From contig CAZZIG010000039.1 in the NCBI GenBank assembly GCA_964653975.1, positions 1-60,928 on the forward strand: DNA of 60,928 nucleotides. Reading direction: 5' to 3'. This document shows positions 1 through 60,928 of this stretch, piece by piece. The stretch comes from an uncultured Acidimicrobiaceae bacterium (lineage in GTDB: Bacteria; Actinomycetota; Acidimicrobiia; Spongiisociales; ZC4RG35). The notes beneath the pieces were generated by a model, which did not search any database, had not been told where the DNA came from, and was given only the letters and a program-made list of their open reading frames with translations. The translations under genes were made by a program, and so were the position numbers. Each line of letters starts with the position of its first letter. Positions within the stretch are counted from its first letter, which is position 1.

Positions 1-494
1 CCGAGCCGGAAGATCCCGATCCCGGCGACCAGGACCACCAGCGCCGTGAGCATGATGGCGATCACCGAGATCCCGGCGACGAACTTGCCCAGGATCACCT
101 CGTCCCTGTGGATGGGCTGGGACAACAACCGGGGCAACGTGCCCTGGGCCCTCTCCCCGTTGACCGAGTCGAACCCGAACATGATGCCGAGCAGCGGGGC
201 GAGGAAGCTCACGAAGATGATCAGCGGGAACGGGACCGGGTCGGTGGTGACGGTGAACAACTTCAGGAACAGCGCGGTGATCCCCTCGGCGTTGGGCGCC
301 ACGTCACGGATGCCACCCGATGCAGCAAACACCGCGGCGCCGGTGGCGATGCCGAGAACGGCGAGGAGCACGACGAATCGGCCCGAGAAGAGATGGTCGG
401 CGAGTTCCTTGGCGGCCACCACCCTCCATCCCCCCCGGCCGGGTTCGACATGACCCGTCCGGGAGGCGGGCACGTTCCGGGTCGATGGGGTCAT
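1..494 (-). CDS. ABC-2 type transporter permease, runs off the window edge (partial)
   Basis: Translated by hand; not in the ORF track. ATG at 494 overlaps the upstream TGA (ATGA). MTPSTRNV...GWRVVAAKELADHLFSGRF...LAPLLGIMFGFDSVNGERAQGTLPRLLSQPIHRDEVILGKF contains the typical ABC-2 permease 'GE..GTL.LL.QP' motif. Confidence 0.85.
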   Translation of the reverse strand, partial: MTPSTRNVPASRTGHVEPGRGGWRVVAAKELADHLFSGRFVVLLAVLGIATGAAVFAASGGIRDVAPNAEGITALFLKLFTVTTDPVPFPLIIFVSFLAPLLGIMFGFDSVNGERAQGTLPRLLSQPIHRDEVILGKFVAGISVIAIMLTALVVLVAGIGIFRL

Positions 495-1429
495 GCCGGC
501 ACCTCCCGGTTCTCGAAGTACCTGCGATAGATGGCATCGAGGTCTTCGTCGACCCGTCGCACGCCGGTAACCCGTGATCCCGCGGCGACGAGATTGCTGA
601 CGGTCTCGGGGAGCGTCCCCGCGTCGAGCGTGGCTATCCAGGACCCGGGGACCTTCCCATGGATGACGTCTTCGACGGTGTCGAGACCCTCGAGACGACT
701 CCGGGCGAGTTCGACGTCGTCGGCGAAGCGGAACTCGACACGAGCGTGACCGACCTGATGGGCCGCCAGCTCATGGGGCTCGCCGTGGGCCACCACCGAA
801 CCGGCGACGAAGATCGCCACCCGGTCGCACACGGCTTGTACCTGGTTGAGCAAATGGCTGGAGAGGAGCACGGTGACGTTCTGATCGACGGCCAACGACC
901 TGATGAGCTCGAGGATCTCGGCAACACCTTCCGGGTCGATTGCGGTTGTCGGCTCGTCGAGGATCAGGATCGAAGGCTCTTTGACCAGAGCATCGGCCAG
1001 CCCGAGACGCTGTTTCATGCCTCGGGAGTACTCACCCGTCGGCTGATCCGCGGCCTCCAAGAGACCAACCTCGCCGAGGAGCCGGTCGATCCGTGACTCG
1101 GCTTCGTCGAGACGGTTGAGCCGGGCCGTGAACCTCAGGTTCTGGCGTCCGGTCAACTCGTCGTAGAAACCCACCGCGTCCGGGAGGTAACCGACATGAC
1201 GTTTCACCTCGAGGGGACTGCGGCGAGGATCGAGGCCGAGGACCTCCATCTCCCCCGCCGATGGCTCCGTCAGGCCCAGCAACATCAAGATGGTGGTGGT
1301 CTTGCCGGCGCCGTTGGGACCGAGCAAGCCGAAGACCTCGCCGGGTGCGATGTCCAGGTCCAGACCGTCGACCACCGTCACATCGTCGTAACGCTTGGTG
1401 AGACCAACCGTCCGAATGGCACTGCCCAT
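491..1429 (-). CDS. ABC transporter ATP-binding protein (exporter type)
   Basis: Walker A GPNGAGKTT, signature YSRGMKQR, Walker B ILILDEPT, H-loop SSHLL. Confidence 0.95.
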   Translation of the reverse strand: MGSAIRTVGLTKRYDDVTVVDGLDLDIAPGEVFGLLGPNGAGKTTTILMLLGLTEPSAGEMEVLGLDPRRSPLEVKRHVGYLPDAVGFYDELTGRQNLRFTARLNRLDEAESRIDRLLGEVGLLEAADQPTGEYSRGMKQRLGLADALVKEPSILILDEPTTAIDPEGVAEILELIRSLAVDQNVTVLLSSHLLNQVQAVCDRVAIFVAGSVVAHGEPHELAAHQVGHARVEFRFADDVELARSRLEGLDTVEDVIHGKVPGSWIATLDAGTLPETVSNLVAAGSRVTGVRRVDEDLDAIYRRYFENREVPA

Positions 1430-1433
1430 GCAT

Positions 1434-2633
1434 TCATCTCCTGCCGAACCGGCGGAACACCCAGGCGAGGCCGGCGAGCGTCAAGGCGATGAGCGCGATG
1501 CCGATGAAACCCCACAGTGCCGACGGGTTGACCGTGGTCCGAATGTCCACCGAGGCCCCGGCCTCCTCGCTACTGGCGTCGAAGGTGATCACGTAGTCAC
1601 CGGCGATCGCCTGCTCCGAAGGTGTCACAGTGGCCACCACCGCAACCGACTCCCCGGCGCCGATCTCAGCGACCACCTCCTCGGCAAAGCTGACCTCCCA
1701 GTTCCGGGGGGGCGTGGCGGAGAGTTGGACGTTCCGTACAGGCGCGGTGCCGGTGTTGGTCACTATGAGCTCGACATCGCTGGAGCCGTCGGCGCTCACC
1801 TCGGTGCTGAGACGTTGGTCGGTGGTGGTCAGATCGAGAGAGAACGAGCCGACGATCTCCACGATCATCTCTGCCTCCACGGTGGTGTCCGGTGAAGCCG
1901 CCTGAACCGAGATCGAATATTGGCCGGATTCGGCCCGGGGCGGCGATGCCGCCTCCACATTGACCGTGGCGGTGGAGCCGGAGTCGACCTGGATCGTGGC
2001 GGCCTGCGGCTCATTGGACGGCTGGGCGGTGATGTCCCATCCCGTCGGTCCGGCCGAGCTCAACTCGAACTGGAGATCACTCGGGGTGTCGTTGCGAAGC
2101 TCGACGCTGAAAGACGCGGTCTCGCCCGCCGGCACGCGCAGCCCGGGGAAATCGGGCGTGAGGGTCACCTCACCACCAGCCTGGGCGGAGACACGTATCT
2201 GAAGGGCCAAAGACGCCGACGGGCCGCCGGCATCGGCAGTGACTCCGATGTCGTAGGTGCCCTCCGAAGCGTCCACCGGCACGTTCACGTCGAGACTGAC
2301 CTCGGGTGCCGTCGGGCCTGCAGTGACACCACCGATCTCGAAACCTCCACCGCGGAAGGTCGCGGTCCAGCCGTCGGGCAGACCGGTCACGTCCAGAGTG
2401 GCACTCGTTGGGTCTGGTGCCGTGACCGCGATGTCGAAACTCGCCTGATCACCCGCTTGCACCGCGATGTGTGGATAGGGCGTGCTGATCCCGAACGCGG
2501 TCGGGGCAGTGGTATCGGGAGGGGTTTCCTGGGCGATGGCGGGTGTTGCGGCCAGCAAGGCGAAGATCATCGCCAGCGATACCAGCGTGCGAACCGGGCG
2601 CATGTGCTGCATCCTCCAATTGCCGAAACTCAC
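1434..2633 (-). CDS. Secreted NEW3 (NPCBM-associated)-type repeat protein with C-terminal membrane anchor
   Basis: Signal peptide (...ALLAATPAIAQ), three beta-rich repeats (LDVTGLPDGWTATF, LSSAGPTGWDIT, LSATPPRNWEVSF, AIAGDYVITF) and a C-terminal TM helix with RRFGRR tail. The start could be the later ATG near 2603. Confidence 0.75.
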   Translation of the reverse strand: MSFGNWRMQHMRPVRTLVSLAMIFALLAATPAIAQETPPDTTAPTAFGISTPYPHIAVQAGDQASFDIAVTAPDPTSATLDVTGLPDGWTATFRGGGFEIGGVTAGPTAPEVSLDVNVPVDASEGTYDIGVTADAGGPSASLALQIRVSAQAGGEVTLTPDFPGLRVPAGETASFSVELRNDTPSDLQFELSSAGPTGWDITAQPSNEPQAATIQVDSGSTATVNVEAASPPRAESGQYSISVQAASPDTTVEAEMIVEIVGSFSLDLTTTDQRLSTEVSADGSSDVELIVTNTGTAPVRNVQLSATPPRNWEVSFAEEVVAEIGAGESVAVVATVTPSEQAIAGDYVITFDASSEEAGASVDIRTTVNPSALWGFIGIALIALTLAGLAWVFRRFGRR

Positions 2634-2774
2634 AGTTGCTCTTGCGGACCCGTACCCAAGATCACATTTTTACGGAATCTGTAAAGCGCGGGCAAAAAAA
2701 CACCGGTGGGCATGGGGTAACGCCTCGATGTCTCTCGAGGTTGGAACCCCCGGATCGCGCTCAGACCGCCCGGT

Positions 2775-4832
2775 TCACGAGGGACGGAGCCTGAGGCGAC
2801 GGAGGAACTGGGCGTTGATCGCCACGATGACCGTCGAGGCGCTCATCAACACCGCAGCCACGGCCGGGCCGAGCACGATCCCTGCCCATGCCAGGGCCCC
2901 GGCAGCCAGCGGGAGGGCGAGGACGTTGTATCCGGCGGCCCACCCGAGGTTCTGCAACATCTTGCGATACCCGGCCTGGGAGAGTCTGAGTGCTGCGACC
3001 ACGCTACGAGGGTCGTCAGATGCCAGAACGATCCCGGCCGACTCGATGGCCACGTCAGTGCCGGCGCCGATAGCGATGCCCACATCAGCCTGGGCCAGGG
3101 CCGGTGCGTCGTTGACCCCGTCCCCCACCATCGCCACTTTCAGACCCCGACCTTGTAGATCGGCGACTTTGGAGTGCTTGTCCTCGGGCAGCACCTCGGC
3201 CAGCACCTGGTCGATGTCCAGATCGCGACCTACGGCCTCCGCGACCTGATGGGCATCCCCTGTGATCATGGCGACATCGAGCCCGAGCCGATGGAGCTCG
3301 TCGATGGCCTGGCGGGACTCGGGCCGCACCTTGTCTTCCAACGACACTGCCCCCTTCACCTCGCCATCGACCACGACGTAGAGGACGGCTGCGCCTCGCT
3401 CGCTCCAGGGGCGGGCCGCCTCTTCCACTTCTGCGGGTAGCTGCATCTCCCGTTCACGAAGAAGGGCCGGTCCTCCAACCGCGACCCTCGAGCCGGAGAC
3501 GGTGGCCTCCACCCCGCGACCGCTCATCGCCTTGAAGCTCTCTGCGGCCGGGATCCGACCTCGGGCCGCGGCTGCGGCGACGATGGCTCGTGCCAGCGGG
3601 TGCTCGGAGTCAGACTCGACAGCTGCCGCCAATGCGAGCAGTCCATCGGTGTCTTCGTCGATCGACATGACATCGATGACGTCGTGGGCCCCTTCGGTGA
3701 GGGTCCCCGTCTTGTCGAACAGGACGATGTCCACGTTCCTCATCTCCTCGAGGGCGAGGCGATCCTTGACGAGGATCCCGTTTCTCGCCGCCATACTGGT
3801 CGAGATCGATACCACCAGCGGGATGGCGAGTCCCAATGCGTGGGGACACGCGATGACGAGCACCGCCACGGTCCTCACCACGGCCTGGTCGGGTTGGGCG
3901 AGGGTGAGCCAGACGATCGCTGTGATCACAGCCGCCGCCACCGCCACGTAGAACAACAACGCCGCGGCCCGGTCGGCCAGCACCTGGGCCCGGGAGCGCG
4001 ACTGCTGAGCTTGGGCCACGAGACGTTGGATCCCGGCCAGGGCGGTGTCCTCGCCCACGGCCTCGACACGGACCCGGATCGAGTTGTCGGTGGCGACCGT
4101 GCCGGCGACCACCTGATCGCCCGGTGCCTTGGGCACCGGTCTGGACTCCCCGGTGACCATCGACTCGTCGACTTCCACTTCACCCTCGACGATCGATCCA
4201 TCGGCGGGAACCCGCGCCCCCGGACGCACCAGGACCACGTCATCGACCGTCAGGTCTGCGATGGGGACACTCTCGATGCCTCCTTCGCCCACCCGTTCCG
4301 CTTCGTCGGGGAGCAACTCGGCAAGGGCGGCGAGAGCGCCTCGAGCCTGGCCGATGGCACGCATCTCCATCCAGTGGCCGAGGAGCATGATGGTGATCAG
4401 TGCGGCCAGCTCCCACCAGAATTCGAGATCGAACCACCCCGCCGTGGTGGCGAGGGAGGCGGCAAAGGCGACCGTGATCGCCATCCCGATGAGCAGCATC
4501 ATCCCCGGTGCACGGTCCCGAGCCTCCTGGATCGCGCCCTTCAGGAAAGGCGACCCCCCATAGACGAAGATGAAGGTCCCCAACACCGGGGCGACCCACT
4601 GGGACCCGGGGAAGGACGGGGCCGTGTACCCGAACCAGTCCTGGATCATCTCCGAGTAGAAGACGACGGGGAGGGTCAGCGCAAGTGACAGCCAGAACCT
4701 GTCGCGGAACATGGCAACGCTGTGCCCGGCGTGTTTGTCGTGCCCCTGGTGTCGGTGCCCCTCGTCGTGCGCTGCGGACGGCTTGGAGTCGTGTTCCTCT
4801 TCGGTGGAGGTGTGATGTGTGTGATGGTCCAT
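2775..4832 (-). CDS. copB: Copper-translocating P1B-type ATPase, CopB-like with His-rich N-terminus
   Basis: CPHALGL, DKTGTLT, TGES, HPLA, MVGDGVNDAPAL, TM motifs YN and MSAS; N-terminus MDHHTHH...HDKHAGH. Confidence 0.92.
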   Translation of the reverse strand: MDHHTHHTSTEEEHDSKPSAAHDEGHRHQGHDKHAGHSVAMFRDRFWLSLALTLPVVFYSEMIQDWFGYTAPSFPGSQWVAPVLGTFIFVYGGSPFLKGAIQEARDRAPGMMLLIGMAITVAFAASLATTAGWFDLEFWWELAALITIMLLGHWMEMRAIGQARGALAALAELLPDEAERVGEGGIESVPIADLTVDDVVLVRPGARVPADGSIVEGEVEVDESMVTGESRPVPKAPGDQVVAGTVATDNSIRVRVEAVGEDTALAGIQRLVAQAQQSRSRAQVLADRAAALLFYVAVAAAVITAIVWLTLAQPDQAVVRTVAVLVIACPHALGLAIPLVVSISTSMAARNGILVKDRLALEEMRNVDIVLFDKTGTLTEGAHDVIDVMSIDEDTDGLLALAAAVESDSEHPLARAIVAAAAARGRIPAAESFKAMSGRGVEATVSGSRVAVGGPALLREREMQLPAEVEEAARPWSERGAAVLYVVVDGEVKGAVSLEDKVRPESRQAIDELHRLGLDVAMITGDAHQVAEAVGRDLDIDQVLAEVLPEDKHSKVADLQGRGLKVAMVGDGVNDAPALAQADVGIAIGAGTDVAIESAGIVLASDDPRSVVAALRLSQAGYRKMLQNLGWAAGYNVLALPLAAGALAWAGIVLGPAVAAVLMSASTVIVAINAQFLRRLRLRPS

Positions 4833-4846
4833 GATGTCTCTCCCGG

Positions 4847-5131
4847 CTAAGACCGAACGAGCCGCTCGATGGCCCGGGTGGCTTCGGTGACCATCTCGTC
4901 GGCGCTCTGACCGTCCCCGGCCACAGCCGCCTCCCGAACACAGTGACGAACGTGTTCGTCGAGCAACCCGACAGCGACCCCTTTCAGTGCCGCAGAGACT
5001 GCATTGACCTGGGTCAACACATCGATGCAGTACTTGTCTTCGTCGATCATCCGCTGCAGACCCCTCACCTGCCCTTCGATGCGAGCGAGCCGCCTCACGT
5101 AGTCGTCCTTGTTGATCTCATATCCTCGCAT
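4847..5131 (-). CDS. csoR: CsoR family metal-sensing repressor
   Basis: RRLARIEGQVRGLQRMI..YCIDVLTQ...LLDEHVRHCV; conserved Cys/His/Cys ligands. Confidence 0.95.
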   Translation of the reverse strand: MRGYEINKDDYVRRLARIEGQVRGLQRMIDEDKYCIDVLTQVNAVSAALKGVAVGLLDEHVRHCVREAAVAGDGQSADEMVTEATRAIERLVRS

Positions 5132-5139
5132 GGCTCTCC

Positions 5140-5184
5140 TATACCTTAGGGGGGTATAGTATAATGGGATTGAGTCCTCGTCAA
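5140..5184 (-). promoter_or_regulatory. SigA-type promoter overlapping a CsoR operator
   Basis: Minus strand reads TTGACG (5184-5179), N17, TACTAT (5161-5156). Inverted repeat TATACC-TTAGGGG-GGTATA (5140-5158) with a G-tract matches the CsoR operator pattern. RBS AGGAG at 5140-5136. Confidence 0.85.
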
Positions 5185-5187
5185 CCC

Positions 5188-5811
5188 CTAGCCACAGTCC
5201 CTCGTGCTCGAGCCCGCGAAGGTGGGCACCGGTCGCTGCTCAGCCTCGATCGCGTCAGCGGCGGGACCGTTGGTGGCGATGTCGCCGATGAGCCAGTCCA
5301 TCTCCCTGATCTCACGTCTCTGCGCCTCAGCGATCGCAACCGCCAACTCACACACCCTCACGTCTTCGATCTCGGCGCGCTCGCTGGTGAGGATCGCTAT
5401 CGAGTGATGAGGGATCATGGCCCGCATGTAGGACCCCTCCTGGACCGTGGTCTGGCTGCGAACCAGCCACGTGGCCAACGCGAAGACGACGATCGCTCCG
5501 ACGACGATGGCCAGATTCGCCCTCCGGTCCCGGTACATCCCGAGCATGAAGCCGAGCATGACGACCGCCATGCTCGAGCCCATGAGCAATGTCATGAACA
5601 ACCGGGTCTCACTCCAGCGGACATGGTCCAACTCGAAGGTGTTGAGATAGGTGACGGCGTACATCACGACCATTGCGGTGACGATCATGCCGAGAAAGCG
5701 CCAATAGGGGTTGGCAGGGCTCTCCTCGTGGCTTCCAGCCTCCGGTGTCGTCCTCTCGTCTTTGCCATCACCTCTGCTCATCGGGTCTCCACGCTCGTGA
5801 TGATGGATCAC
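5188..5811 (-). CDS. DUF305 family protein with N-terminal TM helices (copper-cluster associated)
   Basis: RAMIPHHSIAILTS double-His motif, EAQRREIREM; three hydrophobic N-terminal segments. Start may be the ATG at 5781. Confidence 0.85.
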   Translation of the reverse strand: MIHHHERGDPMSRGDGKDERTTPEAGSHEESPANPYWRFLGMIVTAMVVMYAVTYLNTFELDHVRWSETRLFMTLLMGSSMAVVMLGFMLGMYRDRRANLAIVVGAIVVFALATWLVRSQTTVQEGSYMRAMIPHHSIAILTSERAEIEDVRVCELAVAIAEAQRREIREMDWLIGDIATNGPAADAIEAEQRPVPTFAGSSTRDCG

Positions 5812-5921
5812 TACCCCGCAGCACCCCGAACGAACCGGGATCCGGCCAGCGGGCGAGACCTCAGACCTCGAGCGGGCTCAACATCGGATGGAGAGAGTTC
5901 GACTCCAACGCCCGGACACGG

Positions 5922-6110
5922 TCACCTTCCCGGCCAACATCGGGGACAGGGGGTCTGGCCTCTCCGCTCGGCCTGGGTGCGGATTGCGGGCACTCCGCGT
6001 ATCCGTCCTGGATCACAGGCCGGCCTCGACATGTCATCGGGGTCTTCCCGATGGAAATGGTCATCGCCCATGTAGGAGATGACGAGGCGGCTGTTGGGGT
6101 TGAACGTCAT
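5922..6110 (-). CDS. Small hypothetical protein (62 aa) with a possible Zn-binding C-terminus
   Basis: MTFNPNSRLVISYMGDDHFH...PAC...QAERRGQTPCPRCWPGR; high GC3 codons. It is the 3' part of track ORF 5922..6431 and the start is uncertain. Confidence 0.4.
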   Translation of the reverse strand: MTFNPNSRLVISYMGDDHFHREDPDDMSRPACDPGRIRGVPAIRTQAERRGQTPCPRCWPGR

Positions 6111-6407
6111 GGCGGTCTTCGTCGGTTGCGTGCGGGTCCAGCCACTCAGAGCGGCTCGTGGCGTAGAAGCCATGGTCGTGCCGGACATCTCGTATTCGAT
6201 TGTCCCCCCGCCGCGGAGAAACCACAAGATGGGCCCCAAACCCCGCCGATCCCCATCTGATTTCGGGCGATCTGGAGTCGATCCGCGACCGCGCCATGAT
6301 CCAGCGCGCACGTGGTCGGCCACAAGTGGTAGGTTCGCCGGTGGCCGAAAGAAAGGCCGCCCAGACGTCTGGGTCGAAGGAGTTGGACGAACAGAGGAGG
6401 ACGACAA

Positions 6408-7856
6408 ATGGTCCCTCGAAGGCTCCCGCACAATGTCCGCCGCGGGCTCACCAGGCGGGAATTCCTGTACCTATCCGGCGCAGGCCTCCTCGCCGCCTGT
6501 GCCGGCAACGGGCTCGGCACGACCACCACCACGGCGGCGAGAACCACCACCACCGGAGCTGGTGTCCCCGGCGAGCCCCAGACGAGTTTCGTCGAGCCCA
6601 CGCAGTCGCTCAGCGGCGAGCTCAACATCTTGCTGTGGAGCCACTTCGTTCCGGCTCACGACACCTGGTTCGACCCCTTCGTGAGGGAGTGGGGTGAACA
6701 GGTCGGCGTCGAGGTCAACGTCGACCACATCGCCGTCGCGGACGTCCCGGCTGCCATCGCCTCCGAGATCCAGTCCGGTCAGCCCGAACACGACCTGATG
6801 CAATACATCGCGGTGCTGAGCCAGCACGAGCCTTCGGTGGTCGACATGGCCGACGTGGTCGCCGAGGCGGAGAATCGCTATGGCGAGATGCTCGACCTGA
6901 CCCGCCGATCTTCGTTCAACCCGAACACGGGCAAGTACTACGCCTACGCCCCGTCATGGGTTCCCGACCCGGGTGACTACAGGCAATCCCTGTGGGAGCC
7001 GGTGGGCTTTCCCGACGGTCCTCGAACCTGGGACGACCTGCTCCAAGGCGGGAGCGAGATCTTCGCCAACGAAGGTGTCCAACTCGGGATCGGGATGTCT
7101 CAGGAGATCGACTCCAACATGGCGCTGCGCGCCCTGATGTGGTCGTTCGGAGGGTCGATCCAGGACGCCAACGAGGCTGTCGTGATCAACTCCGATGCCA
7201 CCATCGCCGCCATCGAGTACATGAACGAGTTGTTCGCCAACGCGATGACACCAGAGGTGTTCGCCTGGAACGCGGCCTCGAACAACCAGGGCATCAACGC
7301 CGGGGAGTTGAGCTACATCCTCAACTCGATCTCGGCGTACCGAACCGCCCAGGACGAGGGTCTCGAAGTCGCGGACGACATCTTCTTCAGCGCTGCTCTG
7401 GAAGGGCCGGAAGCCGCGGTCGTGGCTTCCCACGTCATGTACAACTGGATCATCCCCGACTCCCCGGACGTCAACGTGGCCGCGGCACAGGAGTTCCTCC
7501 TCCACTACACGGAGAATCTCGCTCCCGTCGCCTGGCACTCCAAGCTCTACGACTTCCCGGCTTTCCCCGAGAGAGTCCCCGAGTTGGAGAACTGGCTGGA
7601 CGACGACCCGTTCGGTTCGCAGCCGGCAGACAAACTGGCGGTGCTCAAAGACGCCATCAACTGGGCGACCAACATCGGTCACCCGGGACCGGCGAACCCC
7701 GCAGTTGGCCAGATCTTCGGCGAGTCGATCATCCCGGTCATGTTCGCCGAGGCGGCCCAGGGGACCAAGACACCAGCGGATGCCGTGGCGGACGCCGAAG
7801 CTCAGATCAACGCCATCTTCGACGAATGGCGCAGCCGGGGATTGATCGGAGGCTGA
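6408..7856 (+). CDS. Carbohydrate-type ABC transporter substrate-binding lipoprotein (Tat)
   Basis: TRREFL twin-arginine motif, lipobox LLAAC, Thr-rich linker, LNILLWSHFVP, SBP_bac_1-like; strong RBS GAGGAGG. Confidence 0.9.
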   Translation: MVPRRLPHNVRRGLTRREFLYLSGAGLLAACAGNGLGTTTTTAARTTTTGAGVPGEPQTSFVEPTQSLSGELNILLWSHFVPAHDTWFDPFVREWGEQVGVEVNVDHIAVADVPAAIASEIQSGQPEHDLMQYIAVLSQHEPSVVDMADVVAEAENRYGEMLDLTRRSSFNPNTGKYYAYAPSWVPDPGDYRQSLWEPVGFPDGPRTWDDLLQGGSEIFANEGVQLGIGMSQEIDSNMALRALMWSFGGSIQDANEAVVINSDATIAAIEYMNELFANAMTPEVFAWNAASNNQGINAGELSYILNSISAYRTAQDEGLEVADDIFFSAALEGPEAAVVASHVMYNWIIPDSPDVNVAAAQEFLLHYTENLAPVAWHSKLYDFPAFPERVPELENWLDDDPFGSQPADKLAVLKDAINWATNIGHPGPANPAVGQIFGESIIPVMFAEAAQGTKTPADAVADAEAQINAIFDEWRSRGLIGG

Positions 7857-7963
7857 GACCCACCGACCAGAGTGGAACGGATTTGCAATGCGAACTTCGC
7901 CGGTCAGGGCTGTCGAGTTCGGGGTGGCCGCCATGACGCCACGAGTGGAATAGGGTCACCGAC

Positions 7964-8998
7964 ATGGCGATCGTAGAGGTACGGGGCCTGCGCAAGGAGT
8001 TCGACGACGTCGTCGCGGTCGACGGTGTCGACATTCGCTCCGAGGAGGGTGAGTTCCTCGTCCTCCTCGGGCCCTCCGGATGTGGCAAGACCACTCTCCT
8101 GCGGATGATCGCAGGTCTGGAGGAGCCAACCGATGGGGAGATCCTCCTCGGAGGCGAGCAAGTGAACGGGCTCCCACCGCGGGCCCGCAGGGTGGCGATG
8201 GTGTTCCAGTCCTACGCGCTCTATCCCCACATGACCGTGGCCAACAACATCGCCTTCCCGCTCAAGGCTCAGGGCAGCGAGCCTTCCGAGCGGTCCGACA
8301 AGGTCAAGTGGGCCGCCGGGCTATTCGGGATCGAACACCTCCTCAATAGGCGGCCCCGCCATCTCTCCGGTGGTGAGCGCCAACGCGTCGCCCTGGCTCG
8401 AGCCCTGGTGCGGGAGCCCAGCGTCTTCCTGCTCGACGAACCGTTGTCCAACCTCGACGCCAAGCTCCGGGCCGCTGCCCGCGACGACCTGATGGAGTTC
8501 CAACGTCGAATCGGGATCACCACGATCTACGTCACCCACGATCAGGTGGAGGCGATGGGAATGGGGGATCGCATCGCGGTCATGGACCACGGGAGGGTGC
8601 GCCAACTGGGAACGCCCGAGGAGGTCTATCACAACCCTGCAGACACCTTCGTGGCCCGCTTCCTCGGGTCGCCCCCGATGAACCTGTTGGAGGAAGAGGA
8701 CTTCATGTTCGGCTTTCGCCCCGAGCAGTTTCTCCCCGAAGGCATCGCCTCCGACCAGAACGGTCGTATCCCGTTCACCTTCTATGTGAGCCGGATCGAG
8801 TATCTCGGCTCGGAGCGGTATCTGTACGGCCACATCACGGGTCACGAGGAAACCAAGATCATCGCCATGCTCCCGGCAACGGTCACCTTGCCGTTGACAG
8901 AGAACCGGGACCACCAGTTCTCCGTGGCAGAGAGTCAGATGCGGTATTTCGACAGGGAGCGCGGGGTCAGCATCCCACCGCAGCCGCTGAAGCTGTGA
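7964..8998 (+). CDS. Sugar ABC transporter ATP-binding protein (MalK/UgpC-like)
   Basis: GPSGCGKTT, MVFQSYALYPHMTV, LSGGERQRVALARAL, LLDEPLSNLDAKLR. Confidence 0.95.
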   Translation: MAIVEVRGLRKEFDDVVAVDGVDIRSEEGEFLVLLGPSGCGKTTLLRMIAGLEEPTDGEILLGGEQVNGLPPRARRVAMVFQSYALYPHMTVANNIAFPLKAQGSEPSERSDKVKWAAGLFGIEHLLNRRPRHLSGGERQRVALARALVREPSVFLLDEPLSNLDAKLRAAARDDLMEFQRRIGITTIYVTHDQVEAMGMGDRIAVMDHGRVRQLGTPEEVYHNPADTFVARFLGSPPMNLLEEEDFMFGFRPEQFLPEGIASDQNGRIPFTFYVSRIEYLGSERYLYGHITGHEETKIIAMLPATVTLPLTENRDHQFSVAESQMRYFDRERGVSIPPQPLKL

Positions 8999-9906
8999 CG
9001 ACCATGACGACACGCGCCAGGCAGCGGTATCTCAGTGACAACCCCCGATTCCTCGCCTGGGTGTTCATGTCACCCACGGTCATCTACATCTTGGCGCTGG
9101 TGGGCTTTCCCTTCGTGCTCGCCATCATCTACGCCTTCACCGACATCACCACCGGCAACCCTGCGATCGAGTTCGTTGGTCTCGACACGATCCGGGCGGT
9201 GCTCGCCGATCCCGTGTTCCGCAGGGCACTGGGGAACACTTTCTGGTTCGCGGTGATCTCCAACCTCCTGGTGGTCATCCTGGCCACCGCCCTCGCCGAA
9301 CTACTCACCAGGGACTTCAAAGGAAAGTGGTTCGTCAGGTTCCTGATCCTCCTCCCCTGGGTGGCCCCGGTCTCGTTGGCCACCATCACCTGGCTGTGGA
9401 CCCTCGACTCCATCTTCTCCCCAATCGATTGGCTGCTTCGCCAGGTGGGCCTGATCTCTGAGAACATGTTCTGGCTGGGGCGACCGCAGCTGGCCATGGG
9501 CTCGGTGATCGCAGTCCAGGTGTGGCGTATCGCACCCCTTGCCGCGGTCATCGTGATGGCGGGGTTGACTGCGATCCCCAACGACATCAACGACGCGGTC
9601 GCCGTGGACGGGGCCGGTCCGTGGCGACGGCTCTTCCAGGTCACCATCCCCCTCCTCGCCCCGATAATCGCGGTGGCCGTGCTCTTTGGCGTGATCCTCA
9701 CCATCTCCGACATGAGCGTGGTCTTCGTGCTCACCCGGGGCGGCCCCACCCACTCCACCCAGGTCCTGTCCACTTGGGCATTCTTCAAGGGGATCGAAGG
9801 TGGCGCGCTGGGTCAGGGAGCGGCGGTGGCCCTGTTCCTGTTCCCGGTCCTGGTTGGGATAACCGCGGTCATCCTCCGTCTGGCGCGACGTAGGGAGGTC
9901 CTGTGA
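8995..9906 (+). CDS. Carbohydrate ABC permease 1
   Basis: Six TM helices; EAA-like loop DAVAVDGAGPWRRLFQVTIP. Confidence 0.92.
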   Translation: MTTMTTRARQRYLSDNPRFLAWVFMSPTVIYILALVGFPFVLAIIYAFTDITTGNPAIEFVGLDTIRAVLADPVFRRALGNTFWFAVISNLLVVILATALAELLTRDFKGKWFVRFLILLPWVAPVSLATITWLWTLDSIFSPIDWLLRQVGLISENMFWLGRPQLAMGSVIAVQVWRIAPLAAVIVMAGLTAIPNDINDAVAVDGAGPWRRLFQVTIPLLAPIIAVAVLFGVILTISDMSVVFVLTRGGPTHSTQVLSTWAFFKGIEGGALGQGAAVALFLFPVLVGITAVILRLARRREVL

Positions 9907-10793
9907 GGCCCACCTGGGAGCAAACGGATGTCGCAGAGCTGCGAAGCAAGTCGCAACGACGTCATCGTCTCGGTCGTCTCGGGATCTATGTGACCGCGCT
10001 CTTCTTCGGCTTCCTGGCGGTGTTCCCGTTCAGCTGGGCCTTGATCAGCATGTTCAAACAGTCGAGCGACCTCTATGTGAAGGACAACAACCCCTTCTGG
10101 TTCAACGAGGCGCCGACCCTCGAGCACGTGAGGTTGCTCTTCTTCGAAACCAACTACCTCACCTTCGTCAGGAACTCAGTCCTGGTCGGGTTGGCGGTGA
10201 CATTGATCACCCTGGCCTTCGCTCTGCCCACCGCCTACGCCCTCGCCCGGCTCCGGCTCCGTTGGGGTGAACGGATGGGGATCGCCATCTTCTTGGTCTA
10301 TCTGATTCCGCCCACCCTCCTGTTCATCCCGATGACCCGCGTGGTCAACACCCTCGGTCTCCAGGAGTCGCTGTGGTCGCTGATCGTCGTCTACCCCACG
10401 ATCACCATCCCCATCTCCTCATGGCTGCTGATGGGCTATTTCAAGGGGATCCCCATGGACATCGAGGAGCAGGCGATGGTGGACGGCTACAGCAGGCTGG
10501 GAGCGGTGTCGCGTGTGGTCCTGCCGCTGATCCTCCCCGGCGTCATCGCAGTGGTCGTCTTCGCCTTCACCCTCTCGGCCCATGAGTTCATCTACGCCCT
10601 CGCCTTCAACAAGTCCTCGGCCGTGAAGACGATCGCCACCGGAGTGCCCACCGAACTGGTGCGCGGTGACGTCTTCTTCTGGCAGTCACTTCAGGCTGCA
10701 GTGATCTTGGTCGCAATCCCCATCGCCCTGCTCTTCAACGCCTTCCTCGACCGGTTCATCTCCGGTTTCACCATGGGTGCGGTCAAGGGCTGA
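9903..10793 (+). CDS. Carbohydrate ABC permease 2
   Basis: EAA loop IEEQAMVDGYSRLGAVSRVVLPL; six TM helices. Confidence 0.92.
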   Translation: MRPTWEQTDVAELRSKSQRRHRLGRLGIYVTALFFGFLAVFPFSWALISMFKQSSDLYVKDNNPFWFNEAPTLEHVRLLFFETNYLTFVRNSVLVGLAVTLITLAFALPTAYALARLRLRWGERMGIAIFLVYLIPPTLLFIPMTRVVNTLGLQESLWSLIVVYPTITIPISSWLLMGYFKGIPMDIEEQAMVDGYSRLGAVSRVVLPLILPGVIAVVVFAFTLSAHEFIYALAFNKSSAVKTIATGVPTELVRGDVFFWQSLQAAVILVAIPIALLFNAFLDRFISGFTMGAVKG

Positions 10794-10835
10794 GCATGGG
10801 CGGCAGTCACCAGCGTCCGGCAACCGGGCCCCAAT

Positions 10836-10851
10836 AGGGACCTTCGGCCCT
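10836..10851. promoter_or_regulatory. DosR/DevR/OsdR-like binding box
   Basis: AGGGACCTTCGGCCCT matches 13/16 to the recalled Streptomyces OsdR consensus AGGGCCGATCGGCCCT and keeps the GGGAC..WW.G.CCC core of the mycobacterial DosR box; ends 62 bp before the nxrA-like start. Confidence 0.6.
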
Positions 10852-10857
10852 TTTCCT

Positions 10858-10877
10858 ACTAACGAACGTTCGTTAGT
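10858..10877. promoter_or_regulatory. Perfect 20-bp palindrome, probable repressor operator (TetR-like)
   Basis: ACTAACGAACGTTCGTTAGT is its own reverse complement. It is AT-rich in a GC-rich background and lies between the DosR-like box and the RBS. Confidence 0.7.
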
Positions 10878-10913
10878 TAATCCCCCAACAGACAGACTCA
10901 GGTAGGAACCGGA

Positions 10914-13900
10914 TTGCCCCAGGTCAGCAGACGTCAGTTCATCAAGATCGCAGGTGGTGCCGGTCTGGCCGCGATCTCGGGGGTGCTCGACCTCGAACTG
11001 TTGGCTCTCGAAGCCTTCCCCGGTGTCGACAACCCCCTCCTCACCTACCCCAACCGGGGTTGGGAGCAGATCTACAGAGACCAATATGCATATGACAGCA
11101 GTTTCACGGTCATCTGTGCCCCCAACGACACCCACATGTGTCGGCTCCGGGCCTTCTCCCGCAACGGGATAGTCACCCGTCTCGAACAGAACTACGACGG
11201 GGCCAACTATGCGGATCCCCAGGGCAATACCTCGACCGCACATTGGAACCCCCGGGGCTGTCTCAAGGGGTTCACGCTGCATCGACGGGTCTACGGGCCC
11301 TACCGACTGCGCGCCCCGATGGTCAGAAGCGGCTGGAAGGAGTGGGCCGACGACGGATTTCCCTCCCTCTCGGACGATCCGGACCTGAGAGCCCGGTATC
11401 GGTTCGACGACCGCGGGAACGACACGTTCATCCGGCTCACCTGGGACGAGGTCGACGACTATGCGGCGCGGGGATTGGAGGCGATCGCCCGCACCTACTC
11501 GGGAGACGATGGCCGACGCCGGCTCATCGATGAGGACGGCTATGAGCCCGAGATGCTCGAGTTCTGGGAGGGGTCGGGTGTCCGGACGATGAAGTTCGGG
11601 TCGTCGCTTCCGGTCCACGGTGTGGCGGGCAAGTTCGGGTTGTTCCGGTTCGCCAACATGCTGGCACTCCTCGACGCAGACGTACGCGGCGTGGGACCCG
11701 ATGAGGCGGTCGGCGCCAGAGACTGGTCGGAGTACACGTGGCGGGGAGATCAGGCGCCGGGGTTCCCGTTCGTGCACGGGCTCCAGACCTCGGAAGTCGA
11801 CTTCAACGACCTCCGCAAGAGCCGTCTCCTCATCCAGGTCGGCAAGAACCTGGTCGAGAACAAGATGCCGGAGAGCCATTGGTTCCAGGAGATCATCGAG
11901 CGTGGGGGCAAGATCGTCTCCATCGTCCCCGAGTACGGGCCCCAGTCGTCCAAGTCCGACTACTGGATCCCGGTGCGGGCCGGTCTCTCCGACACCGCCA
12001 TCTTTCTCTATCTGGCCAAGGAGCTCATCGATCGCGACCTCTACGACCTCGAGTTCGTGAAACGATTCACCGACCTGCCGCTCCTCATTCGTCTCGACGA
12101 CCTGACCCGCGTGCACGCCGGGGAGGTCTTCGCCGACCACGGGCCACTGCTCGATCCCGAGGGCCCCAGTTTCACCCTCCACGCCATGACCCCCGAGCAA
12201 TACGAGCAGATCGGCGACAGGGTGGTCAGAGACACCTCGGGTCAACTGCGCGCCATCAGCCGCGAGCACGTCGGAGATCGGCTGGCCGAGGCCGGAGTCG
12301 ATCCGGAGGTCGACTGGCGGGGAACGATCACCCTGGCCGACGGGTCGGAGGTCGAGGTGGCCACGGCGCTCAACCTCTACCGGGAGCATTTGGCCGACTA
12401 CGACGTCGACACGGTCGCCGACATCACCGGATCGCCCAAAGAGCTGTTGGAACAGCTCCTCGATGACGTCGCCACGATCCGGCCGATGTCGATTCAGGTC
12501 GGGGAGGGTGTCAACCACTACTTCCACGCCACCCTCCACAACCGGGCCACCTACATGGTCTCGATGCTCACCGGTCAGATCGGCATCCCCGGCTCGGGAG
12601 TCAGCACCTGGGCCGGCAACTACAAAGGGGGCATCTTCCATGCCGCCCCCTGGTTCGGGCCGGGCGTCGGCGGCTACGTGAACGAGGATCCGTTCAACCC
12701 GCTCCTGTCAGAGACGGACGCCTACGACTTCGACAACATCCACCACTACATCCATGGAGAGGAGACCTCCTACTGGGGCTACGGAGACCGCCCGCTGGTG
12801 GTGGACACTCCTACCGAAGGGCGGAAGGTGTTCACCGGGCGGACCCACATGCCCACCCCGACCAAGGTGCTCTGGTACAACAACGCCAACCTGATCAACC
12901 AGGCCAAGTGGGCCTATCACCTGATCAAGCACACCAACCCCAAGATCGACATGATCGTCGACCAGCAGATCGAGTGGACCGGGTCGGCAGAGTTCGCCGA
13001 CATCGTCCTACCGGCCAACAGCTGGCTGGAGTTCGAGACGCTCGAGATGGGCGGGTCGTGCTCCAACCCGTTCCTCCAACTCTGGAAAGGAGGCATCAGC
13101 CCCCTCTACGACAGCCGAGACGACGTGGCCATCTTCGCCGGTGTGGCGAGGGCCCTGGCCGGGCTCACCGGCGAGCCACGATTCGCCGACTACTTCAAGT
13201 TCGCCAGTGAAGGCCGACCGGAGGTGTATCTCGACCGGGTCCTGAAAGGCTCGTTCACCACCGAGGGCTACACCGTCGACGACATCATGTCGGGCAAATA
13301 CGGTGAGCCGGGCGGGGCACTGATGCAATACCGCACCTACCCCCGCATCCCGTTCTGGGAGCAGGTCAACGACAGTCTCCCGTTCTACACCGACACCGGC
13401 AGGCTGAACGCCTACTGCGACCTCCCCGAGGCCATCGAATATGGGGAGAATCTGATCGTCCATCGTGAGGCGGTTGAGGCCACTCCCTACCTCCCCAACG
13501 TCATCGTCTCCACCAGCCCCTGGATCCGGCCAAACGACTACGGCATCGACCCGGCCGACCTCGACGCCGACCGCCGCCAGGTGCGCAACATCAAGATGTC
13601 CTGGCCCGAGGTCCGCCGCACCGTCAACCCGCTGTTCGAGGAGGGATACCGCTTCCTCTGCCTCACTCCCAAGTCGCGGCACTCGGTTCACTCCTCCTGG
13701 GCGGTCACCGACTGGCACTGGATCTGGAACTCCAACTTCGGCGACCCCCACCGAACCGAGACCCGCATGCCGGGCGTGGGTGATGCCCAGCTCCACATGA
13801 GCCCCACCGATGCCCGCGGTCTCGGATTGGAGAGCGGCGACTGGGTATGGATCGATGCCAATCCCGCAGACCGCCCCTACGTCGGAGCCTCACCCGAAGA

Positions 13901-14378
13901 CCCCTTCTACGAGTCGGCCCGCCTCATGGCGAGGGTGACGTACAACCATTCGTACCCGCCCGGGGTCACCATGATCAAACACGCCTTTTACATGGCGACA
14001 CCGCGGACGGTTCGAGCACAGGAGAGCCGCGCCGACGGGCGCGCCCTGGCCGACACCGGCTACCAGTCGAGCTTCCGTCACGGCAGCCAGCAGTCGCTCA
14101 CCAGAGGCTGGGCACCGCCAATGCACCAGACCGACAGCCTCTTTCACAAGCGAGCCGCGGGGATGGGCTTCATCTTCGGCTTCGACGTCGACAACCACGC
14201 CATCAACACCGTCCCGAAGGAGACTCTGGTCCGGATCACCCTGGCGGAGCCGGGTGGTCTGGGAGGAAGAGGAGTCTGGTCGGGCGCCACGACGGGTCAC
14301 AGCCCGGGCGGCGAGTCGAAGTTCATGCAGCGTTACCTGGCCGGCCAGGTCGTCACCATCAAGGGAGCCGGCACATGA
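10914..14378 (+). CDS. nxrA: Tat-exported type II DMSO-reductase-family molybdoenzyme alpha subunit, anammox/Nitrospira NxrA-like (NXR/periplasmic NAR clade)
   Basis: TTG start; Tat motif VSRRQFI; FS0 motif C68-x3-D72-x3-C76...C116 (CAPNDTHMC...WNPRGCLKGFTLHRRVYGPYRL); Mo-ligand Asp in TWRGDQ (D279); GKNLVENKMPE, GEGVNHYFH, WAGNYK, TPKSRHSVHSSW. These match NxrA blocks recalled from Kuenenia/Nitrospira. The gene symbol marks family membership; the substrate is unproven. Confidence 0.88.
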   Translation: MPQVSRRQFIKIAGGAGLAAISGVLDLELLALEAFPGVDNPLLTYPNRGWEQIYRDQYAYDSSFTVICAPNDTHMCRLRAFSRNGIVTRLEQNYDGANYADPQGNTSTAHWNPRGCLKGFTLHRRVYGPYRLRAPMVRSGWKEWADDGFPSLSDDPDLRARYRFDDRGNDTFIRLTWDEVDDYAARGLEAIARTYSGDDGRRRLIDEDGYEPEMLEFWEGSGVRTMKFGSSLPVHGVAGKFGLFRFANMLALLDADVRGVGPDEAVGARDWSEYTWRGDQAPGFPFVHGLQTSEVDFNDLRKSRLLIQVGKNLVENKMPESHWFQEIIERGGKIVSIVPEYGPQSSKSDYWIPVRAGLSDTAIFLYLAKELIDRDLYDLEFVKRFTDLPLLIRLDDLTRVHAGEVFADHGPLLDPEGPSFTLHAMTPEQYEQIGDRVVRDTSGQLRAISREHVGDRLAEAGVDPEVDWRGTITLADGSEVEVATALNLYREHLADYDVDTVADITGSPKELLEQLLDDVATIRPMSIQVGEGVNHYFHATLHNRATYMVSMLTGQIGIPGSGVSTWAGNYKGGIFHAAPWFGPGVGGYVNEDPFNPLLSETDAYDFDNIHHYIHGEETSYWGYGDRPLVVDTPTEGRKVFTGRTHMPTPTKVLWYNNANLINQAKWAYHLIKHTNPKIDMIVDQQIEWTGSAEFADIVLPANSWLEFETLEMGGSCSNPFLQLWKGGISPLYDSRDDVAIFAGVARALAGLTGEPRFADYFKFASEGRPEVYLDRVLKGSFTTEGYTVDDIMSGKYGEPGGALMQYRTYPRIPFWEQVNDSLPFYTDTGRLNAYCDLPEAIEYGENLIVHREAVEATPYLPNVIVSTSPWIRPNDYGIDPADLDADRRQVRNIKMSWPEVRRTVNPLFEEGYRFLCLTPKSRHSVHSSWAVTDWHWIWNSNFGDPHRTETRMPGVGDAQLHMSPTDARGLGLESGDWVWIDANPADRPYVGASPEDPFYESARLMARVTYNHSYPPGVTMIKHAFYMATPRTVRAQESRADGRALADTGYQSSFRHGSQQSLTRGWAPPMHQTDSLFHKRAAGMGFIFGFDVDNHAINTVPKETLVRITLAEPGGLGGRGVWSGATTGHSPGGESKFMQRYLAGQVVTIKGAGT

Positions 14379-14626
14379 AGGCCGTCGAGTCCGGCGACCC
14401 GTTCGAGCTGGTCGGGGTGAGACGTCAGGTGGAGCCCAACCTCGAGACCGACACCGAGACCGCCCGTTGTCTCATCGAGGAGTACGCACTCGCCGGTTTC
14501 GCCGCCAACGAGATCCTGGACCTGTTCGCTTCGCCCGCCTATGGGATGCCAAACGCGATCTACCGGCGACGTGGGGCCGAGTTCGTGACCGGTCTCGTCG
14601 CGGGGGTCTTCGGAGGAGTGCGATGA
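14375..14626 (+). CDS. Small conserved-looking hypothetical protein (83 aa) between alpha and beta
   Basis: ATGA overlaps at both ends. [15 protein letters not shown]...[39 protein letters not shown]. It is the 3' part of track ORF 13847..14626. Confidence 0.8.
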
Positions 14627-15849
14627 CCACTGTGTACAACTGGCAGTTGGGGCGGGACATGGAATACCGCTTCGAGGGCGGCGGTGCCCGACGGCAGTTC
14701 GCCGCGGTGTTCAACATCAACCGCTGCATCGCCTGCCAGACCTGCACCATGGCCTGCCGGTCGACCTGGACCTTCTCCCCCGGGCAGGAGCTGATGTGGT
14801 GGAACAACGTCGAGACCAAGCCCTACGGCGGCTATCCCCGCCATTGGGACGTCAAGACGCTGGAGCTACTCGAGGGCGCCAACCCCGGTGGCCAGGTGTG
14901 GGACTACGGAGAACAGAGCGAAGATGCCCCCTACGGCACCTTCGAAGGCAAGACGATCTTCGAGGCCACCGACCCAGCCGAGCGCGCCGTCGGATACCTG
15001 CCGAGCGACGACGAGTGGAAAGCCCCCAATCGCTTCGAGGACCACGGGACCAAATGGTCGGCCAACGGAGCCAGTCTTCCCGAGCACGAAGGTTGGTTCT
15101 TCTATCTGGCGCGGATCTGCAATCACTGCACCTATCCGGCATGTCTCGCCGCCTGTCCCAGGAACGCCATCTACAAGCGACCGGAGGACGGGATCGTCCT
15201 CATCGACCAGGAACGATGCCGGGGATACCGCAAATGCGTCGAGGCCTGCCCCTACAAGAAGTCGATGTACCGGCCGACCACCGGGACGTCGGAGAAGTGC
15301 ATCGGGTGCTTCCCCCGCCAGGACGGCGACGACCCCCTGACCGAGGGACATCCGATGGAGGCCCGCTGCATGACAGCCTGCGTCGGCAAGATCCGAATGC
15401 AGGGGCTGGTCGATGTCGAAGCCGACGGAACCTGGACCGAAGACCCCGACCACCCCCTCTACTACCTCGTGCACGAAGAGCAGGTGGCCCTGCCCCTGTA
15501 CCCCCAATTCGGCACCCAGCCCAACATCTACTACATCCCGCCGCGCTGGGTCCCCCGCGACTATCTCCATCAGATGTTCGGCCCGGGTGTCGACCAGGCC
15601 ATCGAGCGCTACACGCGTCCCTCCCGCAGACTCCTCGCAGTCCTGCAGCTGTTCCGGGCCTCACAACAAATCATCTTCTCGTTCGACGTGGAGGAGGGGG
15701 AACAGGTGGGCGAGGTCCAGGTGGGTGGCGAGTCCTATGAGATCTTCAACGACACGGCCGTCGGATTCGACGCCGACGGACACGAGATCGTGCGCATCAG
15801 GGTCGAAGAGCCACTCCACGAGCGGCCCTTGAAGGTGAACTCGATATGA
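14623..15849 (+). CDS. nxrB: Fe-S beta subunit, NxrB/NarH-like (three 4Fe-4S plus one 3Fe-4S)
   Basis: [71 protein letters not shown]...[16 protein letters not shown]. 408 aa from the ATG at 14623. Confidence 0.93.
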
Positions 15850-16589
15850 CCCTCACAGCCAGTCGCGAGCACGATCTCATCCAGGCGACGGGCCGTTTCG
15901 GCATCTACTCCCTCCTGGCGACCGGATTCATGCTCCCGACCGAGAGTCGGCTCGAAGTCGTGGCATCGACGCTCCTCCCCGCGGTCTCCAAGCTCGACGT
16001 GGGAGTGGAGGTGGGCTCAGCGATCAAGCGTGTAGCAGAAGCGATGCCCCTCGGCGTCGGGAGCCTGCGCGGACACTTCATGGAGTTGTTCCCGCCGATT
16101 GCCTCCCAGGATGCGCCGGGATACGAGACCGGCTATCGAGGAGACGGGATCTTCCAGCAGTCGGCGATCATGGCCGACATCGCCGGCTTCTACCGGGCGC
16201 ACGGGCTTCAGTCCGGCGGCACCGAGCGGGAGCGTCCCGACCACATAACGGTGGAGCTGGAGTACATGGCCTTTGTCGCCAAGAAGGAGGCACTGGCGCT
16301 CCGCGAAGGCTCTCCGGACCACGCCGCCATCTGTCGGGACACGGCCTCCTCTTTCCTCCGCGACCACCTCGGCTGTTGGGGCCCCGCGTTCGGTCTGCGG
16401 GCACGCGCCGTCTCCTCGAGCCCCTGGTACTGGTCACTCGGTGAGTTGCTGGCACTGTGGATCGAGTGGGAGTTGGACGCCATGGGCATCGAGCCAGTGG
16501 AGGTCGTGGAGCACCCGCTGCCCCAGGAGCCCCCGGACGATGGGAGCTGTGGTCCCTGCCCGGTCCCCTCGCTCGGAGGTGGGGTATGA
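15846..16589 (+). CDS. TorD/DmsD/NarJ-family maturation chaperone
   Basis: YETGY, MADIAGFYRAHGL, ERPDHITVELEYM, FLRDHLGCW; C-terminal CGPC. Confidence 0.9.
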   Translation: MTLTASREHDLIQATGRFGIYSLLATGFMLPTESRLEVVASTLLPAVSKLDVGVEVGSAIKRVAEAMPLGVGSLRGHFMELFPPIASQDAPGYETGYRGDGIFQQSAIMADIAGFYRAHGLQSGGTERERPDHITVELEYMAFVAKKEALALREGSPDHAAICRDTASSFLRDHLGCWGPAFGLRARAVSSSPWYWSLGELLALWIEWELDAMGIEPVEVVEHPLPQEPPDDGSCGPCPVPSLGGGV

Positions 16590-17587
16590 GACTTCTCAGG
16601 TCGAAGCTCGCATTGTTCGTAGCCCTGGCTTTGATCTCCGTGCTACTGCGCGTCGCCGACGCCAACCCTGCGATGGCCCAGAACCCGTCGATCGGGGTTT
16701 GGAGCGTCGCCACGGCGCCACCGATGGACGGCTCGGCTCCCGAATGGCAGTCGATTCTGCCGGTCTTTCTGCCGACCACCTCACAGCAGGTGGCGCTGCC
16801 GATGGGAGGAGGCGCGATCGAACGTCTCGGGGTCAGGGCAGTGCATCACGACGAGCGTCTCTACGTGATGCTGGAGTGGTCGGACGGGACACTGGACGAG
16901 AGCACCGCTCTCCACGAGACGTTCACTGATGCTGCCGCCATCCAGTTCCCCGCCGAGGCGGGAGTCGAGGTACCCGCGATCTGCATGGGACAAGCAGACC
17001 AGGCGGTCAACATATGGCATTGGCGCGCCGACCAGCAGAACGACCCACCTGCTCTGTCCGAGCATGGCTACGTCGACTCCTATCCCTCCACCGATGACCT
17101 CTATTTCACGGCGCGCGCGGCAGGAAATCCCCTGGCGCGTGCCGACGGCCGCACCGGTGTGAGCAATCTCGTCGCCGGAGGTTTCGGCACACTCGAAATC
17201 GCCGACCAGGGGGGTCTCGACGGCCACGCCGTCCATGAGGGCGGTCGCTGGATGGTGGTGTTCACCAGACCCTTGGCCGCCGCGAGCGACATGCAACCCA
17301 CGATCGCCAACGGCCCCGTCGACGTCGCCTTCGCGATTTGGGACGGCAGCAAGCAAGAGCGAGACGGAATCAAGTCGGTGTCGGCGTTCACCCAGCTTCA
17401 GGTGACCCCAGAAGATCCGCCCCGGCGACCCGTGGCGGCCACCGCCGATTGGCCAGGGTACACGCCGTCCAACCCGATGCTCGTCGTCTCATATGGCTTC
17501 ATCGCATTGTTGGTTGCGGGGGCCTTGCTGATCTGGCGATACATGCGGAAAGGTGAAGGGGGCTCGGATGCCGAGAGTCCCGCATAG
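16586..17587 (+). CDS. Heme-b gamma subunit (EbdC/NxrC-like DOMON fold) with signal peptide and C-terminal TM anchor
   Basis: ATG at 16586 (ATGA overlap). Signal peptide; RLYVMLEWSD, FTDAAAIQFP, PAICMGQ (Met ligand), VNIWHWRA, W.VVFTRPL, AFAIWDGS.QERDGIKS (Lys ligand); TM MLVVSYGFIALLVAGALLIW followed by RYMRK. Confidence 0.85.
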   Translation: MRLLRSKLALFVALALISVLLRVADANPAMAQNPSIGVWSVATAPPMDGSAPEWQSILPVFLPTTSQQVALPMGGGAIERLGVRAVHHDERLYVMLEWSDGTLDESTALHETFTDAAAIQFPAEAGVEVPAICMGQADQAVNIWHWRADQQNDPPALSEHGYVDSYPSTDDLYFTARAAGNPLARADGRTGVSNLVAGGFGTLEIADQGGLDGHAVHEGGRWMVVFTRPLAAASDMQPTIANGPVDVAFAIWDGSKQERDGIKSVSAFTQLQVTPEDPPRRPVAATADWPGYTPSNPMLVVSYGFIALLVAGALLIWRYMRKGEGGSDAESPA

Positions 17588-18530
17588 CCCGGTTCCGCGG
17601 CACCTGACCGGCTGGCTCGGAGTCGTCGTCCTCGCCGAACTGGTGCTCTTGCGAACCGGCACCCGCACCCTCATCCACATCCCGGGGCTGGGTCGCTTCG
17701 ACACTTCCGTGGGGCTGCTGAGCGAGGTGGGGCGACTCGCCTACTACCTGGCAGTGGTGCTGGTCGTGGCTCTACTGGTCTACCTCGGCCACTCGATGTG
17801 GGTTAGCGGCACCATGGCGGGGAGGGCCCTCGCCGGCCTGGTTTCGGTCTTCGTCGTCACCGCGCTGCTGGGACGAGTGGGCGTGGTCACCGCCTCGACG
17901 GTTGCTTGGGTGTCGGTGGCGGTGTTGGTCGCGGTGTTGGCGATCACCTGGGGCGGGGTGCGCAGCGTGCCGGTGGCCGCCTTCGTCGCCGCCTCGGTAT
18001 CGGCTTCGTGGAGCATCCTGGGACAGGGGCTCGGGCCGGGGATCACGGGACGCACCGTGGACATCGCGGTGGTCGTCGCCGAAGGTCTGTTGCTCCTGGC
18101 ATTCGTGACCACTCCCCTCCTCGTCATCGGGAAGCTGACGACACCGGCCATGTTCGCGGGAATGGCCGCTTTCGCCCTGGTAGGCGCGGGATTCTGGGCG
18201 GGTGGCCCGACCCTCTCCATCCTGACGCTTTGGAATCTCGGAGTGCCCGGCTGGTTCTCCCCGATCGTCTACGGGCTCGCCTTCGGGGGCTTGGTGGTCG
18301 CCATATGGTCGGCCTCGACCCGCCGCCAGGTCGCGATCACCACCGGTCTCCTCCTGATGGTCGCCGGAGGGGTGGGGCCGATCAGCACCTATCAAACCGC
18401 CCTGGCCTTGACCGCGGTGACCCTCATCGGGCTGGCTGTAGACGCGCGCGACATCGACTCGGTTCCCGGAAGCGAGCAAGAGGCGTCAGACCCCTCCGAG
18501 TCGAGCAGGGACCTCCTCTCTCTCACGTGA
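17568..18530 (+). CDS. Polytopic membrane protein of unknown function, last gene of the molybdoenzyme operon
   Basis: 320 aa, almost entirely hydrophobic (about 9-10 TM segments); overlaps the gamma gene by 20 nt; no family motif recognised. Confidence 0.75.
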   Translation: MPRVPHSPVPRHLTGWLGVVVLAELVLLRTGTRTLIHIPGLGRFDTSVGLLSEVGRLAYYLAVVLVVALLVYLGHSMWVSGTMAGRALAGLVSVFVVTALLGRVGVVTASTVAWVSVAVLVAVLAITWGGVRSVPVAAFVAASVSASWSILGQGLGPGITGRTVDIAVVVAEGLLLLAFVTTPLLVIGKLTTPAMFAGMAAFALVGAGFWAGGPTLSILTLWNLGVPGWFSPIVYGLAFGGLVVAIWSASTRRQVAITTGLLLMVAGGVGPISTYQTALALTAVTLIGLAVDARDIDSVPGSEQEASDPSESSRDLLSLT

Positions 18531-18720
18531 CCGCTGTTGGCGGCACGGATCTACGCTGGGACCACTGACTTTCGACCCTGGTCCGGGTCGAACATCTGAT
18601 GGAAGCTGGAACGGTGAGCTCAACTGACGACGGAACAGAGTCTCTCGAATCGGGAGGGACGTTGGCGGTGCGCTCGGTTTCGACACCAACCACCAAGACG
18701 ACCCGGGCCGGCAGCGAATC

Positions 18721-19809
18721 GTGACCCGCACAACGGTCAGTTCCGACGATCAGGCGGTCCTTGGCCGTCTCTCCCGTCTCGACCGGTTCCTCCCGGTTTG
18801 GATCGGACTGGCCATGGCGGCCGGGCTTCTCCTCGGAACCCTGCGACCCGACCTGAACGACTGGCTGGACACGGTGGAGATCGGAAGTGTGTCACTACCC
18901 ATCGCCATTGGGCTGCTGGCGATGATGTACCCGGTGCTCGCCAAGGTCAGGTACTCCCAGATCGGCGAGATCGCCGCCGATCGCAAGCTCCTGGTCAACT
19001 CGCTGATCCTCAACTGGCTGCTCGGGCCGCTGCTCATGTTCACCCTTGCCTGGCTCATGCTGCCCGACCTACCCGAGTACCGCACCGGTCTCATCATCAT
19101 CGGGCTCGCCCGATGCATCGCGATGGTGCTCATCTGGAACGACATCGCATGTGGGGACCGGGAAGCGGCAGCTGTGCTCGTGGCGATCAACTCGGTGTTT
19201 CAGATCGTGGCCTACTCATTGCTTGGGTACTTCTACCTCGAGCTACTGCCAGACTGGCTGGGGCTGGACACCGCGAGTCTCGACGTGTCGATGTGGGAGA
19301 TCGGAAGGATCGTCCTCATCTTCTTGGGTATCCCCCTGGTGGCCGGGTACCTGACCCGTCGTTGGGGGGAACGGTCCAGAGGCGTCGAGTGGTACGAGAC
19401 CAGGTTCATCCCCAAGATCGCTCCCTGGGCGCTCTACGGTCTGCTCTTCACAGTTGTCATCCTCTTCGCCCTCCAGGGCGAGACCATTACCAGCCAGCCG
19501 CTCGATGTCGTGCGCATCGCTCTCCCGCTCCTGGCGTACTTCCTCCTGATGTGGGGGCTCGCCTTTGCACTGGGGCTGAGACTCCGGCTGTCGTATCCGA
19601 AGAACACTGCGATGAGCTTCACCGCGGCGAGCAACAACTTCGAGCTGGCGATCGCCGTCGCCATCGGGGTGTTTGGCGTCACCTCGGGTGAGGCCCTTGC
19701 CGGAGTCGTCGGACCGCTGATCGAGGTACCAGTGCTCGTGGGGCTCGTCTACGTCGCCCTCTGGGCCCGCCGTCGCTTCTACCCCAGCCAAGACCCGGAG
19801 GGACCATGA
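18721..19809 (+). CDS. acr3: Acr3 family arsenite efflux transporter
   Basis: LSRLDRFLPVWI, GLLAMMYPVLAKV, GLARCIAMV, SNNFELAIAVAI, VGPLIEVPVL. Confidence 0.95.
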   Translation: MTRTTVSSDDQAVLGRLSRLDRFLPVWIGLAMAAGLLLGTLRPDLNDWLDTVEIGSVSLPIAIGLLAMMYPVLAKVRYSQIGEIAADRKLLVNSLILNWLLGPLLMFTLAWLMLPDLPEYRTGLIIIGLARCIAMVLIWNDIACGDREAAAVLVAINSVFQIVAYSLLGYFYLELLPDWLGLDTASLDVSMWEIGRIVLIFLGIPLVAGYLTRRWGERSRGVEWYETRFIPKIAPWALYGLLFTVVILFALQGETITSQPLDVVRIALPLLAYFLLMWGLAFALGLRLRLSYPKNTAMSFTAASNNFELAIAVAIGVFGVTSGEALAGVVGPLIEVPVLVGLVYVALWARRRFYPSQDPEGP

Positions 19810-19934
19810 GCTGGATCGAGCACCGGAATCGGTCACACAGCAGTTGACGGTCACAGTGACTTCAGACTAATATTCTCGATCGTTTCAACTTTTTGGATCG
19901 TTGATCGACGAAGTCGTCTAGAGGAGGACCGTCT

Positions 19935-20513
19935 ATGTCTGAAGTCGTCTTGTTTCATCATGCTCTGGGGTTGACTCCCGGTGTGCTCTCCTTCGCTGAT
20001 GCGCTGAGAGAGGCGGGACATACCGTGCACACACCCGACCTATTCGAAGGGCAGACCTTTCCCACCATCGACGAGGGAGTGGCCCATGCCGGGGAGATCG
20101 GCTTCGGCGAGGTGATGGCACGCGGAGATCGTGTGGTCGAGGGATTGCCTGCTGGGTTGGTCTATATGGGATTCTCCCTTGGCGTGATCCCCGCCCAGCG
20201 TCTGGCCCAGACACGTGCCGGTGCCCGCGGCGCGATCCTCTGCTACTCCTGTGTCCCGGTGTCGGAGTTCGGTGATGCCTGGCCAAAGGGTGTCCCCGTG
20301 CAGGTGCATGGCATGGACAGCGATCCGATCTTCGTCGGTGAGGGCGATGTCGACTTTGCGAAGGCGCTCGTGGACGAAGCCGAAGATGGAGAACTGTTCC
20401 TGTACTCAGGAGACCAGCACTACTTCGCCGACAGCACATTGCCGTCGTATGACGCCGATGCCGCCGCCCTGATGACGAAGCGGATCCTCGATTTCCTTTC
20501 CAGAGTCGGTTGA
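19935..20513 (+). CDS. Dienelactone hydrolase family protein
   Basis: VVLFHHALGLTPG, GFSLG nucleophile elbow, DSDP, HYFAD; RBS GAGGAGG. Confidence 0.88.
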   Translation: MSEVVLFHHALGLTPGVLSFADALREAGHTVHTPDLFEGQTFPTIDEGVAHAGEIGFGEVMARGDRVVEGLPAGLVYMGFSLGVIPAQRLAQTRAGARGAILCYSCVPVSEFGDAWPKGVPVQVHGMDSDPIFVGEGDVDFAKALVDEAEDGELFLYSGDQHYFADSTLPSYDADAAALMTKRILDFLSRVG

Positions 20514-20533
20514 GCCACGGTACAGACTCGGGT

Positions 20534-20780
20534 ATGCGCACGGTCAAGGCCCTCGACGAGTCCACGTGGCCGGCCTATGCCGAACTGGCCGAAAGCACCG
20601 GCAGCTTTCCCAGTGGGTGCTGATGTATGGGATTCCATCCCGAAGTTGTGGGCAAGGACACGACAGCGGCTTTGAACCGAGAGCGGAAACTGGATCGTCG
20701 ACCTACGAACGGCTGGGCTTCACCAAAGACCGCAAGATCGGCAAGCACACCGCTGGGTCGTTGTCCGAACGGTCGAACCA
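20534..20780 (+). pseudogene. Decayed GNAT acetyltransferase
   Basis: MRTVKALDESTWPAYAELAESTGSFPSGC*CMGFHPEVVGKDTTAALNRERKLDR, then in another frame STYERLGFTKDRKIGKH, then after a frameshift RWVVVRTVEP. These match the N- and C-termini of a recalled actinobacterial GNAT family (GCWC motif); the middle is missing. Confidence 0.75.
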
Positions 20781-21020
20781 AGCACCCATCGATGCGGGGA
20801 CCAGATTCGGGGCGCTGACTCCTCGGCACTCGATCGTGTAGTACACCCAAGGTCGATAGCCCTCACCGTTCACACTCCAGGCCTTCTCCTGAGCCCGCGA
20901 CGACTCGAAGTGGCCCGAATCAGTGTGCACCGACCCCGCACCGGAACTCTGCTGGTGATGCGTAGAACCATGCCCCGAGCTTCAACTGGCGTCGAAGAGC
21001 CAGCCATATGCTCGCCGCTC

Positions 21021-21554
21021 TCAACTCTTCGGTGGCGGGAGCAACGCGACGACACCGGCACTGGCGAGGAGGAGGGCTCCAAATGTGACGGCGGTCCAGT
21101 TGACCTCGTCGCCGAGTTGCCGTCCCGGTTCGGTGACGGTCAAGGATCGAACCTCCAGGTAGGACTCTCCCTGCCGTGCCGGGTCGTGGTATCTCCAAAT
21201 TCCGATGACACGGACCACTGGACCGCGATTCCAGTATCCACCGGGGTGGTCGAGGCTCTTGGCCAGCTCTGCAGGCATCCTCACCGCGATACCCACATTG
21301 GCCCCGACGGGCGACCCTCCTTCCCTCAGTGGCTGGTCGACATAGGCGTCGCCGTTGAGTTGAGTCCACATCGATCCGTCGTCCCGGAACCCGTAGTCCC
21401 CCACCAGCTCTCCCTCAACGGTGATTTCCTCCCCGGCGAGTTCGGTGCCCAGCTCCAAGATCTCGGACACCTGCAACTCCTCGGCCGCCGACGCGGGGAC
21501 GGTGATGAAGAGGAACACAGTGGCCAGGCCGATGACTCGGAACAGTTTTCTCAT
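21021..21554 (-). CDS. Secreted OB-fold-like protein with C-terminal TM anchor (Trk operon accessory)
   Basis: Real start is the ATG at 21554 (ATGA overlap with the trkH stop). Signal peptide MRKLFRVIGLATVFLFITVPASA; EITVEGELVGD...VVRVIGIWRYH..GESYLEV; terminal TM helix. It is the 3' part of track ORF 21021..22244. Confidence 0.75.
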   Translation of the reverse strand: MRKLFRVIGLATVFLFITVPASAAEELQVSEILELGTELAGEEITVEGELVGDYGFRDDGSMWTQLNGDAYVDQPLREGGSPVGANVGIAVRMPAELAKSLDHPGGYWNRGPVVRVIGIWRYHDPARQGESYLEVRSLTVTEPGRQLGDEVNWTAVTFGALLLASAGVVALLPPPKS

Positions 21555-23047
21555 TTGCCCCTCACCCATGCATATACGAACCCCAGCAGCGAGAAGACCG
21601 CGACGAACTCGAGCCGGCCGGCCCACATCTGGACCATGTAGACCAGTTCGAGGAGGATCGGCATCGATGGGTCGGTCACACCCACGGAGAGCCCGACATT
21701 GGCGGAGGCGCTGACCGACTCGAACAGAGAATCTTGGAGGGGAATCCCATAGGCCAGGCCGATGCCCGCTCCAAGAAGGTAGAGAGCCACATAGAGAAGA
21801 GAGATGATCATCACCGATTGAATGAGTGCGGGGGTGAGATGTTTCCGTCCGGACTGGTGGTATGCGGTGCCGACGAGGGCATGCTCGGGGAGAAGGACCT
21901 GTCGGATCTGATTGACGACAGATTTGATGGTGAGGCCGATCCTCAGTGACTTGACCCCACCTGCGGTTGAGGAGCCCATGCCGCCGAGTGCCATCGCGAT
22001 CGCCATGCCCCCAAAGGCGAGTCCGCCCCAGTTCGCCAACTCGGCCGAAGGAACGGTGGAGAAGCCAGTGCCCGTGTGTGCGGAGAGAATCTGGAAGAAG
22101 CCCTGACGGGTCAGGCCGGCAACATCGGAGAAGAGACCGGTGGCAGCCAGACCCAGGAGCGTCAGGACCATCGTGAACCCAAAGGTGGAGAGGATGGTGC
22201 GGGTCTCCAGGTTGGCGAACACACGGCGTCGTGGACCCCGCCACATCGCATAGTGGAGTCCGAAGGACATCGCCCCGGCGACCATGAGCAGACCGGTCAC
22301 GCCTTCGAAGATCGCCGAGTGGTAGTAGCCGATACTGGTCGACTGGGGGGAGAAGCCGCCGGTGTCGAATCCGGCGAAGAAGATCATCAGCCCGTGGAAG
22401 ATCGAGCGGTGGAGTTCAAACCCGAGGACCAACCAGCCGACGAGTCCGAGGGCGGTGACACCGAAGATGAGATGAACCACCGACACGGCCCAGATGAATC
22501 GCGCCGTCGAGGTGACCGATGGAAGGATTCGCTCGTCTCTGGCTTCACCGAAGTACAAAGTGATTCCGCCCGTCCCGGCGAAGATGGTGAGTGCCGCCAG
22601 GATGATGCCCTGACCGCCGAGGAACTGGACGAAGTGTCGCCAGAAGTTGAGCGAAGAGGCGAGGTGGTCGACGTCGCTGAGCAGAGAGAGGCCGGTTGTG
22701 GTCAAACCGGACATGGCATCGAAGAAGGCGTCGAGAGGTCGCCCGAAGTGACCGGAGAGGAGGAGTGGTATCGCTCCGACTATCGGCACGATCAGCCAGG
22801 TCAGGGCCACGACGACCATTCCGTGACTCCAGTCGAGCTCCGACTCCTCGGGGGCGAGCCTCGCCCCCATCACGCCGAGCAAGGCGAAGACCCCGGTCAT
22901 GATGAGGAACGATCCGAACGGGTTCCATTCACGGGCGATCCCCGCCCAGGTCAGCGGGAGGAGACTGGCCGCGGCGAGCACGAGAAAGATACGCCCGATG
23001 TAGAAGCCGATGACTCTGAAATCTTCCCCGACCGGCCGGATCAGCAT
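21551..23047 (-). CDS. trkH: TrkH family K+ uptake membrane subunit
   Basis: Four pore loops (SGLTTTGLS, FDTGGFS, HTGTGFS, SANVGLS), GGMGSSTAGGVKSLR, GRLE. Confidence 0.93.
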   Translation of the reverse strand: MLIRPVGEDFRVIGFYIGRIFLVLAAASLLPLTWAGIAREWNPFGSFLIMTGVFALLGVMGARLAPEESELDWSHGMVVVALTWLIVPIVGAIPLLLSGHFGRPLDAFFDAMSGLTTTGLSLLSDVDHLASSLNFWRHFVQFLGGQGIILAALTIFAGTGGITLYFGEARDERILPSVTSTARFIWAVSVVHLIFGVTALGLVGWLVLGFELHRSIFHGLMIFFAGFDTGGFSPQSTSIGYYHSAIFEGVTGLLMVAGAMSFGLHYAMWRGPRRRVFANLETRTILSTFGFTMVLTLLGLAATGLFSDVAGLTRQGFFQILSAHTGTGFSTVPSAELANWGGLAFGGMAIAMALGGMGSSTAGGVKSLRIGLTIKSVVNQIRQVLLPEHALVGTAYHQSGRKHLTPALIQSVMIISLLYVALYLLGAGIGLAYGIPLQDSLFESVSASANVGLSVGVTDPSMPILLELVYMVQMWAGRLEFVAVFSLLGFVYAWVRGK

Positions 23048-23048
23048 C

Positions 23049-23189
23049 TCAGAGAATCGCCAGGATCAGCGCTGACGTGAGCCATGCTACGGCGGCTAGG
23101 GCCAGGACGATCAGAGCCTCGACGACGAACATCGCCAACCCTCCGGCCAGCCCGTCGAAGCTCAACCACTTGCGGTCTCGGTCAGTCAT
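23049..23189 (-). CDS. 46-aa single-TM membrane peptide
   Basis: MTDRDRKWLSFDGLAGGLAMFVVEALIVLALAAVAWLTSALILAIL*. ATGA overlap with the trkA stop; ends 1 nt before the trkH ATG. Below the ORF-track cutoff. Confidence 0.7.
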   Translation of the reverse strand: MTDRDRKWLSFDGLAGGLAMFVVEALIVLALAAVAWLTSALILAIL

Positions 23190-23848
23190 TTCTTACGGCC
23201 GTTCTTCTGTCCCAGGGCGGCGCGGACCTCGTTTTCGAGTTCAACGCTGCTCACCGCAGTCACCTGGTCGCCAGGATGGAGAATCGTCATGGCCGTCGGC
23301 ACTCTGACCTCGTCACCCCTTACATTCGCTACCAGGAGCGCTCCCTTCGGCAGTCTGAGCTCGGCAACGGGTCGTGGTTCGAAGTTCGGGGAAATGTCGA
23401 TTTCGTAGACAGAGATCTCGCCTCTTCCGAGCAGAGTGACGTGCCGGAACTCGGGCACTTCCACTTCTCGTGAGATGAGTGTGGCCATGACATCGGTCAC
23501 CGCCACTACCGGTATGTCGAGGGCTTCAAAGGTGGGACGATTGAGCGGATTGTTCAGCCGCGCCAGAACCTGGCTTGCCCCCAACGTCGAGGCCAACTGA
23601 CAAGCCACGAGATTGACCTCGTCGAGTCCGGTAACCGCCAACACCCAATCGGCCCGCCCGGCGTCGGCCGCCTTGAGCAATCGAATGTCGGTACCGTCAC
23701 CCTCGAGTACCAGGACCTTGGATTCGTCGGTGAGCGACTCTGCGTGACCATGTGCTTCCTCGATGACGGTGACGACATGTCCGCTCTTGTGGAGCTCACG
23801 TGCCAGATACGACCCGACCTTGCCTCCTCCGATCAAGACGACTCTCAC
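23186..23848 (-). CDS. trkA: TrkA family RCK/NAD-binding subunit (copy 2)
   Basis: MRVVLIGGGKVG, GDGTD, AVTGLDEVNL; TrkA_C domain. Confidence 0.92.
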   Translation of the reverse strand: MRVVLIGGGKVGSYLARELHKSGHVVTVIEEAHGHAESLTDESKVLVLEGDGTDIRLLKAADAGRADWVLAVTGLDEVNLVACQLASTLGASQVLARLNNPLNRPTFEALDIPVVAVTDVMATLISREVEVPEFRHVTLLGRGEISVYEIDISPNFEPRPVAELRLPKGALLVANVRGDEVRVPTAMTILHPGDQVTAVSSVELENEVRAALGQKNGRKK

Positions 23849-24507
23849 CGACGATCGTCCTTGACTGCGAGATAGCGGCGGATCTTCTTCCGAGCTCCAC
23901 TGCGAGCTGCGGCCACGACCAGATCGCCTAGGGCGAGTGCAAAATCGTCGTCCGGTATCAACGTCCGGTGACCCCGGTGGACGGCGGCCACTCGCAAGTC
24001 ATCTCGAACCTCGAGATCAGAGACAGGTAGCCCGGCGCCCTCGGGTCCAATGACCATCTCGACTATCTCGACATCGCCCCCGGAGAACGTCACGTGGTAG
24101 CTGAACTCCTCTCTGACGATTTGTTCGTGGATGACTTTCGAGGTGAGCTTCGCTCCGGGCACGAACTGGACGTCCAGCGCCCGGTAGGCGTCTTCGCGGG
24201 CGGGGTCGTCGAGACGAGCGATCGTCTTCGGCACTCCGAAAACCCGCTTCGCCACCTGGACTGCCATCGCGTTGGCGTTGTCGGAGTCAGTCGCCGCCAC
24301 GAAGGCGTCCGCGAACTCGATCCCGGCTTCGCGAAGCAGCCGGACGTCGTATCCGAGGCCCTCGTGGGTCGTTCCGTTGAATGTCGAGCCGAGACGATCG
24401 AAGACCCCAGGCCGATTATCGATCACCGAGACGTCATGGCCTTCCTCGGACAAGGTCAGGGCAAGGTCACTTCCCACCCGCCCACAACCGGCGATGACGA
24501 TCCTCAT
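23845..24507 (-). CDS. trkA: TrkA family RCK/NAD-binding subunit (copy 1)
   Basis: MRIVIAGCGRVG, AATDSDNAN, IARLDDP; TrkA_C domain. Confidence 0.92.
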   Translation of the reverse strand: MRIVIAGCGRVGSDLALTLSEEGHDVSVIDNRPGVFDRLGSTFNGTTHEGLGYDVRLLREAGIEFADAFVAATDSDNANAMAVQVAKRVFGVPKTIARLDDPAREDAYRALDVQFVPGAKLTSKVIHEQIVREEFSYHVTFSGGDVEIVEMVIGPEGAGLPVSDLEVRDDLRVAAVHRGHRTLIPDDDFALALGDLVVAAARSGARKKIRRYLAVKDDRR

Positions 24508-24719
24508 CGGCGTCTTCCTCTGATTCGTGTCTTCGTGACCATCTCATCGACCGTCGACTCCTCGACGAGCGTGAGCGGGAGTTGATCGGGAGTGTCAGGC
24601 CGCCATTCGTTCCGTAGAAACACATGAGCAATATCTGATCCTCCGGGAAGACGAGCAGGTCCCAGGTATTCGTGGAGGATCCCCTCGACTCGATAGCGGA
24701 GGCCGATGAACAAATTCAT
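24504..24719 (-). CDS. Hypothetical 71-aa protein leading the Trk operon
   Basis: Its stop overlaps the trkA start (ATGA); no family recognised. Confidence 0.5.
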   Translation of the reverse strand: MNLFIGLRYRVEGILHEYLGPARLPGGSDIAHVFLRNEWRPDTPDQLPLTLVEESTVDEMVTKTRIRGRRR

Positions 24720-24808
24720 CTGGCTCCTGACCGCTGTGCGGGCGGTATGTGGACACCTCGTGCATCCATATGCACCTGTCTAGATCGGGGCCGGCGAAAT
24801 CAGCGCCG

Positions 24809-24848
24809 TCTTGACGATCCCCTAGCGCGAAAGCTCTGATTCTTGATG
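24809..24848. promoter_or_regulatory. Direct repeat TCTTGA(C/T)G, candidate KdpE site in the trk/kdpD divergent region
   Basis: TCTTGACG (24809-24816) and TCTTGATG (24841-24848) start 32 bp apart, about three helical turns. The KdpE assignment is inference. Confidence 0.35.
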
Positions 24849-24873
24849 GGCCCATGACAGGTGAGCGAACACG

Positions 24874-27456
24874 ATGGATCGCAAGCCGTCGATGGGGGTT
24901 AGCGTCGCGTGTATGAGCCGAGGCAGGCTGCGTGTGTTTCTCGGGGCTGCCCCGGGTGTCGGCAAGACATTTGCCATGCTCGAGGAAGGCCATCGTCTGC
25001 AAAGGGAGAGGCGTGACGTTGTCGTGGGTTTCGTCAGCACCCACGATCGTGCTGACGTGTCCGATCTCCTCGAGGGTCTCGAGGTAATCCCCCCGCTGTC
25101 CTCTAGAGACCACGGTGACGCAGGTGGAGTCATGGATCTCAACGCTGTCCTCGCCCGGGCGCCACAGGTCGTGTTGGTCGACGAGCTCGCCAGGAGCAAT
25201 CCCTCGGGTTCGGCGTACGAGACACGTTGGGACGAGGTCGAAGAGCTTCTCGAGGCCGGAGTCGACGTACTGACGACTCTCAACGTGCAGAACCTGGAGT
25301 CGATGAATGACGTCGTATACGAGATAACCGGTGTCAGAGAGACCGACACCATCGCCGATGATCTCGTCCGTCAGCGAGCCGAAGTAGAGCTGGTCGATCT
25401 CACCCAGGAGGGCATTCAGGAGAGACTCACCGCTGGAAAGATCTATCCGGCCGAGGCGGTTGACGCCGCCCTGGCCAACTACTTCCGGCCAGGAAACCTC
25501 TCCGCGCTACGTGAGCTGGCCCTGTCCTGGACGGCGGATCGGGTAGACGAGACCCTCACCGAGTACCGACTGATGCACGGGATAGAGCAGCCGTGGGAGA
25601 CCAAGGAGCGAATCGTCGTTGGGCTCTTGGCTGCCGAAGGTGCCGATGTGATAGTCCGCAGGGCGGCGCGAACCGCGTTGAGGTCCCGCGCTGAACTGAT
25701 CGGGGTCTTCGTGCGGCCCACCGCCGGTCTCGATGACGACGAATCCCGGCATCTCGGAGACCTGAGAGGCCTGCTCGTGAGATTGGGCGGGTCATACCAC
25801 GAGGTGGTCGGTGACAACACTGCCGACGCGGTGGTTGCCTTCGCCAAAGCGGAGAACGCCACCCAAATCGTCTTGGGAGCCTCACGACGCCCTGGGCTGA
25901 GCGAGTGGCTCGGACGCTCCACGGTACGGCGGGTGATCAGAGACTCGGGAACCATCGAAGTTCACGTCATCTCCTATCAGGCAAGCCGACCCGCCCGTCG
26001 ACGAAGACCGCCCCGGCGGAGCGCTCTAAGCCTACGACGGAGGCTCCTCGCCTGGACCGCAGCAACACTCGGCTTGCCCGTATTGACGTTGCTGCTTCTC
26101 TCCCTGCGCGGCCAGATCGCTCTCGAGAACGTGCTCCTCGTCTACCTGTTGGCCGCGGTAGCGATTGGCGTCGTTGGGGGCGCTCTACCTGCGGTCGGAA
26201 GCGGGGTCGCAGGCTTTCTCCTCGCCAACTGGTATTTCACCCCTCCCTTCTTGACATGGAAGATCGCAGACGTCAGTCACCTCTTCTCTCTCTTCGCCTT
26301 CCTTCTCGTCACCTCATCAGTGGGTCTTCTCGTGGGCAACGCCACACGACGAAGCGTCGAAGCCCGCAGAGCGCGTGCCCAAGCTGAAGCGCTGGCAGCA
26401 ACCACCACCTCGGTCCATCCACAGCTCGCAGAACAGGCTTCTGGGTTGACGGGACGGATAAGGGATGTCTTCGCCATGAACGCCGCCGCTGTCCTGCACC
26501 GATCCGACGACGGCTGGGAACAACTCGCCGCAGTCGGCGCTATCGAGCTGAGTCACCCCGACGATGCCAGCGAAGTCATCCCACTGACCGACGACACGAT
26601 CCTCGCCCTCCACGGCGGCAGTCTCACCGGCGACGACCGCAGGATGCTCAGAGCATTCGCGGCCCAGATGGCCCAGGCGCTCGAACGGGAGAAACTCGAG
26701 AAAGAAGCAGCGGCTGTAGAGGCAATGGCCGAGACCGACCGTCTCCGAACCGCCCTCCTTAATGCCGTATCCCACGACCTACGAACCCCACTAGCGACCA
26801 TCAAGGCATCGGTCACCAGTCTCCTCGAAACCGAGGTCGCCTGGTCTCCTGACCAGACCCAATCATTCCTGGAAGTCATCCTCGAGGAGACGGAACATCT
26901 CAATCGAGTCGTGGGGAGACTCCTCGACGCCAGCCGCATCCAAGTCGGGGCCGTGCATGTCTTCTATGCCTCTGTTGGTTTGGACGAGGTGATCTCCTCG
27001 GCACTGTCTGGTCTCGCCGCCGTGGAGAACCGCGTCGTGGTAGACGTTGCCGACGACCTACCACCGGTGCATACCGACCCTGCGCTTCTCGAACGTGTCG
27101 TCGCCAATCTCATCGAGAACGCCCTCACCTGGTCGCCTTCGGATCACGATGTGCGAGTCAGCGCAGGTGAGGTATCGGGACGCGTCGACCTGAGGATCAT
27201 CGATCGCGGTCCGGGAATCCAGCCCGACCAAAGAGAGACCATCTATCAGCCATTTCAGAGGCTGGGGGATTCCCCGAAGGGAAGCGGCGTCGGACTCGGC
27301 CTGGCGGTAGCCCGCGGCCTGCTCGAGGCGATGGACAACGAGTTGCTCATCGAAGACACGCCAGGAGGAGGGACCACCATGGTGATTGGCTTCAGACCCG
27401 CACCACTCATCGATGCCCCGGTCGGAGTTCTGTCTGAAATCGCAGCTGATGACTGA
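24874..27456 (+). CDS. kdpD: KdpD sensor histidine kinase
   Basis: GRLRVFLGAAPGVGKT, VLVDELA, TTLNVQNLES, NYFRPGNLSALRELAL, Usp domain, four TM helices, SHDLRTPL, DRGPGI, GLGL. Likely start 24913. Confidence 0.95.
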   Translation: MDRKPSMGVSVACMSRGRLRVFLGAAPGVGKTFAMLEEGHRLQRERRDVVVGFVSTHDRADVSDLLEGLEVIPPLSSRDHGDAGGVMDLNAVLARAPQVVLVDELARSNPSGSAYETRWDEVEELLEAGVDVLTTLNVQNLESMNDVVYEITGVRETDTIADDLVRQRAEVELVDLTQEGIQERLTAGKIYPAEAVDAALANYFRPGNLSALRELALSWTADRVDETLTEYRLMHGIEQPWETKERIVVGLLAAEGADVIVRRAARTALRSRAELIGVFVRPTAGLDDDESRHLGDLRGLLVRLGGSYHEVVGDNTADAVVAFAKAENATQIVLGASRRPGLSEWLGRSTVRRVIRDSGTIEVHVISYQASRPARRRRPPRRSALSLRRRLLAWTAATLGLPVLTLLLLSLRGQIALENVLLVYLLAAVAIGVVGGALPAVGSGVAGFLLANWYFTPPFLTWKIADVSHLFSLFAFLLVTSSVGLLVGNATRRSVEARRARAQAEALAATTTSVHPQLAEQASGLTGRIRDVFAMNAAAVLHRSDDGWEQLAAVGAIELSHPDDASEVIPLTDDTILALHGGSLTGDDRRMLRAFAAQMAQALEREKLEKEAAAVEAMAETDRLRTALLNAVSHDLRTPLATIKASVTSLLETEVAWSPDQTQSFLEVILEETEHLNRVVGRLLDASRIQVGAVHVFYASVGLDEVISSALSGLAAVENRVVVDVADDLPPVHTDPALLERVVANLIENALTWSPSDHDVRVSAGEVSGRVDLRIIDRGPGIQPDQRETIYQPFQRLGDSPKGSGVGLGLAVARGLLEAMDNELLIEDTPGGGTTMVIGFRPAPLIDAPVGVLSEIAADD

Positions 27457-28147
27457 GGGAGGGCGAGTTCTCGTCGTAGATGATGAGATACAGATGGTTC
27501 GCGCCCTCACCGTCAACCTCCAAGCACTCGGTTATGAAGTCGATGCCACCGGTACGGGAGAAGACGCCCTGAAGAAAGCTGCGGAACACACACCCGACGC
27601 TGTCATCCTCGACTTGGGACTCCCCGGCATCGACGGAGTGGAGGTGATTCGAGGATTGCGCGGATGGACCAGGATCCCGATCATCGTGCTCTCGGTCCGA
27701 GAGGAGGAACGGGAGAAGATCGCCGCCCTCGACGCCGGAGCCGACGACTATGTGACCAAGCCATTTGGCATGGGTGAGCTCCTCGCCCGGCTGCGTGCTG
27801 CTCTACGTCGCTCATCCGGAACAGACCGTTCCGCACCTGTCGTCGAGACCCCCGATTTCATCATCGATCTTGCCGCAAAGCGGGTCACCAGACCTAGTGG
27901 AGAAGAGATCCGACTCACCCCGACCGAGTGGGGCATCGTCGAAGTGCTTGCGTCCAATCGAGGCAAACTCGTCTCCCAGGTCCAACTTCTTCGCGATGTC
28001 TGGGGACCCAACTACGGCGAGGAGACAAACTACCTACGAGTGTTCATGGCCCAGATCCGGCGAAAGCTCGAACCCGACCCAACCGGCGGCCCCCGCTACT
28101 TCATCACCGAACCGGGCATGGGATACCGCTTCGAGGTCGCCGATTGA
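27449..28147 (+). CDS. kdpE: KdpE response regulator (OmpR family)
   Basis: RVLVVDDE, ILDLGLPG, AGADDYVTKPF, YLRVFMAQIRRKLEPDP, TEPGMGYRF; the ATG at 27449 overlaps the kdpD end. Confidence 0.95.
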   Translation: MTEGGRVLVVDDEIQMVRALTVNLQALGYEVDATGTGEDALKKAAEHTPDAVILDLGLPGIDGVEVIRGLRGWTRIPIIVLSVREEEREKIAALDAGADDYVTKPFGMGELLARLRAALRRSSGTDRSAPVVETPDFIIDLAAKRVTRPSGEEIRLTPTEWGIVEVLASNRGKLVSQVQLLRDVWGPNYGEETNYLRVFMAQIRRKLEPDPTGGPRYFITEPGMGYRFEVAD

Positions 28148-28200
28148 CCCAGGTGGTGGTATCCACAATCGGCGAATCATCAGATTCTGGACGGTCATCC

Positions 28201-28224
28201 TCCCTTCCATGATCTGGGAAGGGA
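28201..28224 (+). terminator. Hairpin after kdpE
   Basis: TCCCTTCC-N8-GGAAGGGA; no U-tail. Confidence 0.4.
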
Positions 28225-28501
28225 TTGACGCGAGATGAGATTGACACTGTCTGTGGCACGGTCAGCTGCGCTGGTCGCTTCCAGATCGCTCAATCTCGAC
28301 CTGCCGCGGTGGGATTGCCCGCCCTGGTTCGGCGGTAGGGGCCGAACTCCATAGTCCGTAGCCGAGGCCGACTAGCCCGAAGGCCAACACGAATACGGCT
28401 CCCAGCGAGAAGGGCCGGGGGAAGGGAACTGGATGCCGGCTGCCAAAGCACCGAAGCGGACTCCGAGGGCGAGACCGCCGAAGGCGATCATTCCCGGATG
28501 A

Positions 28502-31216
28502 CTATGTAGCGCGGCGTGGTGGCGTGGTCGGTGCCGAACGCACAGTCGCCGCAGTGACCAGGCCGATCGCCAACGGCAGCACGACCAGCAGGACGCCGAT
28601 GCCTGCCCACGGGATGTGCAACGCCGACGAGTCGAACACGTCGAAGTTGCCCACCTGGGTGTAACCGCTCAGCCCCGCTGAATAGACGGTCCTCATCAAC
28701 AGCAGTGTCAGTGGGATGGCGAGGAGACATCCGAACAGAGTGTGGAGGCTCGATTGCAGGCCGAGGTACTTTCGTCGGATGGAGTTGGTCGCACCGACCG
28801 CCACGACAGTGCGTAGATCGTTGTCTGCCTCGGCTGCCGAGAGTGCGGTGATGGTGGCGACCACTATGAGCACCACCAGCATGGTGGCCAGGAGGATGAG
28901 AGCCAGGATCGTGCCGGATGATATGTCGGCTCCGCCACCGCCACTCATGTCCAGGACGGTATCGTCGGGCCAGGTCGCCTCCCACAGTGGCCGGCCCGGC
29001 TCGTGGAATGGGTTGATCGACTGAAGCCAGGTCTCTTCGATCTGTACGAGCGTGACGCTGCGGCGATCGAGTCCTTCGTACTCAGATGCGGTCTCCTCGG
29101 TGACCATGACTCTGGGGAACGACCAAAGCTGCACGGGGATCGGAACCTCCGCCGTCTCGACGACGCGGCCGTCGATCTCGATGCTGTTGACCCGGTCCTC
29201 CACCCCGATCAGAGCCATGCCGTCACGCGCCAGCGCCGTCTCCAGCCGCTCGTCGTCGAGGAAAGAGAGGATTTCCTCGTTGGCCACGCTCATCCGCCAG
29301 GGCGAGAGGTAGTGCCCACCCGAATCCAGGTTGCGATCGGGACTCTTGAATGCCTCGAGCTCGGCCGGGTACTTGATGGGCACGTCGATCACCTCGAAGC
29401 TGGCGATCTCAGAACCAGTGACCAGAGCCTCGACGCGGGCCAGGTCATCGTCGGTGAATGGCAGGGACTCTCCGGACTGTGAGTGCAGCCCGTTGATGAG
29501 GATCTGGCCGCGGTGGGGCGACAGTCCCATGATCCGGTTGCTGGCCTCGCTCTGCTCGATGGTGGCCAGCGCGCCGACGGGCGCCATGAGGATCACCATG
29601 GTGGCGGCCACGGCAGCGGCAGCCCGGCCCCGTTGTCGCCCGGAGTCTCGAAGGACGATCCTCGGGGTGATAGGGAAACGCTCGGCATGCTTGCTGATCC
29701 AGGCCACCATGGGCCCGGCGAGCAAGGCAGCGCCGCCGATCATCAGGACGGCGCCGATGACACCCACAGCTGCCGATCCGCCGCCGCCGCCTGCGAGTCC
29801 AACGCCGAGCAGCAACACACCGAAGGCTCCCAATCCCAAGCCGACAGGGATGATCCAACGCTTGGGTCGACCAACAGGCATGCGCCCTTGCAGAGCAGTG
29901 AGCGTGGGCACCCCCGATGCGGTCCGCGCCGGGACCCAGGCTGCGATCACACAGGCGACCACGGCAACCAGAACCGGACCGGCGATGTCGAGCAGGCTGA
30001 ACGGAAACTCCTCGATACGACGTTCCACGAACTGCTGCAATGTGGAGCGGCCGAGAACCACCAAGAGGAAAGCGCCTGCCGATCCGGCGATCCCGGCGAG
30101 GAGGCCGATGACGATGCCCTCACCGACAACCGTGGAGCGGACGTGCTTGGTCGATGCGCCGTTGGCGCCGAGAAGGCCGATCTCACGGAGACGGCGTCGA
30201 GTACCCGTGGCGAAAGCGGCCCCGGCTATGAATGCCACCTCGGCGAGGATCAAGGCAGCGACGCCGGTCCCGATCGCCGGCCCGGTCTCGACGACGCTCG
30301 TGTTGTTCCACATCGTCCAATCGCTCTTGGTCTGGGCGTAGGTCTCAGGCAGCGTCTGTTCCACACCGTTGAGGAAGAGGATCTCCATGTAGGCCATTGC
30401 CGCCTCGTCGCCCTCCTCGGCGATGATTCGGTCCATCTCTACGAGCTCGGTCTCTGACAGTGCGGCGTAGTAGAACTCGGGGATGAACCAGTAGCGCTCT
30501 GGCATGGGCCATTCCCGGTCGGTTGGATAGAAGTCGTAACGGGCCCGGTCCCAGGCCTCGGAATAGGAGGCATTGAACGCCAGGTCGTCTTCGACCTTCA
30601 GCATCAGCAGCTCACCTGGTTCGCGGTCGCCGAGAAACGAGTCCATACCCGCAGGGCTGACGACGGCCTCGTTCGTTTCCCAGAAGATCGGATGCGATGC
30701 CAGGCCCACCACTTCGAAGCGTGACGTGGAATCGGATGAGATGTCCAGCTCGATCGTGTCCCCCAGATCCGCTTCGAAGACCGACGCCAGATGCTCCGTT
30801 ACGACTATCTCGTCGACGGCGGCGGGCATCCTGCCCTCGACAAGGGTCAGGATTCCTTCCGACAATGGGTCGTCGAGATCCATGTCGCTCACTCGACCCC
30901 ATTGACGGGGGGCGAATGTCCTGTGATCTACCCGGAACTGGATACGCTCGGCGTTTGGCGCCAGTTCGGCGATCGTCGACTCGACCCATGCGTCCAACTC
31001 GCCGTCGCCGCCGAACCGCTCGAGGAGGACGTTGGCCTGTCCGAACTGCGACGTGGCCCGCTCTTCGGGTGACACGTAGCTGGCGGTGACGAAAACTGAC
31101 GCCATCACCGCAACCATCACCGGGACAGCGATAAGCGCTACCAGATAGAAAGTGCGTTTCCTGTTGCGTCGGGCGTTCTTGAAGGCGACGCGAAGAGCGG
31201 CCCGGCGCCCGGTCAT
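28502..31216 (-). CDS. FtsX/MacB-like ABC exporter permease (two FtsX domains)
   Basis: N-terminal TM helix, RRRLREIGLLGANGAS, second FtsX domain (DLRTVVAVGAT), large extracytoplasmic loops. Confidence 0.88.
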   Translation of the reverse strand: MTGRRAALRVAFKNARRNRKRTFYLVALIAVPVMVAVMASVFVTASYVSPEERATSQFGQANVLLERFGGDGELDAWVESTIAELAPNAERIQFRVDHRTFAPRQWGRVSDMDLDDPLSEGILTLVEGRMPAAVDEIVVTEHLASVFEADLGDTIELDISSDSTSRFEVVGLASHPIFWETNEAVVSPAGMDSFLGDREPGELLMLKVEDDLAFNASYSEAWDRARYDFYPTDREWPMPERYWFIPEFYYAALSETELVEMDRIIAEEGDEAAMAYMEILFLNGVEQTLPETYAQTKSDWTMWNNTSVVETGPAIGTGVAALILAEVAFIAGAAFATGTRRRLREIGLLGANGASTKHVRSTVVGEGIVIGLLAGIAGSAGAFLLVVLGRSTLQQFVERRIEEFPFSLLDIAGPVLVAVVACVIAAWVPARTASGVPTLTALQGRMPVGRPKRWIIPVGLGLGAFGVLLLGVGLAGGGGGSAAVGVIGAVLMIGGAALLAGPMVAWISKHAERFPITPRIVLRDSGRQRGRAAAAVAATMVILMAPVGALATIEQSEASNRIMGLSPHRGQILINGLHSQSGESLPFTDDDLARVEALVTGSEIASFEVIDVPIKYPAELEAFKSPDRNLDSGGHYLSPWRMSVANEEILSFLDDERLETALARDGMALIGVEDRVNSIEIDGRVVETAEVPIPVQLWSFPRVMVTEETASEYEGLDRRSVTLVQIEETWLQSINPFHEPGRPLWEATWPDDTVLDMSGGGGADISSGTILALILLATMLVVLIVVATITALSAAEADNDLRTVVAVGATNSIRRKYLGLQSSLHTLFGCLLAIPLTLLLMRTVYSAGLSGYTQVGNFDVFDSSALHIPWAGIGVLLVVLPLAIGLVTAATVRSAPTTPPRRAT

Positions 31217-31935
31217 GAGTAGATGTCGGCTGTCGAAGTGGGAACAGTGGAGCGAACTGAGATCTCCTCGATTTGACCATCACGCAGGCGCACCACCCGG
31301 TCGGCCCAGGCGGCGAACGCCGGCTCGTGGGTCACCATGAGGGCAGACGCTCCAAGCTCACAGCGCTCACGCAGAAGTTTGAGGATGCTCTCACCCGTAG
31401 CCTCGTCCAAGGCACCCGTTGGCTCATCGGCGAGAAGCAACGTCCTCGGCCCAACCAGCCCTCGGGCGATGGCAACCCGCTGTTGCTCGCCGCCGGACAG
31501 CTGGTCGGGGTACCGGTCCCCCATACCCCCCAGACCCACCTCCTCCAACGAGAGATCTGCGTAGGCGCGCGCTTCCTTGACATCCATGCCGTCCAGCTCG
31601 AGGGGGAGTGCGATGTTCTCAGCGGCGGTGAGAGCCGGGAGGAGATTGAATTGTTGAAAGACGTATCCCACGGAGACGCGGCGAATTCGTGCCAGGTCAT
31701 TGTTGGCCAGATCACCGAGATCCTTGCCTTCGACCCAGACGTTCCCGGTGGTGGGCTCGTCGAGAGCACCGGCGATGTTGAGCAAGGTCGTCTTGCCCGA
31801 GCCGCTGCGTCCCGTGATGGCGACGAACTCACCTGCTGCCACGTCGAGGTCGATGTCGACCAGGGCGTCGACGCGCTGCGCTCCCTTGCCATGGGTCTTC
31901 CCCACTCTGCGCATCTTCAGGATCGGCTCGCTCAC
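31213..31935 (-). CDS. LolD/MacB-type ABC ATPase
   Basis: GTG at 31935 overlaps the PadR stop; GRSGSGKTT, VFQQFNL, LSGGEQQRVAIAR, ADEPTGALD. Confidence 0.93.
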   Translation of the reverse strand: MSEPILKMRRVGKTHGKGAQRVDALVDIDLDVAAGEFVAITGRSGSGKTTLLNIAGALDEPTTGNVWVEGKDLGDLANNDLARIRRVSVGYVFQQFNLLPALTAAENIALPLELDGMDVKEARAYADLSLEEVGLGGMGDRYPDQLSGGEQQRVAIARGLVGPRTLLLADEPTGALDEATGESILKLLRERCELGASALMVTHEPAFAAWADRVVRLRDGQIEEISVRSTVPTSTADIYS

Positions 31936-32492
31936 TTCACACGCTCCTCCGCCGGGCTGTCGGCCGGCGTCTTTGTGGTTGGCCTCGCTTTGTTGAGACG
32001 TTCCTCGACCCGGTCGAGCCACTTAAGCTCGGCCTCGGCGGAATACATGAGACGGTCGAGATGAAGCTGCCAGGCAAGGTCGCTGTCATTGTCCTGTGCC
32101 CGCAGCTGGGTGAAGTCCTGCAGCAGACCCATCGTGGAGCGACGCTGGGTCTCGATGACCTGTGCCGGGTCCAACCCTTCGGTGTAAAGCGAGAGCAAGA
32201 CCTTGATGGAGATCTCATCACGTCCCGCGGCCGCCAGACCCTCGGGTCTGGACACCCACTCCCGCAAGACAGCAACACCGCTTTGGGTGATCTCGTAGAT
32301 GGAGCGGCCTTCCTCGTCGGGACCGCCTCCTTCCACGAGACCGTCGCGTTCGAGCCGCTGCAAAGTGGTGTAAACCTGACCAACGTTGATGCTGATCGCA
32401 TCACCGGTGGCGGCCTCGAGGTCGAGTTTCAACTGGTATCCGTGGCGGGGGCCAGCGGCGAGCAGTGCGAGAAGTCCTTCTTTTATACCCAT
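31932..32492 (-). CDS. PadR family transcriptional regulator
   Basis: LLALLAAGPRHGYQLK, NVGQVYTTLQRLERDG, YEITQSG, AELKWLD. Confidence 0.92.
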   Translation of the reverse strand: MGIKEGLLALLAAGPRHGYQLKLDLEAATGDAISINVGQVYTTLQRLERDGLVEGGGPDEEGRSIYEITQSGVAVLREWVSRPEGLAAAGRDEISIKVLLSLYTEGLDPAQVIETQRRSTMGLLQDFTQLRAQDNDSDLAWQLHLDRLMYSAEAELKWLDRVEERLNKARPTTKTPADSPAEERVK

Positions 32493-32499
32493 TTTCCTA

Positions 32500-32539
32500 C
32501 ATACTCTGTGACTAGTTGCGGAGTATGCATACCGGGTAT
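32500..32539. promoter_or_regulatory. Putative PadR autoregulatory operator
   Basis: CATACTC-N14-GAGTATG (32500-32527) followed by ATACC-G-GGTAT (32529-32539), immediately upstream of padR. Confidence 0.5.
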
Positions 32540-32678
32540 CTATATGTCAAGACCCAAATCACAGGCAACGCAGCCAACGAAGTCGGACACCAACCGGACC
32601 CCGAGGTAGCACCAGATCCCACGAGCCTTCCTGGTTCCTTCCAAAATCTGGACGCGGGATGGAGACGGGATGAGACGA

Positions 32679-32754
32679 CCGAGGTGCTGGCCGGAGACCA
32701 GCACCTTTGTGGGCGGGACGGCGGGATTTGAACCCACGACCTCAGCGTCCCGAA
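32679..32754 (-). repeat. Displaced 3' half of tRNA-Pro plus downstream hairpin (att site)
   Basis: 32710-32754 matches 34567-34611 at 41/45 positions. The hairpin GGTGCTGG...CCAGCACC (32683-32705) is also present after the intact tRNA (34521-34562). Confidence 0.9.
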
Positions 32755-32848
32755 AGGTGCCGGGCCGATTTTCTTAAGACTGATTTGGACGAATTACCAG
32801 GTCAGAGCATATGAGCGGACTGGCGTGGACCCCTCCGATTGTGGGCGG

Positions 32849-32870
32849 ATGTTCGATAAATGTTCGATGA
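32849..32870. repeat. Tandem 11-bp repeat, left (arm-type-like)
   Basis: ATGTTCGATAA ATGTTCGATGA. Confidence 0.8.
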
Positions 32871-33031
32871 AGGTCGCGAAAGTGACGCTATTTCCGATCA
32901 CCCATCCTGCATCGTTCTGACTTACGATGGCCTAAATGGTCGCCTATCTACTCATTCCTCTTCGGAGCCACGCCGATGGGACCGTGGAAGAGTTATCAAG
33001 CCGGGGTCCATAAGGTGGGGATTCGGCCGCC

Positions 33032-33802
33032 TCACGGTTCATACACGTCCAGGGTTATGGCTTCGACTAATCCACTAGGTCCGACGAAGAAGTCCACCGT
33101 CCACCATTTCAGGCAACTGTCGATTGAGTCGTCGCTGGGCTGGATGCTTAAACGGGTGTGATCGTCCAGACCCTTCGGTGCGGGCTGAGGCGAGCTAACG
33201 CAGTGGGGATGGGGACCCACGCGGACGACAAAGTCGTCTGCTTGCTCCAGCAGCATAAGGGCGGAGAATGGTCCTACATACGCTCTGAACAGCTCGGCAT
33301 CGATCACCCACGAACTCGGACTCTGCAGGTCGTCGGCCTCGACGGTTAGCTCGATCTGTGGCCCTAAACCCAGGTCGACTGAGTCCGCTAGAGGTAGCTG
33401 CGAGAAAGACTCGGCGGTGCCTGTTTGCGCAAACTCTACGAACGCCTCCACCAACGAGACGTCAGCGCCGGAGGGGGACGGCATCGCTGTGGTTGGCGGT
33501 GAGCTTGTGGTTGTAGTCGGACGCGAGGTCGTCGTAGTCGTGGACGAGGTCGTCGTTGTGCTGGTGGACAAGGCCGTCGTGGTGGTCGATTGGGTGCCAG
33601 CCGGAGGTATATCTTGCGGCCCGGGCCATACGGATCCAATTCCCAGGAATGTGGCAACGCCCAATAGCGCCGCGAGAGTGCCTCCTGCAACTACTCGACG
33701 CCGACGCGTCCGGCGGAGTAGACCGAGATCCGGACGTTCAGAACGGGAGGCTGCATCCGTCACCGCTCTACCGGCCCGTTCAGCGAACTTCTCAAAAGAC
33801 AT
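33032..33802 (-). CDS. Bitopic membrane protein, probable ECF partner (anti-sigma/sensor-like)
   Basis: Short basic cytoplasmic N-terminus, one TM helix, Thr/Ser/Pro linker and an extracellular domain with two Cys; overlaps the sigma gene end. Confidence 0.7.
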   Translation of the reverse strand: MSFEKFAERAGRAVTDAASRSERPDLGLLRRTRRRRVVAGGTLAALLGVATFLGIGSVWPGPQDIPPAGTQSTTTTALSTSTTTTSSTTTTTSRPTTTTSSPPTTAMPSPSGADVSLVEAFVEFAQTGTAESFSQLPLADSVDLGLGPQIELTVEADDLQSPSSWVIDAELFRAYVGPFSALMLLEQADDFVVRVGPHPHCVSSPQPAPKGLDDHTRLSIQPSDDSIDSCLKWWTVDFFVGPSGLVEAITLDVYEP

Positions 33803-34349
33803 CGGTGAAGCCCTTCGCCTCCAGCTGCCGTCTTAGCCGTTCTCGCCCCTGATGGAGAAGCGCCCGAACAGTCCCCTCCGCGATCCCCAAGACACCAGCA
33901 ATCTGAGCAACCGCGAGATCATCGATGTATCGCAGTACCAACACCTGAGCCTGGCGCTCGGGAAGGCGCCTCACCTCACCCCAGAATTCATCAAACTCAG
34001 TTGGGAGGGGAGACATGGTGACTCTGTTTGTCGGACCAAGTCGCAGGAAGGCCGCGGTCTCGGCCCCCAACCGCCGAAACCGAGAGGTGGCCAAATTGAT
34101 GGCGACCCTCCTGACCCATCCCGACGGCGACTCCATCTTCTCGACCCGATGCCAGTCGCGGTGAACGCGCAAGAACGCATCCTGAGCAAGGTCTTCGGCC
34201 ACCCATCGACTCCCAGTCAGCCCATAGATGACGGCGACCACTTGGCGGTACTCCTCCCGGTAGAACAGATCGAAAGAGCTAGGCACTTGAACGTCATCAA
34301 GTCGATCCTGGCCGGCCAATTCATCCTCGCTGTGCTCTATCTGGTGCAC
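33792..34349 (-). CDS. ECF sigma-70 factor (SigE-like family)
   Basis: AEDLAQDAFLR, WVRRVAIN (region 2); LPERQAQVLVLRY...IAGVLGIAEGTVRALLHQGRERLR (region 4). Confidence 0.92.
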   Translation of the reverse strand: MHQIEHSEDELAGQDRLDDVQVPSSFDLFYREEYRQVVAVIYGLTGSRWVAEDLAQDAFLRVHRDWHRVEKMESPSGWVRRVAINLATSRFRRLGAETAAFLRLGPTNRVTMSPLPTEFDEFWGEVRRLPERQAQVLVLRYIDDLAVAQIAGVLGIAEGTVRALLHQGRERLRRQLEAKGFTDVF

Positions 34350-34489
34350 ACCCTAAGAACGCATCAGCCACGAATTGCGCTTAGACAGATCTGAGACCTC
34401 CGGTGTGTCTCATGAGCTTGAAGGCCATATGGCCGGAGGATCACCACCTAGAAGAATACCCGTGATCTTCAAGAACTTCCAGGATCTGG

Positions 34490-34511
34490 ATGTTCGATGA
34501 ATGTTCGATGA
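34490..34511. repeat. Tandem 11-bp repeat, right (arm-type-like)
   Basis: ATGTTCGATGA twice, plus a partial ATGT; same orientation as the left copy. Confidence 0.8.
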
Positions 34512-34566
34512 ATGTGCCGAGGTGCTGGCCCGAGGCCTGTCTGCAAGCCTCTGACCAGCACCTATA

Positions 34567-34643
34567 TGGTCGGGACGGTCGGATTTGAACCGACGACCTC
34601 AGCGTCCCGAACGCTGCGCGCTACCAAACTGCGCTACGTCCCG
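34567..34643 (-). tRNA. tRNA-Pro (anticodon CGG)
   Basis: CGGGACGTAGCGCAGTTTGGTAGCGCGCAGCGTTCGGGACGCTGAGGTCGTCGGTTCAAATCCGACCGTCCCGACCA: full cloverleaf, anticodon loop TTCGGGA, encoded CCA. Confidence 0.97.
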
Positions 34644-34919
34644 ATGAGTGCGATTGTATCGGTGCATCGCGGGCACGCCAGATCGAAAGGGCTCGAGGGA
34701 GGCCCCGGCAGTGAGAAGTCATCACGACATGACCGCGTCGGAGCCTGCTCGACCGGCGCTGTACGAAGCCTCAGGCCTTGCGACGGCAGATGTTCGCAAC
34801 CATCGGCGCCATGACGGCCTCCACCGGATCGACCACGTCGGACTAGTCACACAAAAGTTTCTGTTTCCGCCCGACGCGATTCGGGATAGTCTGTGATCCG
34901 TTGGGAAAAGAGAGGTTAG

Positions 34920-35231
34920 ATGAGCGCCTACGAGGGAATCCTTCAGATCGAAGGTGACGAGAGCCCACCCGTCGCGGTGACGGTCGATCTCACCGACGGA
35001 AGGCTCACGATGACCATCGGCCACGAAGAAGTGGCCGACTGGGCTCGAGAGGAGATGAGGATCCAGGCGATGCCTGACGGATTCCACATAAGAGCCGAAG
35101 GTGAGGCCATCGTCCTCGACGTCAGCGATGAAGCCAGATTCGCCCTGGAGTTGGGTCTGCGCAACGCCCACCCCGCACTTCGCCAGAAGATGGCTGCCCT
35201 GATGCGGGCCGACGACTCCGAGACCGTTTAG
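34920..35231 (+). CDS. Hypothetical protein (103 aa, beta-rich)
   Basis: RBS GAGAGG; good codon bias; 4-nt convergent overlap with asd. Confidence 0.7.
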   Translation: MSAYEGILQIEGDESPPVAVTVDLTDGRLTMTIGHEEVADWAREEMRIQAMPDGFHIRAEGEAIVLDVSDEARFALELGLRNAHPALRQKMAALMRADDSETV

Positions 35232-36231
35232 ACGAGTAACTCGGCGATCTGGACCGCGTTCAACGCCGCCCCTTTGCGCAGGTTGTCCCCGACCACCCAG
35301 AGGTTGATCCCGCCCGGTGCGGACACCGTCTCCCTCACCCGGCCCACCAAGACATCGTCGACGCCGGCGCTGTCGAGCGGGGTAGGGACCCGATCCTTCC
35401 ACAGATCCAGACCTGGTGCTGCATTCAGGATCGACATGGCCTCGTCGCCTGACATCGGCCGTTCGAACAGGAGCGTCGCCGCCACCCCATGACCGACCAG
35501 GACCGGGACCCGGACGCAGGTCGGCTCCACCGCGAGGTCGGGTAGGTCGAGGATCTTGCGGGACTCGTTGATCAGTTTCATCTCCTCGTCGGTGTAGCCG
35601 CCCTCGACCTCGTTCCCGGCGAACGGAAGCACGTTGAAGGCGATGGGGCGCACATAGAGTTGCGGCTCCGGGTCGGTCCACCCTCCGACCATCAAAGAGT
35701 CGATGTCGCCGCGGAATGCTCGCTCCTGGTCGAGCATCTCGGTCACACCCTGCTGTCCTGAGCCCGACACCGCCTGATAGGAGCTGGCGACGATCGACCG
35801 CAGGCCTGCTGCCTGATGGAGCGGCCCGGCGGCCATCATCAGCGTCATGGTCGTGCAGTTCGGGTTGGCGATGATGCCTGCATGACCGGAAGCCGCCGCG
35901 TCGTTCACCCCTGCCACAACCAAAGGCACGTCCGGCTCCATGCGGAACGCCGAGGAGTTGTCGACCACAACGGCTCCCGCCTCGACGAAACGCGGGGCAT
36001 GTTCCAGGGATCGCCCACCTCCCGCTGAGAACAGCGCGATGTCGATCCCCTCCGGGTCCATCGTCGCCAGGTCCTCGATGGTCACCTCACCGCGGTAGGT
36101 GTCGAGAACCTGGCCGACTGATCGCTCGGAGGCGGCGAGTCGCAACTCGTCGGCGGGGAAATCGCGCTGGGGGAGGATCGTGAGCATGGTGCGACCGACC
36201 GCTCCTGTGGCGCCGACCACGGCAACAGTCG

Positions 36232-36235
<4 letters not shown>
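35228..36235 (-). CDS. asd: Aspartate-semialdehyde dehydrogenase
   Basis: [43 protein letters not shown]. Confidence 0.97.
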
Positions 36236-37212
<977 letters not shown>

Positions 37213-37298
37213 GACTTGTCACAGTTTGGATGGTTCCGGCGCCCATTACGAACACTGTCTGGGGTTTGAGCGGCCCCGGAGCCTAAAGTCGCGGCCCA

Positions 37299-38084
37299 AT
37301 GTCCGACCGACGCCAACGCCAGAAGGAGCAACGCGCGGCAAAGCGCGAGGCGGAGCGCAAGAAAGAGTCACGCCGGGAGTTGGGGAGGCGATTGCTGACC
37401 GCGCTGGTCTTCGGTGTCGTCGTCGTCGGGATCTTCGCCCTGGGCGGCGCCTTCGGAGGCGAGAGCACCGACGTGCCCGGCACCTACGAGGACTACCGGG
37501 CACAGGAAACGGCCTGCGGCGCAGAGCAGCCACCATCGGAACAGGTGATGACCTTCGAAGGACCCGAAGACCAGGGCATCGACCCTTCGGCCCGGGTCAC
37601 CGCCACCATCGCAACCTCTTGTGGCGAGATCGTCTTCGACCTCAACAACGACGGCGCCCCCGAGACGGTCAACTCGTTCGTGTTCCTGGCGAGAGAAGGC
37701 TTCTACGACGGCCAGGTGATCCATCGCATCGCCAGCGACTTCGCCTTCCAGACCGGTGATCCGCGGGCAGACGGCACCGGCGGGCCCGGATACGTGGTCA
37801 CCGATGAGTTCCCCGAAGACGGATTCGTCTACGAGGAGGGCGTGGTGGCGATGCACAGCCGGGGGGCCCGCAGCACCGGCTCGCAGTTCTTCGTGATAGC
37901 CGGAGACGACGGCCGCCACCTCACCAACCAGTTCAACGTATTGGGAAGTGTGACAGCGGGCCAGGACGCGATCGACCGCATCATGGAGGTCCCGACCGCA
38001 ACGGCACCCGGGTCCGTGGAGCAGAGCCGGCCGCTCGAGACGGTGTACATCGAATCGATAACCATCGACGTGTCCGATTCCTGA
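37299..38084 (+). CDS. Membrane-anchored cyclophilin-type peptidyl-prolyl isomerase
   Basis: Basic N-terminus plus TM helix; APETVNSFVFLAREGFYDG, QTGDP...GGPGY, GSQFF. Confidence 0.9.
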   Translation: MSDRRQRQKEQRAAKREAERKKESRRELGRRLLTALVFGVVVVGIFALGGAFGGESTDVPGTYEDYRAQETACGAEQPPSEQVMTFEGPEDQGIDPSARVTATIATSCGEIVFDLNNDGAPETVNSFVFLAREGFYDGQVIHRIASDFAFQTGDPRADGTGGPGYVVTDEFPEDGFVYEEGVVAMHSRGARSTGSQFFVIAGDDGRHLTNQFNVLGSVTAGQDAIDRIMEVPTATAPGSVEQSRPLETVYIESITIDVSDS

Positions 38085-38114
38085 CGGTCGGTTCGGGCAT
38101 CATCGGAGTGACTG

Positions 38115-38960
38115 ATGGCCGTAGACCTCCATGTTCACTCCACCGCCTCCGACGGTTCCGACGCCCCAGGGCAGCTGGTCGAGTTGGCCTCCCACGCCGG
38201 TCTCAGTGCCCTCGCCTTGACCGACCACGACACACAGGAGGGAGTCGCCGCGGCTCAGGAGTCGGCCCGGTCCGCCGGGCTCGAGCTCGTTCCCGGAGTC
38301 GAGCTCTCTCTCGATTACGACCGAGGCGGTCTTCATCTCAACGTCCTCTGGCTCGATCCGGGACCTGGCCCCCTCCAGGGTCGGCTCGACGAGCTACGTC
38401 GCGGACGTGACGCAAGGAACCTCGAGATCGTCGACACCCTCACCAACATCGGGCTGCCGGTCACCATCGAGGAGGTCCTCGCAGAGTCGGGCGGAGGCAG
38501 CGTCGGCCGGCCCCACATCGCTGCGGTCATGATGGCGAGGGGATACGTACCCGACATCCGCACCGCATTCGACCTCTGGCTGGGGAAGGGGAGACCCGGA
38601 TATGTGGGGCGGCCCCGACTCGATCCCGAGGAGGCGATCGGTCTGGCGCGAGAATCTGGTGCCGTGCCGGTCCTCGCCCACCCCCACACTCTCGGGATCA
38701 CCACGGCCACGGAGATGGCCTCCTTGTTGACGAGGCTGAAACGCGCCGGGCTCGTCGGCCTCGAGGCCTTGTACGGTGCCTATCGCCGTCACGAACGCGA
38801 CGGCTACAGCCATCTCGCCCGGCGGTTCGAGCTGGTTCCCTCGGGCGGCAGTGACTACCACGGCACCTACAAACCGGGTTTGATGCTCGGCTCCGGTTAT
38901 GGAGACCTGGTAGTCCCCGAGTCGCTCCTCGAAGAGCTGCGCGAGCACGTGGGCCGATGA
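38115..38960 (+). CDS. PHP-domain phosphoesterase (YciV/TrpH-like)
   Basis: DLHVHSTASDG, LTDHDT, GRPHIA, AHP, GGSDYHG. Confidence 0.92.
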   Translation: MAVDLHVHSTASDGSDAPGQLVELASHAGLSALALTDHDTQEGVAAAQESARSAGLELVPGVELSLDYDRGGLHLNVLWLDPGPGPLQGRLDELRRGRDARNLEIVDTLTNIGLPVTIEEVLAESGGGSVGRPHIAAVMMARGYVPDIRTAFDLWLGKGRPGYVGRPRLDPEEAIGLARESGAVPVLAHPHTLGITTATEMASLLTRLKRAGLVGLEALYGAYRRHERDGYSHLARRFELVPSGGSDYHGTYKPGLMLGSGYGDLVVPESLLEELREHVGR

Positions 38961-40483
38961 GACCGATCAGGATGGGCATGGCCGCTGCTGTCATCGCGGC
39001 CAGCGTCCTGCTCTCGCGGATCCTGGGTCTGGTCCGGGACGCCCTGATCGCCGCTCTCATCGGGGTCAACCCGGAATCCGATCTCTACTTCGACGCCTTC
39101 CTCATCCCCGATCTCCTCAACTACCTGCTGGCAGGCGCATATCTGACCATCACCCTGGTTCCGATCCTCGCCCGTCATCTCGAGGCCGGGGACCATGAAG
39201 GAGCCAGTCGCGCCTTCACGTCGGTGTTCCGATTCATGACCCTGGCCATCCTCATCTTCACCGCGGCCATGTGGCTGGCGGCGGACCCCTTGGTGGAACT
39301 GCTCTTCCCCAGAGTCGTCGAGTCCGGACGACTGGTCGCGATGACCCGTCTCGTCCTACCCGCCCAGGTCTTCCTGGTTCTCGGGGCCCTCCTCATGGCG
39401 GTGCAATACACCCACAAGCGGTTTGTGATCCCCGCCGCTGCCCCACTGGTCTACAACCTGGGGATCATCGCCGGGGGGGTGGTCGGGGCGACGCTGGGCG
39501 AACCGTCCCCGGAGGCGTTCCTCATCGGAGCCGTCGTGGGCGCCGCCATCGGGAACTTCGGGCTGCAATGGATAGGCGCACGACGCACCGGGACCTGGTT
39601 CGTGCCCCTTGCCAAGGGGCAGTCCTCGGTTCGGGAGTATCTGGTGCTGGCCATCCCGTTGATGATCGGACAGTCCGTGGCAGTGCTCGACGAGCAGTTC
39701 GTCCGTCTCTTCGGCCAGGTGGACGTGGGCGCCACCGCGGCGCTCTCCTTCGCCCGTCGCATCGCCATGGTTCCCATCGGGGTCATCGCCCAAGCGGCCG
39801 GGGTCGCCGCATTCCCATTCCTGGCCAGCCTCTACGCCCGCGGCGCCGACGACGAGCTCGTGGAGACCACCGGCCGGGCGGCGCGGAAGACTATTTTCGT
39901 CGCTGCGGTCGCCACCGCCGGGCTGGTGGTCCTGGCGCGGCCCCTGGTCCGTCTCATCTTCCAATACGGGAGGTTCGGAGCCGACGACACCGACTTGGTC
40001 ACGTCACTTCTGGTCCTCATGGCGTTCTCGATCCCGGCGTGGGCGATGCACCAACTGCTGGCGAGACACTTCTACGCCAAGAAGAAGATGTGGACTCCGG
40101 TCGTGGTCGGGACGGTCTTCTCCGTGATCGCCGTGCCGACCTGGTTGGGGCTATACGAGGTCATGGGGGTCGAGGGTTTCGCCCTGGCATCGACACTGGT
40201 CATGGTGGGCTACGCCCTCGGTCTCTTGGTGGCATGGGGCTACGACTCGGGGTGGGACCCGGTGCGGCGGCTGGCTCCTGCGTTCGTGAGGGCGATGGTC
40301 TCGGCGGCGGTTGCCGCCGGTCTCGGTCTCATGGTGGCCAACGCGATGCTGGAGACCGCGGAGCTCACCATCCCGTGGGGGTTGGCGGTCGCCGGGGTCG
40401 GTGGAGTCACCACACTGGGCGCTTTCGTGGCCACCGCGTGGATGCTGCGATCACCCGAGATGGCAGAGATCCTGCGACGGTGA
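38957..40483 (+). CDS. murJ: Lipid II flippase MurJ/MviN
   Basis: SRILGLVRD, AFLIPDLL, P..YNLGII, about 14 TM helices. Confidence 0.9.
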   Translation: MRPIRMGMAAAVIAASVLLSRILGLVRDALIAALIGVNPESDLYFDAFLIPDLLNYLLAGAYLTITLVPILARHLEAGDHEGASRAFTSVFRFMTLAILIFTAAMWLAADPLVELLFPRVVESGRLVAMTRLVLPAQVFLVLGALLMAVQYTHKRFVIPAAAPLVYNLGIIAGGVVGATLGEPSPEAFLIGAVVGAAIGNFGLQWIGARRTGTWFVPLAKGQSSVREYLVLAIPLMIGQSVAVLDEQFVRLFGQVDVGATAALSFARRIAMVPIGVIAQAAGVAAFPFLASLYARGADDELVETTGRAARKTIFVAAVATAGLVVLARPLVRLIFQYGRFGADDTDLVTSLLVLMAFSIPAWAMHQLLARHFYAKKKMWTPVVVGTVFSVIAVPTWLGLYEVMGVEGFALASTLVMVGYALGLLVAWGYDSGWDPVRRLAPAFVRAMVSAAVAAGLGLMVANAMLETAELTIPWGLAVAGVGGVTTLGAFVATAWMLRSPEMAEILRR

Positions 40484-40491
40484 GACGCTGA

Positions 40492-40692
40492 TCAGTCGGG
40501 GGTGACGCTCTCCCAGGGGTTGTTGGCTTCCTCGGGCAAGATGGCCCGGATCCAAGCCGGTAGCCCGGGCTGGTTGGCTCCAGTCCCGCGCCGCGCCGCC
40601 TCCTCGTCGGCCGCGATGCGATCGAGGACCACCGCGATCACCGCTGCCTCGAACTCGCCTGCCCCGCCCTTGATCTCTGCGTCGATCATCAT
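40492..40692 (-). CDS. Small protein resembling acyl-CoA carboxylase epsilon subunit
   Basis: IKGGAGEFEAAVIAVVL...LPAW.RA pattern; ATGA overlap with mce. Confidence 0.5.
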   Translation of the reverse strand: MMIDAEIKGGAGEFEAAVIAVVLDRIAADEEAARRGTGANQPGLPAWIRAILPEEANNPWESVTPD

Positions 40693-41096
40693 TGACTCAA
40701 CTCCACCAACTCGATGAGGGTACCCGAGAGGTCGGCGGGATGGACGAAGGCGATGCGAGCGCCCCGACCTCCGATCCGTGGCTCGGTGTCGACGAGAGTG
40801 GCCCCGGTATCGACCAAGTGGGACAGAGCCGCCTCGATCGAGACGACGGCATATGCGACGTGATGCAGACCCTCACCATGCTTGGACAAGAATCGACCCA
40901 CCGGGGTTTCAGGTCGCAAAGGCTCGAGCAGCTGGATGAACGACCCTCCCACCGGGATCATCGCCTCCTCGACCCCCTGGCTCTCCACCTTCTCCCGGTA
41001 GACGGGCTCGACCCGATATCGGCTCCGATATCCCTCGACGGCCTCGTCGAGGTCATGGACCGCGATCGCCACGTGGTCGAGATTGATCAGCTTCAC
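40689..41096 (-). CDS. mce: Methylmalonyl-CoA epimerase (VOC fold)
   Basis: GTG start at 41096; LDHVAIAV, QGVEEA, IQLLEP, GEGLHHVAY, GTLIELVE. Confidence 0.9.
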   Translation of the reverse strand: MKLINLDHVAIAVHDLDEAVEGYRSRYRVEPVYREKVESQGVEEAMIPVGGSFIQLLEPLRPETPVGRFLSKHGEGLHHVAYAVVSIEAALSHLVDTGATLVDTEPRIGGRGARIAFVHPADLSGTLIELVELSQ

Positions 41097-41169
41097 CGTG
41101 GCGAGGGTAACCGCGGTGGGGAAGGGCCGGCCCGGCGGTTCTCCCCTCGGGACCGGTAGGATCGGGGTG

Positions 41170-42354
41170 GTGAGCAACTCAGTGATCACCGGTATCGCCC
41201 GCACCCCGATCGGCCGGTACGGCGGAGCCCTCAACCCGCTGCGCGCCGTGGACCTCGGCGGTGCCGCCATCGCCGCCGCCGTAGAACGATCGAACACCGA
41301 CCCCGAGCTGTTCGACGAGGTCATGTTTGGTCACGTGCTCCAAGCCGGTGAGGGCCAGATAACGGCGCGTCAAGCAGCGGTCCGTGGCGGTCTCCCGATG
41401 ACGGTTCCGTCGGTGACGGTGAACAAGGTGTGCCTCTCGGGCATGTCCGCCATCGGTCTCGCCGACCGTGCGGTGCGACTGGGAGAGTCGAAGTTCGTCA
41501 TGACCGGCGGCATGGAGTCGATGTCCAACGCCCCTCACGTCGTCCGGGAGCTGCGATGGGGGGCCCGGATGGGTGACGTCGCGATGGTCGACGTGATGCA
41601 ACACGACGGTCTCTTCTGCGCGTTCGACCAGTGCACGATGGGCGAGTCCTCCGATCAGAAGAACGAACGTCTCGGCATCGGCCGCGAGGAGCAGGACGAG
41701 TGGGCGGCACGGAGCCACCAACTGGCCGAGACGGCGACGACGAACGGACAGTTCTCTGCCGAGATCACAGCTGTGTCAGTCCCACGACGGAAAGAAGACC
41801 CGCTCGAGGTGGCGACTGACGAAGGTATCCGCCACGGCGCCACCGCCGAGCCGATGGCGGACCTGAGACCCGCGTTCTCGGCGAAGGGGACGATCACCGC
41901 CGGAAACGCATCCCAGATCTCCGATGGGGCGGCCGCCGTCGTGGTTGCCGACCGCGAGTCGGCCGAGGCCATAGGCTCGCCGATCCTCGCCGAAATCCTC
42001 GCCTATGGCCAGGTGGGCGGGGTCGACGCCACCCTCCACGAGCGTCCCGCCGAAGCTTTGCTCATCGCGTTGAAGAGAGCAGGTCTCGAACCGTCCGACC
42101 TGGATTTGGTGGAGATCAACGAGGCGTTCGCCGCGGTGGCACTGTGGTCGGCGCGGATGCTCGACATCCCCGAGTCCAAGGTCAACGTCAACGGTGGGGC
42201 CGTTGCCCTCGGCCACCCTCTCGGCGCCACCGGGGCCAGGCTCGTGGTCACTCTCGTCAACGCCCTCCGCCAACGCGGCGGCGGCATCGGCGCCGCCACC
42301 CTCTGCGGCGGTGGCGGGCAGGGTGACGCCCTAGTGGTGAGGGTGGGGGCCTAA
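41170..42354 (+). CDS. Acetyl-CoA C-acyltransferase (thiolase)
   Basis: [43 protein letters not shown]. Start approximate. Confidence 0.95.
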
Positions 42355-43349
42355 TGGCTGCCGAGCCCGTCGAACGAAACCTGGGGCTCGACCTGGTCAG
42401 GGTCACCGAGACCGCGGCGCTCGGGGCGGCCCGATGGCTGGGCCGGGGCGACAAGGAGGAGGTCGACCGGGCCGCGGTCAAAGGCATGCGTCTCCATCTC
42501 AACACCATCGACATCGACGGCGAGGTGGTCATCGGAGAGGGCGAGAAGGATGGGGCGCCGATGCTCCACAACGGAGAGCGGGTCGGCAACGGGACCGGGA
42601 TCGTGGTCGATGTCGCAGTGGATCCGGTGGACGGGACCACTCTGACCGCCTCCGGGCTCCCCAATGCCATCGCAGTCATCGCCCTCTCCGAGGGCAGGGG
42701 ATCCATGTACGCCCCGGGGTCGCTGGTGTACATGGACAAGATCGCGGTGGGTCCCGAGGCCGCCGGATCGATAGACCTCGAAGCGCCCGTGGCCCACAAC
42801 CTGAAAGAGGTGGCCAGGGCCAACGGCAAGGAGATGAACGACCTGAGGGTCCTCATCCTCGACCGCCCTCGCAACCAGAAGTACGTCGATGCGGCCCGCG
42901 AAGCCGGAGCGCGTATCTCGTTGTTCCGCGACGGTGACGTGGCCGGGGCAATCGCCACCTCCCAAGACGACCACGAGGCCGACATCCTCCTCGGCATCGG
43001 TGGATCACCCGAGGCAGTCATCGCCGCCTGTGCCCTCAAGTGTGTCGGCGGCGAGATGCAGTGCCGTCTCTGGCCACGGGACGAGTCCGAGAAGCAGTTC
43101 GCCAGAGACCAGGGACTCGATCTCGATCAGGTCCTCACCATCGACGACCTCGTGTCCTCCGACAACGTCTTCTTCGCCGCCACCGGCGTCACCAACGGTG
43201 AGTACCTCAGAGGAGTCAACTTCAAAGGCGACGAGCGCGCCGTCACCCACTCGGTGATCATGCGTTCCAAGACCGGGTCGATCCGCTACATGACCGCGAT
43301 GCACAACCTGGCGAGGCTTCGCTCCATCGCCAGGGTCACCGTCGATTAG
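42354..43349 (+). CDS. glpX: Fructose-1,6-bisphosphatase class II
   Basis: VRVTETAA, VVIGEGEKD, DPVDGT, LDRPR, DGDV, FFAATGVT. Confidence 0.96.
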   Translation: MAAEPVERNLGLDLVRVTETAALGAARWLGRGDKEEVDRAAVKGMRLHLNTIDIDGEVVIGEGEKDGAPMLHNGERVGNGTGIVVDVAVDPVDGTTLTASGLPNAIAVIALSEGRGSMYAPGSLVYMDKIAVGPEAAGSIDLEAPVAHNLKEVARANGKEMNDLRVLILDRPRNQKYVDAAREAGARISLFRDGDVAGAIATSQDDHEADILLGIGGSPEAVIAACALKCVGGEMQCRLWPRDESEKQFARDQGLDLDQVLTIDDLVSSDNVFFAATGVTNGEYLRGVNFKGDERAVTHSVIMRSKTGSIRYMTAMHNLARLRSIARVTVD

Positions 43350-43992
43350 CTTCGAACGCGATCTCGACCGCCTCGAGGATCGTCTCCGCGACCGGGACTC
43401 TCTCGGCCTCCAGCACCTCCATGTGATGGCTGCCGCCGTGGAAGAGGATCGGGCGAGCACCGACGTGTCTCGCCGCGGCGACGTCGTCTGGTGTGTCGCC
43501 TACCACGACGGCATCCGGGCCGGGGACCTCGAGAAGTCCCAGGTGGTCCTCGAGATGAGCAGCCTTTCGCCCTCCGGTGGGCCCGGAGAGCCCATCGACG
43601 ATCTCGAAGCGGTCGGACAGCCCGAGACGCTCGACGATTCCCTCCAGCCAGTCCTGGGGTGACATCGACAGCAGCGATTGGCTCCAACCCGACTCTTCGA
43701 GCAAACCGATCGCTTCGAGGGCTCCTGAGGCGAGACCGACGTCTGTCGCCAGTTCGAAATAGGCGTCGTGGAAGGTCGTGTTCAGCCGGAGCCACTCCTC
43801 GTCATCGATGACACGACCGAAGAGCCCGTCGTAGAAGTGGCGGACCGGGCGTGTGTAGTGGTCTCGATAGCCGTCGGCGTCGATCGGGCCGAAGCCGAAC
43901 AGGGTGATGGAGCGGTTCACCGCCTCGATGACGATGGGCAGGTCGTCGAGCAGTGTGCCGTTCCAGTCCCAGACGAGATGTGAGCGACCCAT
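43336..43992 (-). CDS. HAD family hydrolase
   Basis: WDWNGTLLDD, LLS, VVVGDTPDD. Confidence 0.9.
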   Translation of the reverse strand: MGRSHLVWDWNGTLLDDLPIVIEAVNRSITLFGFGPIDADGYRDHYTRPVRHFYDGLFGRVIDDEEWLRLNTTFHDAYFELATDVGLASGALEAIGLLEESGWSQSLLSMSPQDWLEGIVERLGLSDRFEIVDGLSGPTGGRKAAHLEDHLGLLEVPGPDAVVVGDTPDDVAAARHVGARPILFHGGSHHMEVLEAERVPVAETILEAVEIAFEANRR

Positions 43993-44048
43993 GAGTTGCG
44001 GGAGGTTAAAGGCCCCGGTGTCCTTGTCTGCCGGTAGCCCTCACCGCT

Positions 44049-45194
44049 TCACCCGAGACTGGCGGCGATGAAGTCGAGGTACGACGTCTCCGCCACCGCG
44101 AACCACGGTCGGATCGTGTCCCGGAACGACGACCAGTGCTCGTACACCGAGGCGAAATCGGTGCTGTCGGAGGCGTACGTCGCCACGATGTCACCGGTCG
44201 CTTGCATCGCCGCCTCCAACACGTCTTCGGGATAGGGCAGGACCTGGACCTCGGAGTTGTTGAGGAGCTGTTGGAAGGCCCTCGCGTTCAGGACGTCGTA
44301 ACTCGCCAACATCGTGGAGTTGACCTCGTGGGCGGCGGTCTTGATCACCTCCTGGTATACGTCGGGCAACGCGTCCCACTTAGATAGGGGGATCTGGATC
44401 TCGAGGGACGGGCCCGGCGCCCACCAGCCCGGGTAGTAGTAGAGCTCGGCGACCAGGTGGAGACCGAGGGCGGTGTCGTCGTGGGGGCCGACCCACTCGG
44501 CGGCTTCTATGGTGCCCGCCTCGAGAGCCGAGACGATCTCGTCGCCGGGGATCGACCGCACACTGGCACCGAGCGCCGCCATCACCTGGCCACCCAGACC
44601 GGAGATCCGCATGACCAGGCCTTCGAGGTCTGTCAGCGACGACACCTCCCGTTTGAACCACCCGCCCATCTGGGCTCCGGTGTTTCCGGCTGGGAATTGG
44701 ATGGCCCTGAAGCGATCGGCGTAGAACTCCTGCATCAGCTCGAGCCCTCCACCTTCGTAGAGCCAGGCGTTCTGCTGTCGAGCGTTGAGACCAAAGGGCA
44801 TGGAGGTCCCGAACGCTGTCGTGGGATCCAGGTTCACGTAGTAGTGAGAGGCGGTGTGTCCGGCGTCGATGGAGCCGTCCTCCACGTGTTGGAGGATCTC
44901 CCTGGCGCCGACGACCTCACCCGCCGGCCTGGCGGTGATCATGAACCTGCCACCGGTCATCGCCGAGACCCGATCGGCGAATCTGGTGGCGCCCGAGTAG
45001 ATCGTGTCCGATGAGGACCAACTCGTCGCCAGTTCCCAATCGGTCTCCGGAAGTGGCTGCTCCGACACCGCCTGATCGAGTTCGGGGTCCCCGGATGAAC
45101 AGGCCGCCATGGCTGCCGCACCGAGAGCACCCATCGACGCCAGCTTGAGAAAGCGCCTTCGCTCCATCATGCCGGCGTGCTGCTCGTTGTTCAT
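44049..45194 (-). CDS. TRAP transporter substrate-binding lipoprotein (DctP family, Tat)
   Basis: RRRFL Tat motif plus lipobox AMAAC; GNTGAQMGGWF, MRISGLGG, EWVGP.DD, YYPGWW. Confidence 0.9.
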   Translation of the reverse strand: MNNEQHAGMMERRRFLKLASMGALGAAAMAACSSGDPELDQAVSEQPLPETDWELATSWSSSDTIYSGATRFADRVSAMTGGRFMITARPAGEVVGAREILQHVEDGSIDAGHTASHYYVNLDPTTAFGTSMPFGLNARQQNAWLYEGGGLELMQEFYADRFRAIQFPAGNTGAQMGGWFKREVSSLTDLEGLVMRISGLGGQVMAALGASVRSIPGDEIVSALEAGTIEAAEWVGPHDDTALGLHLVAELYYYPGWWAPGPSLEIQIPLSKWDALPDVYQEVIKTAAHEVNSTMLASYDVLNARAFQQLLNNSEVQVLPYPEDVLEAAMQATGDIVATYASDSTDFASVYEHWSSFRDTIRPWFAVAETSYLDFIAASLG

Positions 45195-45274
45195 GCCGGT
45201 CCCTCCAGGCACGCTGCAACAGTACGCACACCGGGACTTCGCGCGTGACGGATGAAGGGCAGGGACTGCCGCGC

Positions 45275-45868
45275 TCAGAGCTCAGAACGGCCGAGGAGGG
45301 CTCGGCCGAGCGTCAACTCGTCGGCGTAGTCGAGGTCCCCGCCCACCGGGAGACCGGAAGCGAGACGGGTCACCCGCAGACCCAACGGCTTGAACTCCCG
45401 TGCGATGTACATCGCCGTGGCGTCACCCTCGATAGTGGGGTTGGTCGCCACGATCAGCTCCGTTATCCCCTCCGGTTCGAGACGGCGTCGGAGCTCATCG
45501 AATCTGAGCTGGCCGGGCCCGATGCCGTTGATCGGTGACAGCGAGCCTCCCAGGACGTGGTAACGGCCCCGGAACTCCTGGGTGCGCTCCACGACGACGA
45601 TGTCCTGGGGCCTCTCCACCACGCAGACCAACGAGTCGTCCCGGCGGGTGTCGCGACAGATCGCACACAGTTCCCCGGCGGCGACGTTGTAACACCTCTC
45701 ACACTGGGAGACCTGCTCTCGCATGTCCTTTATGGCAGCGGAGAGACGCATCGCGTCGACTTCTTCGACGCTCAGCAGATGGAAGGCGAGACGTTGCGCC
45801 GACTTGCTCCCGATGCCGGGGAGCCGGCCTAGCTCGTCGATGAGACGTTGGACCGGTCCTTCGAACAT
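45275..45868 (-). CDS. recR: Recombination mediator RecR
   Basis: [16 protein letters not shown]4 zinc finger, [25 protein letters not shown]. Confidence 0.97.
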
Positions 45869-46182
45869 CAACCGAGCAGACCGCCGAGACCGCCGGTGAG
45901 CCCCCCGAGCTCCTCGTTGGTCGTCTTCACCACCTCCTCCATGGCCTGACGGACCGCGGCGATCACCAGATCCTGGAGCATCTCGATGTCGTCGGGATCG
46001 ACGACCTCGGGCGAGATCTCCAATTCGACGAGTTCGGGTCCACCGGTGACGACGGCTTTGACCATGCCACCGCCGGCCGACCCCTCGAAGCGACGCTCGG
46101 CCAGGTCGGCCTGGGTCTTGGCGAGTTGCTCCTGCATCTGCTGCGCCTGCTTGAGGATCTGATTCATGTCGGGACGATTCAT
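45868..46182 (-). CDS. ybaB: YbaB/EbfC nucleoid-associated protein
   Basis: [29 protein letters not shown]; lies between dnaX and recR. Confidence 0.95.
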
Positions 46183-46234
46183 GCTGTCCAGGGTACCGGC
46201 ACGGGGCGACACACACGCTTTCGGGCTGATCGGC

Positions 46235-47935
46235 TCAGTCGTCGACCACCTTGGCGCCCAGCTCCGATTCGAGGAGTGCGGCCGGGTCGTTGGCCGTTTC
46301 AGGTCTCTCCTCCAGCTGGTCGAGGTCGACGTCCTCGTCGCTGCCACCACCATCGTCACTCTTCAGGCGGAACTCCACCCTGACAGGCCCACCCAGCAGG
46401 TCACCGGCCTTGGCGGCGACGATTGGTGCGACCGCATCGTCCTGTTCGAGCGCACTCAGGTGGAAGTCGTGGGCCACCTCGAGGATGATCTTGTTCCGCT
46501 CGACCGCGGCGGGAACCGCCTCCCGGAAGAAGGCCCAGCGGCGTGCCCCGAGGAGGTCGCGCAAGCCACCGAACAAACCCGGCCAGATGCTCTGGAGCTG
46601 TTCGAAACTGATGTCGATGGGGGGACGATCGTCGTCATCGGACTCGTCTTCGGTCACCAGAGGCGCTGCCGCCTTGGTCAATTCGTCCTCTCTGGTAGGC
46701 TCGGGCCCATCTTCTGGCTCGATCGCCTTTGGCTTGGGCACGGCGGTCGGGGTCACCGTGGGCGATGGCGTCTCCCCCGGCTTGCCGAGCCGACGCTCCA
46801 GCCGGTCCATGCGGGAGATCAGGGCTTCAGGGTCGGTTGCAGTCTCGGGTCGGGTCAACTTGATCAGGGCCAGCTCGGTCATCAGACGCTCTTCCCGACC
46901 CTCGCGAAGACGAACCAGGGCCTCGGCGAGAAGGTCGACCGCCCTGAGCACCTCCCCCGACGGGACTATCTCGGCAGCCTTCCTCCACGACTCGTACACC
47001 TCTGGCGGTTCGTCTGCTATCTCGGCGAGGTTCGGTGCGTAGTGGGCGAGGAACACGCCCCGGAAGAACCCGATGGACTCGGAGACGAATCTCCTCAGGT
47101 CGACACCGGAGGCAGCCAACTCGGCAACCAGCTCCAGGGCCGACTTGGCATCCTGGGCAGCGATGGCCTCGGCGAGACGTTGGAAGGCCTCGGATCCGGC
47201 CAAACCCAGAGCACGACGGACCCCGGCCACGTCGGCCGTACCCGAGCCCAAGGCGGCCACCTGCTCGAGCAGCGAAAGCGAGTCACGGACGGAGCCGCCG
47301 GCGTGTCGTGCGATGGCAATCAGTGCCGAAGGGTCGGTCTGGTAGGACTCCCTGTCGGCGATGGAGCTGAGATAACCGGCCAGTTCCTCGACAGGCACCG
47401 GATGGAAGTCGAAACGCTGGGTGCGGCTGCGAATAGTGTCGAGCAGCTTGTACGGCTCGGTGGTGGCGAGCACGAAATGGACGTGCTCGGGAGGCTCTTC
47501 GAGAGTCTTGAGCAAGGCATTGCCCGCCGCCTTGGAGAGCATGTGGGCCTCATCGAGGACGAATACTCGCTTCGACGTCGCCGCCGAGGCGACCGTGGTC
47601 ACGCTCAGCTTGATGTCCCTGATGTCGTCGACCGAGTTGTGGGACGCGGCGTCGAGCTCCATGACGTCGAGACTGTTCCCCTCGGCGATGGCGACACAGC
47701 TACCGCACTGGCTGCAGGGCGAGCCGTCGGCATTGCGGTTCTCACAGTTGAGGGCCTTGGCGAGGATGCGGGCGGTTGTCGTCTTCCCGGTGCCCCGCGG
47801 ACCTGTGAACAGATAAGCGTGGGCGACCCGGCCGTCGGCGACCTCCCTGGCGAGTGTGGTGGTCACGTGGGCCTGGCCGATGACGTCATCGAAGGTCTGC
47901 GGACGATACTTGCGGTAGAGGGCTTGATACTGCAT
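46235..47935 (-). CDS. dnaX: DNA polymerase III subunit gamma/tau
   Basis: ALYRKYRPQTF, GPRGTGKTT, ELDAASH, DEAHML, NALLKTLEEPP, SRTQ. Confidence 0.97.
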   Translation of the reverse strand: MQYQALYRKYRPQTFDDVIGQAHVTTTLAREVADGRVAHAYLFTGPRGTGKTTTARILAKALNCENRNADGSPCSQCGSCVAIAEGNSLDVMELDAASHNSVDDIRDIKLSVTTVASAATSKRVFVLDEAHMLSKAAGNALLKTLEEPPEHVHFVLATTEPYKLLDTIRSRTQRFDFHPVPVEELAGYLSSIADRESYQTDPSALIAIARHAGGSVRDSLSLLEQVAALGSGTADVAGVRRALGLAGSEAFQRLAEAIAAQDAKSALELVAELAASGVDLRRFVSESIGFFRGVFLAHYAPNLAEIADEPPEVYESWRKAAEIVPSGEVLRAVDLLAEALVRLREGREERLMTELALIKLTRPETATDPEALISRMDRLERRLGKPGETPSPTVTPTAVPKPKAIEPEDGPEPTREDELTKAAAPLVTEDESDDDDRPPIDISFEQLQSIWPGLFGGLRDLLGARRWAFFREAVPAAVERNKIILEVAHDFHLSALEQDDAVAPIVAAKAGDLLGGPVRVEFRLKSDDGGGSDEDVDLDQLEERPETANDPAALLESELGAKVVDD

Positions 47936-48096
47936 CGGGTGGTGCTCCCACCGTACATGGCCGCGGCGACTGATTCAGCCCCGAAGAGGGCGACCCGGAT
48001 GACGTGATCTCACCTCGGGCCGGCGGACGCCGTGCCCGGGCCGTATTCGAAGCCAGAGGTTCATTTATCGCTGTCAACCGTCGATACTTCCTCACA

Positions 48097-48909
48097 GTGA
48101 CCCAGTCCCTCACCGACGAACCTGCCATCGACCTCGTCCCGTCCCGCCCCGCGGTGTGGTCGCGCGGCCTGGTGCGCAGATTCGGCAAGACCACGGCGGT
48201 GGACCAGGTCGACCTCTCCATAATGCCCGGCGAGTTCTACGGGCTGCTCGGCCAGAACGGGGCGGGTAAGACCACCACCATCAAGTGCATCGTTGGCTTG
48301 CTTCGGCCCTCGGACGGGACCGTCGGCATCGGCGAGTTCGACACCTGGGCCCATCCCACGGAAGTCAAGTCGCGCATAGGTGTGCTCCCGGAGGAGTTCA
48401 ATCTCTACGAGCGTCTCACCGGAGCCGAGTTGCTCGACTTCACCGCGGCCATGCACGGTCTGGACAAGGCCGAAGCCGCGAAGCGACGCAATGAGCTCCT
48501 CGAGATGCTCGACCTCGGGAACGCCGGCTCCAAGCTCATCGGTGACTACTCCCGGGGGATGAGGAAGAAGGTGGCCCTGGGAGCGGCAATCATCCATCGG
48601 CCTCCGGTCCTCTTCCTCGACGAGCCGTTCGAGGGGGTCGACGCGGTCTCGGCGCGACTGATCCGCAATCTCCTTCAGCAAGCGGCGGCAGGTGGGACCA
48701 CGATCGTCTTCTCCTCACACGAGATGCATCTGGTCGAGAAGCTCTGTACCCGAATCGGGATAATGGTGGAGGGCCGGCTCACCATCGAGGAGACTCCCGA
48801 GGGCCTGTGCAAGCTGACTGACAGAGACAACGTCGAAGACGCTTTCATCGCCGCGGTCGGCGGTGAAGGTGTGGATCACCTCTCGTGGTACGAAACCTCG
48901 TCGGGCTGA
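48097..48909 (+). CDS. ABC transporter ATP-binding protein
   Basis: GQNGAGKTT, YSRGMRKK, LFLDEPFEG. The start is inferred at GTG 48097 (track start is 48004). Confidence 0.9.
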   Translation: MTQSLTDEPAIDLVPSRPAVWSRGLVRRFGKTTAVDQVDLSIMPGEFYGLLGQNGAGKTTTIKCIVGLLRPSDGTVGIGEFDTWAHPTEVKSRIGVLPEEFNLYERLTGAELLDFTAAMHGLDKAEAAKRRNELLEMLDLGNAGSKLIGDYSRGMRKKVALGAAIIHRPPVLFLDEPFEGVDAVSARLIRNLLQQAAAGGTTIVFSSHEMHLVEKLCTRIGIMVEGRLTIEETPEGLCKLTDRDNVEDAFIAAVGGEGVDHLSWYETSSG

Positions 48910-50480
48910 AAGCCCGGCTCACCTGGAACGGCATCCGTGACGACACCCAGCGTCGCTTCGGTTTCCCGATAGCAACGCTCCTCCTCGGCGGGGCCGGCTG
49001 GTATCTCGCCAACGGATATCTCGAAGCAGCCCAGGGGATGAGCCCGGTCGCCCTGGCCAACCTGGCCGGGTGGGGAGCCCTCCTCTTCTTCGCAGCGTGG
49101 GTGACCCTCCCGGTGATCATCTTCCCCCTCGACGAGAACCTCGATCCGCAGCAACTCGCCGTCCTCCCGATCACCCACCGTGAGATAGTCACTGGTCTGG
49201 CGGTGGCCAGCTTCGTCGCCCCGGCAACCGTGGTCCCCGTACTGGTCATGGGAGCCAATGCCTCCGTCCTCTCCGGGGGCTGGTGGATGGTGGTCCCGGC
49301 CTCCCTCGTCTATCTCGGTCTCCTGGCGGTCGGCTCCCAACTCTTCTCGGCGGCGATCTCGGCGATCCTGCGGACCCGGAGGGGTAGAGACATCGCCACG
49401 TTCCTCATCCTCGGACTGGCCGCCGGATCGTTCTTTGCCTACAGGTCCATCGACAGCGCTATCGCGGAGATAGGCGTTGCCGCCGCGGTCACCTCCCATC
49501 CGATCATCGATTGGGCCCTGGTCATCCCACCCGTGGCGGCACAGCGGGCCATCGTGGAAGCGGCCAGCGGTGACCCGCTCGGAGCCCTCGTCTTCCTGGC
49601 GGCGGCCGCCCTCGGGCTGGCTCTGCTCGCCGGTCTGTGGAGACGTCTTCTCGGCTGGATGCTGACCACCCCCCAGGAGGGCAGTCGTCCCGCGGCCCGC
49701 GCCCGGCGCAGCGGCTTCACCTCCGGACTGTGGGGTGTCGTCCCCACCCTCTCCCGAAAAGAGCTGCGTTTCTACGTACGCGACCCTCGGCAACGGTTGG
49801 TCTGGACAGGAACCGTGATCTTCGTGGGTCTCGCCGTGGCAGGCACCGTCATGGGGACCACCGGGTTCTTCGACATCCGCGACAACGACTGGGCACCGTT
49901 GATGGCTCCTGTTCTGGTGCTGTTCGTCGGTCTCCCCATCGCCCTCAACCTCTTCGGATGGGAGCGCAACGCCGCCAGTTATCTGTTCGTCCTGCCCGCC
50001 ACGCCCCGTCAGCTCCTCCTGGGGAAGAATCTGGCCGTGGCCACCGCCCTGGCCATCGAGACCGTCCTCCTCGCCTTGCTGCTGTCGCTGTTCACCGGGT
50101 TCTGGCAGTGGACGTGGCTGGTGGGCCCCCTGGCCGTGTCCGCCATCGGATGCCAGTTGGCGGTGGGCAACTTCGTCTCCGTCCTCACCCCGCTGCGGCT
50201 TCCCCGGGAAGGGACCGATGTCTTCGCCCAGTCGACCGAGCAGGGCTGTCTCGCCATCGTCAGCCAGACGCTGTCCTTCTTCACCATCGGCCTCCTCCTC
50301 GTCGTTCCCTCCTCGATCATGGCTCTCACCGTCTCCTTCGGGCGCCCCATCCCACCGTGGTTTGCGGCCACCGCCGCCATCGCCTGGGGTCTCCTCGTGT
50401 ATGGGGTCTCACTCTGGCTGTCCTCGAAGCTGCTGCGACGGCGACTTCCCGAGGTGATGGCCTGGGTGCAGGTCGTCTGA
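48885..50480 (+). CDS. ABC-2-like multi-TM permease
   Basis: About 14 TM helices; LAVLPI, RKELRFYVRDP, NLFGWE..A; paired with the upstream ATPase. Confidence 0.8.
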   Translation: MVRNLVGLKARLTWNGIRDDTQRRFGFPIATLLLGGAGWYLANGYLEAAQGMSPVALANLAGWGALLFFAAWVTLPVIIFPLDENLDPQQLAVLPITHREIVTGLAVASFVAPATVVPVLVMGANASVLSGGWWMVVPASLVYLGLLAVGSQLFSAAISAILRTRRGRDIATFLILGLAAGSFFAYRSIDSAIAEIGVAAAVTSHPIIDWALVIPPVAAQRAIVEAASGDPLGALVFLAAAALGLALLAGLWRRLLGWMLTTPQEGSRPAARARRSGFTSGLWGVVPTLSRKELRFYVRDPRQRLVWTGTVIFVGLAVAGTVMGTTGFFDIRDNDWAPLMAPVLVLFVGLPIALNLFGWERNAASYLFVLPATPRQLLLGKNLAVATALAIETVLLALLLSLFTGFWQWTWLVGPLAVSAIGCQLAVGNFVSVLTPLRLPREGTDVFAQSTEQGCLAIVSQTLSFFTIGLLLVVPSSIMALTVSFGRPIPPWFAATAAIAWGLLVYGVSLWLSSKLLRRRLPEVMAWVQVV

Positions 50481-50523
50481 CGCCGCGTAGCTTCTAACCC
50501 CATCGTCGAAGCAAGGAGCGCAG

Positions 50524-51249
50524 ATGGCACCCTCGGAGACCTACGCCGTCGACTTCAGTGACCTGAAGGCGATCTTCGTCAACACGACTCTCAAGAAGTC
50601 GCCGGAAACGTCGAACACGCAGGGGCTCATGGACATCTCGATCGAGATCATGCGAGGTCGGGGTGTCGAGGTGGGCACGGTGCGCGCCGTCGACCACGAC
50701 ATCGCCACGGGCATTTGGCCCGACATGACTGTTCACGGCTGGGACTCCGACGAGTGGCCGTCGATCTTCTCGAGGATTCTCGAAGCGGACATCCTCGTCC
50801 TCGGCACCCCGATCTGGCTGGGGGAGAAGTCGTCGGTCTGCACCCGGGTCATCGAGCGGTTGTACGGCAACTCGGCGCAGCTCAACCCCCAGGGCCAATA
50901 CGCCTACTACGGAAGGGTGGGCGGGTGCATCGTGACCGGGAACGAGGACGGGATCAAACACTGTGCGATGGGCATCCTCTACTCGCTGCAACACCTCGGA
51001 TTCACCATCCCGCCCCAGGCGGACGCAGGCTGGATCGGCGAGGCCGGCCCCGGTCCCTCCTACCTCGATGAAGGCTCCGGTGGCCCCAAGAACGAGTTCA
51101 CCAACCGAAACACCACCTTCATGACCTGGAACCTGCTCCACCTGGCGCGCATGCTCAAGGACGCCGGTGGTGTGCCCGCACACGGCAACCAACGATCGAA
51201 GTGGGAAGCAGGATGCCGCTTCGACTTCCCCAACCCGGACTACCGATGA
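50524..51249 (+). CDS. Flavodoxin-like NAD(P)H-dependent FMN reductase family protein
   Basis: NTTLKKSP..SNT, ADILVLGTPIWLG, VTGNEDG. Confidence 0.88.
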   Translation: MAPSETYAVDFSDLKAIFVNTTLKKSPETSNTQGLMDISIEIMRGRGVEVGTVRAVDHDIATGIWPDMTVHGWDSDEWPSIFSRILEADILVLGTPIWLGEKSSVCTRVIERLYGNSAQLNPQGQYAYYGRVGGCIVTGNEDGIKHCAMGILYSLQHLGFTIPPQADAGWIGEAGPGPSYLDEGSGGPKNEFTNRNTTFMTWNLLHLARMLKDAGGVPAHGNQRSKWEAGCRFDFPNPDYR

Positions 51250-51373
51250 GCTGAGGCCGCTCCGGGCCGCCGTCTTCGACGCGATAGGCGTAAGCCCTCT
51301 CGATCCCGTACTCTGCCGGGCGCCCAGGGGAGACCGCTTCCAAAGCGACGACGCTCGCGCGCCCAGAGCGTTC

Positions 51374-52486
51374 ATGGCGTGGGCCGAGACCGCCGCCCGA
51401 CTCGGGTTGGCTCTGTTCTTCCTCTACGTCTTCCTGACGGGCGTGAAGTCATTGGAGACAGGCATCGCCTCTCTGGGAAGCGACGCCATCGACCAGATAT
51501 TCGGCTCGGTGGTCAACCCGGTGGCCGGTCTCGCCGCCGGGATCCTGGCAACCGTGTTGGTCCAATCGTCTTCGGTCAGCACGGCCACGATCGTCGGGCT
51601 GGTCGGCTCCGGTGTGCTCCCCTTCGAATACGCCATCCCGATGATCATGGGAGCCAACATCGGGACCACCGTCACCAACACGCTGGCGTCCCTGGGCCAT
51701 GTCCGCCAGAGTGCCTACTTCGAGCGCGCCCTCGCCGCGGCCACGATGCACGACTACTTCAACCTCTTGACCGTGGCAGTGCTGCTGCCGCTGGAGGTCA
51801 CCACCCGTCTGGTGTCGAGGATCGCCATCTGGCTGGCAGACCTCTTCGACGGTCTCCTTCCCGAGGTCGATGCCGGGTCGAGCCCGATCAAGGACGCCGT
51901 CGCCGCGCCGGTGCAATGGTTCGAAGACACCCTGTCGTCGTTGGGATGGGGCGCAGTCGAAGGAGCCATCCTCCTCGGCATTGGGTTCGTCCTCATCTTC
52001 CTCTCGCTCTGGCTGATAACCCGCAACATGCGGGCGGTCATGTCGGGTCGCATCGAGAACGCCATCAACGGGATCCTCGCCAAGGGGGCCGGTGTGGGGG
52101 CAATGGTGGCCGGGGTGCTCATGACGGTTGCGGTGCAGAGCTCCAGCATCACGACATCGATCCTGGTCCCCTTGGTGGCGGCCGGCGTTCTCACCTTGCG
52201 AAACGCCTTCCCCGTCACCCTCGGCGCCAACGTAGGGACGACGGTCACGGCACTCCTCGCATCGGTGGCCGCCGAATCTCCCGACGCACTGATCGTGGCG
52301 GTGGCACACCTCGTGTTCAATGTGTTGGGAATCCTGATCTTCTACCCGTGGCCCCCGTTGCGGCGGATCCCCCTGCAACTCGCCACATGGACCGCCGCGG
52401 CGGCGGTGAAACGGAAGGCCCTCGTGGCCGGATACGTCGTCGGCCTGTTCATCATCTTCCCGTTGGTCGTACTCTTGATTGCCTAG
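51374..52486 (+). CDS. Na+/phosphate cotransporter (NptA/NaPi-II-like)
   Basis: Two QSSS repeats (LVQSSSVST, VQSSSITTS), GANIGTT and GANVGTT. Start approximate. Confidence 0.92.
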   Translation: MAWAETAARLGLALFFLYVFLTGVKSLETGIASLGSDAIDQIFGSVVNPVAGLAAGILATVLVQSSSVSTATIVGLVGSGVLPFEYAIPMIMGANIGTTVTNTLASLGHVRQSAYFERALAAATMHDYFNLLTVAVLLPLEVTTRLVSRIAIWLADLFDGLLPEVDAGSSPIKDAVAAPVQWFEDTLSSLGWGAVEGAILLGIGFVLIFLSLWLITRNMRAVMSGRIENAINGILAKGAGVGAMVAGVLMTVAVQSSSITTSILVPLVAAGVLTLRNAFPVTLGANVGTTVTALLASVAAESPDALIVAVAHLVFNVLGILIFYPWPPLRRIPLQLATWTAAAAVKRKALVAGYVVGLFIIFPLVVLLIA

Positions 52487-52503
52487 CGCCGTAGGAGCCA
52501 CTC

Positions 52504-53184
52504 ATGTTCTCGATATTTCGCGACTCTGATCAACTCGAAAACGTCGAACAGCGGTTGGCGGGGATGCTCGCCCAATGCCAGGACGCCTACGACCTCGCCA
52601 CCCGGGCCGTCTTCGGCGAGGCCGACCCGACGGCCGCCGGAGAGGAGCTGTTGGCCTTGGACCAGGAGATCAACCGGACCGAGAGGGCCATTCGCAGAGA
52701 GCTATTGGTTCACGGCACTGTCCGTGGCGCCGAGCTCGACCTCGGTTTGATGCTCACCTACATGTCCGTGGCCAAGGACATCGAACGGATCGGGGACAAG
52801 TGCAAAGACATCTGGGAGCTGACGGGGATGGGCGCCAATTTCAGCGTGGGCGATGACCTCGAGGAGCTCACCAGGCACCGCGAGCACGTCGCCCAGCTCA
52901 TAACCTGGACCCTCGGCGCGTTCACCACCGAAGACGCCGAGAAGGTCCACGAGTTGATCTCGACGATCGACGACGACGCCGACCACTACGACACCCATGT
53001 CCTCCATTTCGTGCAGTCTGACCTGCCCTCACGTCACGCCGCCCCCCGCGCCCTCTTCTACCGGTACATCAAGCGGCTCAGCCGCCATCTCTCCAACATT
53101 CTCTCCTCGGTCGTGATGCCCGTCGATCGGCTCGACTTCTACAAGAAGTCGAAGGCGATCGACATCCTGGACGACGAGACCTAG
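52504..53184 (+). CDS. PhoU-domain protein
   Basis: DQEINRTERAIRR, KDIERIGDKCK; helical PhoU repeats; directly follows the Na/Pi gene. Confidence 0.85.
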   Translation: MFSIFRDSDQLENVEQRLAGMLAQCQDAYDLATRAVFGEADPTAAGEELLALDQEINRTERAIRRELLVHGTVRGAELDLGLMLTYMSVAKDIERIGDKCKDIWELTGMGANFSVGDDLEELTRHREHVAQLITWTLGAFTTEDAEKVHELISTIDDDADHYDTHVLHFVQSDLPSRHAAPRALFYRYIKRLSRHLSNILSSVVMPVDRLDFYKKSKAIDILDDET

Positions 53185-53218
53185 CCGGGTCTCCGACGGT
53201 GACCAACCCAGGGTTGTA

Positions 53219-53237
53219 GACGTCGCTGGGCGACGTC
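53219..53237. terminator. Hairpin between convergent phoU-like and MFS genes
   Basis: GACGTCGC-TGG-GCGACGTC. Confidence 0.45.
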
Positions 53238-53263
53238 CAGGACCCAGAGTCGAAGCCGGGTCC

Positions 53264-54508
53264 TCATACCGTGCCACGCCCGGGTTTCGTGGCGACTGGC
53301 GGGACGGGCGTCACTCTCAACTCCCGGAACAACCAGTAGGAGAGCAGACCGGAGACCAGGACGAGCGAGCCTGAGGCCAGGAAGACGTTGCGGGTCCCGA
53401 TGGCGGCGGCAGTAACGCCGGCGATACCCATCGAAGTGATGTTGGCGGCGGAGATGAGTGTGTTGAGAGCACCTCCGACCCGCCCCCGCATCGAATCCTC
53501 GATCAGGGTCTGGCTCAGAGTGTTGGCGCCGGCCTGCACCGGCCCCACGCAGAGACCGACGAAGAACAGGATGATCATGACCTGCCACACCGCACCAGCT
53601 CCCGACACCGCGGCAACGAACACGCCCACCCCGACGAGCCCGAGGCTCACCAGATTGGAGGGCCGCAGCCTGGCGGCGAGCACGGCCACCAGGGTGCCCG
53701 AGATGACCAGACCAGCCACCTGACTCGCCTCCACCGCTCCCAGGAAGGCCTCGGACACCGCCAAGTCCTCGATGAGAAAGGGCACGAACAACACGTTGAC
53801 CGCCCCGAGACCGAGCATCGTCACCGACAATGAGACGAGTACCGCCCGGAGTGGGCGGCTGGAGACCATGACACGGAATCCGTCCAGCATGTCCGCCCAC
53901 ACCCTCGACTCCTTGTCCCTGCGAGGCACCCCGTCGGTTCTGATCCGGCTTATCAAGAGGAACGAGACGAAGAAGGTGGCGGAATCGACGACGAACGCCA
54001 GAGCCAACGTGTCAGAGACCGCGGCGAGGACACCGGCTGCTCCCGTTCCCAAGAGATTGAAGATGATCCGGGATGTCTGGGACACCGAGTTTGCCGCCAG
54101 GAGTCTCTCCTGACCGACGACGGCGGGCAGGAAAGCGGCCCGGGCCGGATTGAACACCGTCCCGATGGCGGCCTGTGCGAAGCCGATGGCGAAGATCACC
54201 GGAACCATCTCCTCGCTGCGCGCGAACAGGAAACAGAGCACCACCATCGCCCGGAGCAGGTCCGAGATGAGCATCGCCTTCTTCCGGTCAACGCGGTCCA
54301 CGTAGACCCCGGAGAGGGTCCCGAACACCAGGGTCGGCAAGGCGATGGAGACCAACAACCCGGCGAGGGCGACGGTCGAGCCAGTGAGCCGCTGGATGAG
54401 GATGAGGAGGGTGAAAAAGGTGAGATTGTCTCCGAAGTCGGAGAGGATTTGAGCCGTCCACAGATAGCGATAATCCCTGATCCGCAGCAGGTCCCGCAGT
54501 TGACTCAT
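53264..54508 (-). CDS. MFS transporter (DHA3/macrolide efflux-like)
   Basis: YRYLWTAQILSDFGD, GVYVDRVDRKK, FNPARAAFLP; 12 TM helices. Confidence 0.9.
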   Translation of the reverse strand: MSQLRDLLRIRDYRYLWTAQILSDFGDNLTFFTLLILIQRLTGSTVALAGLLVSIALPTLVFGTLSGVYVDRVDRKKAMLISDLLRAMVVLCFLFARSEEMVPVIFAIGFAQAAIGTVFNPARAAFLPAVVGQERLLAANSVSQTSRIIFNLLGTGAAGVLAAVSDTLALAFVVDSATFFVSFLLISRIRTDGVPRRDKESRVWADMLDGFRVMVSSRPLRAVLVSLSVTMLGLGAVNVLFVPFLIEDLAVSEAFLGAVEASQVAGLVISGTLVAVLAARLRPSNLVSLGLVGVGVFVAAVSGAGAVWQVMIILFFVGLCVGPVQAGANTLSQTLIEDSMRGRVGGALNTLISAANITSMGIAGVTAAAIGTRNVFLASGSLVLVSGLLSYWLFRELRVTPVPPVATKPGRGTV

Positions 54509-55074
54509 TCCGGTCCCATCAACGGGACGAAGACGATCGAGAGGGAGAAGTCGACACCGTCGGCAGTCGCTTCGTCGTCCTCCATCTCTTCGAGGAGATG
54601 ATGGATTCGGTCGGTCAGCCGCTCCATCTTGGCTTTCGATATCCGGGCCTGGCCGCGCACCAACGTGCCGGGATCCGTTTCGGGAGCACCGGTCTCGAAG
54701 TGCCTGGTGAGGAAGACTTCGGCATCGAGACGCGCCGGGTCGAGAACGACTGCTGCGGCGATGCGGGCCATGGCGGCCGGGTCGCCTCCCGACTGCAGCA
54801 GCTTGGAACCGGGACGGAACGTCCGCGCCGTGGTCTGATAGACCTTCTCGACGATCGCTCCGACCTTGCGCTCCTCCACCACCCTGATGAGACCGGCGTC
54901 GGCCAGTTGGTTCACGTGGTAGTAGAGACGGGTCACAGGAACACCGAGACTCTCGGCGAGGGTCTTGACCGGTTTCGGCTCCAGGAGCTCACGCATGATT
55001 CGATGGCGGAACCGACTGTTGAGGACCTCGAAGACATGACCGTCCTCGATCTCGTAGACATCTTCCAGCTTCAT
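54505..55074 (-). CDS. ArsR-like winged-HTH regulator with C-terminal extension
   Basis: FRHRIM, LAESLGVPVTRLYYHVNQLADAGLIRVVEER, EKVYQ. Confidence 0.88.
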   Translation of the reverse strand: MKLEDVYEIEDGHVFEVLNSRFRHRIMRELLEPKPVKTLAESLGVPVTRLYYHVNQLADAGLIRVVEERKVGAIVEKVYQTTARTFRPGSKLLQSGGDPAAMARIAAAVVLDPARLDAEVFLTRHFETGAPETDPGTLVRGQARISKAKMERLTDRIHHLLEEMEDDEATADGVDFSLSIVFVPLMGPE

Positions 55075-55085
55075 GGGGAAGATCT

Positions 55086-55121
55086 TTAGTTCAAACTAAC
55101 TGAATGTTCAAGCGACTTGAA
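55086..55121. promoter_or_regulatory. Two inverted repeats upstream of the HTH gene (putative operator)
   Basis: TTAGTT-CA-AACTAA (55086-55099) and TTCAAG-CGA-CTTGAA (55107-55121). Confidence 0.45.
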
Positions 55122-55173
55122 TAGGAGCCCATTCACTTGAAAGGTCCGCGACGTGAGCGCTTAATCTCACGCG

Positions 55174-55737
55174 ATGCGGTTGGGGATCGATCTAGACGGT
55201 GTGGTGGCCAACTTCACCAAGGGTTGGATGCACTTCTACAACCGTGAGTTCGGCGCCGAGCTCGCGGTGGAGGACTCCCGGAGCTGGGGCGACCTCGTCG
55301 ACCTCACCCACTTCGCCGACATCGACGAGTTCTGGAACTGGTCATCTGACCTCGATGGGCGCTCGGTGTTCTGGCACCTCGAGCCCTTCCCCGGCGCCGT
55401 CGATGCCCTCCGGGAGATGGAGGGTGCCGGGCATGACATCGTCGTGGTCACCACCAAGCCCGCCTTCGCCGTCGAGGACACCCACGAATGGATCGCCGCC
55501 CACGGCATCCCGGCGAAGGAGGTCCACATCCTCGAGGCCAAGTGGCTGGTGCCATGTCACGTCTACCTCGACGACGGCCCACACATCCTGCCCCGGCTCG
55601 TGGAACATCGGCCCGATGCCACGGTGTGTCGCTACGTGCGCCCATGGAACCGCCCCTTGCCCGGGGCGGTCGACGTCCGCGACTTCGACGAATTTCGCGA
55701 AGTGGTCGATCGCTTGGCGGTACGCGGGACTAACTAG
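55174..55737 (+). CDS. 5'(3')-deoxyribonucleotidase-like HAD (NT5C family)
   Basis: IDLDGVVANF, LEPFPGA, VVVTTK, YLDDGP, RPWN. Confidence 0.85.
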   Translation: MRLGIDLDGVVANFTKGWMHFYNREFGAELAVEDSRSWGDLVDLTHFADIDEFWNWSSDLDGRSVFWHLEPFPGAVDALREMEGAGHDIVVVTTKPAFAVEDTHEWIAAHGIPAKEVHILEAKWLVPCHVYLDDGPHILPRLVEHRPDATVCRYVRPWNRPLPGAVDVRDFDEFREVVDRLAVRGTN

Positions 55738-55836
55738 CTAGCCTCGCTCCGGATCGAATTGTTGGGTCCTGGGAGTGGAACCGAATCGGTGAGAGTTCCA
55801 GGAACCGACGCGATCCCAAATATCAGGAGGAAGTAC

Positions 55837-56940
55837 ATGAAGAGAAGATCTCTCTGGGCACTGCTCGCGGTGCTCGCCCTCGTGGTAGCCGCCTGTGGCG
55901 ACGATGGAGGTGCGGATGAAACCACCACCACCGCCGGCGCCGCGGACACGACCACCACCGAGGCTGCCCCCGAGGAGACCACCACGACGGAGTCGATGGA
56001 GGCCGAGCTCGGGTCCGCCGAGCGACCGGTCAAGGTGCTTTTCGTACCGTCGGTCGATGCTCAGATAATCGTCGCCGGCGGCGAGATCATGGATGAGGCT
56101 TTGACCGAGGCCACGGGTCTCGAGTTCGAAGTCAGCGTCCCGACCTCGTATGCGGCCACGATCGAAGAGATGTGCGCTAGTCCCACCGACACCATGGGAT
56201 TCATCCCCGCATTTGGTTACGTGCTCGGCTCGCAGCTGTGTCAGGTGGACGTCGCCTTCAAAGCGGTGCGTTTCGGCTGGGGTGTCTATTGGGCACAGTT
56301 CCTGGTCGCACGGGACAGCGACATCCAGTCACTCGAGGACCTCGAGGGTCTGAGCTGGGCCTACCCTGATCCGGGCTCGACTTCGGGATTCCTCTTCCCC
56401 TCCGTGAGCCTCGACGAGGCCGGGGTCGAACCCGGGGAGACCGTGGAGTCAGGTGGTCACCCGCAGGCCGCTCTCGCTGTCTACAACGGTGAGGTCGACT
56501 TCGCCACCACCTTCTTCAGCCCACCGCTGATCGAAGGTGGCGAGTGGCAGCTCGGCGATCCGCCCGACATCCCCGACGATCTCGTGGAGAGCTGTGCTCC
56601 CACCGAGGACGAGGAGCTGTTCTGTGGCGACTACCGCGTGCTCGACGCGCGGGCCAGCGCTATCGCCGACGCTCCCGACATCGTGCAGGCCGTCCGAATC
56701 CTGGACATCACCGCTGAGATCCCTAACGACACCCTGTCCTTCGGGCCCGACTTCCCCGCCGACCTTCGGTCACAGATCGAGGAGGCGCTGGCCGCCTTCG
56801 CGGAGACCGACGCCTGGGACGAGTCGATCGGCCACCAGGACTTCTACAACTGGTCAGGAATCGAGCCCGCGACCGATGCCGAATACGACATCGTGCGCTC
56901 AGTGGTAGACAGCCAGGGCATCACGCTCGAAGACCTGTAG
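55837..56940 (+). CDS. phnD: Phosphate/phosphite/phosphonate ABC substrate-binding lipoprotein (PhnD-like)
   Basis: Lipobox VVAAC, Thr-rich linker, VLFVPS, YPDPGSTSGFLFP, GGHPQA, IPNDT. Confidence 0.88.
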   Translation: MKRRSLWALLAVLALVVAACGDDGGADETTTTAGAADTTTTEAAPEETTTTESMEAELGSAERPVKVLFVPSVDAQIIVAGGEIMDEALTEATGLEFEVSVPTSYAATIEEMCASPTDTMGFIPAFGYVLGSQLCQVDVAFKAVRFGWGVYWAQFLVARDSDIQSLEDLEGLSWAYPDPGSTSGFLFPSVSLDEAGVEPGETVESGGHPQAALAVYNGEVDFATTFFSPPLIEGGEWQLGDPPDIPDDLVESCAPTEDEELFCGDYRVLDARASAIADAPDIVQAVRILDITAEIPNDTLSFGPDFPADLRSQIEEALAAFAETDAWDESIGHQDFYNWSGIEPATDAEYDIVRSVVDSQGITLEDL

Positions 56941-56964
56941 ACGAGTAAACACCTAGAAGGAAGT

Positions 56965-56996
56965 GGGTGGGAGCCCGGGCTACCGGGCCCCCACCC
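56965..56996 (+). terminator. GC hairpin between phnD and phnC
   Basis: GGGTGGGAGCCCGG-GCTA-CCGGGCCCCCACCC; 13 of 14 positions pair. Confidence 0.55.
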
Positions 56997-57005
56997 CCGG
57001 AACGA

Positions 57006-57758
57006 ATGCTCCAAATCGAGAACCTGACCAAGGTCTATGACGATGGGACAGTCGCCCTCAGGAACGTCTCGTTCGAGGTCCCCGAAGGGCAGTTTCTGGC
57101 CGTCATCGGGCTTTCGGGGTCGGGAAAATCGACCCTGTTGCGCTGTATAAACAGGTTGATCGACCCCACCGAGGGCCGCATCCTGTGGAAGGGCGAGGAC
57201 ATAACCGCGGCCAACCACGAGGACCTCCGCAACATCCGGCGCCGCATCGGGATGGTGTTCCAGCATTTCAACCTGGTTCATCGCTCCAAGGTGATCACCA
57301 ACGTACTGGCGGGGCGTCTCGGCTACACCAGCCCAGCGCTCTCCGTGGTCAACCGGTTCTCGAAGCGAGATCGGGAACAGGCAGTGGCGGCCCTGGAACG
57401 GGTCGGTCTCGAGGAGAAGGCCAACAACCGCTCCGAGGAGCTCAGCGGCGGCCAACAGCAGCGAGTGGGCATCGCACGGGCCCTGATGCAAAACCCGGAG
57501 ATGATCCTCGCCGACGAGCCAGTGGCCAGCCTCGACCCGGTGCTGGCCCATTCGATCATGCAATATCTGGAGGTGATCAACCGTGACGACGGCGTCACCG
57601 TGTTGTGCAGCCTCCACTTCCTCGACCTGGTCCACCGTTATGGGCAGCGGGTCATCGCCCTGAACGAGGGACGCAAGGTCTTCGAAGGGCTCCCCTCAGA
57701 GATCGACGACGACATGTTCAAAGAGATCTACGGGAGGGAGGCGGAGCGGGTTGGCTGA
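57006..57758 (+). CDS. phnC: Phosphonate-type ABC ATPase
   Basis: [52 protein letters not shown]. Confidence 0.93.
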
Positions 57759-59823
57759 TCTCAAGACCTCCCCGGCACGGAGCGAGCGCACCGAGGAGCC
57801 GCAGCCGAAAGAGCGTCCCAAACGTCGTCGTTCCCTGTGGCTCCTGATCGGGATTCTCGCCGGATTCGTCGTCTATGCCTACGGCTTCGAGGTGGTGGAC
57901 GTCAATCTCAACCGCATCGGCGAACCGATCCCCCAGCAGCGTTTCGCCAACGTGGTTCGCGCCCTGGGCTCGCCCGACCTCCTCACCTATGAGTCCGTGG
58001 CAACCGACACAGACCTCGAGTTCGCAATGCCCTGTCCGTCCGGTGGGTTCACTCCGGCGGCGGCTGAGGGAGGATCGACGATATCGGTCGACCCGTCGTG
58101 CGCCGATCCCAGATCGGTGGTCACCGTCACCGGCGAAGGGTTCCGTTCCAACGAGGCGATCAACATCTTCTTCGTCCCGCCCAACGGCCTGGAGCTCAGG
58201 GTGGCACAGGCCCGCACCAGCAGTGAGGGCGATTTCACGGTCCAAGCCCAGCTACCGAACCGGCCCGACGAGACGGTCCAGACGATTCGGGCCAGGAGCC
58301 GTGAGCGGGTGGGAAGCATCTTCAACCCCGCCTACGTCCCACCGGAAACGGTCGACGCCGAAACCGCGGACGTGTTGGCAGCGGTCCGCGACGGTGGGGT
58401 GCTGACAACGGCTGACCTGGCTCGACTTCCCGAAGACAGCGTCCTACAGGACCCTGAGGGACCGGCTGCCGAGATGATCGCCGACGGGGAGGTGACGGTC
58501 CCCGAGTTGCGAGAGGCCGGTCTTCTGGTGCGCTCTCCGCGCTGGTCTCAGAACGCCCAGGCCACTTGGACGGGAATCATCGAGACCATCTTCCTCGCGC
58601 TGCTCGCCACCACGGTCGGAACCCTAATCGCCATGCCTCTGTCGTTTCTCGCGGCGAGGAACCTGATGAGTGACGTGCGAATCCCGGCGCTCAACGTGGG
58701 ACTGGCCATCGTCGCCCTCCCGATAGGAGCGGCCCTGGGTTATACCGCTGCCTCGTCGGCGGCGTCTTTGGTCGATCTCTTGCCAGGGTCCTCATTGCTC
58801 CTCGCCATCGCGGTGATCGCCCTCATCTGGCTGGGGATGAGGTTCTTGCGCCTCGCTGTGCCTCTCCCAGGCATCGAAAGGTCCACATCGGCCAAGGTGG
58901 CGGCCGGTCTCGGCGCCACCGCTGCCTTCCTCCTCGCGGCCCAGGCGATGGTCCGATTCATGGAGATAGCCGGCAACCAGGCGGCTGCGGAGCTCGGGCC
59001 CATGGCCTTTCTGGGCACGTTCGTCGAGCGAATGGGCGAGATCCTCGCCCTTGCCTTCGGCGTTCTGGCTGCGACCGCCGGCGCGGTGACCCTCGCCATC
59101 CTCGCCAGCAAGCTCGCCTACAGCATGGCCAAGAGAATCGGCTCCCGGACCAATCTGGTGCTGACCGTGATCGCATGTGCGTTGGGCGGAGCGGTGATCG
59201 CGGTCGGTATCGGCCAGATGCTCGCCTGGCTATATCAGATCACCGACAACACCGCGACGGTCCTGATACCGGCAGTGATCGGTGCGGTCATCGGTACTGC
59301 GGTCGGCGTTTGGGGGGCGATCAAGGGTCAGCTCGGTTCGGGTCTCGGCATCTACTACATCTTCCGGACCCTGTTCAACACATTGCGGTCGATCGAGGCC
59401 CTGATCCTGGCGCTGGTCTTCGTCATCTGGGTCGGGTTGGGCGCTTTCGCCGGGACGTTGGCCCTGGCCCTGCACACGATCGCGGCCAACGCCAAGCTCT
59501 ACTCCGAGCAGGTCGAGAGCATCAGCTCCGGCCCGTTGGAGGCGGTCCGGGCAACGGGCGCCACCCGCCTCCAGACCGTCGTCTACGCGGTGGTGCCCCA
59601 GATCGTGGCCCCGTTCATCGCCTTCACCATGTATCGGTGGGACATCAACGTGCGTATGTCCACGATCATCGGCTTCGTTGGAGGTGGCGGAATCGGGCTC
59701 ATCCTCCAGCAGAACATCAACCTGTTGGACTATCGGGGAGCCGCGGCCCAGATCCTGGCGATCGCGATCGTGGTGGCGGCAATGGACTATGTCTCCAGCC
59801 GACTCCGCGAACGTTACGTCTGA
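57751..59823 (+). CDS. phnE: Enlarged PhnE-type permease (690 aa) with extracellular Ig-like domain and multi-TM insertion
   Basis: PhnE core halves IETIFLALLATT...FLAARNL and NTLRSIEAL...KLYSEQVE...YRWDINVRMSTIIGFVGGGGIG are separated by a long hydrophobic insert. Confidence 0.85.
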   Translation: MADLKTSPARSERTEEPQPKERPKRRRSLWLLIGILAGFVVYAYGFEVVDVNLNRIGEPIPQQRFANVVRALGSPDLLTYESVATDTDLEFAMPCPSGGFTPAAAEGGSTISVDPSCADPRSVVTVTGEGFRSNEAINIFFVPPNGLELRVAQARTSSEGDFTVQAQLPNRPDETVQTIRARSRERVGSIFNPAYVPPETVDAETADVLAAVRDGGVLTTADLARLPEDSVLQDPEGPAAEMIADGEVTVPELREAGLLVRSPRWSQNAQATWTGIIETIFLALLATTVGTLIAMPLSFLAARNLMSDVRIPALNVGLAIVALPIGAALGYTAASSAASLVDLLPGSSLLLAIAVIALIWLGMRFLRLAVPLPGIERSTSAKVAAGLGATAAFLLAAQAMVRFMEIAGNQAAAELGPMAFLGTFVERMGEILALAFGVLAATAGAVTLAILASKLAYSMAKRIGSRTNLVLTVIACALGGAVIAVGIGQMLAWLYQITDNTATVLIPAVIGAVIGTAVGVWGAIKGQLGSGLGIYYIFRTLFNTLRSIEALILALVFVIWVGLGAFAGTLALALHTIAANAKLYSEQVESISSGPLEAVRATGATRLQTVVYAVVPQIVAPFIAFTMYRWDINVRMSTIIGFVGGGGIGLILQQNINLLDYRGAAAQILAIAIVVAAMDYVSSRLRERYV

Positions 59824-59889
59824 GCGGGTGACACCGCTTTCCTCAGGAAGTGGGACCCGTATCCGGGTCCGTGCGCCTCGAGAAAACCG

Positions 59890-60891
59890 ATGACCGGGAT
59901 GTTGCGCCGGAGTCGGGAGGAACGGGAGCGGCTCGAGCACGAGTTGCTCGCCCCGGTCGCCACCAAGGCGGGCCAGTCCCAGGGGCGTCGCGAGCCCGAG
60001 GAGGACGACGAGTTCCGCACCGCCTTCGAACGAGACCGAGATCGCATCGTCCACTCCAAGGCGTTCCGACGGCTCAAACACAAGACGCAGGTCTTCTTGA
60101 ACCCCGACGGCGACCACTTCGTCACCCGAATGACACACACCATCCACGTGACCCAGGTAGGACGTGCCATAGCCAGCGCACTCGGTCTCAACGAGGACCT
60201 GACCGAAGCGATCTGTCTCGCCCACGACGTGGGCCACTCCCCGTTCGGGCACACCGGCGAGGACGCCATCACCCCACTCATCGGGGAGGAGTGGCTCCAT
60301 TCCGCACACGGGGTGAGGACACTCGAGTTGCTCGAACCGCTGAATCTGACCTTCGAGGTTCTCGACGGTGTCCGGGCGCACTCGTGGAAGATCGATCCCC
60401 CGCCGGAGACACCGGAGGGCTGGCTGTGCCGGTACGCAGACCGCATCGCCTATCTGACCCACGATGTCTCCGATGCCCTGCGGGCCGGCGTCCTCGAATA
60501 TCACGATCTCCCGGTCAAGGCACTCACCACGTTCGGCGCAACCTCGAGAGAGTGGATCGGGTCGATGGTCAACGCCGTCGTGGAGGCCTCCTACGAGGCC
60601 GGGTTGGTGACGATGGAAGAAGAGCACCTCGAGGTCATGGAGAGTCTGCGGGAGTTCATGTTCGAACGTGTCTATCTCCGCCCCGAGTCTGAGGCACAGA
60701 AGGAGAAGGCCGTCCTCGTCATCCAGGACCTGGTCGGCTACTACAGGACCCACCCCCACGAGGTGCCGGACTCGTACACGGTTGCCGACGCCGACGCCCT
60801 CACCCGCGCCGTCGACTACGTGGCGGGGATGACCGACAAGTTCGCCATCCGCCTCCACGACGAGCGGTTCCGGCCCGCGGGCCTGTACTGA
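59890..60891 (+). CDS. dgt: Deoxyguanosinetriphosphate triphosphohydrolase (HD domain)
   Basis: FERDRDRIVHSKAFRRLKHKTQVF, TRMTHT, HDVGHSPFGHTGE, ADRIAY, DYVAGMTD. Confidence 0.95.
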   Translation: MTGMLRRSREERERLEHELLAPVATKAGQSQGRREPEEDDEFRTAFERDRDRIVHSKAFRRLKHKTQVFLNPDGDHFVTRMTHTIHVTQVGRAIASALGLNEDLTEAICLAHDVGHSPFGHTGEDAITPLIGEEWLHSAHGVRTLELLEPLNLTFEVLDGVRAHSWKIDPPPETPEGWLCRYADRIAYLTHDVSDALRAGVLEYHDLPVKALTTFGATSREWIGSMVNAVVEASYEAGLVTMEEEHLEVMESLREFMFERVYLRPESEAQKEKAVLVIQDLVGYYRTHPHEVPDSYTVADADALTRAVDYVAGMTDKFAIRLHDERFRPAGLY

Positions 60892-60928
60892 CGCCGCGAC
60901 GGGCTGGCCCGCGACGACACGAACGGAA

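Follow-up and report, generated by a model that had tools for sequence, protein, structure and literature searches.

What does a nitrite oxidoreductase (NXR)-like molybdoenzyme do in a Gram-positive, Acidimicrobiia-like genome, and in which direction would it work? The operon that raises this question lies in a 60,928-nucleotide stretch of DNA (the window, meaning the whole stretch analysed) from an uncultured Acidimicrobiaceae bacterium. Its six coupled genes, with four ATGA junctions and one 20-nt overlap, had been described in an earlier note and were all found at 10914-18530, preceded by two candidate control sites:

10836..10851, + strand: putative DevR/DosR/OsdR-type palindromic box AGGGACCTTCGGCCCT, 77 nt 5' of the alpha start codon
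10859..10876, unstranded: perfect palindrome of 18 bp, CTAACGAACGTTCGTTAG, located 3' of the box and 5' of the alpha start codon, read from the sequence
10914-14378, + strand: alpha, NxrA-like Mo-bisMGD catalytic subunit (TTG start, 1154 aa)
14375-14626, + strand: S, small protein (83 aa)
14623-15849, + strand: beta, NxrB-like (408 aa)
15846-16589, + strand: delta, NarJ/TorD-family assembly chaperone (247 aa)
16586-17587, + strand: gamma, NxrC/EbdC-like haem b subunit (333 aa)
17568-18530, + strand: M, polytopic membrane protein (320 aa)

The ATGA overlaps fall at 14375, 14623, 15846 and 16586, gamma and M share 20 nt (17568-17587), and none of the six reading frames is broken, all being coupled in translation. 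For gamma, a longer GTG open reading frame at 16457 was rejected in favor of the ATG following GGAGG as the true start. Pfam and NCBIfam assigned molybdopterin oxidoreductase, 4Fe-4S dicluster, Nitrate_red_del and EB_dh domains to the operon proteins.

Alpha carries both features previously claimed for it, a Tat signal (motif SRRQFIK, residues 5-11, 10926-10946; TAT_signal and PF00384 matches) and an Asp-containing C-x3-D-x3-C FS0 motif (C68-APN-D72-THM-C76, 11115-11141), with the fourth cysteine, C116, at 11259-11261. Alignment to Kuenenia NxrA assigned Asn71 as the substrate residue and Asp279 (11748-11750) as the Mo ligand, and alpha keeps the equivalents of Kuenenia C67, N70, D71, C75, C115 and D275. 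The likeness to Kuenenia NxrA and NxrB claimed earlier was borne out over the full length of both proteins: alpha scored 1524 bits against NxrA (PDB 7B04; 55.9% identity over 1149 columns), the other references PcrA, EbdA and NarG giving 173, 120 and 105 bits, and beta scored 579 bits against NxrB (59.1% identity) and 224 bits against PcrB. Beta has four Fe-S cluster motifs (Cys groups including CIGC), Fer4_11 and TIGR03478 matches and no signal peptide; delta matches PF02613 (E 3e-16) and TIGR03482, 'DMSO reductase family type II enzyme chaperone' (E 1.5e-19). Gamma has a Sec-type signal and an EB_dh domain (PF09459, E 4.5e-32), and its Met134 (16985-16987) and Lys263 (17372-17374) align with the haem ligands Met155 and Lys305 of Kuenenia NxrC. 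By alignment, the operon proteins retain every catalytic and haem ligand seen in the Kuenenia structure (PMC8387239). The complex is predicted to face outward, in agreement with its earlier placing outside the cytoplasm.

The alphas of the Acidimicrobiia loci formed a 100%-supported clade within the periplasmic-NXR radiation, with Kuenenia, so that the phylogeny named earlier as a check placed alpha in the anammox/Nitrospira-type lineage and not with NarG or Ebd/Ser/Clr. Matches to alpha at E <= 1e-50 comprised more than 2000 protein clusters; the closest relatives were metagenome-assembled genomes (MAGs) of Acidimicrobiia (Actinomycetota), neither known nitrite oxidisers nor planctomycetes, and no planctomycete or Nitrospira sequence was close among the database matches. 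Of 80 genome loci retrieved at species level, ~38 had the order A-S-B-D-C-M; almost all of these ~38 carry an Acidimicrobiia label, with alpha identities of 68-95% and binning by many independent studies. The presence of the same six-gene block in ~38 independent genomes means that the operon is not a chance product. The six genes thus specify a complete enzyme of the type II DMSO reductase family, from the periplasmic NXR lineage; the host is probably a member of Acidimicrobiia, a placement of the window drawn from the relatives of the operon.

Dozens of Acidimicrobiia species carry the same operon, and presenting it as an oddity in an actinobacterium was therefore an overstatement. Such proteins already bear the JGI name 'nitrate reductase / nitrite oxidoreductase alpha', and surveys have noted nxrAB in UBA5794 (Acidimicrobiia) and, in heterotrophs, nxr-like genes of the periplasmic type (PMC13335318, PMC9306079, PMC10732223). 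The NXR clade also takes in, by the tree of PMC10732223, enzymes of Thermogutta and Ca. Methanoperedens, nitrate reducers that have been cultured or enriched (PMC10732223, PMC5673643), so an extracytoplasmic nitrate reductase of NXR type is a known concept. What is added here is the gamma anchor pattern, the M family, the conservation of S across phyla and the conserved upstream DevR/OsdR-type box.

Membrane attachment and the two extra proteins

Gamma ends in a membrane anchor at residues 298-317 (17477-17536). A hydrophobic helix at the C-terminus was seen in all 30 homologues from Acidimicrobiia, all 7 from Chloroflexota and 4 of 5 from other Actinomycetota, but in only one of the 16 from diderm phyla.

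The gene that follows, M, encodes about 10 helices and a conserved ELVLLRTGTRTLIHIPGLGR motif (17637-17696). It had no match in Pfam, NCBIfam or the PDB, and its 123 homologues are each annotated 'hypothetical'. Its structure was predicted with AF2 (pLDDT 91.5, pTM 0.88), and Foldseek recognised no known fold, the best PDB match having E 0.14 and a TM of about 0.2. M is present in every complete Acidimicrobiia-clade locus and in 6 Chloroflexota loci, and is homologous to the Chloroflexota ORF after gamma (hhalign probability 98.5%, E 3e-15). The family is confined to the NXR-type operons of these two groups, and the Chloroflexota operons also lack cytochrome c partners. A dihaem cytochrome b was ruled out for M, as it has a single near-invariant His.

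S has no signal peptide; a disordered N-terminus with a DPFELVG motif precedes a four-helix domain (AF2 pLDDT 85). Pfam, NCBIfam, PDB and Foldseek searches gave no match. Its homologues likewise lie between alpha and beta in Acidimicrobiia, Chloroflexota, Planctomycetota, Acidobacteriota and Gammaproteobacteria loci, and the family comprises 109 clusters at 50% identity, none of them named; the Halobaculum and Natronococcus operons used as outgroups have no S.

As had been claimed, neither narI nor narK was found among the scanned genes, which cover most of the window. Genes for cytochrome c, cupredoxins and bd-like oxidase were absent from the window and not recurrent in the flanks of its relatives. 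Within 10 kb, only 4/637 ORFs of the Acidimicrobiia loci encode CxxCH (three of the four being antisense artefacts), against 33/503 in loci of diderm phyla, where the gamma-like gene itself carries two CxxCH motifs.

Upstream control sites and block boundaries

The putative box AGGGACCTTCGGCCCT is identical at 15 of 16 positions to the predicted OsdR site at S. coelicolor narG2, AGGGACCTTCGGCCCC (PMC5069765, Table 1), and is similar to the DevR consensus TTSGGGACTWWAGTCCCSAA (PMC2275270). The match in the window alone is not statistically significant. The pattern GGGACNNNNGNCCC, with <=1 mismatch and <=300 nt upstream of alpha, was found in 30/35 Acidimicrobiia-clade loci, where 0.13 are expected per 300 nt (binomial 3e-22), and in most loci carrying it the distance to the start codon is 50-135 nt. 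We infer from the motif similarity that the operon may be under DevR/OsdR control; no gene for a regulator of this type was found in the window. The 18-bp palindrome is a possible second operator, its core ACGAACGTTCGT lying at the same place in six loci (L001, L002, L005, L013, L014 and L056). A second Actinomycetota clade (L034) has two perfect GGGAC-N4-GTCCC sites, another locus (L075) has the operon flanked by a GAF histidine kinase and a NarL/LuxR-type regulator, and in Chloroflexota the operons have as neighbors a regulator and a NarX-like sensor containing a PilJ domain. Boxes of the hypoxia/NO-response type drive nitrate reductase genes in Streptomyces and Mycobacterium (PMC5069765, PMC2275270), and nar2 transcription drops in an osdR mutant (PMC5069765).

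Nucleotide similarity to the closest locus is confined to 10832-18533. The flanks differ even from those of a locus with a 95% identical alpha and are not common to the operon's relatives; the six genes and their promoter behave as a discrete block found at differing genomic sites among related genomes. The operon genes, with a GC3 of 0.82-0.86, do not differ in this from the genes on either side. An ACR3 arsenite exporter gene lies directly downstream of the operon in the window.

Direction of catalysis

A hypoxia-type control site and two uncharacterised extra proteins in a Gram-positive Acidimicrobiia-like genome suggest nitrate respiration when oxygen is scarce. Our best reading, to which we give about an even chance, is a hypoxia/NO-induced, outward-facing nitrate reductase. 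The Mo cofactor and Asp-ligated FS0 cluster would be inserted into alpha in the cytoplasm, aided by the NarJ/TorD chaperone and possibly by S, and alpha would be exported via Tat with beta as passenger. Gamma would be exported via Sec, bind one Met/Lys-ligated haem b and remain anchored through its C-terminal helix on the outside of the cytoplasmic membrane. M, whose translation is coupled to that of gamma, would replace the cytochrome c partners of the diderm versions and link or dock the complex to the membrane, and may be a cofactor-less menaquinol site on the outer face, like PsrC/NrfD subunits. Its role is a guess, because a quinone-site signature cannot be recognised in M and no structurally related protein was found; nor does it have a predicted redox cofactor site. 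Nitrate would be reduced to nitrite outside the cell, making NarK unnecessary, and a DevR/OsdR-like response regulator acting on the box at 10836-10851 would turn the operon on at low oxygen or NO.

We know of no sequence feature that fixes the direction of catalysis, which the earlier note had left undecided, and the evidence leans to nitrate reduction without settling it. Kuenenia NXR itself works in both directions (PMC8387239). In a less probable but serious reading, the enzyme would be a true nitrite oxidoreductase: Acidimicrobiia would oxidise nitrite at the outer face of the membrane, the high-potential electrons would travel by way of the gamma haem b to a terminal oxidase, serving mixotrophy (supplementary energy) or nitrite detoxification, and Actinomycetota would be a new phylum of nitrite oxidisers. 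Alpha falls with Kuenenia inside the periplasmic NXR radiation, its 56% identity to Kuenenia NxrA nears the roughly 60% reported between Kuenenia and Nitrospira/Nitrospina (PMC8387239), other authors favor 'Nxr' for the clade in Planctomycetota (PMC10732223), and some Acidimicrobiia have RuBisCO (PMC8528921). The outward orientation and Met/Lys haem b are those of bona fide NXR; a high potential is expected for this haem, like that in enzymes exchanging electrons with cytochromes c, which fits nitrite oxidation equally well and counts against a nitrate reductase. Nitrite is produced in the soils, sand filters and sediments from which related MAGs were obtained. Some of these habitats (sand filters, soils) are oxic and nitrifying, which also counts against a nitrate reductase. 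Nitrite oxidation is in turn opposed by M, which offers no predicted redox cofactor site, and by energetics, since reduction of menaquinone with electrons from nitrite is strongly uphill by established redox potentials. Moreover, every known nitrite oxidiser with a periplasmic NXR conserves cytochrome c, cupredoxin and bd-like oxidase genes alongside it (PMC3578206), and the operon and its neighborhoods have none of these; the conserved upstream box is also of the hypoxia/NO-response type (PMC5069765, PMC2275270).

Another substrate (chlorate, perchlorate, selenate, arsenic species or a hydrocarbon), as for type II DMSO-reductase enzymes with an EbdC-like gamma, seems improbable. The alpha/beta/delta/EB_dh gamma layout is common to Ser, Clr, Pcr, Ddh and Ebd systems and the neighboring ACR3 gene would fit arsenic, but ACR3 adjoins the operon in 0/80 related loci, and NarX-like nitrate/nitrite sensors stand beside the Chloroflexota homologues. 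The PcrA and EbdA scores are an order of magnitude under that of NxrA, and the substrate Asn, Mo-ligand Asp and FS0 ligands are those of NXR, EbdA having Ile in place of the Asn (PMC8387239). Still harder to credit is a recently transferred passenger with no established host role, or a mis-assigned contig of a known nitrite oxidiser or planctomycete. The block does end sharply at 10832 and 18533, with flanks unlike those of the closest locus, but its frames are intact and coupled, its GC3 is that of its neighbors, and no close planctomycete or Nitrospira sequence exists among the matches; maintenance of the whole operon in ~38 loci at 68-95% alpha identity indicates long vertical maintenance and purifying selection.

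Comparison with known systems

The E. coli and actinobacterial NarGHJI enzymes belong to the same superfamily and share the Fe-S chain and a NarJ-type chaperone, at 25% identity, but their cytoplasmic active site, H-x3-C-x3-C FS0, dihaem NarI and need for NarK have no counterpart in the Acidimicrobiia operon. The Streptomyces Nar2 and Mycobacterium narK2X genes do lie within the DevR/OsdR hypoxia regulon (PMC5069765). Haloarchaeal pNar (Haloferax mediterranei NarGH) is likewise outward-facing and Tat-exported in a host without an outer membrane, with an EB_dh-related haem subunit and a TorD chaperone; however, its alpha is only 29% identical, S and M are missing, and it has its own quinol-oxidising module, the NarB Rieske protein and NarC cytochrome b, absent from the Acidimicrobiia operon. 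The role proposed for M would be analogous to that of PsrC/NrfD/DmsC-type subunits, haem-free polytopic membrane partners that join an outward-facing Fe-S/Mo module to the quinone pool; the analogy is functional only, with no sequence or fold similarity detected.

The closest systems are the NXR-ABC of Kuenenia stuttgartiensis (PDB 7B04) and the periplasmic NXR of Nitrospira and Nitrospina, which are alike in full-length alpha, beta and gamma homology, the Tat signal on alpha, an FS0 of three Cys and one Asp, the substrate Asn, the Mo-ligand Asp, the Met/Lys haem b, a TorD-like chaperone and an active site outside the cytoplasm (PMC8387239). The Acidimicrobiia operon differs in having no NXR-T, mono- or dihaem cytochromes c, cupredoxins or bd-like oxidase nearby (PMC3578206), and in its gamma tethered by a C-terminal helix, its extra 10-helix M, its monoderm-type host, its putative DevR/OsdR-type upstream operator and its own 100%-supported clade. 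In Thermogutta, genes for complex III adjoin the nar genes (PMC5673643), whereas the Acidimicrobiia operon has M and no bc-type complex. Yet Thermogutta terrifontis Nar and Ca. Methanoperedens NarGH belong to the same large NXR clade and are used for nitrate respiration (PMC10732223, PMC5673643), as we propose for the operon described here.

Gene structure and family assignment of the operon

The operon comprises six genes in the order alpha, S (a small protein), beta, delta chaperone, gamma and M (a polytopic membrane protein), abbreviated A-S-B-D-C-M. Third-position GC is high in all six frames and matches the rest of the contig.

Genes of the operon
10914-14378, + strand, alpha, TTG start, 1154 aa
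14375-14626, + strand, S, 83 aa
14623-15849, + strand, beta, 408 aa
15846-16589, + strand, delta chaperone, 247 aa
16586-17587, + strand, gamma, 333 aa
17568-18530, + strand, M, 320 aa

The start of gamma was placed at the ATG at 16586, which has GGAGG just before it; the mechanical ORF call begins at 16457. Given this start, the junctions are exactly those described in the earlier note, with four ATGA overlaps and 20 nt shared by gamma and M. The Tat signal that it proposed for alpha was read in the N-terminus MPQVSRRQFIK (motif SRRQFIK), as was the C-x3-D-x3-C motif of FS0, the N-terminal Fe-S cluster (C68-APN-D72-THM-C76). Pfam and NCBIfam searches identified a molybdopterin oxidoreductase, a four-cluster ferredoxin, a NarJ/TorD chaperone and an EB_dh heme b domain, and gave zero matches for S and M. 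Scanning the operon for sigma-70 promoters and terminators revealed nothing above chance, and an Rfam scan detected no riboswitch (e.g., the Moco riboswitch), its sole match being a tRNA-Pro elsewhere.

Alpha has the features of a type II DMSO reductase alpha subunit, namely PF00384, the FS0 motif and the Mo-ligand Asp279. Its top NCBIfam model was TIGR03479, at 286 bits and below the cut-off of 985 bits. The top models for the other proteins were TIGR03478 for beta, in which the Cys motifs were also counted, TIGR03477/PF09459 for gamma and TIGR03482/PF02613 for delta, and the “DMSO reductase type II” models were the top matches yet fell under their curated cut-offs. The alpha/beta/gamma/delta set is assigned to the type II DMSO reductase family with Mo-bisMGD.

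To place the proteins within this family, the Kuenenia stuttgartiensis NxrA and NxrB sequences (reference structure 7B04) were reconstructed from HMMER alignments, with length and landmark residues verified. Alpha aligned end to end with NxrA at 1524 bits, versus 173 for PcrA, 120 for EbdA and 105 for NarG, and beta scored 579 bits to NxrB versus 224 to PcrB. Identity to Kuenenia was 55.9% for alpha and 59.1% for beta. The Kuenenia enzyme is reported to be ~60% identical to the Nitrospira/Nitrospina NXR, 40% to those of Nitrotoga/Hydrogenobaculum and ~20% to Nitrobacter-type NXR, NAR and EbdA (PMC8387239); against these benchmarks, the identity of alpha ranks it with the periplasmic NXR group. 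All the functional residues named in the Kuenenia structure (PMC8387239) are conserved in alpha and gamma: the FS0 ligands C67, D71, C75 and C115 are kept as C68, D72, C76 and C116, the substrate Asn70 as N71 and the Mo ligand Asp275 as Asp279, and gamma Met134 and Lys263 align with the heme ligands Met155 and Lys305. By every sequence feature checked, the alpha/beta/gamma/delta core belongs to the periplasmic NXR lineage.

A neighbor-joining (not ML) tree of alpha was built over 1130 columns with 100 bootstraps from the window alpha, those of 65 genome loci and of Kuenenia (but not of Nitrospira or Nitrospina), and outgroups taken from annotated plasmid records. The window alpha fell within a 100%-supported clade of 30 sequences, almost all labeled Acidimicrobiia, nested in a 100%-supported radiation that includes Kuenenia. 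The successive outside branches were Natronococcus (38% identity), Halobaculum (35%), Haloferax pNarG (29%) and Escherichia coli NarG (25%). Within the taxa of this tree, alpha does not branch with NarG or Ebd/Ser/Clr, the placement that the earlier note had named as refuting its reading.

Distribution of the operon and its uncharacterized proteins

Related loci were compared as 80 species-level genome loci (denoted L001 and so on). The closest alphas (72-95%) came nearly all from MAGs labeled Acidimicrobiia in many independent binning studies (one-genome-per-species GTDB contigs), and the next (55-64%, GTDB species contigs) from Gammaproteobacteria, Acidobacteriota, Chloroflexota and Planctomycetota. 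The full A-S-B-D-C-M order is common to ~38 loci, so that the operon is a recurrent trait of a large Acidimicrobiia group and no one-off. The assignment of the window itself to this class rests on the operon, as its flanks have no counterpart in the relatives, and an exact look-up of beta matched no public contig. Two loci binned elsewhere, L024 (Kiloniellaceae) and L027 (Gammaproteobacteria), have the complete operon of the Acidimicrobiia type, M included. With 72-76% alpha identity they fall within the Acidimicrobiia clade, and their contigs are probably mis-binned. Another Actinomycetota clade with NXR-type operons (L034, L040, L042, L044, L049 and L057; 58-63% alpha identity to the window) stands apart; it has S and, in 4/5 of the loci tested, a tethered gamma, and most of its contigs end before the position of M.

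Databases and surveys already contain this gene family. More than 2000 protein-database clusters match alpha at E <= 1e-50, and some homologs carry the JGI label “nitrate reductase / nitrite oxidoreductase, alpha subunit.” Passing mentions exist of nxrAB in Acidimicrobiia UBA5794 MAGs (PMC13335318), of heterotroph MAGs with periplasmic nxr-like genes of unknown direction (PMC9306079) and of a similar clade in Planctomycetota (PMC10732223).

M had 123 detectable homologs, every one “hypothetical.” Its AlphaFold model (pLDDT 91.5, pTM 0.88) has ~ten membrane helices and gave no Foldseek match among PDB folds (best E 0.14, TM ~0.2); a profile search of PDB sequences was likewise empty. The polar residues E24, R29, T32, R33, R56, E172, W222, S273 and Q276 are invariant and H37 is near-invariant. 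Judging from the helix list and charges under the positive-inside rule, most of the invariant polar residues would lie in outer-side loops or helix ends of the model. As M has one conserved His, a NarI-like diheme cytochrome b is excluded.

S has no signal peptide. Its N-terminus, which carries a conserved D-P-[FM]-E-L motif, is predicted to be disordered, and the four helices that come after it form a confidently predicted domain. Neither Foldseek nor a PDB profile search gave a relative of S in structure or sequence, and since neither protein had structural relatives in these searches, NarI-, NrfD/PsrC- and NapD-like assignments of M and S were rejected as unsupported. The S family comprises 109 clusters at 50% identity, all unnamed and made up of unnamed metagenome proteins. 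Its gene separates those of alpha and beta in operons from no fewer than five phyla and is missing from the haloarchaeal outgroup operons. We hypothesize that S is probably a cytoplasmic maturation or escort factor for alpha.

The gamma subunit and M vary between groups of loci in step with the type of cell envelope. A C-terminal hydrophobic helix was found in 30/30 gammas of Acidimicrobiia, 7/7 of Chloroflexota and 4/5 of other Actinomycetota, versus 1/16 in diderm phyla. The distribution of M was similar: an M or M-like gene follows gamma in every Acidimicrobiia locus reaching that far and in six Chloroflexota loci (L036, L038, L041, L045, L051 and L052), where the hydrophobic ORF of ~330 aa is a distant M homolog (hhalign probability 98.5%, E 3e-15). 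It was not found in diderm phyla, being absent from the Planctomycetota, Acidobacteriota and Gammaproteobacteria loci examined. In Planctomycetota/Acidobacteriota, a gamma-like gene of 540-720 aa with two CxxCH (heme b plus diheme c) stands upstream of alpha, a layout seen in L055, L059, L061, L062, L066, L076, L077 and other diderm-phylum loci, and multiheme cytochromes often adjoin the operon. Within 10 kb, CxxCH ORFs numbered 33/503 in diderm-phylum loci versus 4/637 in Acidimicrobiia loci, three of these four being antisense artifacts. In these loci, the tethered gamma and M thus appear where cytochromes c are missing.

Promoter region and genomic neighborhood

Upstream of alpha, the window carries the palindrome AGGGACCTTCGGCCCT at 10836-10851, 77 nt before the start codon, and a conserved palindrome (consensus TAGGGACTTTCGGCCCTA) is found upstream of alpha in related loci. 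The window box shares 15/16 positions with AGGGACCTTCGGCCCC, the site listed for narG2 and SCO0167 of Streptomyces coelicolor, and fits the OsdR consensus AGGGCCGATCGGCCCT (PMC5069765). OsdR is a functional ortholog of the mycobacterial hypoxia/NO regulator DevR (DosR), and nar2 expression is lowered in an osdR mutant (PMC5069765). The DevR consensus is TTSGGGACTWWAGTCCCSAA (PMC2275270), and the GGGAC-N4-GNCCC pattern of a putative DevR/DosR/OsdR regulon site is present in the window promoter region.

Taken by itself, the match in the window does not exceed chance, with 2.7 expected at one mismatch. Across the Acidimicrobiia clade, the core was found at <=1 mismatch and <=300 nt upstream of alpha in 30/35 loci, versus a background of 0.13 per 300 nt (binomial 3e-22), and L034, of the separate Actinomycetota clade, has two perfect GGGAC-N4-GTCCC sites upstream. 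At 10859-10876, after the box and before the start of alpha, stands a further, perfect palindrome of 18 bp, CTAACGAACGTTCGTTAG, which is common to six relatives.

No DevS/DevR-type two-component regulator is encoded in the window. When the flank ORFs of the 80 loci were clustered, the recurrent neighbors were regulators only. In L075, a GAF-HisKA_3 kinase and a NarL/LuxR regulator adjoin the operon, and a divergent ArsR/HTH_20-type regulator stands beside it in at least seven loci. Chloroflexota loci encode a NarX-like kinase that has a PilJ sensor domain and the motif INLAGRQRMLTQK; this kinase (PilJ-HAMP-GAF) precedes the operon in L038, L041 and L052, and in the last two a NarL-type regulator was also called. 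Rrf2-type regulators and hemerythrin are found nearby in Planctomycetota loci.

Nucleotide similarity to the nearest locus, L001 (88% identity), spans 10832-18533, that is, the promoter region and the six genes. It starts a few bases from the promoter box and stops a few bases from the end of M, and outside it nothing aligns, the flanks being unrelated. The operon thus behaves as a discrete block that could move, although its edges showed neither repeats nor mobility genes. Just beyond the block, a degenerate box copy, ACTGACTTTCGACCCT, lies at 18556-18583, ~140 nt upstream of the ACR3 gene (18721-19809).

The upstream sugar-type ABC transporter and the downstream ACR3 pump stand beside the operon in none of the 80 relatives. 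The transporter was rejected as a molybdate/nitrate system, its ATPase being of the UgpC/MalK sugar type and the transporter not being conserved beside the operon, and a link to the ACR3 arsenite pump was rejected as it is conserved in no related locus. Elsewhere, the window holds a minus-strand copper-handling cluster at 2775-5811 (P-type ATPase, 2775-4832; CsoR-type repressor, 4847-5131; DUF305 protein, 5188-5811) and a potassium homeostasis cluster at 21551-28147 (TrkH, two TrkA, KdpD sensor kinase and KdpE regulator; no kdpABC seen nearby). The lowest-GC stretch of the contig (31273-34643, 0.594), whose ORFs have no Pfam match, ends at a minus-strand tRNA-Pro(CGG) at 34567-34643 and may be an element integrated at this tRNA.

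Direction of catalysis and relation to known systems

Starting from what is read directly (the gene set, cofactor ligands, export signals, gamma anchor and conservation of M, S and the box), we propose a model where the TorD-like chaperone, perhaps along with S, would assist the cytoplasmic maturation of alpha and beta, which would leave together via Tat. They would then dock on the Sec-exported, membrane-tethered heme b gamma, and M might tie the complex to the membrane and may also connect it with menaquinol, although this role of M is a guess. At low oxygen or with NO, a DevR/OsdR-like regulator would induce the operon and the enzyme would reduce external nitrate; as this would take place outside the cell, NarK would be unnecessary.

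We see roughly an even chance that the enzyme works as a nitrate reductase. This direction is favored by the DevR/OsdR type of the putative regulator site, and also because passing nitrite electrons to menaquinone is thermodynamically implausible. No sequence marker fixes the direction, and a Met/Lys heme b suits nitrate reduction or nitrite oxidation alike, which argues against certainty. Oxidation of nitrite by the enzyme would nevertheless be fairly unlikely, as the accessory electron carriers of the nitrite-oxidizer module were not found nearby. The genes conserved with NXR in nitrite oxidizers encode an alternative NxrC with heme c, mono- and diheme cytochromes c, cupredoxins and a bd-like oxidase (PMC3578206); none is among the scanned genes of the 61-kb window, nor does any recur up to 10 kb from the operon in 38 related loci, an absence in the local context that also favors nitrate reduction. 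We further count for nitrate reduction the nitrate reducers with NXR-clade enzymes on record (PMC10732223, PMC5673643) and the proven reversibility of Kuenenia NXR (PMC8387239). Other substrates for the enzyme seem very improbable.

A joint reading, which we hold to be unlikely, is that the carriers are genuine but so far unrecognized nitrite oxidizers or reversible nitrite/nitrate “redox buffers,” with M wiring an outward NXR without cytochrome c and S acting as a new, universal NXR maturation factor. If true, it would apply to the Acidimicrobiia and Chloroflexota with the operon, and M would be a new membrane subunit in a monoderm respiratory chain.

How much nitrogen is retained or lost in soils, in sediments and during water treatment is controlled by nitrate/nitrite interconversion. 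Acidimicrobiia are abundant in soils, sediments and sand filters, and the NXR-type operon clade is common among them. To our knowledge, any gene of the NXR type is scored as “nitrite oxidation” in marker-gene surveys. Should the enzyme be a nitrate reductase induced by hypoxia, many nxrA/nxrB survey matches would be mis-scored, and there would be a large hidden pool of nitrate reducers without narG and napA; if it oxidizes nitrite, Actinomycetota would be a new nitrifier phylum. The catalytic direction of NXR-like enzymes in non-nitrifiers is a question raised repeatedly, and the uncharacterized, conserved M and S together with the box prediction make it directly testable.

Cytoplasmic NarGHI has no signal peptide, an H-x3-C-x3-C motif, the diheme NarI and NarK, whereas the window enzyme has a Tat signal and C-x3-D-x3-C; neither NarI nor NarK is among the window genes scanned, as the earlier note had it, and identity with NarGHI was rejected. 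The archaeal-type pNar combines a NarG-clade alpha and Tat export with a dedicated Rieske protein (NarB) and cytochrome b (NarC), both present in the Haloferax locus. The operon has neither of the latter, and its alpha is 29% identical to Hfx. mediterranei NarG and branches apart, so that a haloarchaeal pNar was likewise rejected. What sets the system apart is its predicted monoderm-style architecture, with a tethered gamma and M, the conserved S and putative DevR/OsdR-type control.

Follow-up and report, generated by a model that had tools for sequence, protein, structure and literature searches.

A co-varying signature beside the Mo ligand marks a sister branch of NXR-type molybdenum enzymes in an operon of an uncultured Acidimicrobiaceae bacterium

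The nxr-like operon

The window (the whole stretch of DNA that was analysed, 60,928 nucleotides) carries an operon with the gene order nxrA-orfX-nxrB-nxrD-nxrC-membrane protein. The relatives of its catalytic subunit fall into two classes, named here E/R and N/H after the residues at positions -6 and -2 from the Mo-ligand Asp. The genes are:

10914..14378, + strand: nxrA-like catalytic subunit, E/R class, TTG start, 1154 aa; Tat signal SRRQFIK; Mo-bisMGD and FS0 [4Fe-4S] binding
14375..14626, + strand: orfX, small conserved ORF of 83 aa between nxrA and nxrB
14617..15849, + strand: nxrB-like iron-sulfur subunit, 410 aa, 579 bits against 7B04_A
15846..16589, + strand: nxrD, TorD/NarJ-type chaperone (PF02613, TIGR03482)
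16586..17587, + strand: nxrC-like haem b subunit with an EB_dh domain, an N-terminal signal peptide and a C-terminal membrane helix
17553..18530, + strand: multi-pass membrane protein, directly 3' of nxrC and conserved there

The start of orfX overlaps the stop codon of nxrA (ATGA), and the ATG of nxrC at 16586 overlaps the stop of nxrD, with GGAGGTGGGG immediately before it. No Pfam or NCBIfam match was found for orfX; among the loci listed, its homologues occupy the same position in 31, of both the E/R and the N/H class. The multi-pass membrane protein shows no family match and has one invariant His. It is seen in 17 of the loci listed, 14 of them E/R, and a similar family-less membrane protein lies downstream of the operon in 8 N/H loci; it is possibly a membrane partner of the complex, as its position suggests. 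The best subfamily matches of the operon products are TIGR03479, TIGR03478, TIGR03477 and TIGR03482, all under the curated cut-offs (well under for the alpha subunit, beta subunit and chaperone, just under for the haem b subunit, 165.4 vs 169.85), and the Pfam domains are Fer4_11, EB_dh and Nitrate_red_del.

Conserved sites of the catalytic subunit

Kuenenia NxrA (7B04_B) is a homologue of the NxrA-like protein from end to end (1524 bits in HMMER, 56% identity), and the AF2 model of the window protein compares with 7B04_B at TM 0.93/0.95. As a whole the model is of good quality; in the cofactor-lining stretches, residues 275-283 among them, pLDDT drops below 50, and the model was set aside as a source of local active-site geometry. 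The Tat motif SRRQFIK (residues 5-11) is retained in the homologues, with a weak match to PF10518 (19.6 bits).

The residue D279 (nt 11748-11750) aligns with Asp170 of 4YDD_A and with Asp275 of 7B04_B, the named Mo ligand of Kuenenia NxrA (PMC8387239), and the ligand Asp is invariant in all 242 representatives. The FS0 ligands C68, D72, C76 and C116 are invariant together with the substrate Asn71, forming a 3Cys/1Asp site as in periplasmic NXR. Every active-site residue named in the literature for Kuenenia (Asn70, Asp71, Asp275, Asn312, Glu527, His531 and Lys917, Kuenenia numbering) is invariant or nearly so across 131 E/R and 111 N/H sequences; from the alignment we infer that His531 would be the equivalent of NarG His546. 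Two residues at the tunnel mouth differ in E/R, D611 being replaced by G and E1088 by D or A (Kuenenia numbering). The haem b subunit scores 81 bits against its Kuenenia counterpart and retains the haem ligands Met155/Lys305. The features of a Type II (Asp-ligated) DMSO reductase are all present (Asp ligand, FS0 motif, four-FeS beta subunit, EB_dh gamma subunit and chaperone), and the gene product is predicted to be the catalytic subunit of a Tat-exported, periplasm-facing NXR-type Mo enzyme of this family.

The E/R signature

The two classes differ by fixed residues at 11 positions only, gathered mainly in three short segments:

11589..11621, + strand: segment 1, residues 226-236 MKFGSSLPVHG, with 5 of the 11 fixed differences
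11724..11753, + strand: segment 2, residues 271-280 WSEYTWRGDQ, with E273 at -6, R277 at -2 and the Mo ligand D279
12885..12968, + strand: segment 3, residues 658-685, with A658, Q663 and Q685 vs Kuenenia V654, N659 and D681

The differences in segment 1 (window/Kuenenia) are G229/R225, S230/G226, L232/M228, P233/G229 and H235/L231; a sixth one, F241 vs Kuenenia Y237, is found just 3' of it. In segment 2 the codons of E273 and R277 lie at 11730-11732 and 11742-11744, and in segment 3 the conserved acid (Kuenenia D681) is gone. Both sequence stretches on which an earlier sequence-only reading was based, MKFGSSLPVHG and WSEYTWRGDQ, are present in the ORF 10914..14378, although segment 1 had been given a start at 11592, one codon late. 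The Kuenenia counterparts quoted there, WSNYTWHGDQ and FKGRGGMGLLG, agree with the HMMER alignment to 7B04_B, and the alignment of D279 with Asp275 confirms that the changed residues stand next to the Mo ligand.

Only two combinations occur among 432 full-length relatives, 279 E/R and 153 N/H, and none is mixed. E/R goes with G[SCA][SNCA]LPxH, while N/H goes with RGGMG[LIV]x, and the E/R states are invariant in 131/131 representatives. Of 388 sites that are at least 90% conserved in both classes, 15 differ between them; 8 of the 15 fall within residues 229-277, a stretch with only 24 conserved sites (hypergeometric P about 3e-7 for a stretch chosen post hoc). The difference is real rather than noise. 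The E/R class is spread over Acidimicrobiia, Chloroflexota, Planctomycetota, Methylomirabilota and others.

The sequence-only reading had also spoken of two added charges. E273 and R277 are new, but the E/R clade loses Arg225 (replaced by Gly), Asp681 (replaced by Gln) and His273, and gains His235. The two charges are thus offset by the loss of Arg225 and Asp681, and both classes have one Arg, one His and one acid at the signature positions.

Phylogeny

In a neighbour-joining tree of 131 E/R and 111 N/H representatives, which does not include Nitrospira and Nitrospina, the two classes are sister clades (bootstrap 100 for E/R and 90 for N/H). Kuenenia sits in the N/H clade, and the window protein is placed in the sister E/R clade, not in the one with the proven NXR. 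Short stems, of 0.04-0.05 substitutions per site, separate the two. The E/R split is kept after deletion of the 11 signature columns (51/60) or of segments 1 and 2 (49/60); it is lost when all signature, near-fixed and segment columns, ~100 in number, are deleted (40/100), which is regarded as over-pruning of a short stem. Since the N/H states are common to Kuenenia and the nearest outgroups, the E/R states are derived, and the E/R class is best described, on this tree, as a large derived sister branch of the branch with the proven Kuenenia NXR. The signature does define the sister clade that had been proposed, and the literature searches turned up no E/R-class enzyme that has been characterised.

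The sequence set (homologue, 50%-representative and genome-scan searches) is without NxrA of Nitrospira, Nitrospina, Nitrotoga and Thermogutta. The outgroups P0123 and P0124 were rejected as Nitrospira- or Nitrotoga-type sequences, their clusters being named after SAR202/Chloroflexota and Gaiellaceae MAGs. A canonical Nitrospina NXR of the E/R class would speak directly against the substrate change proposed by the sequence-only reading. One E/R locus, L063, is labelled 'uncultured Nitrospina sp.' and was not accepted as such: sequences close to it carry Gammaproteobacteria or Planctomycetota labels, it is 57% identical to Kuenenia vs the published 62% for N. gracilis, its gene order is A-B-D-cytochrome c::C vs the published nxrABC, and its contig is only 10.8 kb long.

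Genomic context

Operon order does not differ between the classes, nor do the accessory genes (MobB-FmdE, Rrf2 regulators and NirJ/AhbD-like radical SAM proteins). At the closest ortholog, L001 (87% identity, among the best 80 of at least 593 genome-scan loci), the genes directly upstream code for a NasC-like assimilatory nitrate reductase and for a member of the HPP family, whose proteins are known to transport nitrite. The context points weakly to nitrogen oxyanions, NasC/HPP being found at one locus. Another E/R-class operon (L037) belongs to the Methylomirabilota MAG nzgw240, for which nxrAB transcripts have been reported from dysoxic groundwater (PMC9562985). The 25 families that occur most often among the 150 neighbours of 46 E/R operons include no chlorite dismutase and no selenium- or halogen-related genes.

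In the window, the operon is flanked by an ABC-transporter permease gene upstream and ACR3 downstream, and ArsR-type regulators lie upstream in 5 of the E/R loci listed. Neither was accepted as evidence for an arsenic substrate, as ACR3 is not among the recurrent neighbour families elsewhere and ArsR-type HTH domains are generic. Taken as a whole, the window has the look of an ordinary heterotroph's chromosome, with a thiolase and with TRAP and sugar-type transporters; carbon-fixation genes and further nitrification genes are absent from its 61 kb.

Comparison with characterised enzymes

The A, B and C subunits of the Kuenenia stuttgartiensis NXR-ABC (7B04; Chicano et al. 2021, PMC8387239) are homologous to those of the window over the full length. 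The Tat signal, the Mo-ligand Asp, Asn70, the 3Cys/1Asp FS0 site, the Met/Lys haem b and the TorD-type chaperone are common to both. The window differs by the 11 fixed substitutions, including N269E with H273R and GSSLPxH in place of RGGMGLL, and by D611G and E1088D at the tunnel mouth. Its NxrC has a C-terminal membrane helix, unlike that of Kuenenia, and neither of the flanking gene products, the permease and ACR3, is likely to resemble the tubule-forming NXR-T subunit. The periplasmic NXR of Nitrospira and Nitrospina belongs to the same family by published phylogeny and has the same periplasmic orientation (Lucker et al. 2010, 2013), whereas the window gives no sign of a nitrifier's genome context. 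NxrA of Nitrospina and Nitrospira, both proven nitrite oxidisers, is 54-55% identical (PMC3578206), and pairwise identities within anammox, Nitrospira and Nitrospina are 54-62%, comparable to the 56% between the window and Kuenenia.

The perchlorate reductase PcrAB (4YDD, 5CH7; Youngblut et al. 2016) has a common type II fold (TM 0.63/0.80) and the Asp ligand, with only 20% identity to the window protein. Its residues Phe164(192) and Tyr165(193) are the gate residues (PMC8301774; PDB title 5CH7). The window residues E273, Y274 and Y570 align with PcrA F164, Y165 and W461, which places E273, at -6 from the Mo-ligand Asp, at Phe164(192) and Y274 at Tyr165(193). A substrate-gate location of E273 is therefore plausible, and to this extent, as a plausible location, the funnel position proposed from the sequence stands. 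At the gate, Phe is changed to Glu and Trp to Tyr; the window has neither the aromatic gate expected of a perchlorate/chlorate reductase nor chlorite dismutase among the recurrent (top 25) neighbour families of its class.

NarGHI (E. coli, 1Q16) shares the superfamily, the substrate pair, the Asp ligand, which is Asp222 in NarG, and a conserved equivalent of Asn52, at ~15% identity. NarG has a His ligand of FS0 and the window protein an Asp; NarG is cytoplasmic, not a Tat-exported periplasmic enzyme, while the window protein has a Tat signal; the dihaem membrane subunit NarI stands against an EB_dh haem b subunit, and Phe and Tyr at -6 and -2 against Glu and Arg. The TIGR01580 (NarG) score of 141 bits vs a cut-off of 1084 likewise separates the window enzyme from membrane-bound NarGHI.

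Probable function of the E/R class

With somewhat better than even confidence, the window enzyme is regarded as an NXR-type nitrite/nitrate complex in which the E/R signature represents a concerted, charge-neutral re-wiring and not a new substrate identity. Nitrite/nitrate is the likeliest substrate, and the kinetics or the direction may be altered. This reading is based on the similarity of NxrA (1524 bits, 56% identity), NxrB (579 bits) and NxrC (81 bits) to Kuenenia, on the retention of the Mo ligand, the substrate Asn, the FS0 site and the Met/Lys haem b site, and on an identity that equals the level between two proven nitrite oxidisers. It also draws on the conservation of the other active-site residues, on the small number of fixed differences with their balanced residue types, on the operon order and accessory genes common to both classes, on the NasC/HPP genes at L001 and on the transcribed nxrAB of nzgw240. 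Nitrite and nitrate would be interconverted at the Mo-bisMGD centre, with the electrons passing via FS0-FS4 to haem b. The gate and the second shell would have been re-wired in one concerted, charge-neutral change, in which position 273 would take over the Arg of 225, position 231 the His of 273 and position 269 the acid of 681 (Kuenenia numbering); such a change would more likely shift affinity, pH dependence or the preferred direction than substrate identity. Against this reading, a derived change at very conserved positions, one of them a gate, has the look of a specificity change, and the tunnel-mouth residues D611 and E1088 are also changed in E/R.

A tentative alternative, to be taken seriously but rated below even, keeps the substrate pair and reverses the role, so that the enzyme would serve mainly as a pNar-like respiratory nitrate reductase in the periplasm of facultative heterotrophs. 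The ordinary heterotroph chromosome, with neither carbon fixation nor other nitrification genes in 61 kb, would fit such a role, and Kuenenia NXR is bidirectional (PMC8387239). The family as a whole holds nitrate reducers such as Thermogutta terrifontis and Ca. Methanoperedens (PMC10732223; PMC5673643). The E/R gate triad Glu/Tyr/Tyr has one Glu, and a Glu has also been reported for NarG, at the place of PcrA Trp489 (PMC8301774); the N/H class has none. However, the Met/Lys haem b is tied to high potential in NXR and EBDH (PMC8387239), and no product of the locus can be recognised as a quinol-oxidising partner. The membrane protein encoded downstream has a single invariant His and no family match.

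A more doubtful proposal is that of two NXR active-site classes with different chemistry, the E/R class, which is routinely counted as nxrA in metagenomes, having a substrate or an obligate direction other than nitrite oxidation. More and more NXR-like genes are being described from organisms that are not classical nitrite oxidisers, and as a rule they are simply labelled nxrA or 'potential novel nitrifiers' (PMC9562985, PMC10732223, PMC10359470, PMC11411797). Should substrate, affinity or direction differ between the classes, metagenome estimates of the potential for nitrite oxidation would have to be revised, and with a different E/R chemistry a large share of the environmental 'nxrA' signal would be misassigned; if they do not differ, the pair is an example of concerted, charge-conserving re-wiring in a metalloenzyme pocket. 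In either case the signature (E/R with GSSLPxH vs N/H with RGGMGLL) splits the family in a perfectly diagnostic manner and can be used to annotate the classes apart, to pick enzymes for characterisation and to design swap mutants.

A different substrate for the E/R class is possible, and the specific form of this idea, in which Glu273 and Arg277 create specificity for chlorate, perchlorate, selenate, iodate or a small molecule, is considered unlikely. E273 occupies the Phe164 gate position of PcrA, and in perchlorate reductase the kind of residue at this position determines how the substrate is handled; the E/R states are derived, never mixed with N/H and invariant in 131/131, the differences cluster beside the Mo ligand, the tunnel-mouth acids are changed, and a Met/Lys haem b suits any high-potential couple. 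On the other hand, all first-shell residues named in the literature are conserved, the charge change is compensated, the stems are short (0.04-0.05 substitutions per site) with 56-63% identity to a proven NXR, and the known type II enzymes that act on other substrates are much less similar (PcrA 20%, EbdA 17% identity). Chlorite dismutase and selenium/halogen genes are not in the top 25 families beside the 46 E/R operons, and ACR3 is not one of these recurrent families at other loci. The claim of a substrate other than nitrite/nitrate is consequently not upheld, given the conserved active-site residues, the offset charges and an operon context that is the same as in N/H.

Least probable of all is a silent lineage marker, in which structurally compensated substitutions would have become fixed a single time, on a short stem, and left catalysis unaffected. 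The pattern is compatible with one origin, the co-variation is perfect, and charge and residue-type counts are kept. According to a preprint (bioRxiv 10.1101/317552), one of five predicted nitrite/nitrate-binding NxrA residues differs between proven nitrite oxidisers and even between gene copies of the same genome. But both versions are invariant across hundreds of species of many phyla after horizontal spread, which speaks for strong purifying selection on each configuration, and one signature site is a gate position.

The NxrA-like protein and its two segments

In the NxrA-like protein, a molybdopterin oxidoreductase domain is accompanied by the twin-arginine signal SRRQFIK. The gene and the two segments of interest are as follows.

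10914..14378 (+): nxrA-like ORF, 1154 aa, TTG start
11589-11621 (+): segment 1, MKFGSSLPVHG, residues 226-236
11724-11753 (+): segment WSEYTWRGDQ, residues 271-280

In NCBIfam the protein scores best with the type II DMSO-reductase alpha subfamily and stays far under any equivalog cut-off. The search of solved structures gave a full-length match (1524 bits) to NxrA of Kuenenia stuttgartiensis (7B04_B), and the identity of 56% lies in the same range as the 54-62% published for proven NxrA (PMC3578206). Acidimicrobiia MAGs supply its nearest matches. D279 aligns with Kuenenia Asp275, the Mo ligand; Asn71 and Asp72 correspond to Asn70, which faces the substrate, and Asp71, an unusual ligand of FS0 (PMC8387239). 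The Kuenenia strings that the sequence-only reading had given are right: in the alignment to 7B04_B, WSNYTWHGDQ stands opposite WSEYTWRGDQ, and FKGRGGMGLLG opposite MKFGSSLPVHG. The site and the sequences it had placed at 11592-11753 also hold, but this start is late by one codon (segment 1 begins at 11589).

Two classes of NXR-type enzymes

The top 120 homologues have 63-100% identity, and 118 of them (E/R class) combine SEYTWRGDQ with GS[SA]LPxHG. The remaining two have Asn and His at the positions of E273 and R277 (N/H class), both with RGGMGLLG. When one genome was scanned for each species, relatives turned up in at least 593 stretches, and the best 80 of these loci divide into 46 E/R and 34 N/H. 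The pooled full-length set (279 E/R, 153 N/H, and 9 outgroups) contains just the two combinations and no mixed forms; Kuenenia is the sole cultured nitrite oxidiser represented in these comparisons. The MAG labels of E/R loci comprise Acidimicrobiia and other Actinomycetota, Dehalococcoidia, Thermoflexaceae, Limnocylindria, Beta- and Gammaproteobacteria, Acidobacteriota, Methylomirabilota, Binatia, Planctomycetota, and Kiritimatiellia.

In a distance-based neighbour-joining tree (251 representatives, <85% identical; 1132 columns; 100 bootstraps), the E/R proteins form a single clade of 131 representatives with bootstrap 100, so the signature does define a monophyletic group. The N/H class (111 representatives, including Kuenenia) is its sister, with bootstrap 90. 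Both classes have short stems, of 0.05 and 0.04 substitutions per site. The window protein belongs to a subclade marked ...GDQAPGF (59 representatives, bootstrap 100). The split is independent of the signature, since it is recovered in 51/60 replicates without the 11 columns fixed between the clades and in 49/60 without residues 222-246 and 266-292; it is lost only when ~100 columns, every near-fixed site among them, are deleted. The nearest outgroups (SAR202/Chloroflexota and Gaiellaceae proteins, 43-45% identity) have N at -6 and H at -2 relative to the Mo-ligand Asp, a segment 1 with RGGM, and an acidic residue where Kuenenia has Asp681, and the E/R states are therefore derived, with a single origin. 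In more distant outgroups, -6 is E or F and -2 is Y, as in NarG-like sequences (F/Y).

The signature is real and statistically non-trivial, and E/R is a large, derived, and apparently undescribed sister class of NXR-type enzymes. The anammox/Nitrospira/Nitrospina NXR clade is recognised in the literature, and ever more NXR-like genes are reported from other phyla, where they mostly pass as putative nxrA or as 'potential novel nitrifiers' (PMC9562985, PMC10732223). The E/R set includes published MAGs of this kind, Methylomirabilota nzgw240 (PMC9562985) and Planctomycetota OFTM248 (PMC10732223). In the literature searched, no description of the E/R versus N/H signature was found, and the peptide strings are absent from the searched texts.

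There is also an E/R-class operon (L063:2095-9696) on a contig of 10.8 kb that bears the label 'uncultured Nitrospina sp.'; the host is uncertain, as the labels of close relatives read Gammaproteobacteria or Planctomycetota. The operon's NxrC carries a fused c-type cytochrome domain (502 aa). One member of the protein's cluster occurs on 155 contigs, and Tara Oceans (mesopelagic) sequences belong to the cluster as well.

Fixed differences and charge balance

Column-by-column comparison of the two clades gives 11 fixed differences in 1154 residues.

Fixed differences (window/Kuenenia)
Segment 1: G229/R225, S230/G226, L232/M228, P233/G229, H235/L231
3' of segment 1: F241/Y237
By the Mo ligand: E273/N269, R277/H273
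Later region: A658/V654, Q663/N659, Q685/D681

Among 388 sites that are ≥90% conserved within both clades, 15 differ between them, and 8 of the 15 fall in residues 229-277, where only 24 such sites lie (P = 3e-7, for a region chosen post hoc). The change is indeed a local one, in the stretch before the Mo ligand, in agreement with the earlier view of a local change. The same reading had counted two added charges; Glu273 and Arg277 are indeed gained, but the count is incomplete, as Arg225 and Asp681 are lost. His235 is gained in the E/R class and His273 (Kuenenia numbering) lost. The gains offset the losses, so that the signature positions hold one Arg, one His, and one acid in either class. 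The signature would represent a concerted, charge-neutral rearrangement, whose positions, judging by their perfect co-variation, may be in contact.

Position relative to the active site

In the alignment with perchlorate reductase PcrA, Phe164, Tyr165, Tyr168, Asp170, and Trp461 correspond to E273, Y274, R277, D279, and Y570 of the window protein. The mutationally tested substrate gate of PcrA is given in PMC8301774 (citing Youngblut 2016; see also the title of PDB 5CH7) as Phe164/Tyr165/Trp461, or Phe192/Tyr193/Trp489 in precursor numbering. Being aligned with Phe164, E273 stands at a gate position, which supports the sequence-only reading as to location.

Both classes keep all the residues that have been named close to the active site of Kuenenia NxrA (Asn70, Asp71, Asp275, Asn312, Glu527, and Lys917; PMC8387239, PMC12300631). 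They also keep His531, which by alignment offsets would be equivalent to NarG His546. Among proven nitrite oxidisers, one of five predicted nitrite/nitrate-binding residues varies, according to a Nitrotoga preprint (bioRxiv 10.1101/317552). Two of the three Kuenenia tunnel-entrance residues differ by class, at window residues 615 and 1091 (nt 12756-12758 and 14184-14186): Asp611 is Gly in 113/131 E/R representatives, and Glu1088, present in 111/111 N/H, is replaced by Asp or Ala in E/R.

The AlphaFold2 model of the window protein (m30b5479e6750; pLDDT 83.5, pTM 0.86) superposes on 7B04_B with TM 0.93/0.95. Values of pLDDT <50 are observed at 275-283, 285-295, 313-319, 534-537, 567-569, 922-943, 1070-1077, and 1092-1101, which include most of the cofactor- or active-site-lining segments (the N-terminal signal region is low too), so local geometry is not readable from the model. 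Judged by these values, the cofactor-free prediction is least reliable at the active-site region.

Operon and genomic context

The nxrA gene is the first of a tightly coupled operon.

10859-10876: perfect 18-bp palindrome CTAACGAACGTTCGTTAG, ~40 bp upstream of the nxrA start
14375..14626 (+): 83-aa ORF between nxrA and nxrB, overlapping both (its start overlaps the nxrA stop)
14617..15849 (+): nxrB, 579 bits to Kuenenia NxrB
15846..16589 (+): TorD/NarJ-type chaperone
16586..17587 (+): nxrC, EB_dh haem b protein, signal peptide and C-terminal membrane helix
17553..18530 (+): multi-pass membrane protein, 325 aa, directly 3' of nxrC; no family match found
18721-19809 (+): ACR3-family arsenite efflux transporter (TIGR00832, 443 bits, above cut-off), 190 bp 3' of the operon

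Both classes (76 loci) have the gene order A-(small ORF)-B-D-C, with a membrane protein without family after it. The 83-aa ORF has no Pfam or NCBIfam match, and its homologues (83-134 aa, motif DP.ELVGV ... CLIEEY) hold the same position in 31/76 loci, E/R and N/H. The haem ligands of Kuenenia NxrC, a Met and a Lys, are conserved in the NxrC encoded here. The 325-aa protein, a possible membrane partner of the complex, is kept in its place in 17 loci, 14 of them E/R, with invariant residues including E29, R34, R38, H42, E177, W227, and N228; in 8 N/H loci another membrane protein without family assignment follows nxrC. The palindrome looks like an operator, and a similar sequence near the nxrA start is found in one related locus only (L005). 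ACR3 is not among the recurrent neighbour families of related loci.

Recurrent neighbours of the 46 E/R operons are MobB-FmdE (Mo cofactor), NirJ/AhbD-like radical SAM proteins, ArsR-type and Rrf2 regulators, c-type cytochromes, and cytochrome bd subunit I; neither chlorite dismutase nor other oxyanion-pathway markers occur in the 25 most frequent families. In the closest ortholog of the scan (87% identity, among the best 80 loci), a QmoC-like membrane protein, a NasC-like assimilatory nitrate reductase (799 bits), and an HPP-family membrane protein lie directly upstream of nxrA (L001:1183-6385). The HPP family contains nitrite transporters. The context therefore leans, weakly, to nitrogen oxyanions, with nothing in it for an alternative.

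The E/R enzyme is probably a nitrite/nitrate oxidoreductase with a re-wired gate and second shell, possibly with altered kinetics or direction. The substrate other than nitrite/nitrate that the sequence-only reading had proposed is unlikely: one signature residue does lie at a position of known substrate gating in a relative, PcrA, but the proposal is without positive support: the first-shell residues are conserved, the charges are balanced between the classes, operon and genomic context are shared, and the overall divergence is small.

No further nitrogen-cycle or carbon-fixation genes are found in the 61-kb window. Its sole Rfam match is a tRNA gene at 34570-34643 (-), around which (32.5-34.9 kb) no ORF passes the codon-bias filter. 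The rest is ordinary chromosome, with ABC and TRAP transporters, Trk/Kdp potassium genes, dnaX, murJ, thiolase, glpX, and aspartate kinase with a dehydrogenase.

Follow-up and report, generated by a model that had tools for sequence, protein, structure and literature searches.

The gene that follows the heme-b (gamma) subunit gene in a molybdoenzyme operon of a soil Acidimicrobiia bacterium encodes a polytopic membrane protein, here termed X, whose family is so far undescribed. The X gene is almost certainly real and obligately linked to its enzyme. The enzyme, as read from the genes alone, is an outward-facing nitrite oxidoreductase/nitrate reductase (NXR/NAR), and X adds a new accessory module to this known enzyme type. 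X is probably a physical subunit or partner of gamma, and it may be, with a likelihood a little short of even, a fifth, membrane-integral component of such outward-facing molybdoenzymes in Acidimicrobiia and Chloroflexota. The Acidimicrobiia (Actinomycetota) and the Chloroflexota both fall in phyla that we take to be, as is usual, without an outer membrane. The locus lies in a stretch of 60,928 nucleotides which was analysed as a whole (the window), and its sequence is present in sequencing runs of soil metagenomes or in runs of unspecified type.

The operon and its anchored gamma subunit

Judged from its genes, the operon is a Tat-exported NXR of the Nitrospira/anammox type (Table 1). The alpha subunit carries the Tat signal SRRQFIK and matches Kuenenia NxrA (7B04_B) over its full length (residues 4-1149 against 3-1146, 1524 bits), as well as PF00384, PF10518 and TIGR03479. 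The beta subunit shows an identity of 70-95% across related loci. Alpha, beta, the chaperone and the EB_dh gamma all carry the sequence features of the periplasmic NXR subgroup of type II DMSO reductases. The 83-aa ORF between alpha and beta, found by tblastn in 126 of 144 related loci and without a match in Pfam, is an additional member of the operon. In these uncultured lineages the physiological reaction may be either nitrite oxidation or nitrate reduction, both of which are compatible with the sequence.

Table 1. Features of the operon and of protein X, with positions in the window
Feature	Position	Strand	Remarks
Alpha subunit, 1154 aa	10914..14378	+	Tat-exported Mo-bisPGD catalytic subunit, Nitrospira/anammox NxrA type
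83-aa ORF	14375..14626	+	Between alpha and beta; ATGA overlaps at both ends
Beta subunit, 407 aa	14626..15849	+	Four-cluster Fe-S protein; TIGR03478 (269 bits), PF13247
Delta, 247 aa	15846..16589	+	NarJ/TorD-type assembly chaperone; PF02613, TIGR03482
Gamma subunit, 333 aa	16586..17587	+	Sec signal, EB_dh heme-b domain, linker, C-terminal TM anchor
Sec signal of gamma	16586..16678	
AICMG of gamma	16976..16990	+	Contains heme axial ligand Met134; aligns with EbdC Met108 and the equivalent Met of Kuenenia NxrC
DGIKS of gamma	17363..17377	+	Contains heme axial ligand Lys263; aligns with EbdC Lys201 and the equivalent Lys of Kuenenia NxrC
Gamma linker	17393..17476	+	QLQVTPEDPPRRPVAATADWPGYTPSNP
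Gamma C-terminal TM anchor	17477..17536	+	Hydrophobic helix MLVVSYGFIALLVAGALLIW, then basic cytoplasmic stretch RYMRKG
Protein X, 320 aa	17568..18530	+	Polytopic membrane protein of undescribed family
X motif 1	17637..17687	+	ELVLLRTGTRTLIHIPG (E24, R29, R33, H37, P39); TM1 end, start of conserved outer loop
X motif GRLAYY (G55, R56)	17730..17747	+	TM2 start
X E172	18075..18089	+	Membrane-embedded Glu in TM6; 98% conserved
X short helix plus turn	18210..18254	+	TLSILTLWNLGVPGW
X motif GGVGPISTYQT	18366..18398	+	Short helix, turn, last TM

The gamma subunit matches PF09459 (EB_dh) with 113 bits, TIGR03477 with 166 bits and TIGR03154 (CbsA) at E = 2e-8, and its closest relatives in the PDB are NxrC (7B04_C) and EbdC (2IVF_C). 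The earlier note on this DNA had claimed that gamma keeps the Met and Lys ligands of heme b and gains a C-terminal TM anchor, and both claims hold, as the two residues align with their counterparts in EbdC and NxrC and the anchor helix is followed by a basic stretch. Likewise, a hydrophobic C-terminal 19-mer is present in all of the 63 gammas that precede X. The TM helix is only 27-45% conserved in sequence (27% in the Acidimicrobiia type). The linker in front of it has a mean pairwise identity of 67% in the Acidimicrobiia-type gammas, which equals the level of the heme domain, and of only 32% in the Chloroflexota type.

The system resembles the periplasmic NxrABC of Kuenenia, Nitrospira and Nitrospina (PDB 7B04) in its Tat signal, four-cluster beta, TorD/NarJ chaperone and Met/Lys EB_dh gamma. 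The gamma is anchored here, whereas the Kuenenia NxrC (322 aa) is soluble and ends ~14 residues past the Lys motif with no C-terminal helix. A TM-anchored NxrC as such is not new and has already been described for the NxrC candidates of Nitrospira and Nitrospina (PMC3578206). The known systems are presumed to rely on cytochromes c and a bd-like protein instead of X, and the anchoring and wiring of periplasmic NXR is an acknowledged open point even for Nitrospira and Nitrospina (PMC3578206).

As the earlier note had stated, NarI, NrfD, a Rieske protein, cytochrome b and cytochrome c are not encoded within the window. This follows because the CxxCH motif is absent from its coding-like ORFs and because its other polytopic proteins are all assigned to other families (FtsX, MurJ, Na/Pi, MFS, ABC permease, P-type ATPase, ACR3 and TrkH). 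Beyond this operon the window contains no respiratory component of the membrane.

Conservation, linkage and fold of X

The X gene is translationally coupled to the gamma gene. Its ATG stands directly after GAAGGGGG and it overlaps the gamma end by 20 nt; among related loci the X start lies at a median of -4 nt from the gamma stop, and the gap is at most 20 nt in 94 of 112 loci. The order alpha-beta-delta-gamma-X, with X directly after the TM-anchored gamma, is found in 63 of 63 informative species-representative genomes with X. Similarly, X is present in 46 of 50 metagenome loci that were picked independently through beta, and the independent gene calls of JGI agree with the gamma-X arrangement. 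The co-occurrence of X with this alpha clade, which the earlier note had named as a check, is thereby borne out across genomes, and in the genome, metagenome and JGI loci X never lies away from the operon. In one locus (L106) gamma and X are absent together, though the L106 beta nests inside the X-positive clade. No conserved neighbour genes besides the operon were found.

The slot after gamma is filled otherwise in some sister loci, where an unrelated NnrS-like membrane protein takes the place of X in the same position. This putative heme-copper protein suggests that the slot is meant for a membrane redox partner. The NnrS-like proteins of two such loci (L141 and L143) were considered as relatives of X and rejected (hhalign probability 0.2%). 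An apparent natural fusion of gamma and X (a 560-aa ORF in locus L051) was also discarded; it is due to a frameshift in a long-read assembly, and the true gamma C-terminus lies in another frame. Upstream in ~16 Chloroflexota loci lies the gene of a COX1-like membrane protein, and in these loci it could be this protein that acts as the actual redox partner.

The family is sizeable, with 123 homologues at E <= 1e-3 (clusters at 90% identity) and 428 clusters at 50% identity in a search of 1.84 billion representative proteins. X was found in the Actinomycetota (Acidimicrobiia) and the Chloroflexota only, and a pattern-based genome scan found no homologue outside them. One homologue (P0088) is labelled 'Acidobacteria bacterium', but a mistake in binning or labelling is the probable cause, since a sequence that by eye is very similar sits in an Acidimicrobiia locus (L015).

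Among 231 homologues E24, R29, R33 and P39 are 99-100% conserved, H37 and G55 reach 96% and R56 95%, while at least 90% for Y59 and Y60 is seen only in a 31-sequence alignment. L221, W222 and G225 are 99-100% conserved, and G268, Y275 and Q276 are conserved to 98%, 96% and 99%, respectively. The invariant Glu, Arg, His, Trp, Tyr and Gln residues are retained down to ~30% identity in two phyla, and even a very divergent copy (in locus L124) still keeps them. The earlier note had counted two His in X (TLIHIP, LGHSM), a figure which is too low for the whole protein with its four His (6, 12, 37 and 75) and correct for the membrane part, where H37 and H75 are the only ones. H37 is the sole conserved His, and X has no Cys. 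A NarI-like cytochrome b was therefore rejected as an identity for X, which also has no NarI family match.

X has ~11 hydrophobic helices, and its AlphaFold model (pLDDT 88.9, pTM 0.86) shows 12 helices, among them one of 12 residues at 213-224. Two short helix-turn-helix elements in the model (213-231 and 255-276) carry conserved motifs. Foldseek found no match of the model in the PDB (best E 0.41, TM-score < 0.3); the top matches, to membrane domains of CydDC and other ABC exporters, alpha-pore toxins, an aquaporin and an FNT channel, are noise at E >= 0.4 and TM-score < 0.3. X has no match in Pfam, in NCBIfam (none at E <= 10) or among PDB sequences, and a scan of X and 30 homologues against Pfam and NCBIfam yielded no family assignment, be it to NarI, NrfD, DmsC or any other. 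An hhalign comparison of its N-terminal and C-terminal halves was negative for internal duplication. No description of X was found in a literature search that covered papers outside subscription-only access. The suggestion of the earlier note that X may be a new membrane module is thus well supported, as the protein is tied to this alpha clade and neither its sequence nor its fold matches an established family.

The topology of X was derived only from the family-averaged positive-inside pattern. It predicts that the loops L2, L4, L6 and L9 are cytoplasmic, and therefore that the conserved loop 29-56 and E24/E172 are on the enzyme side. On this topology the invariant polar residues would sit in the outer leaflet and face the enzyme.

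Possible roles of X

That X is quinone-reactive at all is doubtful, and the most far-reaching reading is to a slightly higher degree tentative: X would be a cofactor-free quinol/quinone-reactive subunit of an unrecognised type, which connects the EB_dh heme-b subunit with the menaquinone pool and is specific to bacteria that lack an outer membrane. Alpha and beta would be exported by Tat and dock on gamma, whose C-terminal helix would tether it to the outward-facing side of the membrane, with X beside it in the membrane. The outer-leaflet invariants E24, R29, R33, H37, R56, E172 and W222, and possibly Y275/Q276, would face the heme domain of gamma. The most likely role of such a site is electron exchange, in which the Met/Lys heme b would be linked to a carrier in the membrane, with menaquinol/menaquinone as the most plausible candidate. 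X would act like the hemeless anchors DmsC, PsrC and NrfD, but feeding a heme instead of an Fe-S cluster. A hemeless quinol/quinone site is plausible, and the outer-leaflet Glu, His, Arg, Tyr and Trp of X are a set compatible with menaquinol binding, but we only infer that X links the enzyme to the quinone pool. With menaquinol as the donor the enzyme would function as a nitrate reductase; release and uptake of protons would then both take place outside, and hence the step alone would build no membrane potential.

Several observations count against parts of this proposal. The nitrite-oxidising mode puts electrons at ~+0.4 V, from where they are not transferable to menaquinone, and X would therefore need another role if nitrite is oxidised in vivo. 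X has neither cofactor ligands nor similarity to known quinone-binding subunits, which speaks against a redox role. The poor conservation of the gamma TM helix is what would be expected of a plain anchor, and it speaks against a specific gamma-X interface.

Known systems offer partial parallels. DmsC, PsrC and the NrfD family are polytopic, cofactor-free anchors of Mo enzymes that bind menaquinol through conserved His and Glu near the outer face and feed electrons to their enzyme. Like them, X lacks heme ligands and keeps invariant Glu and His residues at predicted outer-leaflet positions, but neither its sequence nor its fold is similar to theirs, and while they contact the Fe-S subunit directly, X would serve a heme-b subunit with its own anchor. 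In the logic of the system X takes the same place as NarI, which in the cytoplasmic NarGHI connects a Nar/Nxr-type enzyme with quinol in the membrane. NarI spans the membrane with 5 TM helices and binds two hemes through four His ligands, unlike X with its ~11 helices, one conserved His and lack of a NarI match.

A further parallel is found among archaea. CbsA is membrane-anchored, in Sulfolobales hosts without an outer membrane. Both CbsA and the gamma described here are outward-facing, EB_dh-related mono-heme b proteins that adjoin a polytopic heme-free protein, CbsB in the one case and X in the other. CbsA, of the Sulfolobales cytochrome b558/566, is encoded beside CbsB, which is hydrophobic and uncharacterised (PMC5461723). 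The same arrangement is seen in the gamma-X adjacency of the 63 of 63 informative genome loci and of 46 further metagenome loci. X matched none of the NCBIfam models at E <= 10, with the presence of a CbsB model among them unconfirmed. CbsAB is part of a bc1-analogous complex, whereas X is associated with a Mo enzyme. The archaeal pNar combines NarGH with a gamma-like anchored heme protein and Rieske/cytochrome b subunits. It is likewise a Tat-exported NarGH-type enzyme outside a single-membrane cell with an anchored EB_dh-like heme subunit, but it is wired through its Rieske/cytochrome b genes, none of which occur in the window, where X fills the only membrane slot.

The missing cofactor ligands would also suit a passive dock or scaffold with no electron-transfer or quinone site. 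Such an X would hold the gamma-anchored enzyme in place or couple it to, for example, a membrane-anchored cytochrome c/oxidase supercomplex, and the gamma heme would pass its electrons directly to a protein encoded elsewhere. We consider this somewhat improbable. Synteny and translational coupling would fit any stoichiometric partner, the COX1-like protein upstream in ~16 loci is in keeping with a dock, and periplasmic NXRs are known to pass electrons to cytochromes, not to quinones (PMC3578206). However, the buried invariant Glu, Arg, His, Tyr and Gln across two phyla look like an active or binding site, and the operon has no conserved neighbour that could serve as the acceptor. Rather unlikely is a role in the maturation or sorting of gamma, be it as an intramembrane Glu/His-type peptidase/transpeptidase acting on the linker-TM-basic tail or through delivery of heme b to apo-gamma. 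The gamma C-terminus, with its conserved linker, generic TM helix and basic tail, resembles a sorting signal, and its gene stands in strict one-to-one adjacency with X. Yet no cleavage-type motif common to the gamma tails of both phyla was seen, while the key residues of X are invariant, and a cell that lacks an outer membrane would lose the enzyme once the anchor was cut. The ELxxLR of X loosely recalls the EExxxR of CPBP proteins, and one family member has a very weak match to a CPBP NCBIfam model (E = 0.077); the other CPBP motifs (FxxxH, HxxxN/D) are absent and PF02517 matches 0 of the 31 members scanned, and a CPBP/Rce1-like protease was rejected on these grounds. To our knowledge, the soluble EB_dh gammas of diderm bacteria gain their heme b without an X-like protein.

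It is very unlikely that X serves the enzyme as a transporter or channel, be it for nitrate/nitrite, molybdate or protons. The two helix-turn-helix elements with conserved motifs are of a kind frequent in channels, and the membrane-embedded Glu and outward-facing Arg would be in keeping with transport. An active site that faces outward, however, requires no transport of nitrate or nitrite, X has no similarity to transporter families and no internal repeat, and its linkage is specific to gamma and co-varies with the gamma TM anchor. Many long spurious ORFs arise in GC-rich DNA, and a chance ORF or an unrelated neighbour was accordingly considered; this reading has next to no probability and is refuted by the hundreds of homologues with their invariant residues, a GC3 of 0.85 in the X gene, the confident fold and the fixed synteny in two phyla.

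Implications for Acidimicrobiia and Chloroflexota

X is the one membrane protein that universally accompanies such an enzyme in two phyla that are abundant in soil, sediment and wastewater, and the family merits a name and a domain-database model. It is a concrete, testable candidate for the link of a periplasmic-type NXR to the membrane and the respiratory chain, and it may be the missing link between enzyme and membrane in bacteria without an outer membrane. If the quinone-linked reading is true, X and the anchored gamma would form a third coupling route for Nar/Nxr-type molybdoenzymes, besides NarI and cytochrome-c relays, and this route would define nitrate respiration or nitrite oxidation in abundant soil Acidimicrobiia and Chloroflexota. 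The role of X would also help to assign the metagenomic 'nxrA/narG-like' genes of both groups to nitrate respiration or to nitrite oxidation.

The operon and its enzyme

The operon is tightly packed and consists of six genes rather than five, as an 83-aa ORF between the genes for the catalytic subunit (alpha) and the Fe-S subunit (beta) is conserved; it is kept in 126 of 144 related loci, X-free loci among them, and found no match in Pfam. X denotes the polytopic membrane protein encoded last.

Operon genes (window positions) and near-invariant residues of X (conservation over 231 homologues)
Feature	Position	Strand	Remarks
alpha (catalytic subunit)	10914-14378	+	
83-aa ORF between alpha and beta	14375-14626	+	ATGA overlap at each end
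beta (four-cluster Fe-S subunit)	14626-15849	+	
delta (NarJ/TorD-type chaperone)	15846-16589	+	
gamma (heme-b subunit)	16586-17587	+	PF09459, TIGR03477
X (hydrophobic, 320 aa)	17568-18530	+	
X, end of TM1	E24, L28, R29, T32, R33, H37 (96%), P39		ELxxLRTxTRTxIHIPG
X, start of TM2	G55, R56		
X, TM6	E172 (98%)		
X, 12-residue helix + turn	L221, W222, G225		LWNLGxPG
X	G268, Y275, Q276		GGxGxISTYQ

The alpha subunit aligned end to end with Kuenenia stuttgartiensis NxrA (7B04_B; 1524 bits, alpha 4-1149 on NxrA 3-1146), a score far exceeding those of perchlorate reductase, ethylbenzene dehydrogenase, and NarG. This match, together with the twin-arginine signal on alpha, indicates that the operon encodes an outward-facing nitrite oxidoreductase (NXR) of the Nitrospira/anammox type or an NXR-like nitrate reductase, the direction of the reaction not being readable from sequence. 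At alpha residues ~66-76 (window ~11110-11140), ICAPNDTHMC reads C-x3-D-x3-C, where the NarG-type first Fe-S (FS0) motif is H/C-x3-C-x3-C; this suggests an Asp ligand, as in Nitrospira/anammox NxrA. The source of the window is a soil metagenome, and Acidimicrobiia MAGs are among its close kin.

The EB_dh match of gamma scores 113 bits, and its N-terminus carries a Sec-type signal (MRLLRSKLALFVALALISVLLRVADANPAMA). The heme ligands read in the earlier note are borne out by alignment, as Met134 (AICMG) and Lys263 (DGIKS) fall on the ligands Met108 and Lys201 of EbdC (2IVF_C) and on their counterparts in Kuenenia NxrC (7B04_C). The C-terminal anchor proposed there is likewise present: a 28-residue linker leads to the hydrophobic helix MLVVSYGFIALLVAGALLIW and then RYMRKG, whereas Kuenenia NxrC ends ~14 residues past the Lys motif without such a helix. 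All gammas that precede X have it (63/63). Its conservation is 27% in the Acidimicrobiia type and 45% in the Chloroflexota type, against 61-68% for the heme domain; so low a value is more in keeping with a generic anchor than with a specific helix-helix interface. In the linker (17393-17476, PEDPPRR..DWPxYxPxNP) conservation is 67% in Acidimicrobiia, the level of the heme domain, and 32% in Chloroflexota. An NxrC with a TM anchor has precedents: such candidates were described in Nitrospira and Nitrospina, and for the latter 'an additional membrane anchor' was said to be needed (PMC3578206).

The remainder of the 61-kb window holds nothing respiratory-looking. A c-type cytochrome, NarI, NrfD, and Rieske/cytochrome b had all been noted as missing, and this stands: CxxCH is absent from the coding-like ORFs, and the other polytopic proteins (FtsX, MurJ, Na/Pi, MFS, ABC permease, P-type ATPase, ACR3, TrkH) are all of non-respiratory kinds. 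A metal-resistance cluster (2775-5811, - strand) comprises a P-type ATPase rich in His (685 aa), a CsoR-like regulator (94 aa, assigned by eye from sequence), and a membrane protein with DUF305. Directly downstream of X (18721-20513, + strand) lie genes for an ACR3/SBF-family transporter and a dienelactone hydrolase, neither of them conserved in related loci; beyond these, at 21551-27456, are genes that by eye resemble TrkH, two TrkA copies, and a KdpD-like sensor kinase.

X as a membrane protein family

The X gene starts at the ATG after GAAGGGGG and overlaps the last 20 nt of gamma. The two His residues previously counted in X are those of the membrane part (H37, H75), the total being four (6, 12, 37, 75), and H75 is unconserved among the 231 homologues. 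X can be neither a NarI-type di-heme cytochrome b nor an Fe-S protein, as it contains no Cys and conserves a single His. Averaged over the family, the net charge is +7.4 when summed over the N-terminus and the loops after TM2, TM4, TM6, and TM9, and +1.8 for the alternate loops. By the positive-inside rule the N-terminus would be cytoplasmic, which would put the highly conserved, Arg-rich stretch 29-56 on the outer face and both E24 and E172 within the outer leaflet, the predicted side of the exported enzyme. A search for an internal repeat in X found none.

A word-indexed search returned 123 clusters of homologues at 90% identity, all 'hypothetical' and without Pfam domains, and a profile search of 1.84 billion representatives returned 428 clusters at 50% identity; the best 150 of these 428 were full-length proteins of ~290-395 aa or fragments, each matched in one stretch. 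No Pfam or NCBIfam model matched X or 30 diverse homologues, and no PDB sequence matched the family profile even at E = 10. AlphaFold2 (31-sequence alignment) gave a confident, all-helical model (pLDDT 88.9, pTM 0.86, 12 helices), for which the best Foldseek match in the PDB had E = 0.41, with TM-scores < 0.3. Hence none of these comparisons placed X in a known unrelated family, and a full-text literature search found no description of it. X is a real, undescribed family.

Linkage of X to the operon

A scan of 185,579 species (one genome each) with two X motifs found 64 X loci, all in Acidimicrobiia and other Actinomycetota or in Chloroflexota (Dehalococcoidia, Anaerolineaceae, Tepidiformaceae, Limnocylindria, Thermoflexaceae, and others); copies as divergent as that of locus L124 could escape it in other phyla. 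The order alpha-beta-delta-gamma-X was seen in all 63 loci having upstream sequence, and two additional contigs, annotated independently by JGI, gave Fer4_11, Nitrate_red_del, EB_dh, and X in the same order. Conversely, 80 metagenome loci were fetched via beta alone, and X was found in 46 of the 50 in which 2.6 kb or more followed beta. The median distance between gamma stop and X start is -4 nt over 112 loci; the distance is at most 20 nt in 94 of these and 74 nt at the maximum. No neighbour outside the operon genes is conserved, the commonest being a MobB gene (17 loci). In this NXR clade, the genomic partnership of X with the TM-anchored gamma is obligate, with no sign in either direction of the independent occurrence that would have spoken against the earlier note; X is translationally coupled to gamma and, within the reach of the two-motif scan, restricted to Actinomycetota and Chloroflexota. 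Both phyla are generally regarded as single-membrane.

The four loci of the beta-based set in which X was not found are informative. L106 (metagenome contig WBZR01000599.1) comprises no operon genes beyond alpha, beta, and delta: gamma and X are absent together, even though its beta sits within the X-positive clade. A small divergent clade comprises L141, L143, L144, and L124. In L141 (5107-6570) and L143 (8859-10232) the place of X after a TM-anchored gamma is taken by a polytopic protein of 457-487 aa that weakly matches NnrS (PF05940), with MobB in between in L143; these proteins are unrelated to X. In L048 a gene related to them (~13500-14450) is located ~3 kb past X. The gamma of L144 is soluble, and 286 nt beyond it the contig stops. 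The very divergent X of L124 (13010-13966) keeps ELVLLR..SR...HIP, LWTFG, and SYQ, and helps to define the minimal conserved core. The 560-aa gamma-X 'fusion' of Ca. Amarobacter glycogenicus (L051, 9215-10897) is a frameshift artefact of long-read assembly; similar breaks occur in L052 and L101.

Possible role of X

X is most likely a fifth, membrane-integral subunit beside the anchor of gamma. Its outer-leaflet site of invariant residues (Glu, Glu, His, three Arg, Trp, and possibly Tyr and Gln) would serve exchange between the high-potential heme b of gamma and a membrane carrier. The carrier that first suggests itself is menaquinol; the enzyme would in that case work as a nitrate reductase, and X would correspond in function to the cofactor-free anchors DmsC, PsrC, and NrfD. 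If the enzyme oxidises nitrite, menaquinone is excluded as acceptor by thermodynamics, and X would more likely be a dock to membrane-anchored cytochromes or an oxidase. Two analogies suggest, but do not prove, that the position of X is a slot for a membrane redox partner, namely the NnrS-like protein of the sister loci and the CbsA/CbsB pair. In Sulfolobales, the gene for CbsA, a heme-b protein related to EB_dh, neighbours that for CbsB, an uncharacterised hydrophobic protein (PMC5461723); gamma matches the CbsA model.

Alternatively, X may process or sort the gamma C-terminus, a reading kept alive by the poorly conserved TM helix combined with a conserved linker and a basic tail; yet the gamma tails of both phyla have no motif in common while the key residues of X are invariant, and X is devoid of CPBP motifs. 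Two short helix-turn elements in the model make a transporter possible, although supporting homology is lacking and the active-site location gives no cause to expect transport. In some Chloroflexota loci the true redox partner could be a COX1-like membrane protein, an additional one being found upstream in ~16 loci, mostly Chloroflexota. For example, that of L032 (611-1924, 437 aa) lies upstream of alpha with a weak COX1 (PF00115) match; the window has none.

Among type II DMSO reductases, the alpha-beta-delta-gamma part belongs to the periplasmic NXR branch and is ordinary for it. The novelty lies in X, a conserved, confidently folded membrane protein without family assignment, and the only universal membrane partner of its enzyme clade.
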